Below, piece by piece: positions 1-64,000 of a DNA stretch of 64,000 nt. The stretch is from NCBI GenBank assembly GCA_963575745.1, contig CAUYUJ010000126.1, forward strand, positions 558,001 to 622,000, given 5' to 3'. The position numbers and the translations under genes are program-made. The DNA comes from Prorocentrum cordatum. Its lineage: Eukaryota. Below the pieces are notes generated by a model, which worked only from the letters and a program-made list of their open reading frames with translations, made no database searches and was not told the origin of the DNA. Positions within the stretch are counted from its first letter, which is position 1. The number at the start of each line of letters is the position of its first letter.

Positions 1-373
1 GGGCGCCCCTACAAGGAGATCTGGTTGCGGTTGCTTGGCATTGGCTGGCAGATCGGGTTCACAGCGGGGCTCGGATGCTGCCAAAAACTACGCGTGCTCG
101 GTTGCCTCCCCTGTCAGCACCAGCGCCGCCGCCTGCCAGGCAAGAATCAAGGTGTGAATGATGCCGGCACGCCTTTTCAGGTGTCATTGTGTCAGGTCAG
201 GCTTGCAATTGCGAATGCGCTTACGCTACGACCGAGGTACTGACCCACACGAGGAGGTGGTAGACGGATCAGGTGCACTTACTGAGATGTAGCAGGGTGA
301 GACGTACCAGGTAGGATGCTGGCCTTGGCACACCAGTTTCACGATCGTGAGTACCTCATCGTGGGCACGCTTA

Positions 374-480
374 AGGCTCGCCGGAAGCACAATGCATGTC
401 GCAAGGCAGGCGAGGCTCGCTGGAAGCACAATGTATGTCGCAAGGCAGGCGAGGCACGCCGGAAGCACAGTGTACGTCAC
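374..480 (+). repeat. 39-bp tandem triplication inside the APE remnant
   Basis: AGGCTCGCCGGAAGCACAATGCATGTCGCAAGGCAGGCG at 374 and 413, partial third copy at 452; 39 nt preserves the frame. Confidence 0.9.
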
Positions 481-963
481 ACAGTAGGCAACCCTCACGT
501 GCTTACGGCAGCTGCGGAGCGCATTTGGCAATACGGTGCAGGACGGTGGCTCAACATCGGACACCAGACATCGGACATCGGCCTGCATCATGCACCGCGT
601 GGGTGCTGGGGGGTGGTGCCGAAGCACCCATCAAATGCTAGCAAAAGTGAAGCAAGTACAACCACAGTAAGACAATGTAGTCATCATCGCAATGTGATAA
701 AATGCATGACGAGGATGACTCGGGCTCAACAGTGACTTGAAACATCAGCCAGGCTGCAAACTTGCACGCGGACGCGTACGAGTACTGCCATACGACGCTC
801 GACACACGCTTGCAGCAAGACGTGCACCTGGCCTGTACGTATGAATTTCCTGGCCGCGCACGCACCACGCACGCGCAACGAGGAGGATGAGACGGCGGCT
901 TGGTGGGCACGCATGCAGCACGCGGTACTAGCAAGTCCAGATCCAGCCTCACTGTATCTCGCG

Positions 964-1080
964 ATCGCTCGGACGTCCATTCCCCGTGCATGTTTCGATT
1001 GCGTGCGTTTTCTTTTCTCGTCAGATGAACCTGCTCGATGGACATCGCTGCGAAAAATGCGCACGTTCGAACGATGCCAA
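964..1080. mobile_element. Short TIR element (family E) inserted in the APE remnant
   Basis: Ends ATCGCTCGGACGT ... ACGTTCGAACGATGCCAAG; homologous to copies at ~6948-7080, 7969-8040 and 29100-29221. Confidence 0.7.
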
Positions 1081-2507
1081 GGCATTGTCCCTAGGACGCT
1101 AATGCTACCACTGGTGCAGTAGAATCGACGTGTGCTGGGAGCGCAGGAGCAGAGGAGGAGAACAAGACGGGAGCGCCCGTTCCACCAACTCATGAGAACC
1201 AACGGACAAGCTGCTGTTCCGACTTTCGCACAACCATACTACGGCATCCAAGGGACGTAAGTATAACCAGGCGCAAGCCCGCAGCATCCGAGGAGACGCA
1301 TCGATTCCGCCACCTTGCGTCAAGCCTCTGTTGTGTCCGTCGGGCAGCGAGGGGAAGATCCAACAGTCGGCCCGTCAATGAGAGCTGACGACCACTACGT
1401 GGTAATGGCGGAAGTTCCAAGTCGCTAGTCAGATATCCAAGGACCTCGGAAGTTCTGGAATCGGGTCTACCACGATCCACAAAAGATTTCGGATCATGAA
1501 TGTTCAGCCCGCTATGTCCAGGCGATCAGAGAAATTCCGGAGCCAAGTTTTGAATGCCATCCGGATGACCATGCTAACTTCTTAAATCAGGAGCTGGCGA
1601 AGAAAGCTGCAAAGTGTTCCCCTGCGAAATGCTCCAGCTCAGGAAGAACGACTAGGCAGACATGGATCCCCGAGCTATCCCTGGGGCTACAGGATCGTAG
1701 GACGAATGGTAGGCACGACCTCAGAAGGTGTCTCCGATCCTAGCTAAACCAGCTACTCTTGGCAAGAAGGAAGAGAAATGGTTGTAATACAAGAAATATG
1801 CATGGAGATCCGCCACCGTGCCTTGAAACACTCTGTAGGGGCGGACCCCAAATTCTCAAATATATCGGGACTTCCCGTGTACCATCTGGGCTCCCCCGCG
1901 GCTTATCGCATGAATGGTTCGACCCAAGAAGGCCCAGGGACGGACCATAGTGTGCAAATTACCGCTGCTGTCTGTTGCCATGATTATTTCCGTGCCGCGG
2001 AGATAAGACTGGCCCTCTTAGGTATTCAATGAACTGTGGCAGGCGCACCATGTTGGCCTCCTGCACCGCACCGCGACATGCCAGTTTGTCTTCCTCGACC
2101 TGTGCCAGTGTGTCTACCTTGACCATGTTGGCCTCCTGCACCGCATCGCGACATTGCTTGCGCACTTGGCCAAGCACCGAGTGCCGTGGTGAGCGTTCCC
2201 GCCCTCTCCCAAAGCGCAATGATAGCCACTCTGTTTCCGCTGTTGCCTCGTTCTTGCCGTGCTGGGGCGGAGTTAACTCCCCACTCAGATACAACGAACG
2301 ACCGCAAAGGTCGGCTGTGCCCAAAGGCAGCTCTGATGACTGCCAGCTGGTACTGTTTGCCTGCTTCACTCGACCCAGGTGCCCCAGCAGAATTGTTACA
2401 CACCTTCTGTTCTGCAAGTCGCGTGCCGGCCTCTGCTGACAAACTCGTTGCTTGATCAGCGTCGACATCCAAAAAACACCTCCGTCGCCCACCCACCCAC
2501 CCGCCTA

Positions 2508-2683
2508 CAGTCGGGGCGTTGACCTAAGGAACCCTAAAAAAGCAACGAGGCCCCTTTTCCCCAGAAGTTAAACTTCGACTCCCCATCGAGAACCTGGGGA
2601 AAGCCCGAGGCAAGCTGTGAAACACTCAAGGAACGCGGAGCCCCTCCCCAACGAAGAGGGCTCCTTCTCCAGGGCCCCGACTG
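2508..2683. mobile_element. Tc1/mariner-type MITE (family A)
   Basis: TA|CAGTCGGGGC ... GCCCCGACTG|TA; internally homologous copies at 26805-26980 and 56690-56864. Confidence 0.85.
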
Positions 2684-3469
2684 TATGCCAACCTCCTCCC
2701 CCCTCCCCCTCCCTCCGCGCACCCGCGAAGGCCCGCGGCCGTCGCGCGGCCGCGGCCGTCGCGCGGCCGAGGCGGGGCGCCCTCACGCCGCCGCTCCGCG
2801 CCTCGCCTCGCGGCGGCGCGGGCGGCGCCGCACCCCCCTCCGGCCCTCCCGGAGAGCACCGCCGTCGCCGCCGCCCTCGTCGCCTGCCGTCTGCCGCTGT
2901 CGTCGTCACCGCCGCCGCCGGCCAACGTCGCCTGTCGCCGTCGGCACCGTCTGTCGTCGTCCGTCGTCATCGTCGTCCGTCGTCGCCTGTCGTCTTCTGT
3001 CACGGTTTGTCATCGTGCCGTCTTTGTCGTCGTCTGCCACCGAGTTCGTCGTCGACGACGTCGCACAAACGTGCGACTGGCCTGGACAGGCCAGCGTAGA
3101 GGAACGTGCGCTCGCTGGATTACATCTATGTATGCATGCACGTACGCATGATTGTTATAGTTTCTTCCTGTCACATCCTGCCTGCATGCCAGCCTGGCCA
3201 TCTGCTGACGCGCCTGTCACTTGTATGTGAAATCCTGCATGCACGCCTGTCTGTGCCTCCCTGTATGACTCCATCTCTGTCTCGGTCTCTCCACATCTCG
3301 GATGTCTGCCTTCCCCTGTCAAGGGGCCCAGCTCCCAACTCGCAGATGTCTTCGGCGTAGCGCGCGATGCTCGGGGAGCCCCGCGTGTCAGTGTCCCGAG
3401 ACCAAAACGCACTGGAAAAAACTAAGATTCTTTGTGTTCGGCACTAGGAGGGGACACGGGCGCAGTTGT

Positions 3470-4717
3470 GCCAGAATGGCCCACGAGACCGCCAAGAGGC
3501 CCTCAGAGACACCTAGGAGGAGGTCCCAAAAGAGACCCACAAGAGGCCTCCAAGAGGCCCGACGAGGCACAGAGAAGGCCTCCAACAGGCCCCCAGACCT
3601 CAAGAGACACGAAAGAAGACTCCGAATCACAACCCAGGCACGGTGGTCGGATGGGCCGAAGACCACAAGAGCTGCCGCCCCCTGTGCTTGCCACAAGGGT
3701 GCACGGCGCGCCGAACATCTGGGAGGTGTTAGTCCTCTTGTGGGAAATCCCTGTGGGGCGTCGGCCCAGCCCGCAAGCCACCAGGAACGCCACCGAAAAT
3801 TCGGTCTCCATTGGTCCAATCGCGTCCAAGACGGCCCGGATGGCCCAAGATGGCCTCCAAGATGCCTCCTCCAAGACGGCCAAGATGGCTCCAAGAGAAG
3901 CCAAGATAGCCCTAAAACGACCTCAAGACGGTCCCAAGATGCCTCCAAGACCACCACGATGGTCAAAGAGAGCCTAAGACGACCCAAGAAGCGCACAAGA
4001 GGCCCCTGAGCCCTAAGACGACCCAAGAGGCCTCTAAGAGGTCATCCAGGAAGGCCCGAAGAGGCCAAAATCATTTTTCTTCCGTAGGTTGTGAAAGGAT
4101 GCTGGCACTTGCTTCAAAACAGCCTTCCGACGGCCCAAGACGGCGCAAGAGGTCCCCAAGATTGCCCCAAGATCGCCCAAGAGGCCTCCAAGATGGACCC
4201 AGAACGGCCCAAGAGACTCCCAAGACGGTCCCCAAAGAGCCCCAAGACGGCCAAAAGAGCCTCCAAGACGCACACGATGGCCTTCAAGGAGATGCTGAAG
4301 CGCACAAAGAGGGCGCCAAGACGGCCCAAAGAGGTTCCCAAGACGGCTTCCGACGGCGTCAGACGGGCCAGGAACGCCCCAAGACGACTGGAGTGGCCCT
4401 CAAGAAGCCCCCAAAGGCACCCAACAGACACAAGGAGGCTCCCGATGGGGTCTGCAGGAAGCTCCCGGGAAGTTCCCTGGAGGCCCCAAGAATCACTCAA
4501 GAAGCTCCCAAGAGATCTCCTCACCCTTCTCCCCATCCTCTTTCTTCCTACCTCGCCCCATCCTCCTCTTCCTCCTCCACGTGCTCCCCGAAGGGGTTCC
4601 ACAATAGCTGGGGAAACGCATGGTCCAATAGCGTGACCATAACGTGCCCAAACGTTTGGCCACAAGTCGTGTCCTAAAAGGCACGGGGCGGCGGTGATTC
4701 GCCGCAGGCGTCTTCGA
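3470..4717 (+). mobile_element. CCAAGA-repeat-filled element with a Helitron2-like 3' end; 5' end not resolved
   Basis: The last ~140 bp are homologous to 49696-49833 and end GGGGCGGCGG TGATT CGCC-GCA-GGCG TCTTCGA|T. Confidence 0.65.
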
Positions 4718-5175
4718 TAATGAATTGCTACAACTACCCTGAGAACGGAATCATCTTGCTTGGTAGAGAGCGTGGAATCGCGATGCATTGGTGATGCCCA
4801 AGCTCGTCTGTCAGCTTCCCCTCTCATCCTGAGCCATCCCTCATTATCCCTGCTCGCAACCACATGGTAAATGCGAAGGCATGACAGCTCGCAGGGAAGC
4901 CACACGTTGCCACGGCCATACTACCCCTGCGGAAATTGACAAGGAGTAAACGCGCAAAAGAATGTGCTGCATTTCAGCTTGGACTGACCATGTGAAGGAG
5001 TCCCTGTACGCGCGGAGGGGCTGTTCCCCCCAAATGCGTTTCCAATTGCGCCGCCTCTCCAGCTGGGTAGGACGTGACCCTGGGGCGCCCGAAAGTAAGC
5101 ACCTGCCGGGACGCCCCCTGCGATGCTCGAGGGGGGCGTGCCGGGGCGCCTGCCAGGGGTGCCCGCAGACTATCC

Positions 5176-5654
5176 GGGGAAACGAAAAGGCACCGATACA
5201 GCTGCTCCGCTGCTCCCAAGGCCTCTCCAGAGTGTCGAGGCGAATGCTGCGGTGGCGACGAGGGCTTCCCGGGAGGCCCGAAAAGACGAACACCAGGCAA
5301 AGGTAGCGGCATGGGTACCTAGAGGCTTCCCAGATGGGGTCGGAGTAGACGGGGTCGGAGGATCTCGCCGCATCGCCGATACATCGTTGCTGCATCGGCG
5401 CTGCATCGGCGACATCGGCGATGCACCGGCGACGTCGATGTGGAGAAAATCGAGCTCCGCACCGATGCATCACCGATGCGGCTCGATGCGGAGCTCGATT
5501 TTCTCCACGTCGGCGTCGCCAGTGCATCGCCGACGTCGCCGATGCATCGCCGATGCATCGCCGATGCATCAACGATGCATCGGCGATGCGGCGCGGTCCT
5601 CCGACCCCATCTACTCGGACCCCAGCTGGGAGGCCTAGAGTACCTGTTCCCCCC
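5176..5654 (-). mobile_element. AGGTACC-TIR element (candidate introner family), interrupted by a foldback element
   Basis: Homologous to 21789-21957, 39498-39663 and 60522-60686; GTACCT occurs on both sides of the insertion. Confidence 0.65.
5324..5635. mobile_element. ~310-bp foldback (near-perfect palindrome) built from CATCGCCGATG units
   Basis: Arms GGCTTCCCAGATGGGGTCGGAGTAGA / TCTACTCGGACCCCAGCTGGGAGGCC, centre ~5480, TAGA on both flanks. Partial copies at ~11460-11590, 40330-40495 and 41020-41130. Confidence 0.85.
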
Positions 5655-5876
5655 TCTGCGCGTGTCCGACTGCCCAAATGGCCTGCCAGGACGCCTCCCC
5701 GGGGCGCCCGGAGGCGCCTCCCGGGACGGTGGCGTGAGGGCGAGCTGCGCCCTCTCGCGCAGGCCACCTGCCCCCTGGAGAGGGGCAGGTTTTCAGCCCG
5801 GGCGCCGCGAAGCGCGCACCGTCGCGCCCCTGCACCGGGCCTGAGGGACGGGAAGCCACCGACCCCTCCCCGCACA

Positions 5877-6047
5877 CTGTCGGCCCGTATCACAAGGATG
5901 CGCGGTGAGGATGCAAAGGCCTTGGAGGGCCGCGTTCGCGGTGTTCGAACGGGGTTGGCCAGCGAGAGTCGCCAAGGATGGGCCGAAGGGGCAAGGACGC
6001 AAGGGTTCCATTGGAAAGGTTGCCCATCTTTACTATGCGGGTCGACA
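5877..6047. mobile_element. MITE family B, degenerate copy
   Basis: Internally homologous to 8302-8472 and 25875-26051. Confidence 0.65.
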
Positions 6048-6657
6048 ACACTCTTTTTTTTGTCGCACCGCGGCAGAGGCAGTCCGCACGCGCGGTCAGG
6101 CGGTCTGGGCAACAAAGGGCGCAAAAATTGACCCGCGGCGGGAGGGAAAGACGGGCGAGAGAGGCCACCCACCCCTCCCCGCACACCCGACCCCTACACT
6201 CGGGTGCGCACGCTGCAACGCCCTCTGGTGCCCACCCACACCGACAGCCCTGGGTCACCCGAACGGCCGACCCAGGCCTGCCCTCAATCACAGCCATCGT
6301 ACTACCACCCGGAACGCCAAAGAAATACTCTGGATGGTTTGGAGTAACCTTCTGACTGAGACTGCCGAATCCCGCCCCCCTCCATCCTCCTCCCCCTCCT
6401 CATCCTCCTCTTCCTCCAGCCCCGCCTCCACACGTGCCGACAGCACGTGCCCAAACCCCCTCAGCGGAACCAAGGGGGGGGTGGAGCGATTAGTGCCCCA
6501 TCCAGAGCGAGGAACGAGAGGGCTCTGCTCGCCAAAGCGAGCCTCGGCCACAAGAAAGAACGGGCTCCCCGACCTCCACTCGAGGAAGGGCCTGCAAGAC
6601 CCGAGGCCCTTCTGGACACAACGCGGTCCTTATTTCAGCGCCTTGACTGTACCTGTA

Positions 6658-6812
6658 GGTCGGGCATGTCCACCTACAGGCGGATTTGGGAAGAAAATCT
6701 AACAGTAGTCCAAACATATTTCAAAATGGTGTAAAATAATCAAAACAAATCGTCCCCAGACTATTGCTCGACTTATTTTGAATGTTCCTCCTGTCGAGGG
6801 ACATGCCCGACC
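6658..6812. mobile_element. MITE family C
   Basis: TA|GGTCGGGCATGTCC ... GGACATGCCCGACC|TA; second copy at 26668-27009. Confidence 0.8.
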
Positions 6813-7515
6813 TAAGTGTACCCCCCAACGCCGCACTCTCGTCATGCGGGCCCCCCGGGGCTGCCCTGCAAGACCCGAGACCCTCCTGAACCCAACGCGG
6901 TCTTTATTTCGGCGTCTTGACTGTACCCCCTCCCCCTCCAAACTGCCATGGCTCGGACGTCCATTCACCGCGGATTGTTCGGTTTCGCACGTTTTGTATT
7001 TTATCTTTTTTCTGAAAAAGATGATCCCAGATGCTCCTCGATGGCCCTCGGCGAGAAAAAAGGCACACGTCCGAGCGGTGCCACTCCAGCGCCGCACTCT
7101 CTTCATCGGGCCGGGCGAAAGGGGGGGATAGCAAAGGGAAGGTTTGAGAATCAGCTCACGTAGCTGATTTTCCTGGCACCTCCTGGCGCCGCAGGCGGCC
7201 ATGTATCGAGGAATGGGCCCGGCGGCGAGGCCGAAACCAGCTGCATGCAGCAAATTTCGTACTCCCCCCCCTTCGTCCGGCCCGATTCACACGGGGCCCC
7301 CGGGGCTCTCGGAGCCCCTGCCCCCTTGGCCCGAGACGGCCCTGCCGCCCGAGCCGGCTTCTCCTCTGGCGGCCTCCCGGGGCCTCGGAGGCGGCGGCCC
7401 CTCGGGGCCGAAGGCGTCGATGGGGAGCCGGCCGCCGCGTGTTGTGCGACGCACCCGCTCGCTCCCGGCGTGACGCGTCCCCCTGAGCGGCCGCCGCCTC
7501 GTTCCCCTCCCCTTA

Positions 7516-7667
7516 CCAGCCTCGAACGTATCCCTATCCCTAAGATTGACACGCCAAAAGGCGATGACAATCTTAGGGATTCGCCGGCAAAATATAAGGG
7601 AATCCCTAAGATTGCCATCGTGATGAGGAGGTGCCCAGCACAGGGATAGGGATATGTTCCAGGCTGG
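7516..7667. mobile_element. MITE family D
   Basis: TA|CCAGCCTCGAACGTATCCCTATCCCT ... AGGGATAGGGATATGTTCCAGGCTGG|TA; second copy at 22753-22904. Confidence 0.85.
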
Positions 7668-7679
7668 TAAGCGTTGGCT

Positions 7680-8290
7680 CTTCCGCCGGCGCAGTTGCTC
7701 TGCCCAGCCGCCGACGCAAAGAGTTATGCAACGGATGAATCTGGAAGTCGTTGACGCCGCGATCGCGTTGACGGTGGCTTCCAAGGCGTGCTTGCCAGAA
7801 GACAGGGTCACCGAAGATGTGTGAGGCCAGCACTACGTCGCATAGCCAGCCGTCGCGTCTGCGGCGAAGAAACGGATCCAGACGCTGTTTGACGCCGCGA
7901 TCGCTTTGACGGTGGCTTCCCGAGCGTGCTTGCCACAAAACAGGGTCACCGAAGTTTTCAGGGGCCAGCTTGCCATCGCTCGGACATTCATTTCCCGTGC
8001 ATTGTTCAGTCTAAAGTGCACACGTCCGAGCGATGCCAAGGCAATGGCTTGAAGATCAGATCCATCTGACTTCATGAGCGCACTCGATTTTGAAAAGGGT
8101 GACTCTGCAACTGCTGGGGAGCGCGCGCATATACACTAGGCTATCTGGGCCCTGCCCCATGGAGCTTCGCAGAAACGCAATATGACAACGCGTGGTGTCT
8201 AATTGTGTAGCCCGTTCTCTGGGCGACAGGTGTTGAAACAATGTATACAATGTGATTGGACTGCCGATTGTCACTAAGTGGGGGCGAAAC
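7680..8290 (+). pseudogene. Coding-like remnant with a 138-bp (46-codon) internal repeat, interrupted by a family E element
   Basis: DAAIALTVASKACLPEDRVTEDV*GQ repeats as DAAIALTVASRACLPQNRVTEVFRGQ 138 nt later; several in-frame stops. Confidence 0.35.
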
Positions 8291-8301
8291 ATAAAATAGT
8301 A

Positions 8302-8472
8302 CAGTCAAAATTGAAAATAAGGATGCGCGGTGAGAATGCAAGCCCCTTGGACGCTCATGACGAAGCTTTTCGAATGCGGCTGGCCATCGAAAGGGGTTAA
8401 GGATGGACCGACGAGGCAAGGATGCAAGGGTACCTTGGGGAGGTTACTCATCCTTACAATCGGTTTCGACTG
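8302..8472. mobile_element. Tc1/mariner-type MITE (family B)
   Basis: TA|CAGTC...TAAGGATG ... CATCCTTA...GACTG|TA; three copies in the window. Confidence 0.8.
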
Positions 8473-8619
8473 TATAGTGGACATGTTCCTGGCCTCGAGC
8501 TGCGCTTGCCCCTCCCGTCCAACGCCGCCAGCCCTCCCCCCTCGGGCGCACGGGGCCTTCTTGCGCGGGCGTCCACCGGCCGCGAGTCCTCCGAATATGT
8601 CCTCGGGCGCTGATATGTC

Positions 8620-9010
8620 CCCCCCTTCTCCTCCTCCTCCTCCTCCTCCTCCTCCTCCTCCTCCTCCTCCCCACTCCTCCTCCTCCTCCTCCTCCTCCTC
8701 CTCCTCCTCCTCCTCCTCCTCCTCCTCCTCCTCCTCTCCTCCTCCTCCTCCTCCTCCTCCTCCTCCTCCTCCTCCTCCTCCCTCCTCCTCCTCCTCCTCC
8801 TCCTCCTCCTCCCTCCTCCTCCTCCTCCTCCTCCTCCTCCTCCTCCTCCTCCTCCTCCTCCTCCTCCTCCTCCTCCTCTCTCCTCCTCTCTCCTCCTCCT
8901 CCTCCCTTCCTCCTCCTTTCCTCCTCCTCCTCCTCCTCCTCCTCCTCCTCCTCCTTCTCCTCCTCCTCCTCCTCCTCCTCCTCCTCCTTCTCCTCCACCT
9001 CCGCCTCCCT
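8620..9010. repeat. (CCT)n microsatellite
   Basis: Directly visible imperfect trinucleotide tract. Confidence 0.95.
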
Positions 9011-9351
9011 CTCCCCACAGCGCGACTCCACTTGGCTCGAGCCGGCAGGGCATGTCCCTCCCGCACGGGCCGCAAGCGGGGCACTGCCGAGGAGTTTGGG
9101 ATGGCGACGGGACGCATGCGGGGTACAGTCGGACTTCATTGGACAGGACACGCGAGAGGACAGGGACTGGACCCTTCCGAGGGGACAGGACTTCATTGGA
9201 CAGGACACGCTAGAGGACAGGACACGCGGGAGGACAAGGACACGCGAGAGGACTTCATTGGACAGGACCCTTCCGAGGGCCACCTTGCCACAAGAATGCA
9301 GGAGGCACGAGTCGCGAGACGCAGGACACAAGGGTACCCTTGATTTGGCAG

Positions 9352-10730
9352 GGTCCGCCCATTATGCCGGGCCGACGGTATTTCGCCCGAGCAAGTGCCT
9401 TGCGGACAAGGCAAAGTGAGAGTTCCGCAGGGAACGTGCTGAGCGGCGCTTCCGACGAATCCTCGACGAGGCAGTCAGCTCCGTCATGGAGGAGCTGCAG
9501 GTCGTCGAGGGCGACGCCGTGGAGCTGGCCGCTCGCTTTGCGGCGCTTGGCAAGGCGTTGCTGCTTCATCGCCAGGCCGCTGCGCACTGTTGGTGGGGAC
9601 TGTCGTCTGGGTGACGGTTTGCGCGAGGTTGCGGGCCTTGCGGGCGTGCCTTCTGACTGGTGGCTTGCCTGTGCACATGAAATCGAGGCGGCTGATGACA
9701 GAGCTCGGCAAGAGCCGTTCCGCGACGAGCCTTCGGTGGATGCCGACGCGCACGTCCAGTTTAAAAAGAAGTTGGACGCTCCGCAGGCCTCAGACCGTTC
9801 CTCAGGTCGCAACAGTGGAGGTCGACTCGCTCGACGTCCACGGCGTCTGGGAACCCGTCGAGGCGCACTTCGAAGGCTTGCGATGCTGGTGCGGCACGCT
9901 CATTTTCTCATCGGCGTCCCTGCGCGGGCAGAGAGGCACCGATTGTCAAATCTTCTTTGATAATCTGACGGCCGACGAAAAGCTGATCCCACTTGTTGCG
10001 ACCTTCGCGGACGCCGCTGCCGACGAGGAACCTGGAAAGCTTGGGCTGGCACGTCCAAAAGCCCATGCCAAAGATGATTCACAACCGCGGCGGCAAGGCG
10101 GAAAAAAGAGAAAAGAGGGAGGGGGAGAACGGAAGAGGGCGGGGGTGTTGTTATTGGTTGTGGTGATGGTGGTGTTGTTGTTGGTGCTAGTGTTGCTGGT
10201 GGTGGTGGTGGCGTTGGTGTTGCTGTCGTTGTTGTTGGTGGTGGTGTTGTTGGTGCTGTGGATCGCGCTCAACGCAGGTGAACCAGAAGAGATCGCCTCC
10301 GTCGGACTTGGGGTCGGACTCCATCCCCAACCCGTCTCGACGGGCGCTCTCTCCAAGCGCCTGGACTCGCGGCAGGTCGCTCTCGAGCAGGCCGAATGAC
10401 TTAAGCACAGTCTCCCTCGGAGCAAACCCGAGCCGCCGTGACTCTGAGTTTGCCTCACCATCTTACAGCTTCTTCCAAAGACGGCAGCACTAGCTGGAGA
10501 CGTGTTGTTTCCGTTGTTCCCCGAAGCGCACACTTCCGAAATAGAGGCCGAGATCCAGAGCTGGACGCTGGTCGGGCCCTTGAGGCGCCCATTCCTGTAG
10601 CGAGCCCGTACCCGACGGAACGTGCGCGCCTTATTCGTGATGCTGCTACTTACGGACGCCTCCGAAGTCTGAGCGGGAAGCAATTCCCATTGGACCGCCG
10701 ATCGATTGGGCGAAATTTGGTGTCGCATAA
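9352..10730 (+). pseudogene. Exon-like fragments of an intron-containing host gene, probably pseudogenised; product unknown
   Basis: cag|G at 9351/9352 opens SAHYAGPTVFRPSKCLADKAK*EFRRERAERRFRRILDEAVSSVMEELQVVEGDAVELAARFAALGK, ending AAG|gc at 9554. gag|G at 9687/9688 opens AADDRARQEPFRDE...; a frameshift near 9800 leads to VATVEVDSLDVHGVWEPVE. More coding-like blocks at ~9935-10040 and ~10530-10720. Confidence 0.45.
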
Positions 10731-11905
10731 GATGGCTGTGAGATCACGATTTCGATGCCGCTATCTGTGCTGATGCTAGTCTCCTCTTTCCCTCGGCGTG
10801 TTCGTCGCAGAGCTCGTGGCGATCAGAGGCGCGGGGGGGGAACTCGCCCGCGGTTGAAATGCGACTGCGTCGGATAGCTCGATACTCGATACTCCTCTTG
10901 TCTCCTGTCATCACCCCCTTCTCCTCCCCCCCCTCCTCCTCCTCCTCCTCCTCCTTCTCCTCCTCCTCCTCCTCCTCCTCCTCCTCCTCGTCTTCCTCGT
11001 CCTCCGCCTCGTTTTCCTCCTCGTCCTCCTCCTGTCGTCCGGCCCGATCGCCCAGCGCGGACCGAGCCCGAAAGGCCAGGCAGCCTCCGAGTCCGAGCCG
11101 GCCTTCCATTTCCGACAGTCGCGAGGAGGACGCCCAGGTGTCGAGTGCGGCGCTGCTTCGGCAGAGACACCCCGCGGGCCCCGACCCAAACCAGGCCTCC
11201 TCATGGTCCTCCTGGTCACGATCTTTCACGACTGCTTTCAACCCGTGGAAGCACCAACAGAATGACGTCTGCCACTCCAAGGATCCTTGGAGCTCCTCTC
11301 CCCACTGCGTTCCAGGCCGAGCCATACCATGGTCCCCCCCCCCTCCTCTCCCTTCCTCTCCCCCATCCCCCTTCTCGCCTCCACTATCCTGGCCACCCCC
11401 GCCCCCTCCCTTCTCGCCCCTACCTTCTCCTCAGCCGTCCCGCCATCCCCTTCCCCGCTCCGATGCGGATCGATATTTAGCCCGATTTCTTCCACGACGG
11501 CGTCGCCGATGCATCGCCGACGTCGCCAGTGCATCGCCGATGTATCGCCGATGCGGCGCGATCCCCCGGCCCCACCCGACCCCATTTCCCCGCCTCCGTT
11601 TCTTCACCTCCCGCCGTTCCCGCTCGCACCTGTTGCCTGTGGCCGCCGAGCTACCAAGACCCGCCTCACCCCTCGTGAACCGACACGACAGGTCACGGAC
11701 CAGGGCCGAGACCTCGCCGCAGGCGCCCCCCTCTACCGGGCAGCAGCGCCACGCCCCCAACCTCAGACCTCCAACTCTGGGGCCCCAGAGCGGTGCGGCG
11801 ACGAACGGCGCGGTGACCTCGAAATCCGGAAGGCCCTCGCTGCACGGCCTGTCGCCGCACCCTTTACAAGCGCGAAGGAAGCCCTGTGGCACGGAGGGGA
11901 GAGAA

Positions 11906-12077
11906 TCGGGGTTGGACAGACCCCCCCTTTAGTAAAACGTGGTTCAGATAAAACGACCTCGGGCCCAAACCTGGCGGGCGCAAGCCTGGAAAATGGCGGC
12001 CGCGGCGCCCTCTGGAGAACCGAAAACAGACAATTCACTAATCGACGTGTCAGGGTAGGAGGTCTGTCCACCCCCGA
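11906..12077. mobile_element. MITE family F
   Basis: TCGGGGTTGGACAGACC ... GGTCTGTCCACCCCCGA; shares AATCGACGTGTCAGGGTAGGAGGTCT with the copy at 55987-56158. Confidence 0.8.
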
Positions 12078-13076
12078 GAGAAGGGAGGCGGAGAGCGGGG
12101 AACGGGGGGGGGGCGAGGGGAAGCGCGCGCCCGTGCGCGACGCCCTCACAGCGACCGGGCAGTTCCTGGGCCCCGGAGGCCCCAGGTCGCCGTGCGACGT
12201 CCTCGGAGGACTGCCCGAAGCCCAGGACCCGCGCGGCCACCCCGAGTCGCCACGTTGCGTCATGCCGCACCGGTCTGGGGGCCCTCGACGAGTCTCGGAG
12301 CCTGGGTCGGGGACCGAGCCAGCCGGCCGGGGGGCCCCCGGAGTCGCGGAGCCGGGGTTGCCACGTGCGGTGGAGGCCAGTCCACAAGAGAGACCTTCGA
12401 CGAGAAACCCAGCCCTGAGACACCAGGACGTCCATGGATTTTTGGCGTGGGAACGTCACGCTCTCCATGGCAAAAACATCGAAGAAATCCACGGCACCTT
12501 GGAGTTTCTTGACATGGGTCCCCACTGTAGTAGCCCACAAGCCTGGGGCAGCGCGTGGGCGGAGCACGGGGGGGTCATCCCCCCTGACTGCCAGACCAGG
12601 GTCCGCCAGAAAGGATCAAAGGCGGCTTTGGCTGTCCCCATGAGAGCTGACCCTGGTCGGATGAGGAGGAGGAGGAGGAGGAGGAGGAGGAGGAGAAACG
12701 ATGGATTCGGCATGTGTCGGGGGTTCGGTACGGCAGGTCAGTGTCGTGTCGACCGTGACGTTGGTTTTCGACTCGGCGTGGATCGTTCAACCTTGGACGA
12801 TCGGCCGTTCCCTCAACGCCCGATCGTTCAACATTAGGCCGATCACGGGTGGCCAGCGGCGTTCAACCCTGAACGCCAGCGGCGGGGTCGCCGCCAGTCG
12901 ACACGACGCGAACCTTTCGTATTTTGCTGTGTATTGGGCTGGGAAGGGGGACAGGCGGACGGCGACGACGGCGACGGCAAGGGCGACGAGAGGAGGAGGA
13001 GGAGGAGGAGGAGGAGGATGAGGAGTTCTGGAGTTCTGGGTATGGCGACAGTGTCGGTTACTGGTGACTGAAGCGG

Positions 13077-15878
13077 CTACTTGCCCTGCCGCTTCCCGCT
13101 GGCCAGCTCGGCTTTACTGAGAGCTTTCGGCCAGAGGCCTCGGGAAATTCTATCTACGTAATGCGTTCGATTACCTGATATGACCCCCTCGCACTCAACG
13201 GCTATCGCTCGAATCTGTTGCGAAGCGTAGCAGCCGCACTTAGTGCAGAACCAGAGGTCTAACCCCGAGTGGAAACTTAAAGCATGTGATTCATGTGAGA
13301 ACCCCCCCCCAAGATGCACCCTTAGCCCAGGAGGCGGCCTATACTGAATCCCGTCAATACTTATAAGAGAAAAGCAAGGGGAGCTCAACCAAGCACTTTT
13401 GCGGGCCCAGGACGTAAAACCCTGACACCTGGAACAGCTCTTTGCATTTTCCTTGAGACAGTGAGTACTATTGAACATGGCACACACACTGGCCGCTGGA
13501 GGCCGTACTATGTCAGAATTTTGCTGCCTACGCCTACGCCTGCCACCCTGCTCAGCAACTAACCGCTCTTCAGCTTGAATAGCCTCGAGTGTGCTTTGAA
13601 GGATACGCATGCGGACTGCGAAGGCCTGCTGCTCGACACTGTGTATGCGTGCACGTTCAGACTCTGCTAGCCTAGCATCCTGTGCGCCAGCGGACGCGAA
13701 ACAATCAGCTACAGTATTTCCTAGTACAAGAAGACGGGGTGCAACGCCTCGTACTATATCTACACCCTCAAGATGGGAGTGAACGAACAAAACCGCGCAG
13801 GAAACCTCGGATCCTCGCTCACGCAGGACGCGCCCAACTCTCCACCAAATGTCGGCGTCAGGGCCCGAGGGGTCGAGCCACTTACGCTGATACCAACCTA
13901 AACTGACAGCATCGTTATCTGTAGTGTACACACAATGTCCAGACACACGCTGCAAGCACGCTAGAAGGCACCAGATCTCCCCACGGGCGACAGTCTGCCT
14001 ACGACCTGGAAGAGGCCCCCAGGCACCTACTGAAATCTCCATTCGTTCATCTAACTGCTGAAATGACGCGATTCCTAGGCCTACACGTCGGAGGAGGGGG
14101 TGGTGGGTGTCCTTCCCCCCACTCGCGTCTCCAAACACAAACAGTGGCCTATTAGACGTCCCTGAACCTAGAAAATCAAAAGCCCTACCATCAACGGTCG
14201 CCCACATCTCGGCCTCAGGGGGCGGGGTAACCTCCATCCAGGCCCTGGGGATTAAACCGCGAGTCCAATAACATTCTTCAGCCTCAGCCTGAGCATAGGC
14301 CTTCGAAACAATGTCCTCGCTGAGTTTTAAAATCGGATGGGACGACTGGGAACTGCATCCCCAAATTCGGTGAAAATCCGTTTCAGGCTCATGATTACAC
14401 CTAGGGCACAGGAGGGAGAGGGTCTGGCGGCATCTCGTCTGGCGACGAGTTCTCGGCCAGCTCGCGCCTGCCGCCGCGGCCAGCAGCAGGCCCGCCAGCT
14501 TGACACCGCCTGGTGCCTGCTCGAGCTGGGCCAGCAACTTCCTGTACGAAAAGTTGCAGATGCCGTTCTCCATGCCTCCCCCTCCGTGGTGCTGTGCTGC
14601 TTTCTGCCACGTTTGGTCCTGGACCGACTGCCTGTACTCTATGAAGAAGGGCTCAGGCACGTCGAGGATGGAATGGCCAGTGAGGTCGTCGAACTTGAAC
14701 TGCCACGCGTACTGGCCACTCGGCACTGTCCATTCTGTCGGCGAGTCGGGCGTCCATCCCGCCTGCAACAGTGAGGAAATGACAGTTCCTTGGGGTCCAC
14801 GAATCCTGCGGCACCGAGCGGCTGGAGGGAGGCTGGACAACTCGTTGACGATTTGCTTCCATGAAAGATTCACACCTGCATGCACTGACAGTCTTGACGA
14901 CCACATGGCCAACCACATGCGTAGTGTATCTGTGGGCAACTTGTACTGAGGATCTCGGTCGGGGGCTCTCAAGCCCAGCAACGTCGTCACACATCTGCCA
15001 GTAAGTCTAGGTCCCACCGCATTGGCCAACTTGCGACGAGCCCGCTGCAACTGATCCCCCCATACTCCGTGCAACTGATGTCCGTGCAGACCAGCAGGTT
15101 GGGCGCCCTGCAGCTCAAGGCGGCGGGGCATTCGATACCTGCGAGTCGCTCTCGCAAAACCTACGATCTTCTTGGACATGGCTGTGTGCTTGGCTGCACG
15201 CGTACGTCGAGTGGCACGCCCATGCCGCTTTCCTCCTGAGAGGTTCGCTCCAAGGTAAGCGGCCTGGCTGGCGACCTTGAGGCGATAGCCTTTGGCCGCC
15301 AGCCTGCGCACCACAGCACGAGCATCATCCAGATGTGTACACAGAACTACTGATTTTGGGGAGACTGCAAGACCGTGCCGCTCCAGTTCTGCACATGCGT
15401 CGGCTAAGCACGAAACCATTTTCGCACGAACTGCAGCTCTCGACCCATGTACCGTTTGACTGAAATCGTCCACCCATATTCGATGAGACATATTGACATG
15501 AACTGTAGTGATGTGCTGTAGCACGTAATATGTAGAACACTTTCCGAAACGCGTACCACCTCTAAGTCCTTGCACGATGGAGCGTGTCGGCACGAAGGGC
15601 GCTCCATATGCTCCTGACTGTCGAACACAACGTGCAGCCATACATTGTTGAAGTTCGAGGCCTAATACCTCGGGTGGAAACGAAAGACGAAGTGCGGCTT
15701 TGCCCATTCTGAACCAACCAACTGCATCGTAAAAGCTCGCCACATCGATCATACCATGGCCCGCGGAGGCCCCGAGCTTGACTGCGAGTTCTTCGTCCAC
15801 TGCCCGAAGAAAAACTTCGCGAAGTACGCGTTGCCGCGCACAGCGGCGTCCCAGTGCGCCTCGCACTGGTCGGTCCAA
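13077..15878 (-). CDS. LINE polyprotein, C-terminal part: RT core + CCHC zinc finger + RNase H + Cys/His-rich tail
   Basis: RT motifs IDVASFYD, SIVQG, IWVDD, YLG. CPRC..ETDFHRIWGC finger. RNase H with D-E-D-(H)-D intact: VFGDASG, ARGEI, YTTDN, VHSH, GNTVAD. C-terminal CSRC and HESH..WFCTKCG. The true frame begins at ~15829. Confidence 0.9.
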   Translation of the reverse strand: MDRPVRGALGRRCARQRVLREVFLRAVDEELAVKLGASAGHGMIDVASFYDAVGWFRMGKAALRLSFPPEVLGLELQQCMAARCVRQSGAYGAPFVPTRSIVQGLRGGTRFGKCSTYYVLQHITTVHVNMSHRIWVDDFSQTVHGSRAAVRAKMVSCLADACAELERHGLAVSPKSVVLCTHLDDARAVVRRLAAKGYRLKVASQAAYLGANLSGGKRHGRATRRTRAAKHTAMSKKIVGFARATRRYRMPRRLELQGAQPAGLHGHQLHGVWGDQLQRARRKLANAVGPRLTGRCVTTLLGLRAPDRDPQYKLPTDTLRMWLAMWSSRLSVHAGVNLSWKQIVNELSSLPPAARCRRIRGPQGTVISSLLQAGWTPDSPTEWTVPSGQYAWQFKFDDLTGHSILDVPEPFFIEYRQSVQDQTWQKAAQHHGGGGMENGICNFSYRKLLAQLEQAPGGVKLAGLLLAAAAGASWPRTRRQTRCRQTLSLLCPRCNHEPETDFHRIWGCSSQSSHPILKLSEDIVSKAYAQAEAEECYWTRGLIPRAWMEVTPPPEAEMWATVDGRAFDFLGSGTSNRPLFVFGDASGGKDTHHPLLRRVGLGIASFQQLDERMEISVGAWGPLPGRRQTVARGEIWCLLACLQRVSGHCVYTTDNDAVSLGWYQRKWLDPSGPDADIWWRVGRVLRERGSEVSCAVLFVHSHLEGVDIVRGVAPRLLVLGNTVADCFASAGAQDARLAESERARIHSVEQQAFAVRMRILQSTLEAIQAEERLVAEQGGRRRRRQQNSDIVRPPAASVCAMFNSTHCLKENAKSCSRCQGFTSWARKSAWLSSPCFSLISIDGIQYRPPPGLRVHLGGGFSHESHALSFHSGLDLWFCTKCGCYASQQIRAIAVECEGVISGNRTHYVDRISRGLWPKALSKAELASGKRQGK

Positions 15879-17005
15879 GTGCGGACGTGCACCTCTCTAG
15901 CTCGAGACCACATGCGGCCAAGGTGCGAGAGCAAGCCTATCACTCGATCACCTGATAGTTTCTTGGGTAAGAGAGTGCCCAAGGTGAGAAGGACCTGATG
16001 CGGCCACACCTGGTGTAGCTCACAGAGCGTGAGGATCTCGCCAAGTTCGTCGATCGCCGCGTCGGGTAGCCTATCATAATCATGACTCCCAACTCGGTCG
16101 ACGCCCATGGCAGCGTTGGGCTTCATGCTCCTGAGCGCTTCACGAAGGTCCGAAACTCCTAGTGGCATGAGAGACTCACCCTGGATCCGCTGCCGTATGT
16201 CGACCAACATCTCGGAAATCTGCTGAAACTCATCATCCGCCTTTGAGCTCCAGAACCGTTCCCAGTGCTGAGTCTTGGCATCCATGATATCCTTTGGGTG
16301 AATCAACGTCTTAGGGCCGATCTCAAGGGTGTCGTCAGGGAGCTTCTGATCACGGATGGATTTGTGAAGCGCCCCGACTGCAGGTGTTGTCTCGGCCCAC
16401 TCTCGAAACTCCTGCATCGATCTCTGCACTGCCCTTTGCTGGCTACGACGCGCAAGCCGCGTCGCGTCAGCGTCGAGCTCCTTGAGTTCATCGATATTAA
16501 GCTCGCTGATTCGACTCAAGGTCGCGTGCCACTGAGACCATCTCATACGATCACCTCTACGAACCACTCTGTGACTCTCGTCAGGGCACTGCGTCATGAG
16601 GTTGCGCGCAGCTGCTGTGAGAATCAACTGTTGCTTGTCACCGTTTCGCCGCTGACGATGACTGAGATATGTTCGAACGATTGTTGCAACTCGAGCCCAC
16701 CAGCCCGCGACACGGTCACGAAGTGGCTGGATGCGTTGCGGCTTGGACTGATGGACTTCACATACACGAAACTGCACCGACTGTCCACGACTCAATGTAG
16801 GTGGTGTCTGCTGGTGATGCGTGTATATCGCCAGCTCAACGGACCGAATCCAACTACAATAAAGTGAACTGATATGTGCAGAGAAACCTGACTGGGCTCC
16901 TAGCCGAAATGCTACGGACGACGCAACAGCAGGCGCAGGGAGACTGAATGAGTTCGGAGAGAACCCAATATTTTTCCTGGCCTGGCTCCACGTTTCCTCA
17001 GGCAC
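15749..17005 (-). CDS. LINE polyprotein, N-terminal part (linker + RT domains 0-2), frameshifted into the ORF above
   Basis: HWERFWS, ALRSMKPNAAMGVD, VWP..LLPK..GDRVIGLL..RMWSRAR, WDAAVRGN. Adding 1 nt at ~15830 gives ..VRGNxVLREVFLRAV. The frame stays open upstream to 17437. Confidence 0.85.
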   Translation of the reverse strand: MPEETWSQARKNIGFSPNSFSLPAPAVASSVAFRLGAQSGFSAHISSLYCSWIRSVELAIYTHHQQTPPTLSRGQSVQFRVCEVHQSKPQRIQPLRDRVAGWWARVATIVRTYLSHRQRRNGDKQQLILTAAARNLMTQCPDESHRVVRRGDRMRWSQWHATLSRISELNIDELKELDADATRLARRSQQRAVQRSMQEFREWAETTPAVGALHKSIRDQKLPDDTLEIGPKTLIHPKDIMDAKTQHWERFWSSKADDEFQQISEMLVDIRQRIQGESLMPLGVSDLREALRSMKPNAAMGVDRVGSHDYDRLPDAAIDELGEILTLCELHQVWPHQVLLTLGTLLPKKLSGDRVIGLLSHLGRMWSRAREVHVRTWTDQCEAHWDAAVRGNAYFAKFFFGQWTKNSQSSSGPPRAMV

Positions 17006-18101
17006 CTCAAACGCAACACCAGAGCACGAGCCTGGGGTGTCAGGATCCTGGGTCTGGGAGCTCCCCTGCTGAGACTGGGAACTGCCGTCCTCCGTACTGT
17101 CGGGCTTATCGGGGCTCTGGGGGTTAGAGGGGAATGAATTACTTCGAGCTGGCTCAGCTTCTGACTGTGACGAGCGAGCAAGAGACGCAACAAAGACAGG
17201 TGCGGCTGGGGCGGGCTCGAGCTCGGGGTTGCCGAAGTTGGGCTCGTCGGAAGAGGAGGAGGAGGAGGAGGAGGAGGAGGACGAGCAGGAGAAGGAGGAG
17301 GAGGAGGAGGAGGAGGGGGACGAGGAGGCGGAGGGCCAGAACCCCCATCCGCCCTGTAGGACCAGGCCTGGAGCAAGGGCAGGAGGAGAGGAGCGCAGTG
17401 GAGCTACATTGGAGCCATCTTGGGGGCAATCTTGGGGTCAAACCGACTTCACGAGACCATCTTGGGGCAAACTCGAAGTCGTCTGAGGGTCATGGGCTCA
17501 TCTCGAAGCCCACTCAGGGTGAAATCGGAGTCACGCGGAAGCCTTAGTTCAGTCGGAGAGCCAGCGGCTCGTCTCGGTGCTCTCTTAGGGCCGAAGGGTT
17601 CGATCTAAAGTCGAATTGTATTTGGGCCATTGCTTCGCGGGGAGGGGTATGTTGGGGCCACGGGGGAACGCATGCGATCCACTCACAATTCTGGTGGGGC
17701 CACCTTGAAATCATATGTCCGTTGCTGCCTCTGCCGTCGCTGCTGCTATAGATGCTGCCGTTGCCGCTGGCGTTGCTGATGCTGCCGGTGCTGCCTGCGC
17801 TGCCCGTGGTGCCTGACGCTGTGGCTGCTGCGTCCGTCAACACCAGACCTCCGACGGCTTGGCTTGTCGACCTGCTGGCCCCTGGAACTCTCGACGACCC
17901 CTTTCCTGAGGGTGTGGCGTTTACCCCGAGTCGGTCAACTTCACGGATTGGTCCTCCAGAGGCCGACGGCTTTGACAACAAATGATGTGTCGAGATTTGT
18001 CGAATCGCCAGCGGTCGCGGGTCGTCGCTTCTCACGCTTCTCTGGCCTGCCCCCCCCCCCTCCGTAGGGAGGGGGGCAGGCCAGAGAAAACCATCCAACA
18101 A

Positions 18102-18780
18102 TCCGCCGGCCCCCTTGTGAGACCACCAGGCTGTAGGCCCGTGATTCGCAGTTTCCAGTACCAGTTGTAGTTTGTAGTTTCCAGTGTTACAGTTCTGCTT
18201 CTTGCTGGTTACTGTAACTAGTTGATTGACCGCGCGAGGGGAGGGAGGCCCAAACCAGATTTTTAGCACCACCTGGGCGCGTTGTCTGAATTGCTGGGGG
18301 GGCTCAAAATCGACACCCCTCACGCAGATCCGCGGGGTCAGGGTCCAAAAACACAGGGATTTGCCACATTTCTGAAATTCGGTGCCACCCCTCACGCAGA
18401 TCCGCGGGGTCAGGGTCCAAAAACACAAGGGATTTGCCACATTTCTGAAATTCGGTGCCACCCCTCACGCAGATCCGCGGGGTCAGGGTCCAAAAACACA
18501 AGGGATTTGCCACATTTCTGAAATTCGGTGCCACCCCTCACGCAGATCCGCGGGGTCAGGGTCCAAAAACACAAGGGATTTGCCACATTTCTGAAATTCG
18601 GTGCCACCCCTCACGCAGATCCGCGGGGTCAGGGTCCAAAAACAAACGGGATTTGCCATATTTCTGAAATTCGGTGCCACCCCTCACGCAGATCCGCGGG
18701 GTCAGGGGTCCAAAACCTGCTCTTCCATGGCCCATTCTCCGAGAGAGGGGGCCGGCGGCAGGAGGCGAAGCCCTTACGGA
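18102..18780 (+). mobile_element. Non-autonomous Helitron2/Helentron-like element carrying a 73-bp tandem array
   Basis: A|TCCGCCGGCCCCCT ... AGGGGGCCGGCGG (13-bp asymmetric IR), then a GCGAAGC-centred hairpin and ACGGA|T. Confidence 0.7.
18316..18716. repeat. 73-bp tandem repeat, ~5.5 near-identical units
   Basis: CCCCTCACGCAGATCCGCGGGGTCAGGGTCCAAAAACACAAGGGATTTGCCACATTTCTGAAATTCGGTGCCA at 18316, 18388, 18461, 18534, 18607 and 18680. Confidence 0.95.
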
Positions 18781-18949
18781 TATCCATCAATATCCAGCTG
18801 GATCGAGCATAAGGGAACCTGTGACTGTCATTGAAAAGTCATCAAGTCCAGCGGGAAACCACTAATCTGGGTGACCCTTTCAAACAACCAAAGAGCTTCG
18901 CGCGAGAGAAATGGCCCCCTCCTCCTCCACTCCTGTCTCTTGTTCTATT

Positions 18950-18964
18950 TCCCTCTCTTTCTCT

Positions 18965-18996
<32 letters not shown>

Positions 18997-19050
18997 TTAT
19001 TGTTTCTCTCTCTCTCTCTCTGTTTTCTCTCTCTCTCTTTTTTGTTTTTT

Positions 19051-19102
<52 letters not shown>
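18950..19102. repeat. (CT)n microsatellite
   Basis: Directly visible. Confidence 0.95.
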
Positions 19103-19105
<3 letters not shown>

Positions 19106-19174
19106 GAAAATAATACAGAGGAATCGGTAGCAATCAATAGGAATCCAGCACGGAGAACACCACACGCGGCAATG

Positions 19175-19534
19175 ACAACACAAGCTCACCACATCGATGG
19201 CGAGCTCTCGCTGCGTACGGTTACCTGCGCGACTCTCGTATGAAAGCGACGACGACGATTACGACAACGACAAAGACGACGCGCCGACCCGATTTGAGAT
19301 GTAGCAAATTATGATGCATTCCTTGCACAGAAAGAGAAACTCAAACTTCCTGTGTCGTGCAGGGTTGCCCAGGAAGGATAATTCGATGGGAGAGCTAACC
19401 ACCCAACAATATCCAACACACCGAACATAACATTAGTGCGCAGATAATCCAACGCGCGGCCAACACCGGACAAGCTCAGCACAACTATGGCGAGCTCTTA
19501 CTGCGCACGGCCGCTTGCGCGAGCCCCATATGAA

Positions 19535-19588
<54 letters not shown>

Positions 19589-19720
19589 AATCGCGACGAC
19601 GACGACGACGACGACGACGACAAGGGCGAGGAGACGAGGGCGACGACGATCACGACGTCGAAGACGACGACAATCACGACAATCGCGACGATCACGACGA
19701 CAAGGGCGAGGAGGGGAGGG
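19175..19720 (+). repeat. Two ~75-bp direct repeats, each followed by a (GAC)n tract
   Basis: ACAAGCTCA.CACA..ATGGCGAGCTCT..CTGCG.ACGG..TATGAA at ~19180 and ~19470, each running into GACGAC... Confidence 0.75.
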
Positions 19721-20409
19721 CGATGAGGCGAGGGAGGACGATTATTCCCAGCCTAAGAGAACCGGGTCCTGGACCCTGGGGCCTTCCCTGCAAGACCATG
19801 GCTCTTCCTCCCGAATCGCTCTTTGACAGTCCTCGGGACCGCGGAGGGCCCCGAGGGCCCCAAAACGGCGATAAACCTCGGGACCCGTTTGCCTCAGGAC
19901 CCGCCTCCCCCCTGGCGAACGCTTGCCCCCCCCCCTCGATCGAGATCGCCCCCGCTGGGACGACCTCGCCGCGGCCGGCCGCCCCCGCTCCTCCAGCAGG
20001 TCGCCGAAGCCGAGCTCGCCGCCGCGCCGGCGGCCCGCCGCGGGCGCCGGCGCGCCCGAGGCCTGCAGGGCAGCAAGGTGTGCGGTTGGCGGCGCGGGGG
20101 GGGCCTCGAGGGGAAGGCGGGGGACTTCTTGGAGGAGGCGAGGGCCTTCTCTCAGAAGGGGGACTTCTTAGAGGAGGGGGGCTTCTGATAGGAGGCGAGG
20201 GCCGTCTCTCAGAAGGGCCCAGGGGCTTCCAGGGAGCCCTCGTAGAGCTTCTGAGAAGGCCCCTGCCTTCTATGGAGCCCCGCGGCTCCTTAGAAAGCGG
20301 TTCCTCGCCCGCCGCCGAGTACGGCCGGCGTTGAAGGATAGCAGCAGAGGCAGAAGGCGAAGGCGGTAGAGAGGGGGGGCCTCGACTGGAGGAGGAGAAC
20401 CTGCATGAA

Positions 20410-21085
20410 CACAACCTTTCGGAGGTCCGCGCGGATGTCTTGGATCGGCGGCTGGACTCCCCTGCCTGGCGCGGCACGGGCTCGGTTCGGGTCTTGATTT
20501 GGTTCGCAAGGGCCGGCTTCGCTGGGGCTCGGTTCGCCCGACTCGATTCGCCCAGCTCGGTTCGCCAGGAATCGGTTCGCCGGGAATCCGTTCGCCTGAC
20601 TCGATTCGACAGGGCTCGTCTCGCCAAGGCTGGATTTGCTGGGGCTCGTTTCACGGGGGCTTGTTTCGCCGCGGCTCGCTTTGCCGGGCGCGGACCCCAA
20701 CGGGCGGGTCGCGTCGGGCGGGCGGACCACTCGCCAGGCCTCGCTTCACCGGGGCTTGTCTCGCCGTGGCTCGCTTCGCCCGGCGCGGACCCTAACGGGC
20801 GGGTCGCGTCGGGCGGGCGGACCCTCACGGGCGCCTTGGGCGAATCGAGCTGGGCGAATCGAGCCGGCGAATCGAGCCCCAAGCGAATTCAGCCAGTCGG
20901 GCGAATCGAGCCGGGCGAATCGAGCCCAGGCGAATCGAGCCAGCCGAATAGAGCTGGGCGAATCGAGCCTTGGGCGAATCGAGCCTACGCCCCTGGCGCG
21001 CGCCAGGAGCGAACCCAACGGCACCGCCAGGGCGTCCCAGTCGCCGATCCAAGAAAACCGCGCGGACCTCCGCAAGTTTACGTTT
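20410..21085. mobile_element. Composite TIR/foldback element with internal CGAATCGAGC repeats
   Basis: GGAGGTCCGCGCGGATGTCTTGGATCGGCG ... CGCCGATCCAAGAAAACCGCGCGGACCTCC; internal repeats change orientation at ~20830; partial copy at ~58655-58715. Confidence 0.75.
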
Positions 21086-21788
21086 ACGACGATGCTGAGC
21101 ATGATCCTTCATATTAGTACTATGATTCTTATGTGTCATTAGTAGTACACCTACTGTTAATAGTATTAGTACGACTAGCACTACTTTTCTCATGATTATG
21201 TATTATTGAGGTTACTGGCAATAGTAAAATTACTCGTTTTCTTAGTACAAGATGTATGTATTATGAATTTTAGATTATCTGCTTCTCCGATGAACGATCG
21301 CCTTTGCCTGCGCGGAGGGAGGGAGGCGGGGGCCCTGGGGGGGTAGAGGCAGCAGCAGCAGCTGGCGGCGCGCTCAGGGGGTGTGGCGCGAGGAGCGTGG
21401 CCTCCTCCAGAGGCGGGGTGCTTCCTGCGGTTGGCGCCGGAGGGAGAGCGTGCAACACGGATCCCCGAAAGGCACGCCCTCCCTGTGGGGCGATCTCCCG
21501 CGCAGGCCCCCCTTTGTGCGCGCTGCCTCGGCGCCGCGGCCGTGCGCGCGGCGGCGCGGCGCAGAGCAGGCCGAGAGAGAGAGAGAGAGAGGCGCCCGCC
21601 GGCCCGCCCCACGCGCCGCGGCGGGCCGTGCACACCCACGGGCAGCGTCGCGCCGCGTCGGCGCGGCAGCGACCCCCCAGCGCGGACGCGCGAGGTTGCA
21701 CGCCGCTGGTGGCCCAGCAGCGGGCGACGTGGAACGGGCTGCGCTGTACAGGCCGGCCGCGGCCGTTTCATGCTGAGCGACCCACGCG

Positions 21789-21957
21789 CTCGGGGATCTC
21801 CAAAGAGGCACCGATACCGCTGTACTCCCCAGGCCTCTCCCGGGGTGCGTTCTGGCCATGACTCCGAGGCGAAGCCAGCGGCGGCGACGAGGGCCGCCCA
21901 GGAGGCCCAAGGAGGGGAGAACCAGGGATGGGCAGAGGCATGGGTACCTTTCTCCTC
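21789..21957 (-). mobile_element. AGGTACC-TIR element, candidate introner
   Basis: Minus strand reads GAG|GAGGAGAAAGGTACCC ... GGTGCCTCTTTGGAGATCCCCGAG|, i.e. a GAG direct repeat. Confidence 0.7.
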
Positions 21958-22752
21958 CTCTGAGCGTGGTCCGAAACCCGCGGATAAAACGTCACGACGG
22001 TACAGGGCAATTTTTAATACATGATCCGCACGCGGAGCATGAATTAAAAACGGCACTGTAGCCGGCCCTGCACCGCCCCTCGTGCCGTGCTCCCCCGGGC
22101 CGCGGGCCCGTGCAGGCGCAGGGCACGGGTCCTGGGCCAGGGAGGGGGCGCGGCCAGGGGCGGTGCCCACGCGTTGATCTGGTCGCCCGAGCACGGGGAG
22201 GGGGAGGGGGGGCGATATGAAGGCGCCCTGGGACACGCAAGTAAATACACACACAAATAACAGGATTCTCTATATGTTCCCACATGTTCTGGGTTTTTGT
22301 CTTCCCCCCCACTTCCTCTATGTTCACATATTTTCATTTTCATTAAAATCGACGATGAAGTGTCTGTGTTTTTTTCCTGATACGATCGGGGGCGCGCAAG
22401 CATGGATTGGCGATCCGTGGATTTGGCGCGCGGTCGCCAAATCCATGGCCCGGGGGAGGTGGCCTCCCCAAAATTCGGCCGGTGCCGCCTCGCTCAGCGG
22501 CGGAAATCCGCGATTTGCCATGCAGACGGGACCCGTCGCTAATCCACGCCCCCATTGATCCATGCTTGCGATCGCCTGAGGCAAGCAGACTCTTCCCTTG
22601 CCACCAGTTTGAGGTTCTCTTCGCCCCCTGGAGGGTCAAGGCCCATTCCATCAGGCAAGCTCGACGAGAGCTTCAAGACGGCGGCACTGCCGCGCCGATC
22701 GGCCCACTGTGGGCTACACCCAGGGTGCGGGAGGACGGCTCGCCGGAATGAA

Positions 22753-22904
22753 CCAGCCTCGAACGTGTCCCTACCCCTAAGAGTAACAAGCCCAAAGTCG
22801 ACGACAATCTTGGGGATGCGCCCTCAGCAACGGAGGGAACCCCCAAGATCGGCATCGAGATGCGGCGATGCCAATCACAGGGACAGGGATCTGTCCCAGG
22901 CTGG
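22753..22904. mobile_element. MITE family D copy
   Basis: CCAGCCTCGAACGTGTCCCT ... AGGGATCTGTCCCAGGCTGG. Confidence 0.8.
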
Positions 22905-24139
22905 TGAAGACTGGCCAAGGGATCGGACACGAACCATCACCGGGGGGGCGGCAGGGGCCCTGAGACCCGGGCGTCGCAGCCTGCTCCCGCCCGGCACCTC
23001 CGCCGGGCCTCGAGCCCTGCAGGGGCCCCCCCGGGCCGACCCCGCCCGAGCACTGCCGCCTCGAAGCTACGCCGGGGACGCGCTGGCCCGGGCCACGCAG
23101 AAGGCCCGCCCGGGTCGGTGGGGCCCGGCAGGGTCCTGCAGGATCCTGCACCCGAGCCCGAGTCGGTGCGCCCCTAGGTGGCCCTGCAGGATCCTGCAGG
23201 ATCTGGCGCACTGGCTGACCACCCGGTGGCATGGAGTCCCGTCCCTCGAGCCCCGAACGTGGTCTAGAGGGCTCCGTCCCGGGGCTTTTCCGCTTCGCGA
23301 CGTCGGATCCCAAGGGAGGGGAGGGAGGGAGGAGGGAGGGAGAGAGGGACCCAGACCCCCTCGAGGTCCCAAGCTTGAGGATCGAGAGGCTCGAGGGTCT
23401 CCGACGCCTCTGGGCCTCCTCGGGGGCCATCCTGGCCACGGCCAGATCCGCATCGAAATCCTGGCCCGAACGCACACGCCCGGAAGCCAACTTTTGACCC
23501 CCGAGCCCATGCCCCCCTCGCACCGTGGAAAGAAACCGTGAGGGCGAGTCTGAACAAGTTTGGGCCCCTGGTGGACCTGTGCCTCAGGCTCTGGGGACCC
23601 CAGGGAGAGAGTCCAGACCTCTGGGGGAGGAGGTGGAAGAGGAGGGGGAGAGGAAGGGTTACTTGATTCGGGGGGAGACATTGCTCGGGAAAGCATCTAA
23701 AGATTGGAGACCGTTGAATCCGGGTCAAACTTGAAATACTGAGATACAGAAAGATCTCAAGTTGGCTGTTCCAGATCCTTAATCCAGAGTTTCCAGATTG
23801 AAAGGCTGAAATATTGCAAGAACTTTCATTTTAGAGAGCCTGGATTGAAAAGCTGAAAGCTTGGCAACGCATCCACAGAATGAACACATCAACTCTGGAA
23901 AGACCTTTCAATGTTGCAACATGTCAATCCAGAACCTCCGGATGGAATGATGTTTCAATATTTCGCTTTTCAAGCCAGACCCTCCGCATTGAAAGGCACT
24001 TCAATAGTTCAAAATCCCACCAGCCCTTTGGGCTCAGGTTGTCTAGCAAGTTCTTGCTTTCCTCTTCCAAGAGCCCTCTTCCCTTCGGGGTGGTGTACCT
24101 TCCCCCCCCCCCTCCTTTGGGGGCGAGGGGCGCAAGACG

Positions 24140-24640
24140 TAATTACCAAGATGGCCCCAAGAGGGCCCAAGGTAGCCCAAGATGGCCTCCACAATGGCTC
24201 AAGATAGCCGAAGATGATTCAAGGTAGCTTCCAACATACTTCCAAGAGGCCCGACGAGGGCCACAAGACGGTTCCAAGTGCTCTCGGACCATCCTCAGGA
24301 CCGCCCCAAGAGGCCATCAACGATTTGTAGCATCTCGCCGTTTCGCTTCCGATGCGCCTTATCTCGAGGCCTCAAGATGGCCCCAAGATGGCCCCAAGAG
24401 CGCCCGAAAGCATCCCAAGAGCGCCCCAAGAGAGCCCCATGAGGCAAGTTTGATGGCCCCAGGGAGGAGGCTAATCGAGGAGCCCCCCATTTTGATCGAT
24501 GTCCACCAAGATGGCCCGAAGAGGCCCTCCAGAGCTCCCAAGGGACCCCCAAGAGGGCACCAAGAGAGACCCAAGATCCCAGAGAGCCCCAAGAGGACCC
24601 CATGATCCCCCAAAAGAGTCCCAAGAAAGCTCCAAGTGGC
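24140..24640 (+). repeat. CCAAGA(T/G)GGCC-type degenerate repeat block
   Basis: Same repeat vocabulary as 3470-4520, 41930-42400, 48680-49690 and 52550-53100; reverse-oriented blocks at 42730-42860 and 46900-47850. Confidence 0.8.
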
Positions 24641-25874
24641 GATTTTGAGGGCTCTGCCTGTCTTCGTAGTCCTCCTCGTCCTCGTCCTTGCCCTCGTTGT
24701 CTTCCTTTTCCTGTTCCTCCCCTTCCTCGTCGTGGTCGTGGTAGTGGCCGTGGTCGTGGTCGTGGTCGTGGCCTTCGTCGTCATCGTCGTCGTCAAGGTC
24801 GTCGTCGTCGTCGCCGCCGTCGCCGCCGCCGCTGCCGTCGCCGTCGTCGTCCGTCGTCGTCATCGTCGTCGTCGTCGTCGTCTTCCACCTCCTCCTCCTC
24901 CTCCTCCTCCTCCTCCTCCTCCTCCTCCTCCTCCTCCTCCTCCTCCTCCTGCTTCCCTCGCCCCCACGCGGGCCCCAGGCCATCGCTTGCTCCCAGAGAT
25001 CTCTCTGTTCACCCTGGTTGCCCGCTTTGTTTCACGACGTCTGTCTCTTAGTCCCTTCTCCTGGCAGCTCGCACGGGCAGGGATTCTACATGGGCTGGTG
25101 GGGATACTTTTTTGATCGCGAGCGACGCAGGCAGCTGCGCGCCGTCTAAGCAGCTGGTGGGAATGCTTTTTTCGGTCGCGGCCGCGAGACCAAGGTCAGG
25201 CGGCGAGAAGGCTGGTGGGAATGCGCGAAGCGTCAAGAAATTCTTTCTGGGGGCCCAGATTCAAGGATGCTTCAGCATGTCAATTCTTTCAATCGGCGCA
25301 CATGCACCACCTGATGCCCACATAGAAAACCAGTCTGGATTTTTCAAAACTTCGATCCGCGCCCTCAGAAACAAAACCCTTTCAATATCTCGCCCCTCAG
25401 TATGTCAACCCCTGTCCAGCCAGGCCCATGTGCGAACCCGCTGTGGAAAACAAACGGAGGAGGAGGCAGCGGGTACTCCTCCTGCGCGGGCGTCTTCTGA
25501 AGATTCCGAGCAGAGCCCTCCCTAACAAAAATCTTCTGCTCTTCATCTGCCTCCTCCTCCTCCCCCCTCCTCCTCCTCCTCCTCCTCCTCCTCCTCATCC
25601 TCCTCCTCCCCCTCCCCCTCCCCCTTCTGCCCCCCTCTCCCCCCCCCTCTTCCTTCTGCTGCTCCTCCCCCGGAGGCCCCTCCGCCTCGCCCCCCTCCTC
25701 CAGAAGTCTCCTCTCGGGCGCGGCCTGACCCAGAGCTCCTCGAGCCCTGGAGGGCCCCGGCCCGTCGTGCTCCTCCCGCCCTCGCCCCTCCGAGCACCGC
25801 CAAGAAGACGAGCACTCGCTCCCCCGCGCGCGCCTGCGAGGAGAGGTCGGCCGCGCGCAGACAGAGGGGGGGCA

Positions 25875-26051
25875 CAGTCAGCCAGCATCGTAGAGACGCC
25901 GAAAGACAAGGGTGCAAGGGCCTTAGAAGGCCATCTCGAAGATTTTCGAGCGGGGCGCGGCCAGCGAAAAGTGGCCAAGGGTGGGCCGAGGAGGGACAGA
26001 CGCAAGGTTACCCTTGGGAAGGTTGCTTGTTCTTATTATGCGGGTTGACTG
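25875..26051. mobile_element. MITE family B copy
   Basis: CAGTCA ... TTGACTG|TA, internally homologous to 8302-8472. Confidence 0.7.
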
Positions 26052-26667
26052 TAGGGGAAGGGGGGAAGGCTTCTTAGAAGCACCCCTGCTTCTCAGAAGA
26101 CGCGGGCCTTCTCTATGCTTCTCAAAAGTCGCGGGCCTTCTCTATAGAGGCCAGCGTCTCCTAAGAAGTAGCATCCTCCTAAGAAGCGTTCCCCCCCCCC
26201 TCCCCCACACCCTCTTGTGCGCGCCGCCAAAGAAGGGGGGGGGAGGGGCAAGAGGGGAGGTTAGGGCCACCTAGGATCCGACTCGATGCGGTTCGATTCG
26301 CCGGCTTGGGCCGCGATTTAGTTTCGACTCGACTCGGCTCGACCCGCCAGCATCGGCTGGGGCCAGCCGGAGCTGCGTGCGGCGATCCGCTTCCGAGCCG
26401 ATTCGGCACGGCCCGCTGGCGATCCGACCCGTGTCCGATCCGCTGCGACTTCGCGAACCGATCCGGCTCATGCCTGCGCAGGCGGAGAGACTTCGGATCC
26501 GATCGGGCCGGAGGTCCGCGAGCACGGCCCCCGAGGCGAGCTCCTGGTCCTCCTGGCCCTCCTCGGCGCTCGACTCGGGCTCCTCCGCGCCGCCGAGGGC
26601 GGCGGCGTCCAGGCCGAGGTCCTCTCGGGCGTGCCATCTGGGTTAGGGCCCGTCGAGGCAACGGTTA

Positions 26668-27009
26668 GGTCGGGCACGTCCTCCTACAGGCGGAACTTGG
26701 AGGAGGAGTGTCAAAGAATTGGAAAAAGAGTGCTCACAAAAAGAGTCAAACATGGTCGAAAAATGGTCCCCGGCCTAGTGTTTCCCTGCTCTTGGATGTA
26801 CATACAGTCATCGGCCTGACCTAAGGAACGATGAATGAGGAACGAAGCCCCTTTCTCCCACAAGTTAAACTCCGAGCTTCCATGGAAAACCTGGGGAAAA
26901 CCCAAGGAGCGCTGTGAAACAAGTAAGGAGCACGGAGCCCCTCCCAAACGAAAAGGGTTCCTTCTTCAGGGCCCCCACTGTACTCCTCCTGTCGAGGGGC
27001 AGGCCCGCC
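26668..27009. mobile_element. MITE family C copy with a family A MITE (26805-26980) nested inside
   Basis: Outer TA|GGTCGGGCACGTCC ... GGGGCAGGCCCGCC|TA; inner TA|CAGTC ... CACTG|TA. Confidence 0.75.
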
Positions 27010-29099
27010 TACGGCGGCCCTCCCTGGTGACGCGCGCCCGCTGCGAGGCCTCCGAGGAGGCGCCTCCCCGCCACGGCCGGGCCTCCGCCTCGGAGGCGAG
27101 CCAGGACGGACCGCCCCCCCGGAGGAGCCCAGGGAAGCGTCGTTCATTTCTGCTCGTGCTCACTTCTAATTGTGCTCGTTTCTAACTGTTCCTGCATGGC
27201 CCCCCAGTGGCCAGGCGGAGGCCCAGGAGGAAAGAATTGGAAATGAGAGGAGCCTGGCCCCCCCAAACAATCAAAGCACTCTCGCAGAAGTAGAAATGAA
27301 CCACGTGGACCGCTGTTGAGCGGATGTGGGCCGGGCGGGAGAGCCGCCGTGGTCACAAACGGCCTCCTCCGTATGTGCTGCGGTGGGATACGCACGCCCC
27401 AGCCGACTGGGGCAGTTGAGTTTCATCGTGGGCCGACGCGCAGCGCAAATAGCATATGTCTGAAGGATACCGAAGGCGGCTCGATTAAACCGAAGAGCGT
27501 TTTAGCCTGGCCTCAAGCATGTCGAAAGACCTCTGAGCTCGAACCTCGGCGGCTGCGGAGCGCGCAACAGATACGCGCTTGCGTGCGCACCTGCCTGCAG
27601 CAAATTCCGAGCCCTGGCAGCAAAGGTGAAGATGTGTGGCGAGGCTCCGGCGGCTCGTGGGGGGGCGAGGGGGTGAGGTGCTCTAGGGCTTTCGGCTGCT
27701 TGTGGCCCTTCTCGGGCCTCCGGAGGCCTCCGGAGGGCCTCCAGAAAGCTCCAGGGACCTCTGGAGGCCTCCAGACGACGTCGGCTCGTCGTCGTCGTCG
27801 GCGTCGCCACCTTCGCCGTCGTCGTCGGAGGCGGCGGAGTCCTCATATTTGTCGTATTTGTCGTCGTCGTCGTCGCACGAGGGAGGGAGGGGAAGAAGGA
27901 GAAGGGCGCGGCGGAGGTGGAGGGGACGAGGAGGAGGATGAAAGGAGGAGGAGGGAGAAGGAGGAAGAGGAGGAGAACCACCACCTGCTGTGCAGAGGGA
28001 GGCAGAGGGTTGCCCGACCTGGCCCGACCCAATAGTCGAAGACGTGGCCGCAAGAACGCAGGCCATGAACACGAGCTCCTTCGCCGCAACCCCCCTGATC
28101 CCATGGAGATACCAGAATGAAGAGCACTCCAGGGTGGGAAGAATTGTCACGAAGAACCTGCAGGGTACCCTTCCTAAGCTCGGGGGGACAAAAACATACC
28201 AATACCTCTACTCCCCAGACCTCTCCTGGGGTGCATCCTGACCAGAATTTCGAGGATCATCTGGCCGTGCTGGCGAGGGCTCTCCAGGACAAGCAGCGGC
28301 ATCGATACTAAATCTCCCTCCTCTCAAAGCTGGGACTGTTCTAGACCCTCGTGCCAGCTGTACCCCGAGCCTCCATGAGCCTCTCGGGTCTCACCACTTG
28401 GCGATTCACAAAGATGGGGCCGCGACGGATGAAACCCCAAAGGACAGGAAGGGGTCACAGGTTCGAGGCTCCTAGTCTTGAAGGCCCCATCCCCCCACAC
28501 CTGATGCTCCTATCCCTGAACCGCCGAACCGCCTCGATGTGCTCTGTGCTCCGCCAGCCGCCTCCGCCTCCGTTTCTCGAGCTGGCTGGGGGCAGCGAGG
28601 CGGCGGCCGACATTTCAATCCGGGGGGGGGAGCTCAGGAGGAGGAGGCGGAGGAGGAGCCGCAGGGGGAGCAGCAGCAGCAGGAGGAAACAAAGAGGAGC
28701 ATCGCGCGGGTTTTGAACGTTTCTGCACGTGGAGGAACTTCCTGGGGGGGCGGCGTCGTCGTCACCGCCGGAGTCGCTTCGAGGTTCTGGACAACACATG
28801 CTTCTGGACAGGTCCGGTCGGTCCGGTTTGAGGAAGGAGAGCCTGGTCAGGCCCACGATGAATCAGAAATGCTGCAATGCACCACATCTGAGTAACCACA
28901 AAAGGACCCCTAACCCTTGGGGAGGGGACATGAGTTAGGAGGGCCAAAAACATTGAGGACAGGGGTCTTTTCTGCAGATGTATCAGACTCAACCGCCCAG
29001 ATCTATTATCCCTAATGCGAAGACGGGGACCTAAATGAGGACACGTCTTCATCGTGCCTTCAGGGTTAGGGGTTCTTTTGCTCTCGATGAATAGTTCGC

Positions 29100-29221
29100 C
29101 ATCGCTCGGACGGCCATTCCCCGTGCATACTGTCGGCTTCGCGCGTATGTTCCTTCGCAAGATGATCATCGATGCTCATCGATGGTCCTCGCAGGAAACA
29201 CGTGCACACGTCCGAGCGATG
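29100..29221. mobile_element. Family E short TIR element
   Basis: Perfect 13-bp IR CATCGCTCGGACG / CGTCCGAGCGATG. Confidence 0.8.
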
Positions 29222-29657
29222 CCCATCCTCCACACAAGTCCCTGCAAGTACGCCTTTTCACTGCTGGAAGCGCCCCTGACGAGCGCCCCATAGGCCTGCC
29301 ATTCAGGCGAAAGCTCCGTCCTGCAAGGAGGTCGACCTGCACCCTTAAAGGCAGGGTCTGGGAGAGCTCCACACAACACACCGCCAGCCCTGGCCGACCC
29401 GTGGGCCCTGGACTGGTGCGCAGGCCTTCCTGGCCGAACCCCAGTAGGCCGGGAGGTCTGTACACCGATCCAGGGCCCTGGGGCCCAGGAGGTGCCTGGC
29501 CAGGGTCAGTGGCGGTGGTGTAGTTGGCGCCCCTCCGAGGGCAACACAAACTCAAGGCAGCGTCTCGCGATAGCCCTGCTCTGAGAAGCGGAGCCGCCCC
29601 CCGCCCGCGCAGCTGCAGCACGAGGCTTCACGTTCAGGACATAAAACATGTGAGCGT

Positions 29658-30193
29658 CCTCCCTCCTCCTCCTCCTCCTCCTCCTCCACCTCCTCCTTCT
29701 CCTCCTCCTCCTCCTCCTCCTCCTCCTCCTCCTCCTCCTCCTCCTCCTCCTCCTCCTCCTGCTCTTCCTCCCAAAAATCCTCCTCGTCCGCCTCCTCCCT
29801 CCTCCTCCTCCTCCTCCTCCTCCTCCTCCTCCGCCGCCTCCTCCTATCCTCCCGTCCTCCTCCTCCTCTCCTCCTCCTCCTCCTCCTCCTCCTCCTCCGC
29901 CGCCGCCGCCGCCGCCGCCGCGCCGCCGCCGCCGCCGCCTCCGCCTCCGCCTCCGCCTCCGCCTGCGCCTCCGCCTTCGCCTCCTCCTCCTCCTCCTCCT
30001 CCTCTCCTCCTCCCTCCCCCTCCTCCTCCTCCTCCACTTTCGCCTCCGCCTTCGCCTCCACATGCGCCTCCGCCTCCGCCTCCGCCTCCGCCTCCGCCTC
30101 CGCCTCCTCCTCCTCCTCCTCCTCCTCCTCCTCCTCCTCCTCTCCCCTCCTCCTCCTCTTCCTCCTCCTCCTCCTCCTCCGCCTCCTCCTCCT
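29658..30193. repeat. (CCT)n/(CCG)n/(CCTCCG)n microsatellite
   Basis: Directly visible. Confidence 0.95.
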
Positions 30194-33004
30194 GGATCTG
30201 CGCCCCAGGGGGGCAAGGACAACGTGGGGGGGTCCAGCTAAGGGGGAAAGCATCGAGCTAGAATCGGTGATACGTCGCCGGTAGATCGGCAGTGGGCCCA
30301 CGATGGCAAATCCACATCTTCCTGGGCGGGGTGTGCTATCGGGCCCCTGTCGGCCATCAATGGGCGATTTGGGGCCGATGCGTTCCCCCCTGAGCCAGTC
30401 CCCCCTAACGTTGCTCAGGTCACTACCTCGGCGCCCCGGCGGCCGTTCGGGACGATCCAGGCCAGGCACCCTTGGAACGCTCTCGGCGAGGCGCAGCTGC
30501 CGGAGAGCACACCGAGGCTGGAAAACCGCCGATTCCCAACGCAACTCGAACCTCGAACCTCAACGCTGCCCCTGGTCCTGGGGCCGGAGAGGGGGGCGTC
30601 CTCGAAGATGGCCGCCTCGGCCTTGCGGCGCTTCTCCGGGTCGCCGGCGAAGCCTCCGGGGCGCGGTGCAGACGCCGCCGTCTCGGTCCGCGCCGCCGCG
30701 GTCCGCGCCGTCGTCGCCAGGGGGAGGGGGGGAGAAGGGAGGAGGAGGAGGAGGAGGAGGAGGAGGAGGAGGAGGAGGAGGAGGAGGAGGAGAGGCAGAG
30801 GGAGGCAGAGGGAGCCCTAGGAGGGGGGAGGGCCCTGGGGAAGGGGCACGTGTGGAATGGCCCCATTCGCGAGGACGGACCCCTCGTGGCCAAGCGCAGT
30901 GTGCGCTCGGGGGCGCGGCTGCTCAGCCCGACGGCTCGGCTGCACGTCTGGCGCCGCACGCGACCCTCAGATTACAGAAAGTTTCCGAACCCATTTCTGC
31001 TCGCGCTTCCAACAAAAAACTACACGCTGCGTGTTCCGAACAGGAAACCCAAACCGTTTCCCAACCAGTTCCAACGGATTTCCAAGAACTCGCCCTCCAA
31101 ACAATGCATGCTGCGCTTCCGTGTGGCCCTCTGGAGCTGAAAGGTTTTCGAGTTTCGCGCAACATGAACTCGCGGCTAGTGTTGTACGATCGCGCAACAT
31201 GAACTTTCGGCTGCCCGATGTCGGGGAAAGCTGTTTCCACTCAGGACGTATATGCTGGACTCTGTCGTGTTAGCGTTGTACGATCGCGCAACATGAACTT
31301 TCGGCGGTCTCGTCGCGCTGCTTACTCTCATGTGGCCCTTTGCCGCCTGGGCTCCTTCGACCCCGAGCAGTAATATCACAACGAACGCACTGGAGCGAGG
31401 GCAGGCTGCTGTCGCCCTGGAGGGAGGCGAGACCGCGGCGGTCGAGGCTGATGTACCCGAGCGACGATGGGACTGCTGGCAGGCAAAGCGCGGCCGAGTT
31501 CCGCATGCTATTCGAGAGGCCGCTGGGGGAGGCACCCGCTCACGGGCGATGAGCACGTGGATCCCAGAAGCGTCGCGCTCCTAATGCTCCTTTCCTCTCC
31601 ACCATCATCCTTCTCCTCCTCTTCCCCCCGTTCATCTTCTCTGAGCGTTGCGCCCGACGGGTCGGATCGCCTTCCTCTGCCTCTTCCCCCACCGCTCGGT
31701 TGCCATTTTTTGGCTCTGGCCCCCTCTTGGCCGAATCGGCTGTAATTGTTTCCCTGGGGGTCGCCGCACAGACTTCCTCGTGAAATCTCGCGCCCACGCA
31801 GCAGCGGCGCGCGAGGGCCAGACGGCGAGGCAAAATTATCTCTTGCAGTGTATGTTTTTTTTTTTGACACGTGCCGGGAGGCAGGTGCGACCGCCTGCAC
31901 GACCGGTGCGACCGCCTGCACGGCCTGCACGGCCTGCACGGCCTGCACGTGCCGGGAGGCAGGTGCGACCGCCTGCACGGCCTGCACGGCCTGAGCTGCG
32001 ATCTCTTGCAGTGTATGCTTTTTTGTTCTTTGACACGTGCCGGGAGACGAGGCGGACACGGGAACACGGAGGAAAAGGAGAAGAAGAGTTAGGCAACGAC
32101 TTCTGGGAGGCCTTCGCAGGAGCGGCTGAGAGCTATCGAGCTCGAGGAAGGGGCCATGAAGGCAAATCATGGACGGGCAAGCGAAGGATTGAGACGGACT
32201 AGGCGGGATAAAGCCGGATTAGCTGGGACTCCGCTGGATTAGGCTGGTCTTCGACCACGGGTATACACCAGCGCCGATGCTGACCTGAGCGTCCCACGAG
32301 TTGCATCCTACGGGGAAAAACAGAGTGGGGGCAACTGACGGCAGCTTATACGCCTGGGACCCATTCGGCGGGGAGGAGGAGGAGGAGGAGGAGGAGGAGG
32401 AGGAGGAGGAGGAGAAGGAGGTGGAGAAGGAGGAGGAGGAGGGGGAGGAATGGCAGGAGGAGCGGGAAACGACAGGCGGCAGCACCTGAACCTCCACTGC
32501 GCTGAAAAAATGCGGAACCCAAACGACATTACACAGTTTGGCGCAGTGCTACTCCTGACTGTATGTGGTATGGTGTGGCTTGGGATTGCTCGTTCGCGTT
32601 TGACACATAAACGAAACCACGGCCATGTCAAAACGAAAGCTACCCAACGAATTGCACTTGAAACGTAGCAATACAAAACACAGCGCCGCTGCTCCACCAG
32701 AACAAAACGCGCAATAACATACTGCGCTCAGTAGAAGATAACAGACCACGGAACAACACGCCCACTATCATAACCCCCTCGGGGGCACCAGAAATGTCAA
32801 ACATGTTAGCCAGCGTAGAACCAAAACAATGTGTTCTGGCATACTACGTGGTTCATATTTGGCGCAGTCGATTGGTGCAATCCATCACTTGCTCAACTTG
32901 AAGCTGTCCTCTCCACTGCTCGTACAAACATCCCACCCTCCCACCCGCAACTTGGTCGCAAGACCTCTTAAGACCGTGACGGTGGGTACCAAATGGCACT
33001 TGGC

Positions 33005-33098
33005 AACGACAGCGACGCCAACGACGACAGCGACAACGACGCCGACGACGACGCCGCCGACAACGACTACGACGGCACCGACGACGTCTCCAACGACT

Positions 33099-33133
<35 letters not shown>

Positions 33134-33356
33134 AACACCGACGAAAAAGACGACAACGACGCCGACGCTGACGACGACAACGACGATGACAACGTCGACG
33201 ACGACGCCGCCGACGACAACGCCGACGCCGACGACGACGACGACGACGGCGACGACGAAGACGACGACGACGACGTCGCCAACGAAGACGACGACGACGA
33301 CGAGGGAGGAGGGAGGACGACGACGGCGACGACGACAACGACGAGGGAGGAGGGAA

Positions 33357-33388
<32 letters not shown>

Positions 33389-33570
33389 CGACGAAATAGG
33401 AGGGACAACGACGAAACGCCGACGAAGACGACGAGAGAGGAAGGACGACCACGGCGACAACGACGACGGTAACGACGACGACGCCAAGACGACGACGACG
33501 ACGAGGACGACGACGGCGACGACGAAGACTACGACGAGGGAGGAGGGAAGACGGCGACGACGACGACGAC
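33005..33570. repeat. (GAC)n-type imperfect microsatellite
   Basis: Directly visible. Confidence 0.95.
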
Positions 33571-33574
33571 GCAA

Positions 33575-34100
33575 AAGCTCGCGCGCACGCGTTTAATGAA
33601 AATCCGTGTTGCAAAACCTTGTGTTTTTGTATGTTTTTTGGACACACGATTTTGACATCGTTCCGGAACCAACGGTTTTTGAAGGATTTCGACATGCGCG
33701 GGCGACGACGCGCGCGTCTACACTTCGTCCCATTTGTTGCAGGGGATTCTCGCAACGGCACGCGCACAAGGGCGTTCGAAACATTTCGACACGCGCGCGC
33801 GAAGCCCGTTTGGTAGTATTTGTTTTGGAAAATATTGTAAAACCTATGGTTTGCTAAAGTTTTCGCAGGAGCGCGCGTGAGTTTTTTTTTGAAAATTCGT
33901 GTTGCCATACCATGTGTTGTTGTATGGTTTTTGGAAATTCGATTTCAAAGTCCTTCCGAAACAAAAAGTTATTGAAGGATGTCGGCATGCGCGCGCAACG
34001 ACGCGCGCGTGCGCACTTCGTCTCATATTTTGCAAGGGACGAGTAGGAACTTGTGATTTTTGATAAACGAGAGTGCGCGCAAAGCATTTGTTGCAAAGGA
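33575..34100. repeat. ~295-bp diverged tandem duplication, with a further partial copy at ~34855-34995
   Basis: TGAAAAT.CGTGTTGC...TTGAAGGAT.TCG.CATGCGCG.GC.ACGACGCGCGCGT...CACTTCGTC occurs twice. Confidence 0.75.
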
Positions 34101-35884
34101 TGGCGGGGGGAATGATACCGGTTTGGCTGGGATAATACGAGGTCATATTTAGGATGGACATGTGTGTGGATTTGAACATGCATGACATCACAATACCCCA
34201 AGGGGGATAGTTAACTCCAGGGGGTAGGGTCTATTATTCCTTGTAGAAAGGATAATATATGTGGTGACAGCTATGTGGTGCCGTCTATGTTGAGCAAAGT
34301 ACGCGGTGCAAGCTACATGGTGCAAGAAGATGTGGTGCCAACCATGTGGGGCAATCTGTGTGGCGCAGTTTATGTGGTCCAATGACTGTGGTGTAATATC
34401 GGTGGTGCAGCAGATGTAGCGCAAGCTACGTGGTGCAGCTCATAATGCCTAACCTGAAACGGTCAACCCCACTGCCCACACAATCATCTCACCCATCCAC
34501 CAGCAATTTAGTTTGCAAGACCCAGGCGGCGGCGATTGCGATGAGTATTGGGTGTGGGTTGGTGCATCTCGGCGGCCGCGCTAGCCCGCGCATGCTCGCG
34601 CGCGCAGCGGCCAGCTAGTTTGGCGCGACCGACGCGGCCGCTGGCGCTGACCGCTGGGCATTTCCCATCGGGGAGTTCAGTGCGAGGCGGCGACTTGGGC
34701 GGGCGCGATATCATGGCAACGTCGACAACGGTAGACACGAGGATGATCGCAGCGATGCTGGTGACGATGGTGACAACGACGACGGCAAGGCCAGTGACGG
34801 CGCCGATGCGAATCACGCCGACTACGATGCCAGCGTCCTCCCGTCGGTGATGAAGATTTTGGAAGGAGTTCGACATGCGCGCGGCCGACGCGCGACAGTG
34901 GCACGCACTGTATTATTTGACACGGATCGTGCCCCCCAGCACGCGCGCAAGGGCGTTCGGATGATTTCTAAATGCGGCGCGGGAGGCCCGTTTTGCCGAA
35001 TCCCACCAGCCTTGTAGGGCGTATGTGGTCGAGGGTGGTTTGTCTTCCACCTGCCACTTTTCCCGTTCGGTGAGCGGTGCATCACTGTGCCTTATTAATA
35101 CACCACCCCTCTCCCATCCGGCCGGCGTCTAACCAGGAACCATGCCGACTCCATGAGGACCCGGCCCCCACCATCCCCATCAAAAATTGTACAAAACTGC
35201 ACTCTGCCTCCATCTGTGGAGCATGCGCGGCCAACCTGATGCGGCCCCCCCCACCATCTCTGTCTAAAAACAATGCAAAATACACACTGTGGGGCAAAGT
35301 CTTGAGTCATGTTCGTGAAGCCCGCAAACATTTTGTTTTGCGTTCGACATGGACGGCGAGGGTGCCAGCATATTCCCTGCCGTGCCCAGGGAGACCATCC
35401 CTGACAAAAACAATACAAGATGCACCTCGCGGCTAAATCTGGATCGTGCGCGGCCATCCCGCGATCACTGTCGAATGGTTGTTGACAGGGACGGCGGGGA
35501 TGGTGGCGCGCGGCCTGCTGTGCGCAAGCCCACCAGACACAATAATGGGCATTGATCTTCGACAAGGAAAGCAGGGGCCGACATGTTTCCCGATGTGTGC
35601 TGTCACATGCGCAGGTGCACCTGACGCACTCTGCGCATGCCCCGAACATGGCGCACCTGGCGCGGCTGGAGTGTGCGGCACACCTGGCGCACTCGGAGCA
35701 CGTGGCGCACCAGGCGTGCCTGGCACGCTCGGGCCCCAGGGGCGCCTGGTGCGCGTGGCGCCCCTGGCACGCGTGGCGCACCTCGCCCAAGAGTCGCGCA
35801 CCTGGGGTCGGCTTTAGTTCCCAGTAGCTGCCCATCCAAAGACGACCGCTGAACACGCTCAGGCTCGGGCGTTACTTCTATGTT

Positions 35885-37400
35885 GGGAGGGCGGCCGTTT
35901 TCAAAATGTGGGTCTTGCCTTAGCGCGGCGCACATTCGTTGCAAGAGTTTGCAAGAGCTTCACGGATTGAGGGCGGTTCGTTTTCAAAGTGTGGCTCTCG
36001 CCTAAGCGCGGCGCACATTCGTCCTAACAAATTGCAAGAGCTTTACGGATTGAGAGCGGTGTCTGTTCAAAGTGTGGCTCTCGCCTTTGCGAGGCGCGCA
36101 GTCGTTCCAAACATTCGCAGGAATTTCACGGATTGAGGGCGGCTGCTTTTCAAAATGTGGCTCTCGCCTTAGCGCGGCGCGCATTCGTTTAAACAAACTG
36201 CTAGAGTCCCACGGATTCCCATCATCAACGTGCCCGAATTGGTGTTTTCAAAGGATTCCGGATCATGCTGTTGCAACAGTTATGTTGATCCGCTGTGTTG
36301 AAGTCCCAAGAATGGCGTTCTGGCACGGTTCTGGATGGTCAAGATGCAACAGTCAGGTTGATCCATGAAGCTGGAATCCCGAGAACACTGTTTTGGCATG
36401 CTCCAGGGTCTTCAAACGGTTGTCTTCCAAAGAGGCAGTTCCTTCAATGGAAAAGAACCGTTGTAAAGGCCTATGAAGAGGGAGCTTGGAGGGAGGGTCT
36501 ATTCCAACATCGTTGATGCCTCTTGGGTTTACACTGGTGGTTTTCCTCCTCCTCCTCCTTCTCCTCCTCCTCCTCCCCCTCCCCATCCTCATCCCCCTCC
36601 TCCCCCCATCCCCCTCCTCCTCCTCCTCCTCATCCTCCTCCTCCTCCTCCTCCTCATACTACTCCTCCTACTCCTCCTCGTCCTCCTCCTCCTCCTCTTC
36701 CATTTCTTTCCTTACAAATCACTTCTCCCGCTCGCACCCCGAGGCCAAATGTTAGGGCAGACCAGGCGTTCCGCCCGAGACTTCCTCACCACGTATGGCC
36801 CTGAACCTTAAAAAGTGACAACGGCTTCACAAATGGAGGGCGGGTGGTTTTCAAAATGTGGCGCTCGCCTTAGCGCCGCGCACATTCGTTTTAAACATTT
36901 GAAAAGGTGTCACGGATTGAGGGCGAGTCGGTTTCAAAGTGTGGCTCTCGCCTTAGCGCGACGAACATTCGTTTTAAACATGTGCAAGAGCTTCACGGAT
37001 TGAGGGCGGGTGGCTTTCAAAATGTGGTTCTCGCGTTAGCGCCGCGCACTTTCTTTTGAAACTTTACAAGGGTTTCGCGGATTGAGGGCGGGTGGCTTTC
37101 AAAATGTGGCTCTCGCCTTAGCACCGCGCACACTCATTTGAAATGCTTGCAAGAGTTGCGCCGATTGAAGGCGGGCCGTTTTCAAAATGTGGCCCTGGCC
37201 TTACGACGGCGCATATTTGTTCTAAAAGTTGCAAGGGCTTCACGGATTGAGGGCGGTTTCTGTTCAAAATGGGGCCCTCGCCTTTGCGAGGCGCACATTG
37301 GTTTAACCAATTGTAAGAGCTTCACTGATTGAGGGCGGCTGCTTTTCAAAATGTGGCTCTCGCCTTAGCGCGGCGCACATTCGTTTAAACAAATTGCTAG
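35885..37400. repeat. ~82-bp satellite in two blocks (35885-36205, 36820-37400)
   Basis: Unit GAGCTTCACGGATTGAGGGCGG..TTTTCAAAATGTGGCTCTCGCCTTAGCGCGGCGCACATTCG repeated about 11 times. Confidence 0.9.
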
Positions 37401-37740
37401 AGTCCCATGGATTCCCATCATCAACGTGCCCGAAATGGTGTGTTCTAAGGATTCCGGATCATGCTGTTGCAACAGTTATGTTGATCCGCTGTGTTGAAGT
37501 CCCAAGAATGGCGTTCTGGTACAGTTCTGGATGGTCAAGATGCAGCAGTCAGGTTGATCAGTGAAGCTGGAATCCCGAGAACACTGTTTTGGCATGCTCC
37601 AGGGTCTTCAAACGGTTGTCTTTCAAAGAGTCAGTTCCTTCAATGGAAATGAAACGTTGTAGGGGCCTATGAAGAGGGAGCTTGGAGGGAGGGTCTATTC
37701 CAACATCGTTGATGCCTCTTGGGTTTACACTGGTGGTCCT
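36130..37740. repeat. ~410-bp direct duplication (36130-36540 and 37328-37737), each copy followed by (CCT)n
   Basis: Near-identical copies ending TTGGGTTTACACTGGTGGT immediately before the CCT tracts. Confidence 0.9.
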
Positions 37741-38657
37741 CCTTCCTCCTCCTCCTCCTCCTCCTCCTCCTCCTCCTCCTCCTCCTCCTCCTCCTCCTCC
37801 TCCTCCTCCCCACCTCCTCTCCTCTCCTCTCCTCTCCTCTCCTCTCCTCCTCTCCTCCTCCTCCTCCTCCTCCTCCTCCTCCTCCTCCTCCTCCTCCCTC
37901 CTCCTCCACCCCCCATCCCCCTCCCCCTCCCCCTCCCTCCCCTTCCTCCTCCTCCTCCTCCTCCTCCTCCTCCTCCTCCTCCTCCTCCTCCTCCTCCTCC
38001 TCCTCCTCCTCCTCATGCTCCTCCTCCTCCTCCTCCTCCTCCTCCTCCTCCTCCTCCTCCTCCTCCTCCTCCTCCTCCCCTCCTCCTCCCCTCCCCCTCC
38101 CCCATCCTCCTCCTCCTCCTCCTCCTCCTCCTCTCCTCCTCCTCCTCCAAATCCAATCCTCCTCCTCCTCCTCCTCCTCCTCCTCCTCCTCCTCCTGCTC
38201 CTCCTCCTCCCCTCCTCCTCCTCCTCCAAATCGCCTCCTCCTCCTCCTCCTCCTCCTCCTCCTCCTCCTCCTCTCCTCCTCCTCCTCCTCTCCTCCTCCT
38301 GCCCCCTCATCCTCCTCCTCCTCCTCCTCCTCCTCCTCCTCCTCCTCCTCCTCCTCCTCCTCCTCCTCCTCCTCCTCCTCCTCCTCCTCCTCCTCCTCCT
38401 CCTCCTCCTCCTCCTCCTCCTCCTCCTCCTCCTCCTCCTCCTCCTCCTCCTCCTCCTCCTCCTCCTCCTCCTCCTCCTCCTCCTCCTCCTCCTCCTCCTC
38501 CTCCTCCTCCTCCTCCTCCTCCTCCTCCTCCTCCTCCTCCTCCTCCTCCTCCTCCCTCCTCCTCCCCTCCTCCTCCTCCTCCTCCTCCTCCCTCCCCTGC
38601 CCTCCTCCTCCTCCTCCTCCTCCTCCTCCTCCTCCTCCTCCTCCTCCTCCTCCTCCC
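37738..38657. repeat. ~920-bp (CCT)n tract, the longest in the window
   Basis: Directly visible; ~240 bp of it (~38310-38553) is perfect. Confidence 0.97.
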
Positions 38658-38901
38658 CATGGGCCGTTCCCCCCCAGTCGGCCCTCTTGTCGCCCCTGAC
38701 CTCCCAAAAGATCCGACGGCACGAATAAAAATCTACGTCACGAAAAATCACGAACGGAATCGCACCGTTCTGCGGCATGTCTCGAGCTGGATCGGTCCGT
38801 GAAGGCATTACGAGATCGCTCGGTGCGAACAAAAATGTGACGCTAGGATCTCAGCGTGCTTTCCCGTCACGCCGCCCCTGGAGTGAGGGAAAAGAGAGAG
38901 C

Positions 38902-39200
38902 GGGACTGGCTCAGGGGGGGGGGGACATCGACCCAGAATTGGCGACAGATCGCCGATACATCCGCGATGTGCCCCAGTAAACGAATTCTCATGTACCTGG
39001 GCGGGGTCGGCTATCGGGCCCACATCGGCGATGCATAGGCGATCGGGGTCGATGCATCCCACCCTGAGCCAGTCCCCCCCCTTGTCGTTGCCCTCGGGTC
39101 ATAACTCGGCACCCCGGCGGCCGTTCGGAAAGATCCCCCCCGGAACGCTCTCGGCGAGGCACAACTGCCGGAAAGCACAAGCAGGCTGGAAAACCGCCGA
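38902..39200 (+). mobile_element. TIR element (family G) plus a conserved flanking module; three copies
   Basis: GGGACTGGCTCAGGG ... CCCTGAGCCAGTCCC followed by ..GGAACGCTCTCGGCGAGG..GGCTGGAAAACCGCCGA; homologues at ~30225-30531 and ~56376-56655. Confidence 0.75.
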
Positions 39201-39497
39201 ACGCCGACACAAACGTGTGGGAACCGTCGTTCCACTACAACATGGAATCCTACCCCGCCAGGTCAGATCTGTCAAAGATCGGTTGGGGCTCAGAATTCGA
39301 GGGATGCCTGCAGCCAAGTGAACCCCAGCGGGGGTGGCCGATACCCTAGCGGCGAGTGGACCCGCAGGGGCAGGGTTCGCGAGTGGTCGCAGGTCCGTAG
39401 CGTTGCTCCTTGATGAAGGGAGCCTGGCTTCGCCTCCAGAGCCACCTGCCGCGGCGGCGGTCCCACGGATAGCGTGTCGCTGCGAGCGGATGGTGCG

Positions 39498-39663
39498 CTT
39501 GGGGGAACCAAAAGGTACCGATGCCGCTACTCGCCGGACCTCTCCTGGGGCGCGTTCTGACCAGGGTTTCGAGGCGAGTCCAGCGGTGGCGACGACGGAT
39601 GCCCAGGAGGCCCAGAAAGGGGAACACGAGGGGAGGGTAGAGGTGTGGGTACCGTTTCCTCCC
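39498..39663 (-). mobile_element. AGGTACC-TIR element, candidate introner (166 nt)
   Basis: Minus strand CAG|GGGAGGAAACGGTACCC ... GGTACCTTTTGGTTCCCCCAAG|; removal joins VHVRSFSELLQAPRPAERSNTQ to RTIRSQRHAIRG. Confidence 0.7.
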
Positions 39664-42600
39664 CTGAGTGTTGCTCCGCTCAGCGGGGCGTGGGGCCTGG
39701 AGAAGCTCGGAGAAGCTCCGGACATGGACGCCTGGGGACCGGGAAGTGGTCAGCGCATCAGCCAGAAGCAGCGGAGCCAGAAGCCGCGGAGCGGCACACG
39801 AAGCCAGACGCTCCTGACCGGAGCCTCGAACACGAAACGTCCCCCGTCTTCGCGAGCGAGCACACACACACACACACACACACACATCCGTATCCGCGGC
39901 ATCGCGGGCCGGGCCCCTTGGCCGCAACCCCGCGGGTGCGGGGCGTCTTCTCTCGCGGATGCCCTGCGCGGAACGCACGCGTGCGGCCGCGCATCCGCGG
40001 GATCGCACCACGGAATCCAGACCGCGAGGGCGCGGAGATGGATCCGTCCGCCGCCCGTGACCTCTTGGCGAGGAGGAGGAGGAAGAGGCGGAGGAGGAGC
40101 TAGGAGGAGGAGGAGGAGGAGGAGGAGGAGGAGGAGGAGGAGGAGGAGGAGGAGGAGGCGGCGTCCGCCTCTGCGCCGGGGTCCCTCGGGAGCCCGCCCG
40201 CCCTGGCGCCGCCCGGCGGGGCGCCTGCGCGGGGGCGCTGCGGCGCTGCGGCGCCGCGCCGCGAGGAGCAGGGCCGAGGGCTCGGAGGCGCGAGGCCTCC
40301 CGGAGGGGGCCCGCCCAGCATGGGGCCGGAGGATCGCGCCGCCTGCATCGCCGATGCGTGGGGGATGCCTCGGCGACGCCAGCGATGCCTCGTCGCCGCC
40401 GGCGTGGAGGAGTTGGGGCTCCGCACCGGGCCGATGCATCGGCGAAGCGGCGCGATCCTCCGACCCCAGCTGCTCGGGCCCCCTCTGGAAGGCCAGGAGA
40501 GGATCGAGGGGTCGAGGGCTCGCGGGGCCGAGGGGCCGAGGATCGAGGGCTCGAGGGCTCGAGGGCTCGAGGGCAGAGGGCTCGAGGCTCTCGAAGTTTG
40601 GAGGCGGCTGGAGGGGTCGACGGATCGAGGGATCGGCGGATCGAGGCTCGAAGCTTCGGGGAGCTCTGCGGGCTGCTTTTCGACCCCCTGGCGGCCGCCA
40701 GAGAGGCACGGGTCCCCGAGTGCGAGAGGACCCGGCTCACTCTCCACGAACGCAGGGCCACGGGCGGTGCGACTGCGAGTGGTTGCGAGCTTCGCTGGAC
40801 TGTCTGGCGAAGGAGAAGCAGTTGGCGCGTGAGGACAACACGCGCGGGGACCCTCCGCCCCCTCCTCCCCCGTCCGCCGCCCTCCTCTACAGGCATGCTC
40901 TGACCGACTGCAGGCGCCAGTACACCAGATGCCGCGGCCAGGCGGCCCTGGCCACCATGAAAGAGTGGCACGGCACCGATTGCCCAACGCTCTTGAATGT
41001 CGATGGTGTTATGATGTTCCCCTCCCGATGCATCGGTGCTGCGTCGGCGTGGAGAAGATCGGGGCTCCACATCGAGCCGCATCGCCGATGCGTCGGCGAT
41101 GCGGCTCGACTCACCGACCCCATGTTTTGGGAATCCCAAACTGGTGCGGTGACAGACCTTGCGGTGACATTGAACTCCCTGAGGATCTCACCGCACTGTC
41201 CGTCACCGTGCGGAGGCCCCAGTTATCCGAGACGTCCTCGGAGAACGACACGAGTCTCAAAACTGTGCGGCCATCCCGAATCCACTGGCTCACCACACGG
41301 TGTGGTCATCACACCGCTTGGTGGGCCCAGACCGACATCAGCTTCGACAAGGACGAAGCCTGGACTTGGACAATATCGGATCAGGGCGAATCCGAATCTC
41401 TGAGATCTGGCGGCTCCTGAGGATGTATCTCACACACCGCGGCCGTTCCAGAGCGCTATGGAACGCTCTGAGAGCGTTCCCGAACTCCCTGGAACGATCT
41501 GTCAACATCACATGTTGTTCAAAATCGACAGCGGCCGCTGTTGGGCAGGCTACTTCTTGTCTCAAATGGACAACGTCCGCGGCGACACTGGCAGCGAAAC
41601 CTGTTCAAGATGAGCAGGAACTGCTGTCGGTCTTCGTGCCCATTCTTTCCGCACCACTTTTGATCCTACCGATCCTGGGCCCGCCTGGTCGACCCCACGC
41701 GAGCGGCCCAGAAGGCCGCCGATCCGGCGTGTGAGTTTCTCAAAGGGCCTGAGCTACAGCCTGCAGACCGAACTGCTTCAGCTCTGCTAGGGGGGGGGGG
41801 CCGGGGGGGCTCTGCCTGGGGAAGGGGTGTTTGTGTGTGTGTGGGGGGGGGGGGGGGGGCGGTGTGTTCCTGCGCTCCGCTTTCTGGGCGGGGCTGGGAC
41901 AGGTAACAATCGGCCACATTCTCACCCTGGGAGGCCAGACGGCCAAGACGGCTCAAAATGACCCCAATATGGCCCAGGATGTTCTCCAAAAAATGCCCGA
42001 TGAGGCCCAAATCATTGATTTTACATGCTTTTGAAGGATTTGGACGCTTCGTTCTTTTCAGCCTTCCAACGGCCCCAGAGGCCCCCGAGATCGCCCCAGA
42101 GGCTTCTAAGATGGCCCTCTGACAGCCCCAGGGGTTCCTCAGACGGCCCCAAAAGGGCCCCAAGACGGCCTAGAGGCCCCCAAGACGGCCAAGATAGCCT
42201 CCAAGACGGCCCTGAGGCGCCGCCAGAATGCTCCCAGACGGCACAGCGAGGCGCCCAAGACGGCTTCAGACGGGCCAGGAACGCCCTAAGACCGCAAACA
42301 AAGGGTTCCAAGAAGCCCCAAGAGGCTCAAAGACCCCCTCCAGAGACCCCTTCCTACGACGGCCCCAACAGAGCCTCAAGACGGCCCCGTAGGCCTCCAA
42401 GCAAGCCCGAGCACCGTCGGGAGCGCCACGGACTGGCGGCACTGGCCAGAGGCCACTACAATACCACGTGGAGGGGGGCACGCCTTCTGGCCTCCTCTTC
42501 GCTCGCCTCGGCGCCGCGAGGGCGGCCTTCTTGCGCGCCTTTGCCTGCCGCGGCCAGGGCACCGCGGCGCGAAGAGGTCCAGCGCGGCGGGGGGGGGTGG

Positions 42601-43767
42601 GGGAAGAGGTGGCGAGGGTGGCGGGGGGGGGGGGGGCGAGGCGAGGGCGAAGGGAGGAGGAGGCGAAGCCAGACAGGCCCGCACCGTGGCGAAAGTCAGG
42701 GCGGGAGGCGTTTCATAGTTTTCGGCAGCTCGATCTTGGAGGCCATCTAGGGCGTCCTGGAGGCCTCTTGGGCCGTCTTGGGGCACTCTTGGCGCCGTCT
42801 TGGGGGCCTCTTCGGCCGTCCTGGGGCCATAGTGGAGGCCTCTTGGGGCCCTCCCCCCCAAGCCCCGGGACCGTCGAATAACGACTCGGATTGGCAGCAA
42901 ATTGGCCCCGAGGAAAGAGGGACGGGACTTCCAGGGACCGTGCTCTGAGAAAGTCAAACATTCAGGACGTCGCATTTCTGTCAAGGGTGATGATGCGACG
43001 CGCGGCTTCGCAATGAGCGTGCTCGATAACGGTTCGGATAATCAAAGATAAATGGAGGCGGCGGCAGCGGCAAACGCTCCCGCCTGGCCGAGGAGGCGGC
43101 GGCAGCGGCAAACGCTCCCGCCTGGCCGAGGAGGGGGCGGGCGAGACGGCCGTCCTTCGGTAAGGGATAGTTTGAGCACTGCTCCTTAGAAATGTGCAAG
43201 GGTCTACATATCCGACACCGTGCCCGTTGGCACGGAGTGGGCGTGTCCTCAGATCCTTTGCCTAATGCCCGGCGCCTCAGTCCTCAGGTCCTGAGGAGTC
43301 GAACGATCCCAGACCCAAAGTTGCCAGATTTGGTGGGACTTGTCGCGAGCCCTCTGGCTTCCCCCGGGGCTTCCCGCATGACTTTTTCCTGGAAAGAGCG
43401 TGGTCCCAGGGTTCTCTTTTAGTTTTGTTCCCGGAAAGGGCGCGGGCCCAGGGTTCTCTGTTAAGAAGTTTTCCCCCCGGCCCCTACGGGAGGTGGGCCG
43501 GCGGAAGCGTGAATTTTCAGTTGAACAAGTGCGTTTCTCGCGTGCCCGCTCGAGGAAAATGTGCCCCCCCCTCTCGGAGGGTGCGGGGGCATTGTTAGCA
43601 GAATCCTCGAACAAAAACCAAGGTCTGGAGCCCCGACCGCGACGCGGAAAAGCATCCCGCGCGCAGGAATTCCGAGGATGTCTCGCGCGTGCCGCGTCCC
43701 GCGCGCAGGAAGTTCGAGGATGTCTCGACTATTTCGCTTGTTTGTCCAGGATTTCCTTGGCCGCACA

Positions 43768-44920
43768 GGGGGGTATCTACCATGTTCTGCCCGAGCTGGA
43801 GCCACGTCGCTTCACGTGTCCAGGGCACCCAGGTGGGTGTCTAACATGGTGGTCCCGAGCTGGTGCCACGTTTTCCCGTGTCCACGCCACCCAGAGGGGG
43901 GTATCTAACATGGTGGTCCCGCGCTGGAACCACGTGTTTTCACGTGTACAGGCCACCCAGGTGGGCATCTAACATGTTGGTCCCGAGCTGGAACCACGTG
44001 TTTCACCTGTCGAGGCCACCCAGGGGGTGTCTAAGATGGTGGTCCCGCGCTGGAACCACGTGTTTTCACGTGCACAGATCGCCCAGACGCCACCTAGGGG
44101 GGTATCTAACATGGTGGTCCTGAGCTGGAACCACGTGCTTTTACGTGTCCAAGCCACCCATGAGGTATCTAGCATTGTGGTCCCGAGCTGGAACCACGTG
44201 TTTTCACCTGTCCAGGCCACCCAGGGGATATCCAACATGGTGGTCCCGCGCTGGAACCACGTATTTTCATGTGTGCGAGCCACCCAAGTGGGTATCTAAC
44301 ATGGTGGTCCCGAGCTGGAGCCACGTGTTTTCACGTGCCCACGCCACCCAGGGGGGATCTAACATGGTGGTTCCGAGCTGGAGCCACGTGTTTTTACGTG
44401 TCCACGCCACCCAGGGGGTATCTAACATGGTGGTCCTGCGCTGGAACCGTGTATTTTCAAGTGTCCACGCCACCCAGGGGGGTATCTCACATGGTGGTCC
44501 CGAGCTTGAACCACGTGCTTTCACGTGTCCAGGCCACTCAAGGGGTATCTAACATGGAACTCCTGGATCCTTTCTGGGACTCGGAACGGAACGTCGAGAG
44601 TTTATTTGTATGTGGTATCGATTCGTTGATGTTTTGCCCTCCAGGCGCCTCTGGGCGTTCCTGAGCCCTCCTGCGCTCCAGACGACCGCATGTTAGATAT
44701 CCCCCCTGGGTGGGATGGACCACGTGTTTTTACGTGTGCAGGCCACCCAGGGGGTATCTAACATGGTGGCACCGAGCTGGAAACAGATGGTTTCACGTGT
44801 CCAGGCCACCCAAGGGGTATCTAACATGGTTGTCCCGAGCTTGAACCACGTGCTTTTGCGTATCCAGGCCACCCAAAGGGGCATCTAACAGGATTGTTCT
44901 GAGCAAGGGTCACGTGTTTT
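43768..44920. repeat. ~63-bp satellite, ~16-17 units, rich in CACGTG
   Basis: Unit GGGGGTATCTAACATGGTGGTCCCGAGCTGGAACCACGTGTTTTCACGTGTCCAGGCCACCCA; interrupted at ~44556-44713. Confidence 0.95.
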
Positions 44921-44964
44921 CCCCAATCAGAGCTTGCCTCTGTAGGGGTCCTAGCGGATTCATA

Positions 44965-45540
44965 TGGTTAAGTTAGGCTCGTCGCCGATTTTCGTGGCAC
45001 GCCCGGGTGCCCGGGTGCCCGGGGGTGCCCGGGGGTGCCCGGGGGTGCCCGGAGGTGCCCGGGGGTGCCCGGGGGTGCCCGGGGGTGCCCGGGGGTGCCC
45101 GGGGGTGCCCGGGTGCCCGGGCGTGCCTGGGGGTGCCCTGGTGCCCGGGTGCCCTGGTGCCCGGGTGCCCTGGTGCCCGGGTGCCCGGGTGCCCGGGCGT
45201 ATAGCCATGTAGCCCTATAGCCCAATAGCCCAATAGCCCTATATAGCCCTACAACTCTATAGACCTATAGCTCTATAGCCCTATAGGTAGCTCAATATTC
45301 ATAAGGTTATGTCAGGTTTGCCACCGATTTTCGCGGCACGCCCGGGTGCCCGGGGGTGCCCGCGGGTGCCCGGGTGCCCGGGTGCCCTGGTGCCCGGGCG
45401 TGCCCGGGGGTGCCTGGGGGTGCCCGGGGGTGCCCTGTAGCCCAATAGCCCTATAGCCCTACAACTCTATAGCCCTATAGCTCTATAGCCCTATAGCCCT
45501 ATAGCCCTATAGCCCTATAGCCCCCTAGCCCTATAGCCCT
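44965..45540. repeat. Duplicated block of (GGTGCCCGGG)n followed by (TATAGCCC)n
   Basis: The header CCGATTTTCG.GGCACGCCCGGGTGCC occurs at ~44984 and ~45324, each time followed by the two simple repeats. Confidence 0.9.
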
Positions 45541-45659
45541 GATTGGGTTTTCTTCGGTATCATGTCCAGGCTATTCCGGGGTGTGCCTAACATGGTTTCC
45601 CGAGCTGGCACCATGTGTGTTTAGGTGTCCAGGCCATCCAAGGTGATCTACCAAGGCGC

Positions 45660-46858
45660 GTCCTCCTGGCATGTCCCCCTGTCAATTAGCCCCGGGGCAG
45701 CTACTATGTGCTGAAGCAGCTCGAGCTGAAGATCCAGATCAATTCGGTCAGGACTCGGATGCTAAAGAGGGCTCGATCCACAACGCTATAGAGCACAATC
45801 GCGGCATGGCACATCGCAGTCCAGCACGGCGCAGCACAGCACAGCCCTCGGCACGTTACATCAAGATCGATGCACTCAACATTGCAACTTGGCACGTTCC
45901 TTGGCAGGTTCCGTGGCGCGTCCCGTGGCGAGTCCCCCTGGCACGTCGCGCGGCGCGTCCCCTGGCACGTCCCGTCGCACGTCCATTAGCACGTGCCGCA
46001 GCGCGTCCCCTCGGCACGTCCCGTGGTGCGTCCCCGTGGCACGTCCCTTGGCACGTCGCCTGGCGCGTCCCTTGGGACGATCCGCGACACGTCCTCCTGG
46101 CATGCTCCCCTGTCAATTAGCCCTGGGGCAGCTACTATGTGCTGAGGCAGCTCGAGCTGAAGATCCAGATCAGTTCGATCAGGACTCGGATGCACAGGAG
46201 GACTCGATCCACAACGCTATAGAGCACAATCGCGGCATGGCACATCGCAGTTCAGTACGGCGCAGCACAGCACAGCCCTCGGCACGGTACATCAAAATCG
46301 ATACACTCAACATTGCAACCTGGCACGTTCCTTGGCACGTTCCGTGGCGCGTCCCGTGGCGAGTCCCCCTGGCACGTCGCGCGGCGCGTCCCCTGGCACG
46401 TCCCGTGGCACCTCCATTGGGACGTGCCGTATCTCGTCCCCTCGGCACGTCCCGCGGTGCGTCCTCGTGGCACGTCCCTTGGCACGTCGCCTGGCGCGTC
46501 CCTTGGGACGATCCGCGGCGCGTCCTCCTGGCATATTCCCCTGTCAAGTAGCCCTGGGGCAGCTACTATGTGCTGAGGCAGCTCGAGCTGAAGATCCAGA
46601 TCAATTCGGTCGGGACTCGGATGCAAAGGAGGACTCGATCCACAACGCTATAGAGCACAATCGCGGCATGGCACATCACAGTTCAACACGGTGCAGCACA
46701 GCACAGCCCTCGGCACGGTACGTCAAGATCGATACACTCAACATTGCAACCTGGCACGTTCCTTGGCACGTTCCGTGGCGCGTCCCGTGGCGAGTCCCCC
46801 TGGAACGTCGCGCAGCGCGTCCCCTGGCACGTCCCGTGGCACGTCCATTGGCACGTTT
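45660..46858 (+). repeat. 431-bp tandem repeat x2.8, each unit with a putative 69-nt exon and GGCACGTCCC sub-repeats
   Basis: GTCCTCCTGGCAT starts units at 45660, 46091 and 46522. Confidence 0.92.
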
Positions 46859-48529
46859 CGTACAGCTGGCTTGCCCGTTCTTTCTCTCTGTCTCCCCGTC
46901 TGGAGGCTCTCTTGGGGCATCTTGGTGGCATATTGGGTGCCCTCTAGGGCTATCTCGAAGCTGCACGAGGCCTCTTGAGGAGGGGCCAGGGCGTGTTGGT
47001 ATCTTGGGAAGGCACTAGAGCGCGATAAAACACGAATGATGAGTAGGATCATACTTTTGATGATGATGACGACGACATACTGTCTCGTGGGAGCATCTTG
47101 GGCGTCTCCCAGGCCCTCCTTGGGCCGTCTTGTGGCTCTCTTAGGCCCTCTTGGGGCCCTTTTAGGCCGTCCTCTAGCTCTCTTGGGAGCCTCTGGGGCC
47201 GTCATGGCACAATCTCGGGTTGCTCTGGAGCTGTATCGGGCCGTTCTTGCCCGAAAAGGCGAGGAGCTGGACAACCTTCATACACCTGAAGGCAACATGG
47301 TTTCAGCACGTCTGGGGGTCCTCTCGGGTGCCGCTTGGGGTGTCTTGGAGGCCTCTTGGGCTGTGCTGAGGCCATCTTGGATGGGCTATCTTGGATCGCT
47401 CTGGGGCCGTCTTTGGTCCCGTCCGGGCCTCTCTCACGCCGTCTTGGAGGTGCCTTCAGCTGGCGAGGAGCTTATGCAGGTAGGGCGGGGCCCAGGGCGC
47501 CCCCCGGGCGGCGAAAGCCCTACTTTCGTTTTTTGTTGTTCCCGCTTAGACTGCCAATCGGTGCTCAAGGGGGGGTCTTCGAGACCTCTTGAGCCGCATT
47601 AAGGCCGTCGTGGGCTATCTGGATCGCTCTTGGGCCGTCCTCGTGCCCGTCTGGGCCTCTCTACGCCGTCGTGGAGGCCGTTGAAACCGTCTGCATACGT
47701 GCAGATGTTCGAACACGTCTTGGGGCCGTCTTTGGGGGTAGCTTGGGCCACCCTGGGGCGATCTTACGGGCCTCTGGCCTCTTGGGTCGTCTTGGAGGCG
47801 TCTTGGACCGTCTTGGAGGACGCTTGGCCTCTCATGGACTGTCTTGAAGGTACCTCAAATTGACGAGGACTTTACGCGCTTACGCGAAGCCTACGCGGAG
47901 CTTACGCGGAGCTTACGTTGCCGCCCGTTTCGGGCCCTGGTGTCAAGAACTGGTTACGTCACCGCTCTCTGTTGGGAGCCTTGGTCTTATCAGCTTGTTT
48001 ACGTCACTGCTCGCTCTTGGGACCCGCGGTGTTCAGGGTGCGTGAACGGTCCGTTAACAAGGAACTCTTTTACCTGTCAACGGTCCGCTAACAGGGAACA
48101 ACGCGTCCGTCACCGGAGTTGTTTCCCTGTTAAGTCCCTGTTCAGGGCTCCGTCAACAAGGAAAAATATGTCTGAGCGTGTAACCCTGTTTTTTCGGTGT
48201 TAAGCACCCGATGTTCCATGTTAAGGGCTCCGTTAACAAGGAAAAGGGGTGGATGTTCTCTGTGAAGCGCCCGATGTTCCCTGTCAAGGGCTCCGTTAAC
48301 AAGGGAAAAAATTGCCCGAACGAAAAATATCCCTGTTAACGGTCCGTTACCAGGGAAACGGGCGGGCCAATTTTTCACCCGAATTTCCATGTTAAGGGCT
48401 CCGCTAACAGGGAAAAAGGCGGGCCATTAGACCCCATTTTCCCTGCGCAGTGCAGAGGCCACCCCCTCACACTCCCCCTAATTAATTCCTTCTGACTAAC
48501 GGATCGCACGTTACGCGCGCTTTCCGTCA

Positions 48530-49833
48530 TCCGCCGCCCCCTGTTGATTCATCACAGGGGTGCCTGGCGTGCTGAACCCTTTCGGTTTTGGTTTTGGTTC
48601 TTTTCCAAAAGAACTCCCCCTGGGGCTCCGGCGCGTCCCGCTGGGGTCCCGGGACGATCTTCAAGGAGCGCAATTCCCAAATGTTTCGCTCAAGATGGCC
48701 CAAGATGGCCTCCAAGATGGCCACGTTGGCCCAAGATGGCCTCCAAGATGGCCTCCAAGTCCGCCCAAGATGGTCCAAGACGACCTCCATGACGGCCCAA
48801 GAGAGTACAAGATACCTCCAAGTTCGCCCAGGGCCCGAAGAGGCCAAACTCATTGATTTCCTCAGGGTTTTGACAGATTTTGGCATTTGCTTCTTTTCGG
48901 CCTTCCGACGGCTCAAGACGGCCCAAGAGGCCCCCAAGATCGCCCCAAGATCGCCCACGAGGCCTCCAAGATGGCCCCATGACGGCCCAAGAGGCCCCCA
49001 AGACGGCCCCAAGAGGGCCCCAAGACGGGCCAAGAGGCCTCCAAGACGCCCAGGATGGCTTCCAAGACGGCCCCGAAGCGCCCCAAGAAGGCCCCAAGCC
49101 GGTTCAGAGAGGCCCCCAAGACCGCTCCCGACGGCGTCAGACGGGCCAGGAACCCACCAAGAAGGCCGAAGTTGGCTCGAAGCTGGCCCAAGATGGCCCA
49201 AGAGGCCTCCAAGAGGGCCTCCAGGAAGGCCGGAACAGGCAACCAAAAAAAACATATGTTCAATAGGTTTTTGGAAGATTTTGACATTTGCTTCTTTTTG
49301 GCCTTCCGACGGCCCGAGACGGCCCAAGAGCCCCCAAAGATCGCCCAAAGGTCGCCCAAGAGGCCTCCAAGGTGGCCCTAGAACGGCCCAAGAGGCCCCC
49401 AAGATGGCCTCCAAGACGGCCCTGGAGCATTCCAAGAGGGCCCCAGGTCGGCCCAGAGAGGCCCCTAAAACAGCTTCCGACGGCGTCAGACGGGCCAGGA
49501 GCCCACCAAGACGGCCGAAGATGGCCCTAAGATGACCCAAGACGGCCCAAGAGGCCTCCAAGAGGGCCTCCAGAAGGCCCGAAAAAGCCAAAATCAGTGA
49601 TTAGACGGCCCAAGAGCCCTCCAAGACGTCCTCCAAGAAGGCCTGAAAGGGTCAAAATGGCCTCCAGACGGCCAAGATGACCTTCAAGATGCCCACGTGC
49701 TCCCCGAAGGCTTTCCAAACCGATTCGGGGAACACATGGTCCGATAGCTTGGCAGGTCTGGCCTCCACGTTCGGCCACATAGGCGCTTCCAGAGAGGCAG
49801 GGGGCGGCGGTGATTCGCCGTGGGCGTCTTCGA
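48530..49833 (+). mobile_element. Non-autonomous Helitron2/Helentron-like element filled with CCAAGA repeats
   Basis: A|TCCGCCGCCCCCTG + 5' hairpin (CCCCTG..CAGGGG) + GGCGTG ... CAGGGGGCGGCGG TGATT CGCC-GTG-GGCG TCTTCGA|T. Confidence 0.75.
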
Positions 49834-51080
49834 TAGACAAGCGCGTCCCACTACTCGCAAGTGCCCACTCGCAAGTGGCCTGGATCCACCCCGGGGGATT
49901 GACTATCCCTGACATGGAGGCAAACCTGTTGTTTTTTCCTCTGACGCTTGCGAATCGGCAACTTGCGAAGAATGGAACGCGCTCGGTGAAGAGAGGTCGC
50001 CCTGGCACGTTCTGCCTGCCGCCAGGACACCACGGCCGCACCACGGCGGGGGGCGCTCGGCCTTCTTGCCGCCCTCGGTGGCCGCGGCGGCCGGCGCAGC
50101 GGCCTCTGCGCATCGGCGGCAAGGGGGGGAGGAGAGCTGGCAGGCGCCCCCAGAGTCGAATCGACGAGTCGGATCGGCGATCGAAGCCAATCGGAACGGC
50201 GGAGATCGGCGGCCGAGTCGGGAAAAGTCGATTCGGCGGAAGTCGGCGGTCCAGCAGGCCTCCATCAAGAAATCGGAGCCAAATCGGAACCCCAAGTCGA
50301 ATCGATTCGGAATCGGAAACCACCAAAAACGAATCGAGCACAAGTCGGAAGAATCGAAATGAGCCCTGAGCTGGCAGGAGGGCCAGCTCTGCTGGGCCAA
50401 TTTTCCACCACCATTGCTAGGTGAGGGAGGATAGGGGAGGTCCTCCTCCCCCTGTCCAGCCCAGAGCAGCGCGCGCCTTCCGCGTTTGATGATCTGGCTA
50501 CGTCAGCCAACAGGTGTTCCCCTGACGCTCAAGCGCCCTTTGGAATTGCCGAGTCTATCAAGGAGCTGGAGTCTGAGGCGAGCATCAGGAAGAGACTGAC
50601 CGCCATCATTTCCTGTATGCCTCCCTCGGTTGGACACGAGGAGAGGGCTTCAGCCCAGGGGACAGCCAGGCCGAAGCTCGACTTACCAGCGGCCCTCAGG
50701 GACACTGCGCACCTGCTGAGCGTCAAAGAGTTGTCGGGTCGTCGACATCGTCGTTGGCACTGTCGTACGCGCGGGTCGGAACCAGCCAGCAGGTGCTCCG
50801 CGAGCTCTGCGTTGCGAGCAGGGAAAAGTCGACTCAGAATCGGCGATACATCGCCGACTGATCGGCGGCGGCCCCCCCATGGCGAGGAGGAGGAGGAGGA
50901 GGAGGAGGAGACGGAGGAGGGGTAGGCTCAGTAATTGAATAGCTGCGCGAGCTCTGCGCTGCGCCCGGGCACTGTCGGCCCTGCTGCCCGCGCCCCTTTG
51001 GGGGGGCGGGGCCTCGCAGGCGGGGCGTCGCAGGCGCACGCCTCTCACGCTACGCTGTGGTGGGAGGCGGGGGGCGGGAG

Positions 51081-51248
51081 CTCACGATAAGGGCTTACAT
51101 GCGAACCCCACCCCTACCCCCCGCGATTTCTGAGGGGGAGGGTGGGGTTGACTTCGTTCGGGAGCTCCCGAGCGAAGTGATCCCCACCCTCCCCCTCAGA
51201 AATCGTGGGGGGTAGGGGTGGGGTTCGCATGTGGCCCCCTATCGTGAG
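51081..51248. repeat. 168-bp near-perfect palindrome (foldback MITE)
   Basis: Centre GGGAGCTCCC at ~51160; arms ACATGCGAACCCCACCCCTACCCCC / GGGGGTAGGGGTGGGGTTCGCATGT. Confidence 0.9.
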
Positions 51249-52370
51249 GCGCTGAGGTTCGCCTGCTCGAGGGGTGCGGGGGTCTGGGCACTGACCACGT
51301 CCGCACGACAGGCAAGCTGGTCAAGGATTGCGAGCACACCACACGTACGTGGCTCCAGTGTCTGGAGGCTCTGGAGAGGGGGCGTGCCCCAGGCCACACT
51401 GAACTGGCCAAGGAGGTAAACGTTCTCAGGTGATCGTGGTGGGAGTGCGAAGCGCAGAGGCTAATCTAAACCCAATTGTCCTCCGCATTCCCTTCCTCTT
51501 ACTGTTCCTCCTCCTCCTCCTCCTCATCCTCCTCCTCCTCCTCCCAAGGACACCTTTTAGTAAGGGCTCCTTAATAATGAATCCCTTAATAGAAAACCTG
51601 CAAAAAGATCAGTTTTGTATGCATCCCTTCAATAGCTTGCTCTGCCGGCCTCTCAGATCCCCTTCATGCTACCCCCCTCCTTGCAAAGACGGGGGGGGGG
51701 CTTCGGAAGTTACATACCCCTCCCTTTGGGAACGTCGAAAAGAAAATGGGGGATTTTCGGACGCCCCTCCCCTCCTCCATTTCCGACGCCGGGGTAAGCC
51801 TAGGCTGCCCTGTGCAAAGGGGGGTACTTCGGAAGCCACCCCGCTCCCCCTGCTGTAAAGGGGGGGCTTCAGATGTTAGACCCCCCCTTCTGAAGGCTTC
51901 CAGGGTGAGCCTGGGCCGCCCTTTCAAAGGGGTAGGAGATTTGGAAGCTACTCCCCTCCCCAATCCCTTCTCGCCTACACGCAAGATTGACCCTGGATAA
52001 GAGTCACCTTTGGTGCGCAGCTGAACACGAGGCGCGGGGTGGCAAAAACTTGGCGCGCAAGCCGCTGCTACCGCTTCACACTCAGCCATCTGGGAACCCG
52101 TCTGAGCCCGCACCAAAGGTCACTCCGGCGAAAGGTTACTCTTTCGTCTAGTCGACCTTTGCGAAGCCAGGGGGTGCTGGTCACGGAGGGGAGGGGCTTC
52201 CGAAACTATCCCCCTCTCCCCCCATTTTCAAGGCTGGTGGTAAGCCTGGGCCGACCTTGCAGGGGGGGCTTCGGAAGCTACCCCCCTTCCTTGTTGTGGA
52301 TCTGCGCGAAGTATCGTCGTCGTCGTCGTCGTTCTCGTCATCGTCGTCGTCGTCGTAGTCGTCGTCGTAG

Positions 52371-53317
52371 TCCGCCGACCCCTTGTGGGTCTCCAGGCGT
52401 GTGAGATTGTTTTCCCTCCCATAATCCCCCCCCAGGGACTCCAAACTGGGATTTTGACTCCCACCCTAGGCCCGGGACGGCCCCCCCGGACCGAACTCAC
52501 CCGGGGCGGTCTGGGCTCCCTGGGCTCGCTCTTGAGCTGTTCGACAGCACTTGACGCCTCCCAAGAAGCCGCCAAGACGGTCCACGAGAACCCAAAGTCG
52601 CCGAAAGATCGTTCCAAGACGCCCAGGATGAGCTCAAAACGGCCCAAGAGGCCGCCCAGACACCCCACGAAGCCTCCAAGAGGCCTCCCAAGAAGTCCCC
52701 GAGAATCCCAAATCTTGAAATTTCTTTTGGAAAACGTGCATGTTCAGCATATCCAACTTGTTAGCCTTCACGGCGTTGAAAGCCGTCCACGAGGCCCCAA
52801 CGAGGCCCCCAGGACCACCCCAAGACGGCCCACGAGGCTCCCAGGAGGCCCCAAAGACAACCCAAAACAACTCCAACGTGGCCCAAGAGGCGCCCTAGAC
52901 GGGCCAAAAAAACTCCAAAACGGCCCCAAGAACGGCCCAACAGAGGGACCACGAATCGCGAATTCCAGCGCTCCGCCCAACGAAGCTCTCCGGAGGACCC
53001 AAGAGGCCCCCAAGCGGCCCTAAGAGGCCCCCGTGAGGCACCCAAGAGGCCCCAAGGAGCCCCCAAGAGGCCCAAAAGAAGCCTTAGAACGGCCCCCAAG
53101 ACCCCCTCGGCGTGCAGCGGGAAGCCGTCTCCGAGCCGACCGGGGGCCGCCAGGGAACGGATCGGGACGAAGCGTGGGTCCCAGAAAATACGATAACAGC
53201 AACGAGGCAACAGAAACGATGTCGAGCGCCGTGTCAAGATTCGGACAAGCCTCGTGGAATGCAGTCCTGGCGGCGCAGTAGTCAATAGAGGGGTCGGCGG
53301 ATATGGCGTAAGCCTTA
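52371..53317 (+). mobile_element. Non-autonomous Helitron2/Helentron-like element
   Basis: TCCGCCGACCCCT + hairpin GACCC-CTTGT-GGGTC + GGCGTG ... AGGGGTCGGCGGA (perfect 13-bp IR) TAT GGC-GTAA-GCC TTA|T. Confidence 0.75.
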
Positions 53318-53508
53318 TCCTCGCGTCGTGATGACGCGCGCTCATTCAGCAAGCATGGCGCATGTTGGTGAGTTTCCGATTGGTGCAGTCTCCCCCGCCT
53401 CACAAAAGACGTTCCCGCACGCCCTCGCGTCACAGTCGTGCTGCGCTCCGTCTGCTCTTCTCTCCTCTCGTGGACTGCAGGCGCATGTTGTTTGGCTCGC
53501 CGCTCTGC

Positions 53509-54490
53509 GCGCTGCCACGTGACGAGTAGATCAGTGCGTTTCCGCTCCCTGCGTTGCCACGTTGCGAGTAGTAGAATGGCGTGTATCGCTCACCGCCCAG
53601 GCGTTGCCACTTGATGGGTAAGCAAAACGACATGCGGCTTCGCCGTCTGCCTTGCCACCTGACGAAGGTAAGCTTGCACGTGTTCCGTATCACTGCGTCG
53701 ACACGTAGCGATTACAATATAAGCCTGTTCCAAACGATTCACGGAGGGTTATTCGAATGTCTCATGTAATGATCTCAAAGATTCTGGATCATTCTGGCAG
53801 GCCACCTGACTCCTGCGTGGGCGTGGCCATGTGATGGGTAGAGCGACATGGAATGTGCAACGTGATTATGACCACCTGCGCTGCCACCTGACAAGAAAAG
53901 TATAAACTAATATGACTTCCGACCAGTGTTGCCACGCGGGGAAAATTCGCCGGCCCAACGGGCCAGAGGCGTGCTAAGATCTCCGGTAACTGGTTAACAA
54001 TATTTCTAGTTCGCGCGCGCGGGGCGGCCCCTGAGGGTCCCCGGGCGACAAATACCCCGGGCAAGTCCCGGGAGGTCCCCGGGAGGATCCCGGCAAGGTC
54101 GGGCCAGAGATGCCAGACAGGGCAATATTTGGACACCCCTCACGAGGATCGTGGCCTCCGAGGGGGGGGCCGCAATCGACTACCCCCCCTCCCGCCCCAA
54201 GAGGTCCCCAAGAGGCCCCCAAGATGCCCTGGGGGCCCCCAAGACGCCGCCAAGGAGCCCCAAGAGACTCCCAAGAGGTCCCCAAGAGGCCCTAAAGAGG
54301 GCTCCAGGGCCGGCGGAATGAGCGAAGCGATTAAATCATGGTATACCCTTCGACTCGGTCTATGAGGCGCAGACATGTGACGAGTACAAGAGAATAGTGT
54401 GCGTTCTGGCTTCAGGCGTTGCCACGCGGCTCGAACACCAGGAAAGTGTTGCGTCGCGTTTCCGCCGCGGCATTGCCGAGCGGCGAGTAG
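53509..54490. repeat. Degenerate ~48-bp-period array with conserved core GCGTTGCCACGTGACGAGTA
   Basis: Cores at 53509, 53551, 53601, 53649, 53695, 53821, 53878, 53926, 54367, 54416 and 54470; interrupted by the 53946-54335 element. Confidence 0.7.
53946..54335 (+). mobile_element. Short non-autonomous Helitron2/Helentron-like element
   Basis: A|TTCGCCGGCCC + hairpin GGCCC-AAC-GGGCC + GGCGTG ... GGGCCGGCGG AATGA GCGAAGC GATTAAA|T; its removal restores the period of the host array. Confidence 0.75.
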
Positions 54491-55716
54491 AATAGACTTT
54501 GTGCTGCTTCGGGCGGGAGGATTCTAGGGGAGTGCGGGGAGCCTGCGTGGAGCGGCAACGGGGGAGGGGGGCGTCCGAACCCTTACTTTCGTAAGCGATC
54601 GTTCGTGAGGTCCCTGTCGGGAGAAATCCTGCGTGAGGATTCGTCGGGACTCTTGGTAAGGATCCCTCTGTCAAGGAGTCAGTATTCGGGATGCCTCAGT
54701 AAGCAGTCCTTAGGAAGGATCCCTTTAGTGAGGAGTCCTCTTTGAGCTTGCCTTGAGTAAGAAATACTTGCCAAGGATACCTTTAGTACGGCTCCTTCGT
54801 AAGGATGTCGTCCGTAAGGGATCCGTAAGAAAGGGTTCTTAAGTAAGGAGTCCCGAGTAATGCTCTTTTATTAAGGACCTCTTCAGTAAAGAGGTCTTGG
54901 CAAGTATACCTGTGGCCTGGGGCCCTTAGCAAAGGGTCCTGGTGTACGGAGTCCTGAGTACGGATTCCTTGTTTGTTGGATAGGAGCCCTAAGAACGGAT
55001 GCCTCTGGTACGGAGTCCTTAAAAAGAACTACTTACTTTAATAAGGAACCTTTAGTAAGGATGATGTAGCAATGAGTCCGCCAGTAAGGATACCTGTAGA
55101 ACAGATTCCTCAAACAAATGTTTCAGTATGGAGTCCCTTGCGCAGGATCGGCCTGACCAGGATCAGCTGGGTGGTCAATGTTGACTCGGGGCGTCTACGA
55201 AGCGGGCAGTCGCACATCATGGGCCGAGGCATGTGCGAGGACGAGGGGGGGGGGCCCAGGGCACGTATGGACAAAGGAGGAGCGGGTCATGACACCCGGG
55301 GAGATCTCGTCGCCCTGACCATATCCACCCCCCCGAGTCATCACCCCCTCTCTTGCCCCGGCGCACGCTGACGTGGATTTTGAGGAGCTGTGGATCCGGC
55401 GCGCGGGCGCCAGATCCACGGACCGAAACGCGAGGCTGGTGCCACCTGGTTTGACGACGGAGCGCGGCGTCTCTGCACGGAAACGAGACCCGTCGCGAGT
55501 CCACGCGCCTGTCAGTCAGTGTGTGCGCTTCCTCGACGTCTGGCAGCCCCAGGAGGGCATGTCTTATCCGCGGCTATCACGGGCGTTCTGGGGGGGGAGA
55601 CGGGGGTGGGCGGGGAGGGGGGGCATGACGTAGCGCCCCCGCCCCCCATCGTGACAGACTGCGGTACTGGACGCGCTGCGGCAGTGCTGGGGACGCACTT
55701 TGGCGGCGCGCAAAAG

Positions 55717-55855
55717 GGGGTAGGGGGAGGGGGGAAGGCTTCTTAGAAGCACCCTGCTTCTTAGAAGGCCTCGGCCTTATGTCTATAGAGAAGGCCCGCG
55801 CCTTCTAAGAAGCAGGGGTGCTTCTACGAAGCCTTCCCCCCTCCCCCTACCCCCC
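55717..55855. repeat. Palindromic TTCTTAGAAG foldback element
   Basis: GGGGAAGGCTTCTTAGAAGCACCCTGCTTCTTAGAAGG ... CCTTCTAAGAAGCAGGGGTGCTTCTACGAAGCCTTCCCC; related copies at ~26055-26200 and ~20110-20300. Confidence 0.8.
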
Positions 55856-55986
55856 TCAGCGCGTTGCCGAGCACTTGGGGGAAGAGCTTTACGTTATGGG
55901 AAAAGGGGGGGCATAACGCGCGTGATGGCCCCGAGGGTTCAAAAAAATCTCCAGACTGATGCCCCAGACATACCCTGTCTTTACAT

Positions 55987-56158
55987 TCGGCGGTGGACAA
56001 ACCTCCCTTTAGTAAACCTCCCCTTAGTGAAAACGGCCTGGGACCGAAACCGACGGACCTGGACCCGCAAAAATGACGGCCGCGACGCCCTCTCGCGAAC
56101 AGAAAACGGCAAATTCCTGAATCGACGTGTCAGGGTAGGAGGTCTATCCACCTCCGAT
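55987..56158. mobile_element. MITE family F copy
   Basis: TCGGCGGTGGACAAACCTCC ... GGAGGTCTATCCACCTCCGA. Confidence 0.8.
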
Positions 56159-56689
56159 ACATGTTCAACGCACGGTCCCCACAAGTCCCGACCCTGTCCC
56201 CAGGGCCGGCTTTCATCCCGAGTCGGTGTTTGAGGGCCCCCAGAGGCAGAACACTGCCAAAACCCTTCCGTCGTGACTTCTGTAACGACGCGAGCACGCC
56301 TGGCTCCCTCCCCGAACCACAGCCCCCCAATCGCCCACCTGCCCAAACGGCCCCCATGAGGGACAGCGAACGACAGGGGGGGGGGCTGGCACAGGGGGGG
56401 TTGCATCGACCTGGAATCGGCCATGCATCGCCGAGAGATCGGCGACGGGCCCCCGATAGCGAAGCCGCGCCTTCCTGGGCCGGGGCGGGGCTATCAGAAC
56501 CCCTTCGGCGATCAATGGTCGATTGGGGGCCAATTCCCCCCCCCCATGTGCCCCTCCCCCAAATGGCTGCCCCTTGGCTGTGGGCTCACAACTCAGCTCC
56601 CCCTGCGGCCGTCTGGAACGAGCTGGGCACCCCCCCGGAACGCCCTCGGCGAGGTCCCCCCGGCGCCCGTCCCCCCCCCCCTGCCGCTA

Positions 56690-56864
56690 CAGACGGGGCG
56701 TTGACCTAAGGAACCCTAAATAAGGAACGAGGCCCCTTTTTTCCACAAGTTAAACTGCGATGTCCGATCGAAAACATAAGGAAAACCTGAGGCAAGCTGT
56801 GAAACACTTAGGAACACGGAGCCCCTCCCCAACGAAAAGGGTTCCTTCTTCAGGGCCCCGACTG
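56690..56864. mobile_element. MITE family A copy
   Basis: TA|CAGACGGGGC ... GCCCCGACTG|TA. Confidence 0.85.
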
Positions 56865-56883
56865 TACCCCAGATCCCTGTGGC

Positions 56884-57000
56884 CTGCTGAGCCGCGGCCT
56901 CCTCTGCCGCCACGGCCTCCTCCGCCGCCTGCCTCGCGGCCGCCCTCCTCGCGGCCCTCTCGGCGGCCGCCTCCTGCGCGCGCTGCGGCGCCGGCATTCC
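56884..57000 (-). CDS. Putative single exon (39 codons) of an intron-rich host gene; Ala/Glu/Arg-rich helix
   Basis: cag|GGA ... CAG|gc boundaries, high GC3, GMPAPQRAQEAAAERAARRAAARQAAEEAVAAEEAAAQQ. Confidence 0.45.
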
Positions 57001-57621
57001 CTGCCCGACACGAAGGCGAGCGGAGAGAGGTATAGTGGAGGCCCTCCCAGAGTGCGGCGGGTCGGGGACCCACTGGCCCGGGCCAACGCAAACCAGGGTC
57101 AATCAGGCTTTGCAAGATCCTGCACCCAAACCCGGGTCAAGGCAACCCTGGCTCGGCAGGGTCCTGCAAGATCCAGCGCTCTGACTGACTCCCGTTTGCA
57201 TGGACCCCCCTCTCTTAGCCCCGATTCGAAAGCGGCGGGGCCTCTAAGAAGCCATCTGGCCTTCTGAGAAATGCTCTGCGCCTTCGGGCAACCAGAGAGC
57301 TTCCCAGGAAGGGCAGAGGACGTCCGAGCCTTCTGAGCAGGCCCCGCTCCCTCTCGCTCCCCCCCATGGGCGCACCGCCGAAATACGCGCGGAGCGAGGG
57401 AGGAGCGGAGCTCCGGAAGGCAGCACACGGCCCTGAGATCCGAGGTCTTGGTCGGAGGGCGGCCAACTGTATACACCTCTCGGGGGGGGGTGGGAGGTGT
57501 CCCTGGCCCAAGGTGCCCCCCGCGTGTCGCTCCCTGTTGGCGAGCCCCTGGGGCCCCCTGGGCTCTGGGCCTCCTGGAGACGTGCTCTGGAGGCCGCGGA
57601 GGCCTCCTCGGGAACCCTGGG

Positions 57622-57855
57622 GGAGGAGGAGGAGGAGGAGGAGGAGGTGGAGGAGGAGGAGGAGGAGGTGGAGGAGGAGGAGGAGGAGGAGGAGGAGGAG
57701 GAGGAGGAGGAGGAGGAGGAGGAGGAGGAGGAGGAGGAGGAGGAGGAGGAGGAAGAGGCGGAGGAGGAAGAGAAGGAGGAGGAGGAGGAGGAGGAGGAGA
57801 AGGAGGCGGAGGAGGAGGAGGAGGAGGCGGAGGAGGAGCAGGAGGAGGCGGAGGA
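57622..57855. repeat. (GAG)n microsatellite
   Basis: Directly visible. Confidence 0.95.
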
Positions 57856-59546
57856 GGGCACTCCTGACAGCACCCGAGCCCCTGCTGCGCCAGGGCCCCG
57901 CGAGGGGCCAGCCCCGGGCCCAGGATCGGCCACGGGTGCCTCCCGCGGAGGGCCGGGAGAGGGCGGCTCTGCCCCTGTCTGGGCCCCGAGAGGGGGTCGA
58001 GGCCGGGATCGGTGCGCACGGGGCGCGCCGGGGCACGCCAGTGCTGTGCAGCCTCCTCGGAGGCGCGCAGCCCGCCAAAACATGTTTGATCCGCGGGTCG
58101 AGAGCGCACCTCTGCCGGTCGAAGCTAAGCGGGCCGCGCGAAGTTTGAATCAGGCAGAGAAGAGGAGGGAGGGAGCGGCGGAGCCTCAGAGCGAGGCCGA
58201 GAGGAGGCAGACATCCGAACCAAACATACAGCATCACCATCCTGTAGTACGTCGCTTCCCGAGCGCTGCGGGCCAGAAAGCGCCCGCGCCCTACGGCCAG
58301 AAAGCGCCAGCCACGACGCGCATACTGCGGTTTCTCGGCGAGCGCGTCGCCCCTGTGGGGGGGGGGGGGGGGCGACGCGCACACAGCATCAGCATTTTGG
58401 GGCGACGCCGAGTGCAGTCGTGCGTGTGGCGCCGTCAGACCAGACTGGTTCTGCTCGATATGCGGGGTCCACCCACGAGGTCCAGGCCCTCCTCAGGGGC
58501 AGCATGTCACCGCATGTCACCCCGAGCCGTTCCTGGGCGGCCCTGGTGCCGGGCGAAGGACCCCATCTAGTCGGACGACAAGGGAGAGCAGTTAATAGAG
58601 GAAGAAGAAGAACAAGAAGAAGAAGAAGAAGAAACAAAAACTGCAGAAAACATAAACGTTTGGCGCTCCGCGCGGATGTCTGGGATCCGCACTGGACCCC
58701 CCTCCTTGGCGCGCGGGACACGTGCGCGGACCAGGGGGGGGGGGGCCTGGGCTGGGGTCGTGCTGGCAGAAGAAGAGGCCATAAAATCTGGGGAGGCAAA
58801 ATTGCTGCACCAGCGGTCGGACTACACACACACACACACACCCTGAGATCCAACGTCGCGAACAAACGCCTTGATGAGAAATCACGACCAGAACCCTGGG
58901 CCAGATCTGTCTGTGGCACTTCTCAAGCTGGATCGACCTTTGAGTGAGGGTCCCAGGGCCCGAAGCCGGGCGAGAACGCCCGGGGTGAAAACATCGCAGC
59001 GCCCAGATCTCAGAGCTCAAACATTTAATCCTTGGCCCCATCGGCGCACCCCCGACCCAGGGGAGCGGATATCTCTGGGCACGCCAGGGGCTCGCCAGAG
59101 AGGCATGCCGGCCTCGGACGCCCCGCGAGCTGAGCTGCCCAGGCCCGCCGTCGCAGCCCTCGGCACGGATCGGCCCTCGAGAGCCCTCGACCCCGCCCCT
59201 CCAGCATGGGGCAAACGGGTCCTCAGGGAAGCGGGTCATGGACCACGGGGCAGGCCCCCGCAGCCCGAGGAGGGCCACGGAGGGCCAGAAACGGAGAGAA
59301 ACCTTAGGACCCGTCTACCTCAGGACTACCAGCTGGGTCGAGCCCGGGGCGGGCCCCGGGCCCGGCACCAGGGCGAAGACGCGATGGCCATGTCGGCCCG
59401 CGGAATGTCCCGGCGGGGCCCGAGGCAGGCCAAATGCAGCGGACGTCCAGAGGGTCCCAGCAAGCCTGAGGGGGTCCATCACTCCATCCCTCTGTCCTCC
59501 AAGTCCTCCCCATTCCCCTTCCCTCTCCCCCTCCTCCTCCTTCTCC

Positions 59547-59646
59547 NNNNNNNNNNNNNNNNNNNNNNNNNNNNNNNNNNNNNNNNNNNNNNNNNNNNNN
59601 NNNNNNNNNNNNNNNNNNNNNNNNNNNNNNNNNNNNNNNNNNNNNN
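59547..59646. other. Assembly gap (~100 N) inside a CCT tract
   Basis: Run of N. Confidence 0.98.
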
Positions 59647-60521
59647 TCCTCCTCCTCCGCCTCCTCGATCCTCCTCCTCCGCCTCCTCCTCCTCCGCCTC
59701 CTCGATCCTCTTCCTCCTCCTCGCCGCGTGGCTCGGCCAACCTTGAGCGATTGCGGCTTCCCGATGGCGCAGATCGCTCGACATCGGCAGATTCAGGGCC
59801 ACCGTGGCGCTCCACCCGGAGCGCCCACGCTGGGGCCGCCGCCGCGTCGACGCAGCGAGCGCCCACCCGGTGCAGGAGGGCCCTGACGGCTCCTCGGGGT
59901 CTGCCACGGGTGGGGAAGGGGGGGAACTCGGAGGCGGGAGGGCTCTCCTGCAGTATGGTTGCGGGGGGGGGCGGGGCCTTCCTGAGTAAGGCCGTTCCAC
60001 CCCTCGCCCCTATCGCCCTGTCGCCCCCCTCCTTCTGCAGCAAGTCGTGAGGGCCTCCCATGCAATCTTGCGGGCGCCTGCGAATCGACCCTAAGCGACG
60101 GCAATCGACGCGGATCGACGTCAAATCCACGCTGCATTGGCGCTAATCGACGCCAGATCGGCGCTCTCTCACCGATTACCAGACGCTAGCGCACGCTAGT
60201 GCACGCTAGAGAAGGGATTACGAGGACATACCAGGATCCCATGAGCTGCAACCGATGAGCATCGTCGAACCGGTCCGTATCCCCACTGGCGTGGCCAGCC
60301 TGGGCCCCACTGGCCGATTTACCCCCCTAGATAGGGGATATAGGCTGTTACCTTCGGGTTTCGAGGGGCCTGACCCCAACTGGGGTGGGATGGTGGGGCT
60401 GAGATGCCGCGGCTCGGTGAGGATGAGACGGCTCAACGATACCGAACCGAGCCCCCCCCCGTGCTCGCCGCCAGGCTGGTCCTCCTTCCTCTGCGGGCCG
60501 TCGAAGTCGGACAGGCGGAAC

Positions 60522-60686
60522 CTGGGGGAACCGCAAGGTACCGATGCCGCTGCTCCTCGGATCTCTCCCGGGGTGCGTTCTGACCAGGATCTAGAGGCGA
60601 ATCCATCGGTGGCGACGAGGGCCTCCCAGGAGGCCCAGAAGGGGCAGAACGGCCAAAGGGTAGCGGTATGGGTACCTATTCCTCTC
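60522..60686 (-). mobile_element. AGGTACC-TIR element, best introner candidate (165 nt, GA..AG)
   Basis: Minus strand CCCAG|GAGAGGAATAGGTACCC ... GGTACCTTGCGGTTCCCCCAG|G; removal gives LGLESAPRFRLSDFDGPQRKE. Confidence 0.75.
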
Positions 60687-60743
60687 CTGGGTGCACTCTC
60701 CAATCCAAGTGCCCCGTCGCATTCGAAAGTGGGAGCAGAGCAA

Positions 60744-61277
60744 GGAGGCGGAGGAGGAGGAGGAGGAGGAGGAGGAGGAGGAGGAGGAGGCGGAGGAGGA
60801 GGAGGAGGAGGAGGAGGAGGAGGAGGAGGAGGAGAGGGAGGAGGAGGAGAGGGGAGGAGGAGGAGAGGGGGAGGAGGGGAGGAGGAGGAGGAGGAGGAGG
60901 AGGGGGAGGGGTAGGAGAGGAGAGGAAGAGCAAGGGAGGAGGAGGCGGAGGAGGAGGATCGAGGAGGCGGAGGAGGAGGAGGGAGGAGGAGGAGGAGGAG
61001 GAGGAGGAGGAGGAGGAGAGCGGAGGAGGAGGAGAGGAGGAGGAGGAGGAGGAGAGGAGGAGGAGGGAGGGGAGGGGGAGGGGGAGAGGAGGAGGAGGAG
61101 GAGGAGGAGGAGGAGGAGGAGGAGGAGGAGGAGAGGAGAAGGAGGAGGAGGCGGAGGAGGAGGATCGAGGAGGAGGAGGAGGAGGAGGAGGAGGAGGAGG
61201 AGGAGGAGGAGGAGGAGGGGGAGGTGGACGAGGAGGAGAGGCAGAGCAAGGAGGAGGAGGAGGAGGAGGAGGAGGAG
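60744..61277. repeat. (GAG)n imperfect microsatellite
   Basis: Directly visible. Confidence 0.95.
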
Positions 61278-61425
61278 GCCTGTGGCACTGCATGCCCAGG
61301 GCCAGGGAGGGCGACGCCGCGGCCACGAGCAGCCCGGGCCCCCCCGCGCCGCCCCGCAGCAGCATCCAGCGCGCCTCTCGCGGCGCGAGGGGGGGGCCGG
61401 CCCTGAGGGCCACGGGCCACGGGCC

Positions 61426-61578
61426 GCACGCAGGGAGTCCCGAGATCCAAGGCATTGAAAACATCGAGAGGAGGGTTTGTCGCAGCTTTCGGCCACTGGC
61501 CACTGGCTGCACGCAGGGAGTCCAGAGATCCAAGGCACTGAAAACATCAAGAGGAGGGTTTTTCGCAGCTTTCGGCCT
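61426..61578. repeat. ~83-bp tandem duplication
   Basis: GCACGCAGGGAGTCC.GAGATCCAAGGCA.TGAAAACATC..GAGGAGGGTTT.TCGCAGCTTTCGGCC occurs twice. Confidence 0.9.
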
Positions 61579-62700
61579 CTGAGGGCCCTCGCCAGGCCCC
61601 AGGACCGTCAAACAACGACTCGGGATGAAGAGCCGATCCTGGGGAGTGGGTCGAGACTGCCGCGGACCGCGCATCGACAAAATCACGACATCGGATCGCT
61701 GGGAGTGCTGCCAAAAGTGCCCCCGGCCAAGGGCGCCCCCGGGATTTCAAGGGAGGCCTCCGCGGCCTCCAGAGCACCCCTCACGAGGCCCAGAAGGCCC
61801 CCCTGGGGCTCCCAAACTTGAACGGAAAGCCAGGGCAGCCTGGGCCAGGGGCACCTTCGGCAGCCCCTGAAGGTGGCCCCCCGGCGGGAGTGGCCTCTGG
61901 TGCGCGGCCTCTGGGTGGCCCGCGAGGGGGCCAGACCCAAGCGCGCAGGCAGGCGCTCGGGAGGCCTCCGTAAGCCCGCACCACCTTGGAGGTCGCTGCG
62001 GTCCCAGACGCATGCGGTGACCTCAACAAACATCCCCGCGGACTCGCCACAGGACGTCGTCACACCCCAAGACATGGGTCCTGGACCCCGGGGCCGTCCC
62101 CGGGGACAAGCTTCTCACCCCGAGCCGCTGTCAACGGCCCCAGGGTGGAGGCAGGGGGCCAGCCCAGCGACGAAGCAGCCAGCGTCGCCCACTGCTGAGT
62201 ACGGACGGGCTTGCACGACGGCGAACGCTCCGCACTGCTGGGCTGCTCCGTGGGCAGATCAGCGACGCCGAGGAGGCCCCAAGAGGCCCACAAAAGGTCC
62301 CCCCGAGGCTCCCAAGAGACCGTCAAGAGGCCCCGAGTGGACGCCAAGATAACCCCAAGAATCTCCAAGACAACCCAAAAAATCGCTCAAGAGCAGAAAT
62401 TATTCGGCAAACTGTCCACCACCACTACCATATGTAGGACGGGGGAGAAGAGAGGATAAGGAGGTCCTCCTCCTCCTCCTCCTCCCTCAACCTCAACCTC
62501 AACATGAACCTCAACCTCAACCTCAACCTCCTCCTCCTCCTCCTCCTCCTCCTCCTCCTCCTCCTCCTCCTCCTCCTCCTCTTCCTCCTCCTCCTCCTCC
62601 TCCTCCTCCTCCTCCTCCTCCTCCTCCTCCTCCCTTCTCCCTCCTCCCTCCTCCCTCCTCCCTCCTCCCTCCTCCCTCCTCCCTCCTCCCTCCTCCCTCC

Positions 62701-63270
62701 TAACCGTCAACAGCAAAGGGAAGCCCTCGCTGCAGCTGCAGAGCACGAGACTTTTGATATCCTGTGGGCCTGTGGGAGTCAGGAGTCCCGCCAGCATGCG
62801 ACAGTCCTTTTCACAGTCTCCGTGCTGTCGAAGCCGAGGACGCGAAGGTTTGGAAATGCTTTTGGTGTGGAGAAGGTTTCTGCAAGCCTAAAGGTTTAAG
62901 AATGCACGTCAATAGATGTCATCATAGCAGAGTACACAGCATACGACGTATTCAAGGCAGCAGCACACAGTGTCCTACATGCAGGCAGCAGTTTGCACAC
63001 AGCGCCGCTTTAACGGCGCATCTGGCTTTCGACTCTGCCAAGGGTGCCCTTGGGTACTGGCTTTCCGACGTGAATTGCACGTACGAGGAGGCTAGAAACT
63101 TGAACGAGGCGGAGGATAGGAGGCTTACTGCACAGAGGAAGGCAGGTCAAGGGAGGTGGCGCACGGAGTGTCCTGCATTCAGAGGCCCTGGAGAGTGCCC
63201 CCAAGCTGTTCGCGATAGTCTTGAAGCCCTCAGTTCAGAGCAAGTTCGAGATATTCTAATATTCTTCTAG
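62701..63270 (+). pseudogene. LINE C-terminal region with two C2H2-like zinc fingers (5'-truncated at a CCT tract)
   Basis: WKCFWCGEGFCKPKGLRMHVNRCH and QCPTCRQQFAHSAALTAHL; a frameshift at ~63265 leads into the methyltransferase frame. Confidence 0.7.
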
Positions 63271-64000
63271 GCGCAGATGCTGCGCTTCCGCCGCCCCAGC
63301 TCAGAGCAGAGTACCTCAAAATGTTCACGGAAGCACAGGCTCCTGAAGGTACTGGGCCCGATAGAGACCTCCCACCTTTCCTTTACAATCCTGCTGGTTG
63401 TTCTGGAGTTGCCGCCATACAGATTCCTACCAGAGTACAGCGCTGCACGTTTTTCGTTCTCAACCTCTACTGCGGACGCAGACGTGCAGGAGACATCCAG
63501 TGGCACATCGAATACTCGATTGCCTCACCTTCAGTGGAGCTCGTAGTTCTCAGTGTAGACATTGCGATAGATGAAGTTCGAGGCGACCTGACTAGAGAAG
63601 CTACCATACTAGAATGGGCTGAACACATACGTTGTCATCGTGTTATTAACTCAGGGTGGGCGCCATGTGAAACTTGGTCGGCCTCTCGGTGGCAAGAAGG
63701 TGGCCCCCCACACTCAGGACGCTTCAGTACGTATGGGGAGTTCCATGGGCCACTAGACCACTAGACGTCAATCTGAGCAAGTACGTATAGGTTCGCAGCT
63801 GTTTCATGCACTCGTTCGGCTTCTAGCGGAGCACCTTCGAGCAGGAACGTCTGGATGGCTAGAGCATCCTGTTTGCCCGACATGGGCACGAGGAGCGCCA
63901 GCGTTGTTTGAATGGAAGCCTATGCAAGCGATATGGTCAGCACCGTGTGCGGCCAGAACCACATTTGATCAGTGCGAACACCAGCCAGCAGGTACGGATC
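63270..64000 (+). pseudogene. C5-cytosine DNA methyltransferase domain of a DNMT-carrying LINE; frameshifted, runs off the window
   Basis: Motif I-like VLNLYCGRRRAGD, II SVDIAID, III GDL, catalytic IV APCETWS; after repairing a slip at ~63705 and the 8-bp duplication CCACTAGA (63751-63766): LRTLQYVWGVP..QVRIGSQL..VI-like WLEHP..FDQC. Confidence 0.8.

Follow-up and report, generated by a model that had tools for sequence, protein, structure and literature searches.

Probable non-autonomous HLE2-type Helitron-like elements filled with CCAAGA repeats in Prorocentrum cordatum

Elements and end sites in the window

The window, by which we mean the whole 64,000-nucleotide stretch of Prorocentrum cordatum DNA analysed here, contains seven complete elements, each on the + strand: the four that an earlier note had proposed (E1, E2, E3 and E4), whose positions and ends we confirm, and three added here (X1, A_W1 and C_W) (Table 1). 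These and their relatives form at least six families with a common end grammar. That note had also listed two orphan 3' ends; the one at 4717 proved to belong to A_W1, which has a recognisable if degenerate 5' end, while the one at 42461 stands as a solitary family X end (X2), whose 5' end was searched for and not found. The terminal A of X2 is followed by T, and a CCAAGA body lies upstream at 42080-42354. In X1 the terminal A lies directly against the start of A_W1; its arms pair at 14 of 15 positions, its 5' end is placed by this pairing alone, and its 3' end (3636-3670) is homologous to positions 591-666 of the metagenome contig L012 and to X2. C_W has two additional 3'-arm-like modules, at 25092 and 25150, and a full family C copy occupies positions 295-1299 (oriented) of contig L001, its 3' end being 92.6% identical to that of C_W. 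The earlier placement of the whole system on the + strand holds for the complete elements but not for four CCAAGA blocks, nor for the 5'-end-like sites at 43506 and 17699, all of which lie on the minus strand.

Table 1. Elements and solitary end sites, with positions in the window
Feature	Position	Strand	5' parts	3' parts	Body or neighbourhood
X1 (family X), complete	1809-3670	+	arm 1809-1823	arm 3636-3651; hairpin 3653-3664	
A_W1 (family A)	3671-4717	+	degenerate end 3671-3684; arm 3674-3684	arm 4682-4694; hairpin 4700-4710	
Degenerate family-C-like 5' end	17679-17699	-		no 3' end found	adjoins minus-strand CCAAGA block 17361-17519
E1	18102-18780	+	arm 18102-18115	arm 18746-18758; small hairpin with GAA loop 18764-18772	73-bp satellite, 5.5 copies, 18314-18715
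C_W (family C), complete	24015-25240	+	arm 24015-24025, TCCCACCAGCC	arm 25210-25220; hairpin 25223-25233	
Family-C-like 5' end	35001-35011	+		no recognisable 3' partner	
X2 (family X 3' end)	42430-42461	+		arm-like 42430-42440; hairpin 42443-42455	
5'-end-like site	43495-43506	-	TTCCGCCGGCCC and hairpin	no matching 3' end	accompanied by minus-strand CCAAGA block 42678-42887
E2 (family A)	48530-49833	+	arm 48530-48543; hairpin closed by GGCGTG 48566-48571	arm 49798-49810; hairpin 49816-49826; terminal A 49833	CCAAGA arrays with ~65-bp spacers, 48632-49709
E3	52371-53317	+	arm 52371-52383; GGCGTG 52396-52401	arm 53289-53301; hairpin 53305-53314	CCAAGA, 52515-53162
E4	53946-54335	+	arm 53946-53956; GGCGTG 53968-53973	arm 54307-54318; GAA-loop motif 54322-54328	CCAAGA, 54119-54300

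The bodies are built mostly of CCAAGA-type repeats, degenerate in sequence and recurring every 10-11 bp. Arrays of this type (periods 11/21/32) lie inside X1, A_W1, C_W, E2, E3 and E4, and a 73-bp array lies inside E1, which bears out the earlier comparison with the central tandem repeats of DINE-1. The further proposal that an HUH-mobilised system spreads both satellites finds support, as regards the spreading, for the CCAAGA arrays, which sit in multi-copy elements, but not for the 73-bp satellite, since neither it nor E1 had a second copy in the sequences compared here. Among the satellites only the CCAAGA arrays are seen to travel with the elements; the others in the window (63-bp, 82-bp, 431-bp and 12-bp) have no recognised ends.

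Asymmetric ends and covariation of their arms

Every left end comprises a T and an arm that is able to fold onto the next 20-35 nt, and every right end a complementary arm, a small G+C hairpin and a further 5-9 nt of which the last is A. Across ten elements the arms are uniformly 9-15 nt long; the 5' arm begins 0-2 nt from the 5' end (3 nt in the degenerate A_W1), and in all ten a tail of 16-25 nt separates the 3' arm from the 3' end, those of E3 (16 nt) and X1 (19 nt) being slightly short of the published 20-30 bp. The subterminal 3' arm and short hairpin described previously are thus recovered, except that for the E4 tail the energy model predicts no fold. Six of the seven window elements start with TC, and E4 with TT; their 3' ends read AAGA, TCGA, CGGA, GAAA, CTTA or TAAA, and CTRR is found in 0/7. 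The boundaries consist of one T…A and lack runs of T. On the 5' side the CGCC of the arm pairs with the GGCG of the conserved GGCGTG, and the 5' hairpin that includes the arm was matched in stability by 1 of 500 shuffled sequences in E2 and likewise in the L008 copy, by 13 in the L012 copy, 23 in E3 and 29 in E4. This agrees with the claim of 5' hairpins in three of the first four elements, the exception being E1, none of whose hairpins does better than shuffles (437/500 for the 5' hairpin). The 5' hairpins of X1, C_W and A_W1 are weak; the hairpins of these three elements and the E4 tail do not beat shuffles, and several hairpins have merely 2-4 bp.

Perfect inverted repeats are common in the window, where a scan of one strand gave 365 pairs of at least 11 nt at a spacing of 150-4000 bp, and hence an inverted repeat by itself is weak evidence. 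The weight lies instead with the position of the arms at the ends, their covariation and the comparison of copies. The arms differ among families yet co-vary (CCGCCGCCCCCTG, CCGCCGGCCCCCT, TCCGCCGACCCCT, CGCCGGCCC, TCCCACCAGCC and TCCGCCACCGTGCCT): the best partner of each 5' arm is its own 3' arm, with own-pair scores of 8.5-13.0 against a mean of 7.0 and a maximum of 11.5 for cross-family pairings (n=76). When one representative per family was permuted over all 720 assignments, the identity assignment alone (1/720) reached the observed pairing sum, so that the covariation noticed earlier is upheld.

Copies, target sites and joints

As a comparison set we used copies in six metagenome contigs together with contigs of four sequencing runs aligned to the region, and these confirmed where families A, C and X terminate. 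The copies fix the 3' boundary in all three families and, by their unrelated flanks, the 5' boundary in family A. Within family A, A_W1 (4577-4719) and E2 (49693-49835) are 77% identical, with homology ending at 4719 and 49835 respectively; A_W1 3674-3736 is 84% identical to L012 670-731, and the homology of E2 to L012 begins at 48529. Copies in L001, L007, L008 and L012 have unrelated flanks, and altogether at six sites with unrelated flanks the homology of family A breaks off at the same bases. The ends of E3 and E4 are placed by end grammar and by depth in coarse 210-nt bins; E3 had no second copy with flanks recovered among the compared loci. The depth of contigs from run X1 rises from 23 to 7,451 at the bin of the E2 5' boundary and is 283 after E2, ~1 after E3 and 0 after E4; near the E3 3' end it is 350 in 53153-53363 versus ~1 in 53364-53785. 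At the 5' end of E4 two contigs of run X5 begin to match at 53943 and 53945, with a depth of 0 beyond 54419. Continued homology past the ends, which the earlier note had named as evidence against its own proposal, is not seen in the family A comparisons just given but is present in L002, where two copies remain alike for ~60 nt past the predicted 3' end. A further point against the proposed ends is that the ~40 nt upstream of E2 have a paralog at 38830-38868, which is likewise followed by CGCCGCCCC.

This duplication of end and flank in L002, the single-copy state of E1 in the sequences compared and the abundance of chance inverted repeats are what might be expected if the features were immobile, that is, satellite-rich DNA multiplied by segmental or tandem duplication with inverted repeats arising by chance in a G+C-rich, repetitive background. 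We disfavour this account as exceedingly improbable: it sits poorly with the common breakpoints of family A at unrelated sites, the covariation over six families, the consistent A and T flanks and the sharp depth steps at the ends.

Target duplications of more than 3 bp are absent from eight of nine elements, and the absence noted before accordingly extends to all but E1, which is flanked by a 9-10 bp direct repeat with one mismatch in a locally repetitive flank (null expectation 0.8% per element, nine elements tested). The 5' T is preceded by A in five of six host flanks and the 3' A is followed by T in 10/12 (9/12, P=4e-5, before a one-base correction of X2), the exceptions being E3 (5' G), L007 (3' C) and L002 (3' G). 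Both flanks are AT-rich, with fractions of 0.58 and 0.64 versus 0.387 for the window. Insertion at A|T is one of three readings of these filled sites, from which the exact cut points and the lack of duplication are likewise read; published HLE2 elements are described in excerpt as inserting mostly at T|T (PMC11417382), and the flanks here can be read as T|T only by assigning the 5' T to the host. Exact head-to-tail joints also occur: at 4 of 16 3' ends another element's 5' end abuts to the base. Written with the 3' end first, two of these joints are X-A, one in the window and one in L012, and the others are A-C in L001 and A-A in L008. As its two units are identical at 186/207 positions, the A-A pair of L008 is a genomic tandem. 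Five contigs of run X7 go on past 49834 with CCGCCGCCCCCTG.

The 9-15 nt inverted repeat in every element, the A-T on both sides of most copies and the E1 flank, which resembles a 9-10 bp duplication, would also suit cut-and-paste MITEs of a DDE transposon family, whose inverted repeats would be terminal and whose target duplication would be the 2-bp 'AT', in the form AT[CCGCC…CG]AT. In all compared copies, however, the right arm is not terminal, and the element extends beyond it by a tail of 16-25 nt that carries a separate hairpin; the three exceptional flanks just listed depart from the 'AT' pattern and no duplication is consistent. Further, exact joints between families with a single common T are unexpected for DDE insertion, and the window is without a DDE domain. 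We therefore regard MITEs as a highly improbable explanation.

Candidate enzyme, affinities and alternatives

Autonomous HLE2 copies encode a Rep protein (HUH) and a Pif1-like helicase, often with DUF6570. In the window none of 336 stop-to-stop ORFs of at least 100 aa reached the Pfam cut-off, with no Rep, helicase or transposase domain, consistent with the earlier statement that the autonomous partner is not in the window; the six metagenome loci (1.2-2.8 kb) likewise had no Rep, helicase or transposase domain, and a viral_contigs scan for the partner gave 0 matches. From end structure alone we infer a Rep/helicase partner.

Judged by excerpts of the papers cited here, the terminal anatomy fits the Helitron2 criteria of Bao & Jurka 2013 (PMC3627910): ATIRs of 8-15 bp, of which the 5' one lies 0-2 bp from the end and folds into a 5' hairpin and the 3' one, ~20-30 bp short of its terminus, immediately precedes a hairpin; a T at the 5' terminus; the lack of a target duplication; and compensatory changes between families. 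The 5' hairpin is clear in E2, E3, E4, L008 and L012, weak in X1, C_W and A_W1, and absent in E1. For HLE2, HELIANO gives terminal inverted repeats of 12-16 nt in the part consulted. The match supports the Helitron2-like interpretation of the earlier note, including its assignment of the ends to the Helitron2/Helentron type. A comparison with described systems, through the same kind of excerpts, showed that: 1) Helitron2 of Chlamydomonas (Helitron-1N1_CRe, CRe-1/2/3; PMC3627910) shares the asymmetric arms, the 5' terminal hairpin arm, the subterminal 3' arm before a hairpin, the 5' T, the lack of duplication, the compensatory changes and non-autonomous copies of 0.4-1.9 kb; it inserts after TTTT, whereas the window elements have A|T flanks in AT-rich sites, somewhat shorter 3' tails (16-25 nt) and bodies dominated by CCAAGA-type repeats. 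2) DINE-1/HINE Helentrons (Thomas et al. 2014, PMC4067079) share ~13-bp subterminal inverted repeats, a 3' stem-loop, a 5' arm that contains a nested inverted repeat, very high copy number and central microsatellite or tandem repeats that make up as much as half of the element; their ends have T runs with a TT target in contrast to the single T…A here, the 3' arm of mite HINEs lies 38-60 bp from the end, and their partner is a Rep/helicase with an AP-endonuclease domain. 3) FoHeli1/2 of Fusarium (Chellapan et al. 2016, PMC5148889) share ends of the Helitron2 type, each with a hairpin, as well as a 5' T that blurs the cut point, an AT-containing site (TNAT|A), the occurrence of joined ends, and copies inserted <=2 bp apart; unlike the window elements they are autonomous, with ATTTT as the terminal sequence and a 3' arm that lies 30-40 bp inward. 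4) RepHel of Symbiodinium microadriaticum (Heringer & Kuhn 2021, PMC8788227), likened by description, has a dinoflagellate host and is Helitron2-like according to its authors, but is autonomous. 5) Canonical Helitrons (HLE1) share the 5' TC (6/7), A|T-like flanks, a small near-terminal 3' hairpin and the lack of duplication; they have a 3' CTRR and neither inverted arms nor a 5' hairpin, whereas the window elements have arms and no CTRR.

The ends, together with multi-copy dispersal among unrelated flanks, usually without target duplication, make it probable that we are dealing with Helitron-like elements of a non-autonomous kind, belonging to the HLE2 type (Helitron2/Helentron lineage). As such they are members of an already known class, represented by newly found copies and families that are here very abundant and filled with short tandem repeats. 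We propose that an HUH nuclease joined to a Pif1-like helicase (Rep/helicase), encoded elsewhere, would nick one strand at the A|T of the left end and peel it off 5' to 3'; it would stop where the 3' hairpin, together with base pairing between the arms, marks the end, and nick a second time at A|T. The ends might then be joined into a circle (…A-T…), which would be inserted, with no target duplicated, at an A|T (or T|T) in AT-rich DNA. The head-to-tail arrays and composites could result when termination is missed or when an element inserts exactly at a resident end, and slippage or unequal exchange could inflate the internal repeats.

Similar ends could also be served by a single-strand-nicking system with a non-canonical enzyme, either another HUH protein or some other nuclease not yet described, and the resemblance to HLE2 would then have arisen by convergence. 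Such a system might be suspected from the missing partner in the window ORFs and the viral_contigs scan, from the combination of HLE1-like A|T-type flanks and 5' TC with HLE2-like arms, and from 3' tails at or below the published 20-30 nt. We think it very improbable, given that the elements show the structural features of Helitron2 (the 5' hairpin being clear in some of them only), that flank preference varies inside HLE2, as the TNAT|A of FoHeli illustrates in the excerpted account (PMC5148889), that a dinoflagellate Helitron2-like RepHel is on record (PMC8788227), and that Helitron_like_N, PIF1 and DUF6570 are described in excerpt as prominent among the domains of marine algal proteins (bioRxiv 10.64898/2026.09.23.753693).

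Finally, because HLE2-type arms are combined here with HLE1-type TC… starts and A|T cut sites, and no partner was seen, the elements could conceivably represent a separate dinoflagellate rolling-circle lineage, with a non-standard enzyme or a deep branch of RepHel, that has become a dominant repeat and seeds CCAAGA arrays. We hold this to be unlikely; if it were true, CCAAGA arrays with a 10-11 bp period would have been seeded by such a lineage across the chromosomes of an abundant marine protist.

Elements, end anatomy and arm covariation

The window, which is about 60% G+C, dense in micro- and minisatellites and interrupted by a single 100-N gap, was previously proposed to contain four elements with asymmetric ends (E1-E4), and on reading the sequence these elements and their ends were confirmed (see table). 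At the 3' end each of the four displays the reverse complement of its own arm, followed by a tail of 16-25 nt with a small hairpin and a final A. Two further 3' ends had been recorded as orphans. The one at 4717 is no orphan: a decayed 5' end is present at 3671-3684 and aligns with that of a complete copy in the metagenome locus L012 (84% over 64 nt), which defines A_W1 as a second window member, beside E2, of family A. The other, at 42461, is a real 3' end (X2), of the same type as that of the complete family X element (element X1) and as one in L012; its 5' partner was sought and not found. We additionally recovered a complete element, C_W, with an arm quite unlike those of the other families, and a second complete copy of its family C in the metagenome locus L001. 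In the terminal stretch of C_W (25092-25240), 3'-arm-like modules (GCTGGTGGG plus hairpin) follow one another at 25092, 25150 and 25210, and these three look as if they were stacked 3' ends.

Coordinates of the elements, their internal arrays and the shared metagenome insertion site
Feature	Position	Strand	Description
Element X1 (family X)	1809-3670	+	complete, directly upstream of A_W1; 15-nt 5' arm matches 3' arm at 14/15
A_W1 (family A)	3671-4717	+	decayed 5' end
E1	18102-18780	+	5' T then G+C-rich arm TCCGCCGGCCCCCT
C_W (family C)	24015-25240	+	complete; arm TCCCACCAGCC
X2 (family X)	42430-42461	+	3' end
E2 (family A)	48530-49833	+	5' T then G+C-rich arm TCCGCCGCCCCCTG
E3	52371-53317	+	5' T then G+C-rich arm TCCGCCGACCCCT
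E4	53946-54335	+	5' T then G+C-rich arm TTCGCCGGCCC
CCAAGA-type arrays	48632-49709, 52515-53162, 4120-4500		period about one helical turn
L007 element	flanking gene at 937-2022 of its contig	-	one insertion site shared with L011, in two metagenome contigs

The seven complete window elements total 7,455 bp (11.6% of the window). The earlier statement that all elements lie on the plus strand holds for these seven and for the X2 3' end, but not for fragmentary material: the minus strand carries four CCAAGA blocks and two partnerless 5'-end-like sites (43506 and 17699). No element ends were found around the CCAAGA block at 62245-62412 or for the minus-strand blocks at 46904-47880, and a search for a 3' partner of the C-like 5' end at 35001 found none. 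Biased insertion, selection with respect to a gene array that runs in one direction, or chance could each explain why the elements lie on one strand. A base period of 10-11 bp (autocorrelation peaks at 11, 21 and 32) characterises the CCAAGA-type arrays, which in family A are organized as repeats of ~400 bp separated by a ~65 bp spacer.

A scan of one strand of the window recovered 365 pairs of perfect inverted repeats of at least 11 nt lying 150-4000 bp apart; an inverted repeat alone is cheap here, but the position of the arms and their covariation are not. Examination of these two properties showed that: 1) in 10 of 10 elements (seven from the window and three from the metagenome loci) the 5' arm is offset from the end by 0-2 nt (by 3 nt in A_W1, which is decayed) and the 3' arm lies 16-25 nt from the end. 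2) The arms of one element score 8.5-13.0 with each other, against a cross-family mean of 7.0 and maximum of 11.5 (n=76 pairs). 3) When each of six families is represented by one element, none of the 720 permutations other than the true assignment reaches the observed pairing sum. 4) Of 2,000 random 48-nt windows drawn for each family, 0-0.55% reach the score of the element's own pair, and some of those windows are the true partner itself. The permutations thus uphold the earlier claim that each 5' arm matches its own 3' arm by covariation, the pairing being better than chance.

Folding used DNA parameters and 500 mononucleotide shuffles per sequence. The 5'-most 40 nt form a two-tier hairpin: GGCG, part of a conserved GGCGTG, pairs with the CGCC of the arm, and the remaining arm bases pair with those in between. 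The hairpin outperforms the shuffles in E2 and L008 (1/500 each), L012 (13/500), E3 (23/500) and E4 (29/500), and is no better than them in family C (52/500 and 104/500), element X1 (65/500), A_W1 (85/500) and E1 (437/500). The 3' tail hairpins are of 3-5 bp with loops GTG, GCA, GTA, GAA and GTAA; those of E2, E3, C, L012, L008 and L001 modestly beat the shuffles (6-32/500), those of E1, element X1 and A_W1 are no better than shuffles, and the E4 tail has no fold at all under the energy model. By this measure the 5' hairpin is clear in E2, E3, E4, L008 and L012, weak in element X1, C and A_W1, and absent in E1. Several 3' tails contain GCGAAGC, an unusually stable DNA mini-hairpin that is underrated by energy tables; its enrichment in the window is not significant (14 and 11, against shuffle means of 7.5 and maxima of 15 and 14).

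Copies, flanks and head-to-tail joints

The last 143 nt of E2 are 77% identical to A_W1, and the match ends at 49835/4719. JGI metagenome contigs were scanned with a 24-nt family A 3' pattern only, and the resulting 13 loci are therefore biased to family A. An element is present in six of them (L001, L002, L007, L008, L011 and L012, with L011 representing the same site as L007), and the remaining seven (L003-L006, L009, L010 and L013) were rejected as chance matches in high-GC DNA without an element; a scan of viral contigs gave 0 matches. In the metagenome loci the DNA beyond the family A 3' ends is unrelated, and the sole complete family A copy (L012, 667-1613) starts at the same T, its homology to E2 beginning at 48529. 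Locus L002 contains two nearby family-A-type 3' ends (378-548 and 670-827) with (CAGCT/CAGAT)n bodies, which remain alike for ~60 nt past the predicted end; either read-through or a local duplication that took in the end and its flank could account for this.

Contigs of four public sequencing runs, whose highest word share with the window is only 0.15, were aligned to 48300-54600 at a likeness of at least 80% (33,747 records from run X1, 8,849 from run X3, 53,813 from run X5 and 3,787 from run X7). In bins of 210 nt, the summed contig depth of run X1, which is not a copy number, rises at the start of E2 from 23 (48300-48510) to 7,451 (48511-48721), peaks at 134,956 inside the CCAAGA array, and drops from 15,840 in the bin with the E2 3' end to 283 in the next. 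It amounts to 1,767-16,285 over the body of E3, 350 over its 3' part and ~1 beyond, with bin 52309-52519 being mostly TCG microsatellite, and to 9,112-20,321 over E4, reaching 0 after 54419. At the 5' end of E4, matching starts at 53943 and 53945 in two run X5 contigs. No flank-bearing second copy of E3 or E4 was recovered, and for E1 with its 73-bp satellite, which lies outside the region aligned for depth, self-comparison of the window and the metagenome loci revealed no other copy.

A flanking direct repeat of more than 3 bp is absent from 8 of the 9 elements tested, all as filled sites. The exception is E1, which lies between ATCCAACAA(T) and ATCCATCAA(T), a repeat of 9-10 bp with one mismatch in a locally repetitive flank; for any single element the null rate of such a repeat is 0.8%, and nine were tested. 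Of six host flanks, five have A immediately before the 5' T. The terminal A is followed by T at 9 of 12 ends as computed (P=4e-5), or at 10 of 12 with X2 shifted by one base, and the six flanking bases on each side are AT-rich (0.58 and 0.64 versus 0.387 for the window). The A|T site without target-site duplication described in the earlier note agrees with the A/T flanks and with all tested elements other than E1, but A|T is only one of three readings of these flanks: T…A into A|T, C…A into (A)T|T, or C…AT into AT|N.

Among the 16 distinct 3' ends, four abut the 5' end of another element with single-base precision: X runs into A in the window and again in L012, A into C in L001, and A into A in L008. 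As each joint has a single T between …A and CC…, exactly one T belongs to the element. Five run X7 contigs pass from 49834 directly into CCGCCGCCCCCTG. Since the two units of L008 are identical at 186/207 positions with a 10-bp indel, this locus is a genomic head-to-tail array and not a circle closed by the assembler. The ~40 nt upstream of E2 together with the first ~12 nt of its arm (48490-48543) resemble 38830-38880, the likeness ending after the arm, and the paralog at 38830-38868 is likewise followed by CGCCGCCCC; this may be a further head-to-tail joint with an unrecognised 3' end. An array of ~55-70 bp units with TTGCCAC…GAGTAG occupies 53460-53940 and 54360-54500. Its continuation on both sides of E4 suggests that E4 is inserted into it, the units being too diverged for reconstruction of the empty site.

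Coding content and other features

Among the 336 stop-to-stop ORFs of at least 100 aa in the window, none reaches the curated Pfam cut-off (eight have sub-threshold matches of low-complexity type) and only one shows codon-position G+C bias; as Rfam also recovers no family anywhere in the window, the latter is almost without recognisable coding sequence. The Pfam result bears out the earlier view that the window lacks the autonomous partner. A reading of the elements as tRNA- or snRNA-derived SINEs finds no support, given the empty Rfam search. The gene beside the L007 element encodes a secreted-looking protein of 361 aa with a PTPF repeat linker and 523 relatives at E <=1e-5. The best named relatives carry without exception the title 'unnamed protein product [Prorocentrum cordatum]' and align to 41-63% of the query at 54-78% identity, which identifies the host of this contig as a dinoflagellate related to Prorocentrum; the flanking ORF gave no usable match in the protein atlas. 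The element family and composition that the two have in common suggest that the window, too, derives from this dinoflagellate or a relative of it.

Elsewhere in the window, a 939-aa open frame on the minus strand (13080-15896) has no Pfam match, and its language-model features are closest to the RNase_H and RVT_1 domain clusters (score 0.98). It is probably a diverged retroelement, to which the adjoining 562-aa frame (15752-17437, minus strand) may belong. A near-perfect palindrome of 168 bp (51081-51248; 87-nt arms, 91% complementary) is multi-copy in the aligned contigs (run X1 depth 8,272) and may be a foldback-type repeat. Very long TCC, CGA and AGG trinucleotide arrays, of up to 310 copies, occur at 37737-38656, 29657-30193, 33013-33571 and 60743-61278.

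Affinities with Helitron2 and implications

The end anatomy and arm covariation, the dispersal with unrelated flanks and without duplication, the A/T flanks and the exact head-to-tail joints observed here together make the rolling-circle-like (Helitron2/Helentron) reading of the earlier note essentially right. Helitron2 was defined by exactly such end anatomy, with compensatory changes between relatives (Bao & Jurka 2013, PMC3627910), and HELIANO describes the Helitron2/Helentron type (HLE2) as having short (12-16 nt) inverted repeats, the right one followed by a stem-loop, and as inserting usually at T|T (PMC11417382). DINE-1/HINE elements, in which tandem repeats occupy the centre between subterminal repeats of 13 bp, with an inverted repeat nested in the 5' one and a stem-loop on the 3' side, were shown to be non-autonomous Helentrons (Thomas et al. 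2014, PMC4067079). For the Helitron2-type FoHeli elements a TNAT|A site is reported, along with joined ends and insertions lying almost side by side, and they present the same 5' T ambiguity as the window elements (Chellapan et al. 2016, PMC5148889). A Helitron2-like RepHel element is reported from Symbiodinium (Heringer & Kuhn 2021, PMC8788227), and Helitron_like_N, PIF1 and DUF6570 are listed among prominent protein domains of marine algae (bioRxiv 10.64898/2026.09.23.753693). By comparison with published descriptions, rather than with Repbase entries, the window elements are new, non-autonomous families of the known class HLE2. Their flank preference is a little unusual for this class, and they are abundant in marine sequence data.

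By analogy with the model established for Helitron-like elements, a Rep/helicase acting in trans would nick the left end at the A|T step and unwind one strand, stopping at the end as marked by the 3' hairpin and the pairing of the two arms; the strand would then be circularised (A joined to T) and integrated into AT-rich DNA. Tandems and composites would result when termination fails or when an element inserts at a resident end, and the CCAAGA arrays with their 10-11 bp period might grow through slippage or unequal exchange.

Dinoflagellate genomes are huge and consist mostly of unclassified repeats. Biologically, the elements described here represent an extension of a known class rather than the definition of a new one, and they show how one type of satellite, the CCAAGA arrays, moves around the genome. 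Their ends follow a searchable grammar (T + arm + 5' hairpin … arm + mini-hairpin … A), which would let a large share of dinoflagellate repeats be annotated as Helitron-like. The same grammar opens the way to autonomous copies with Rep/helicase, and to a test of whether rolling-circle elements have shaped dinoflagellate genomes.
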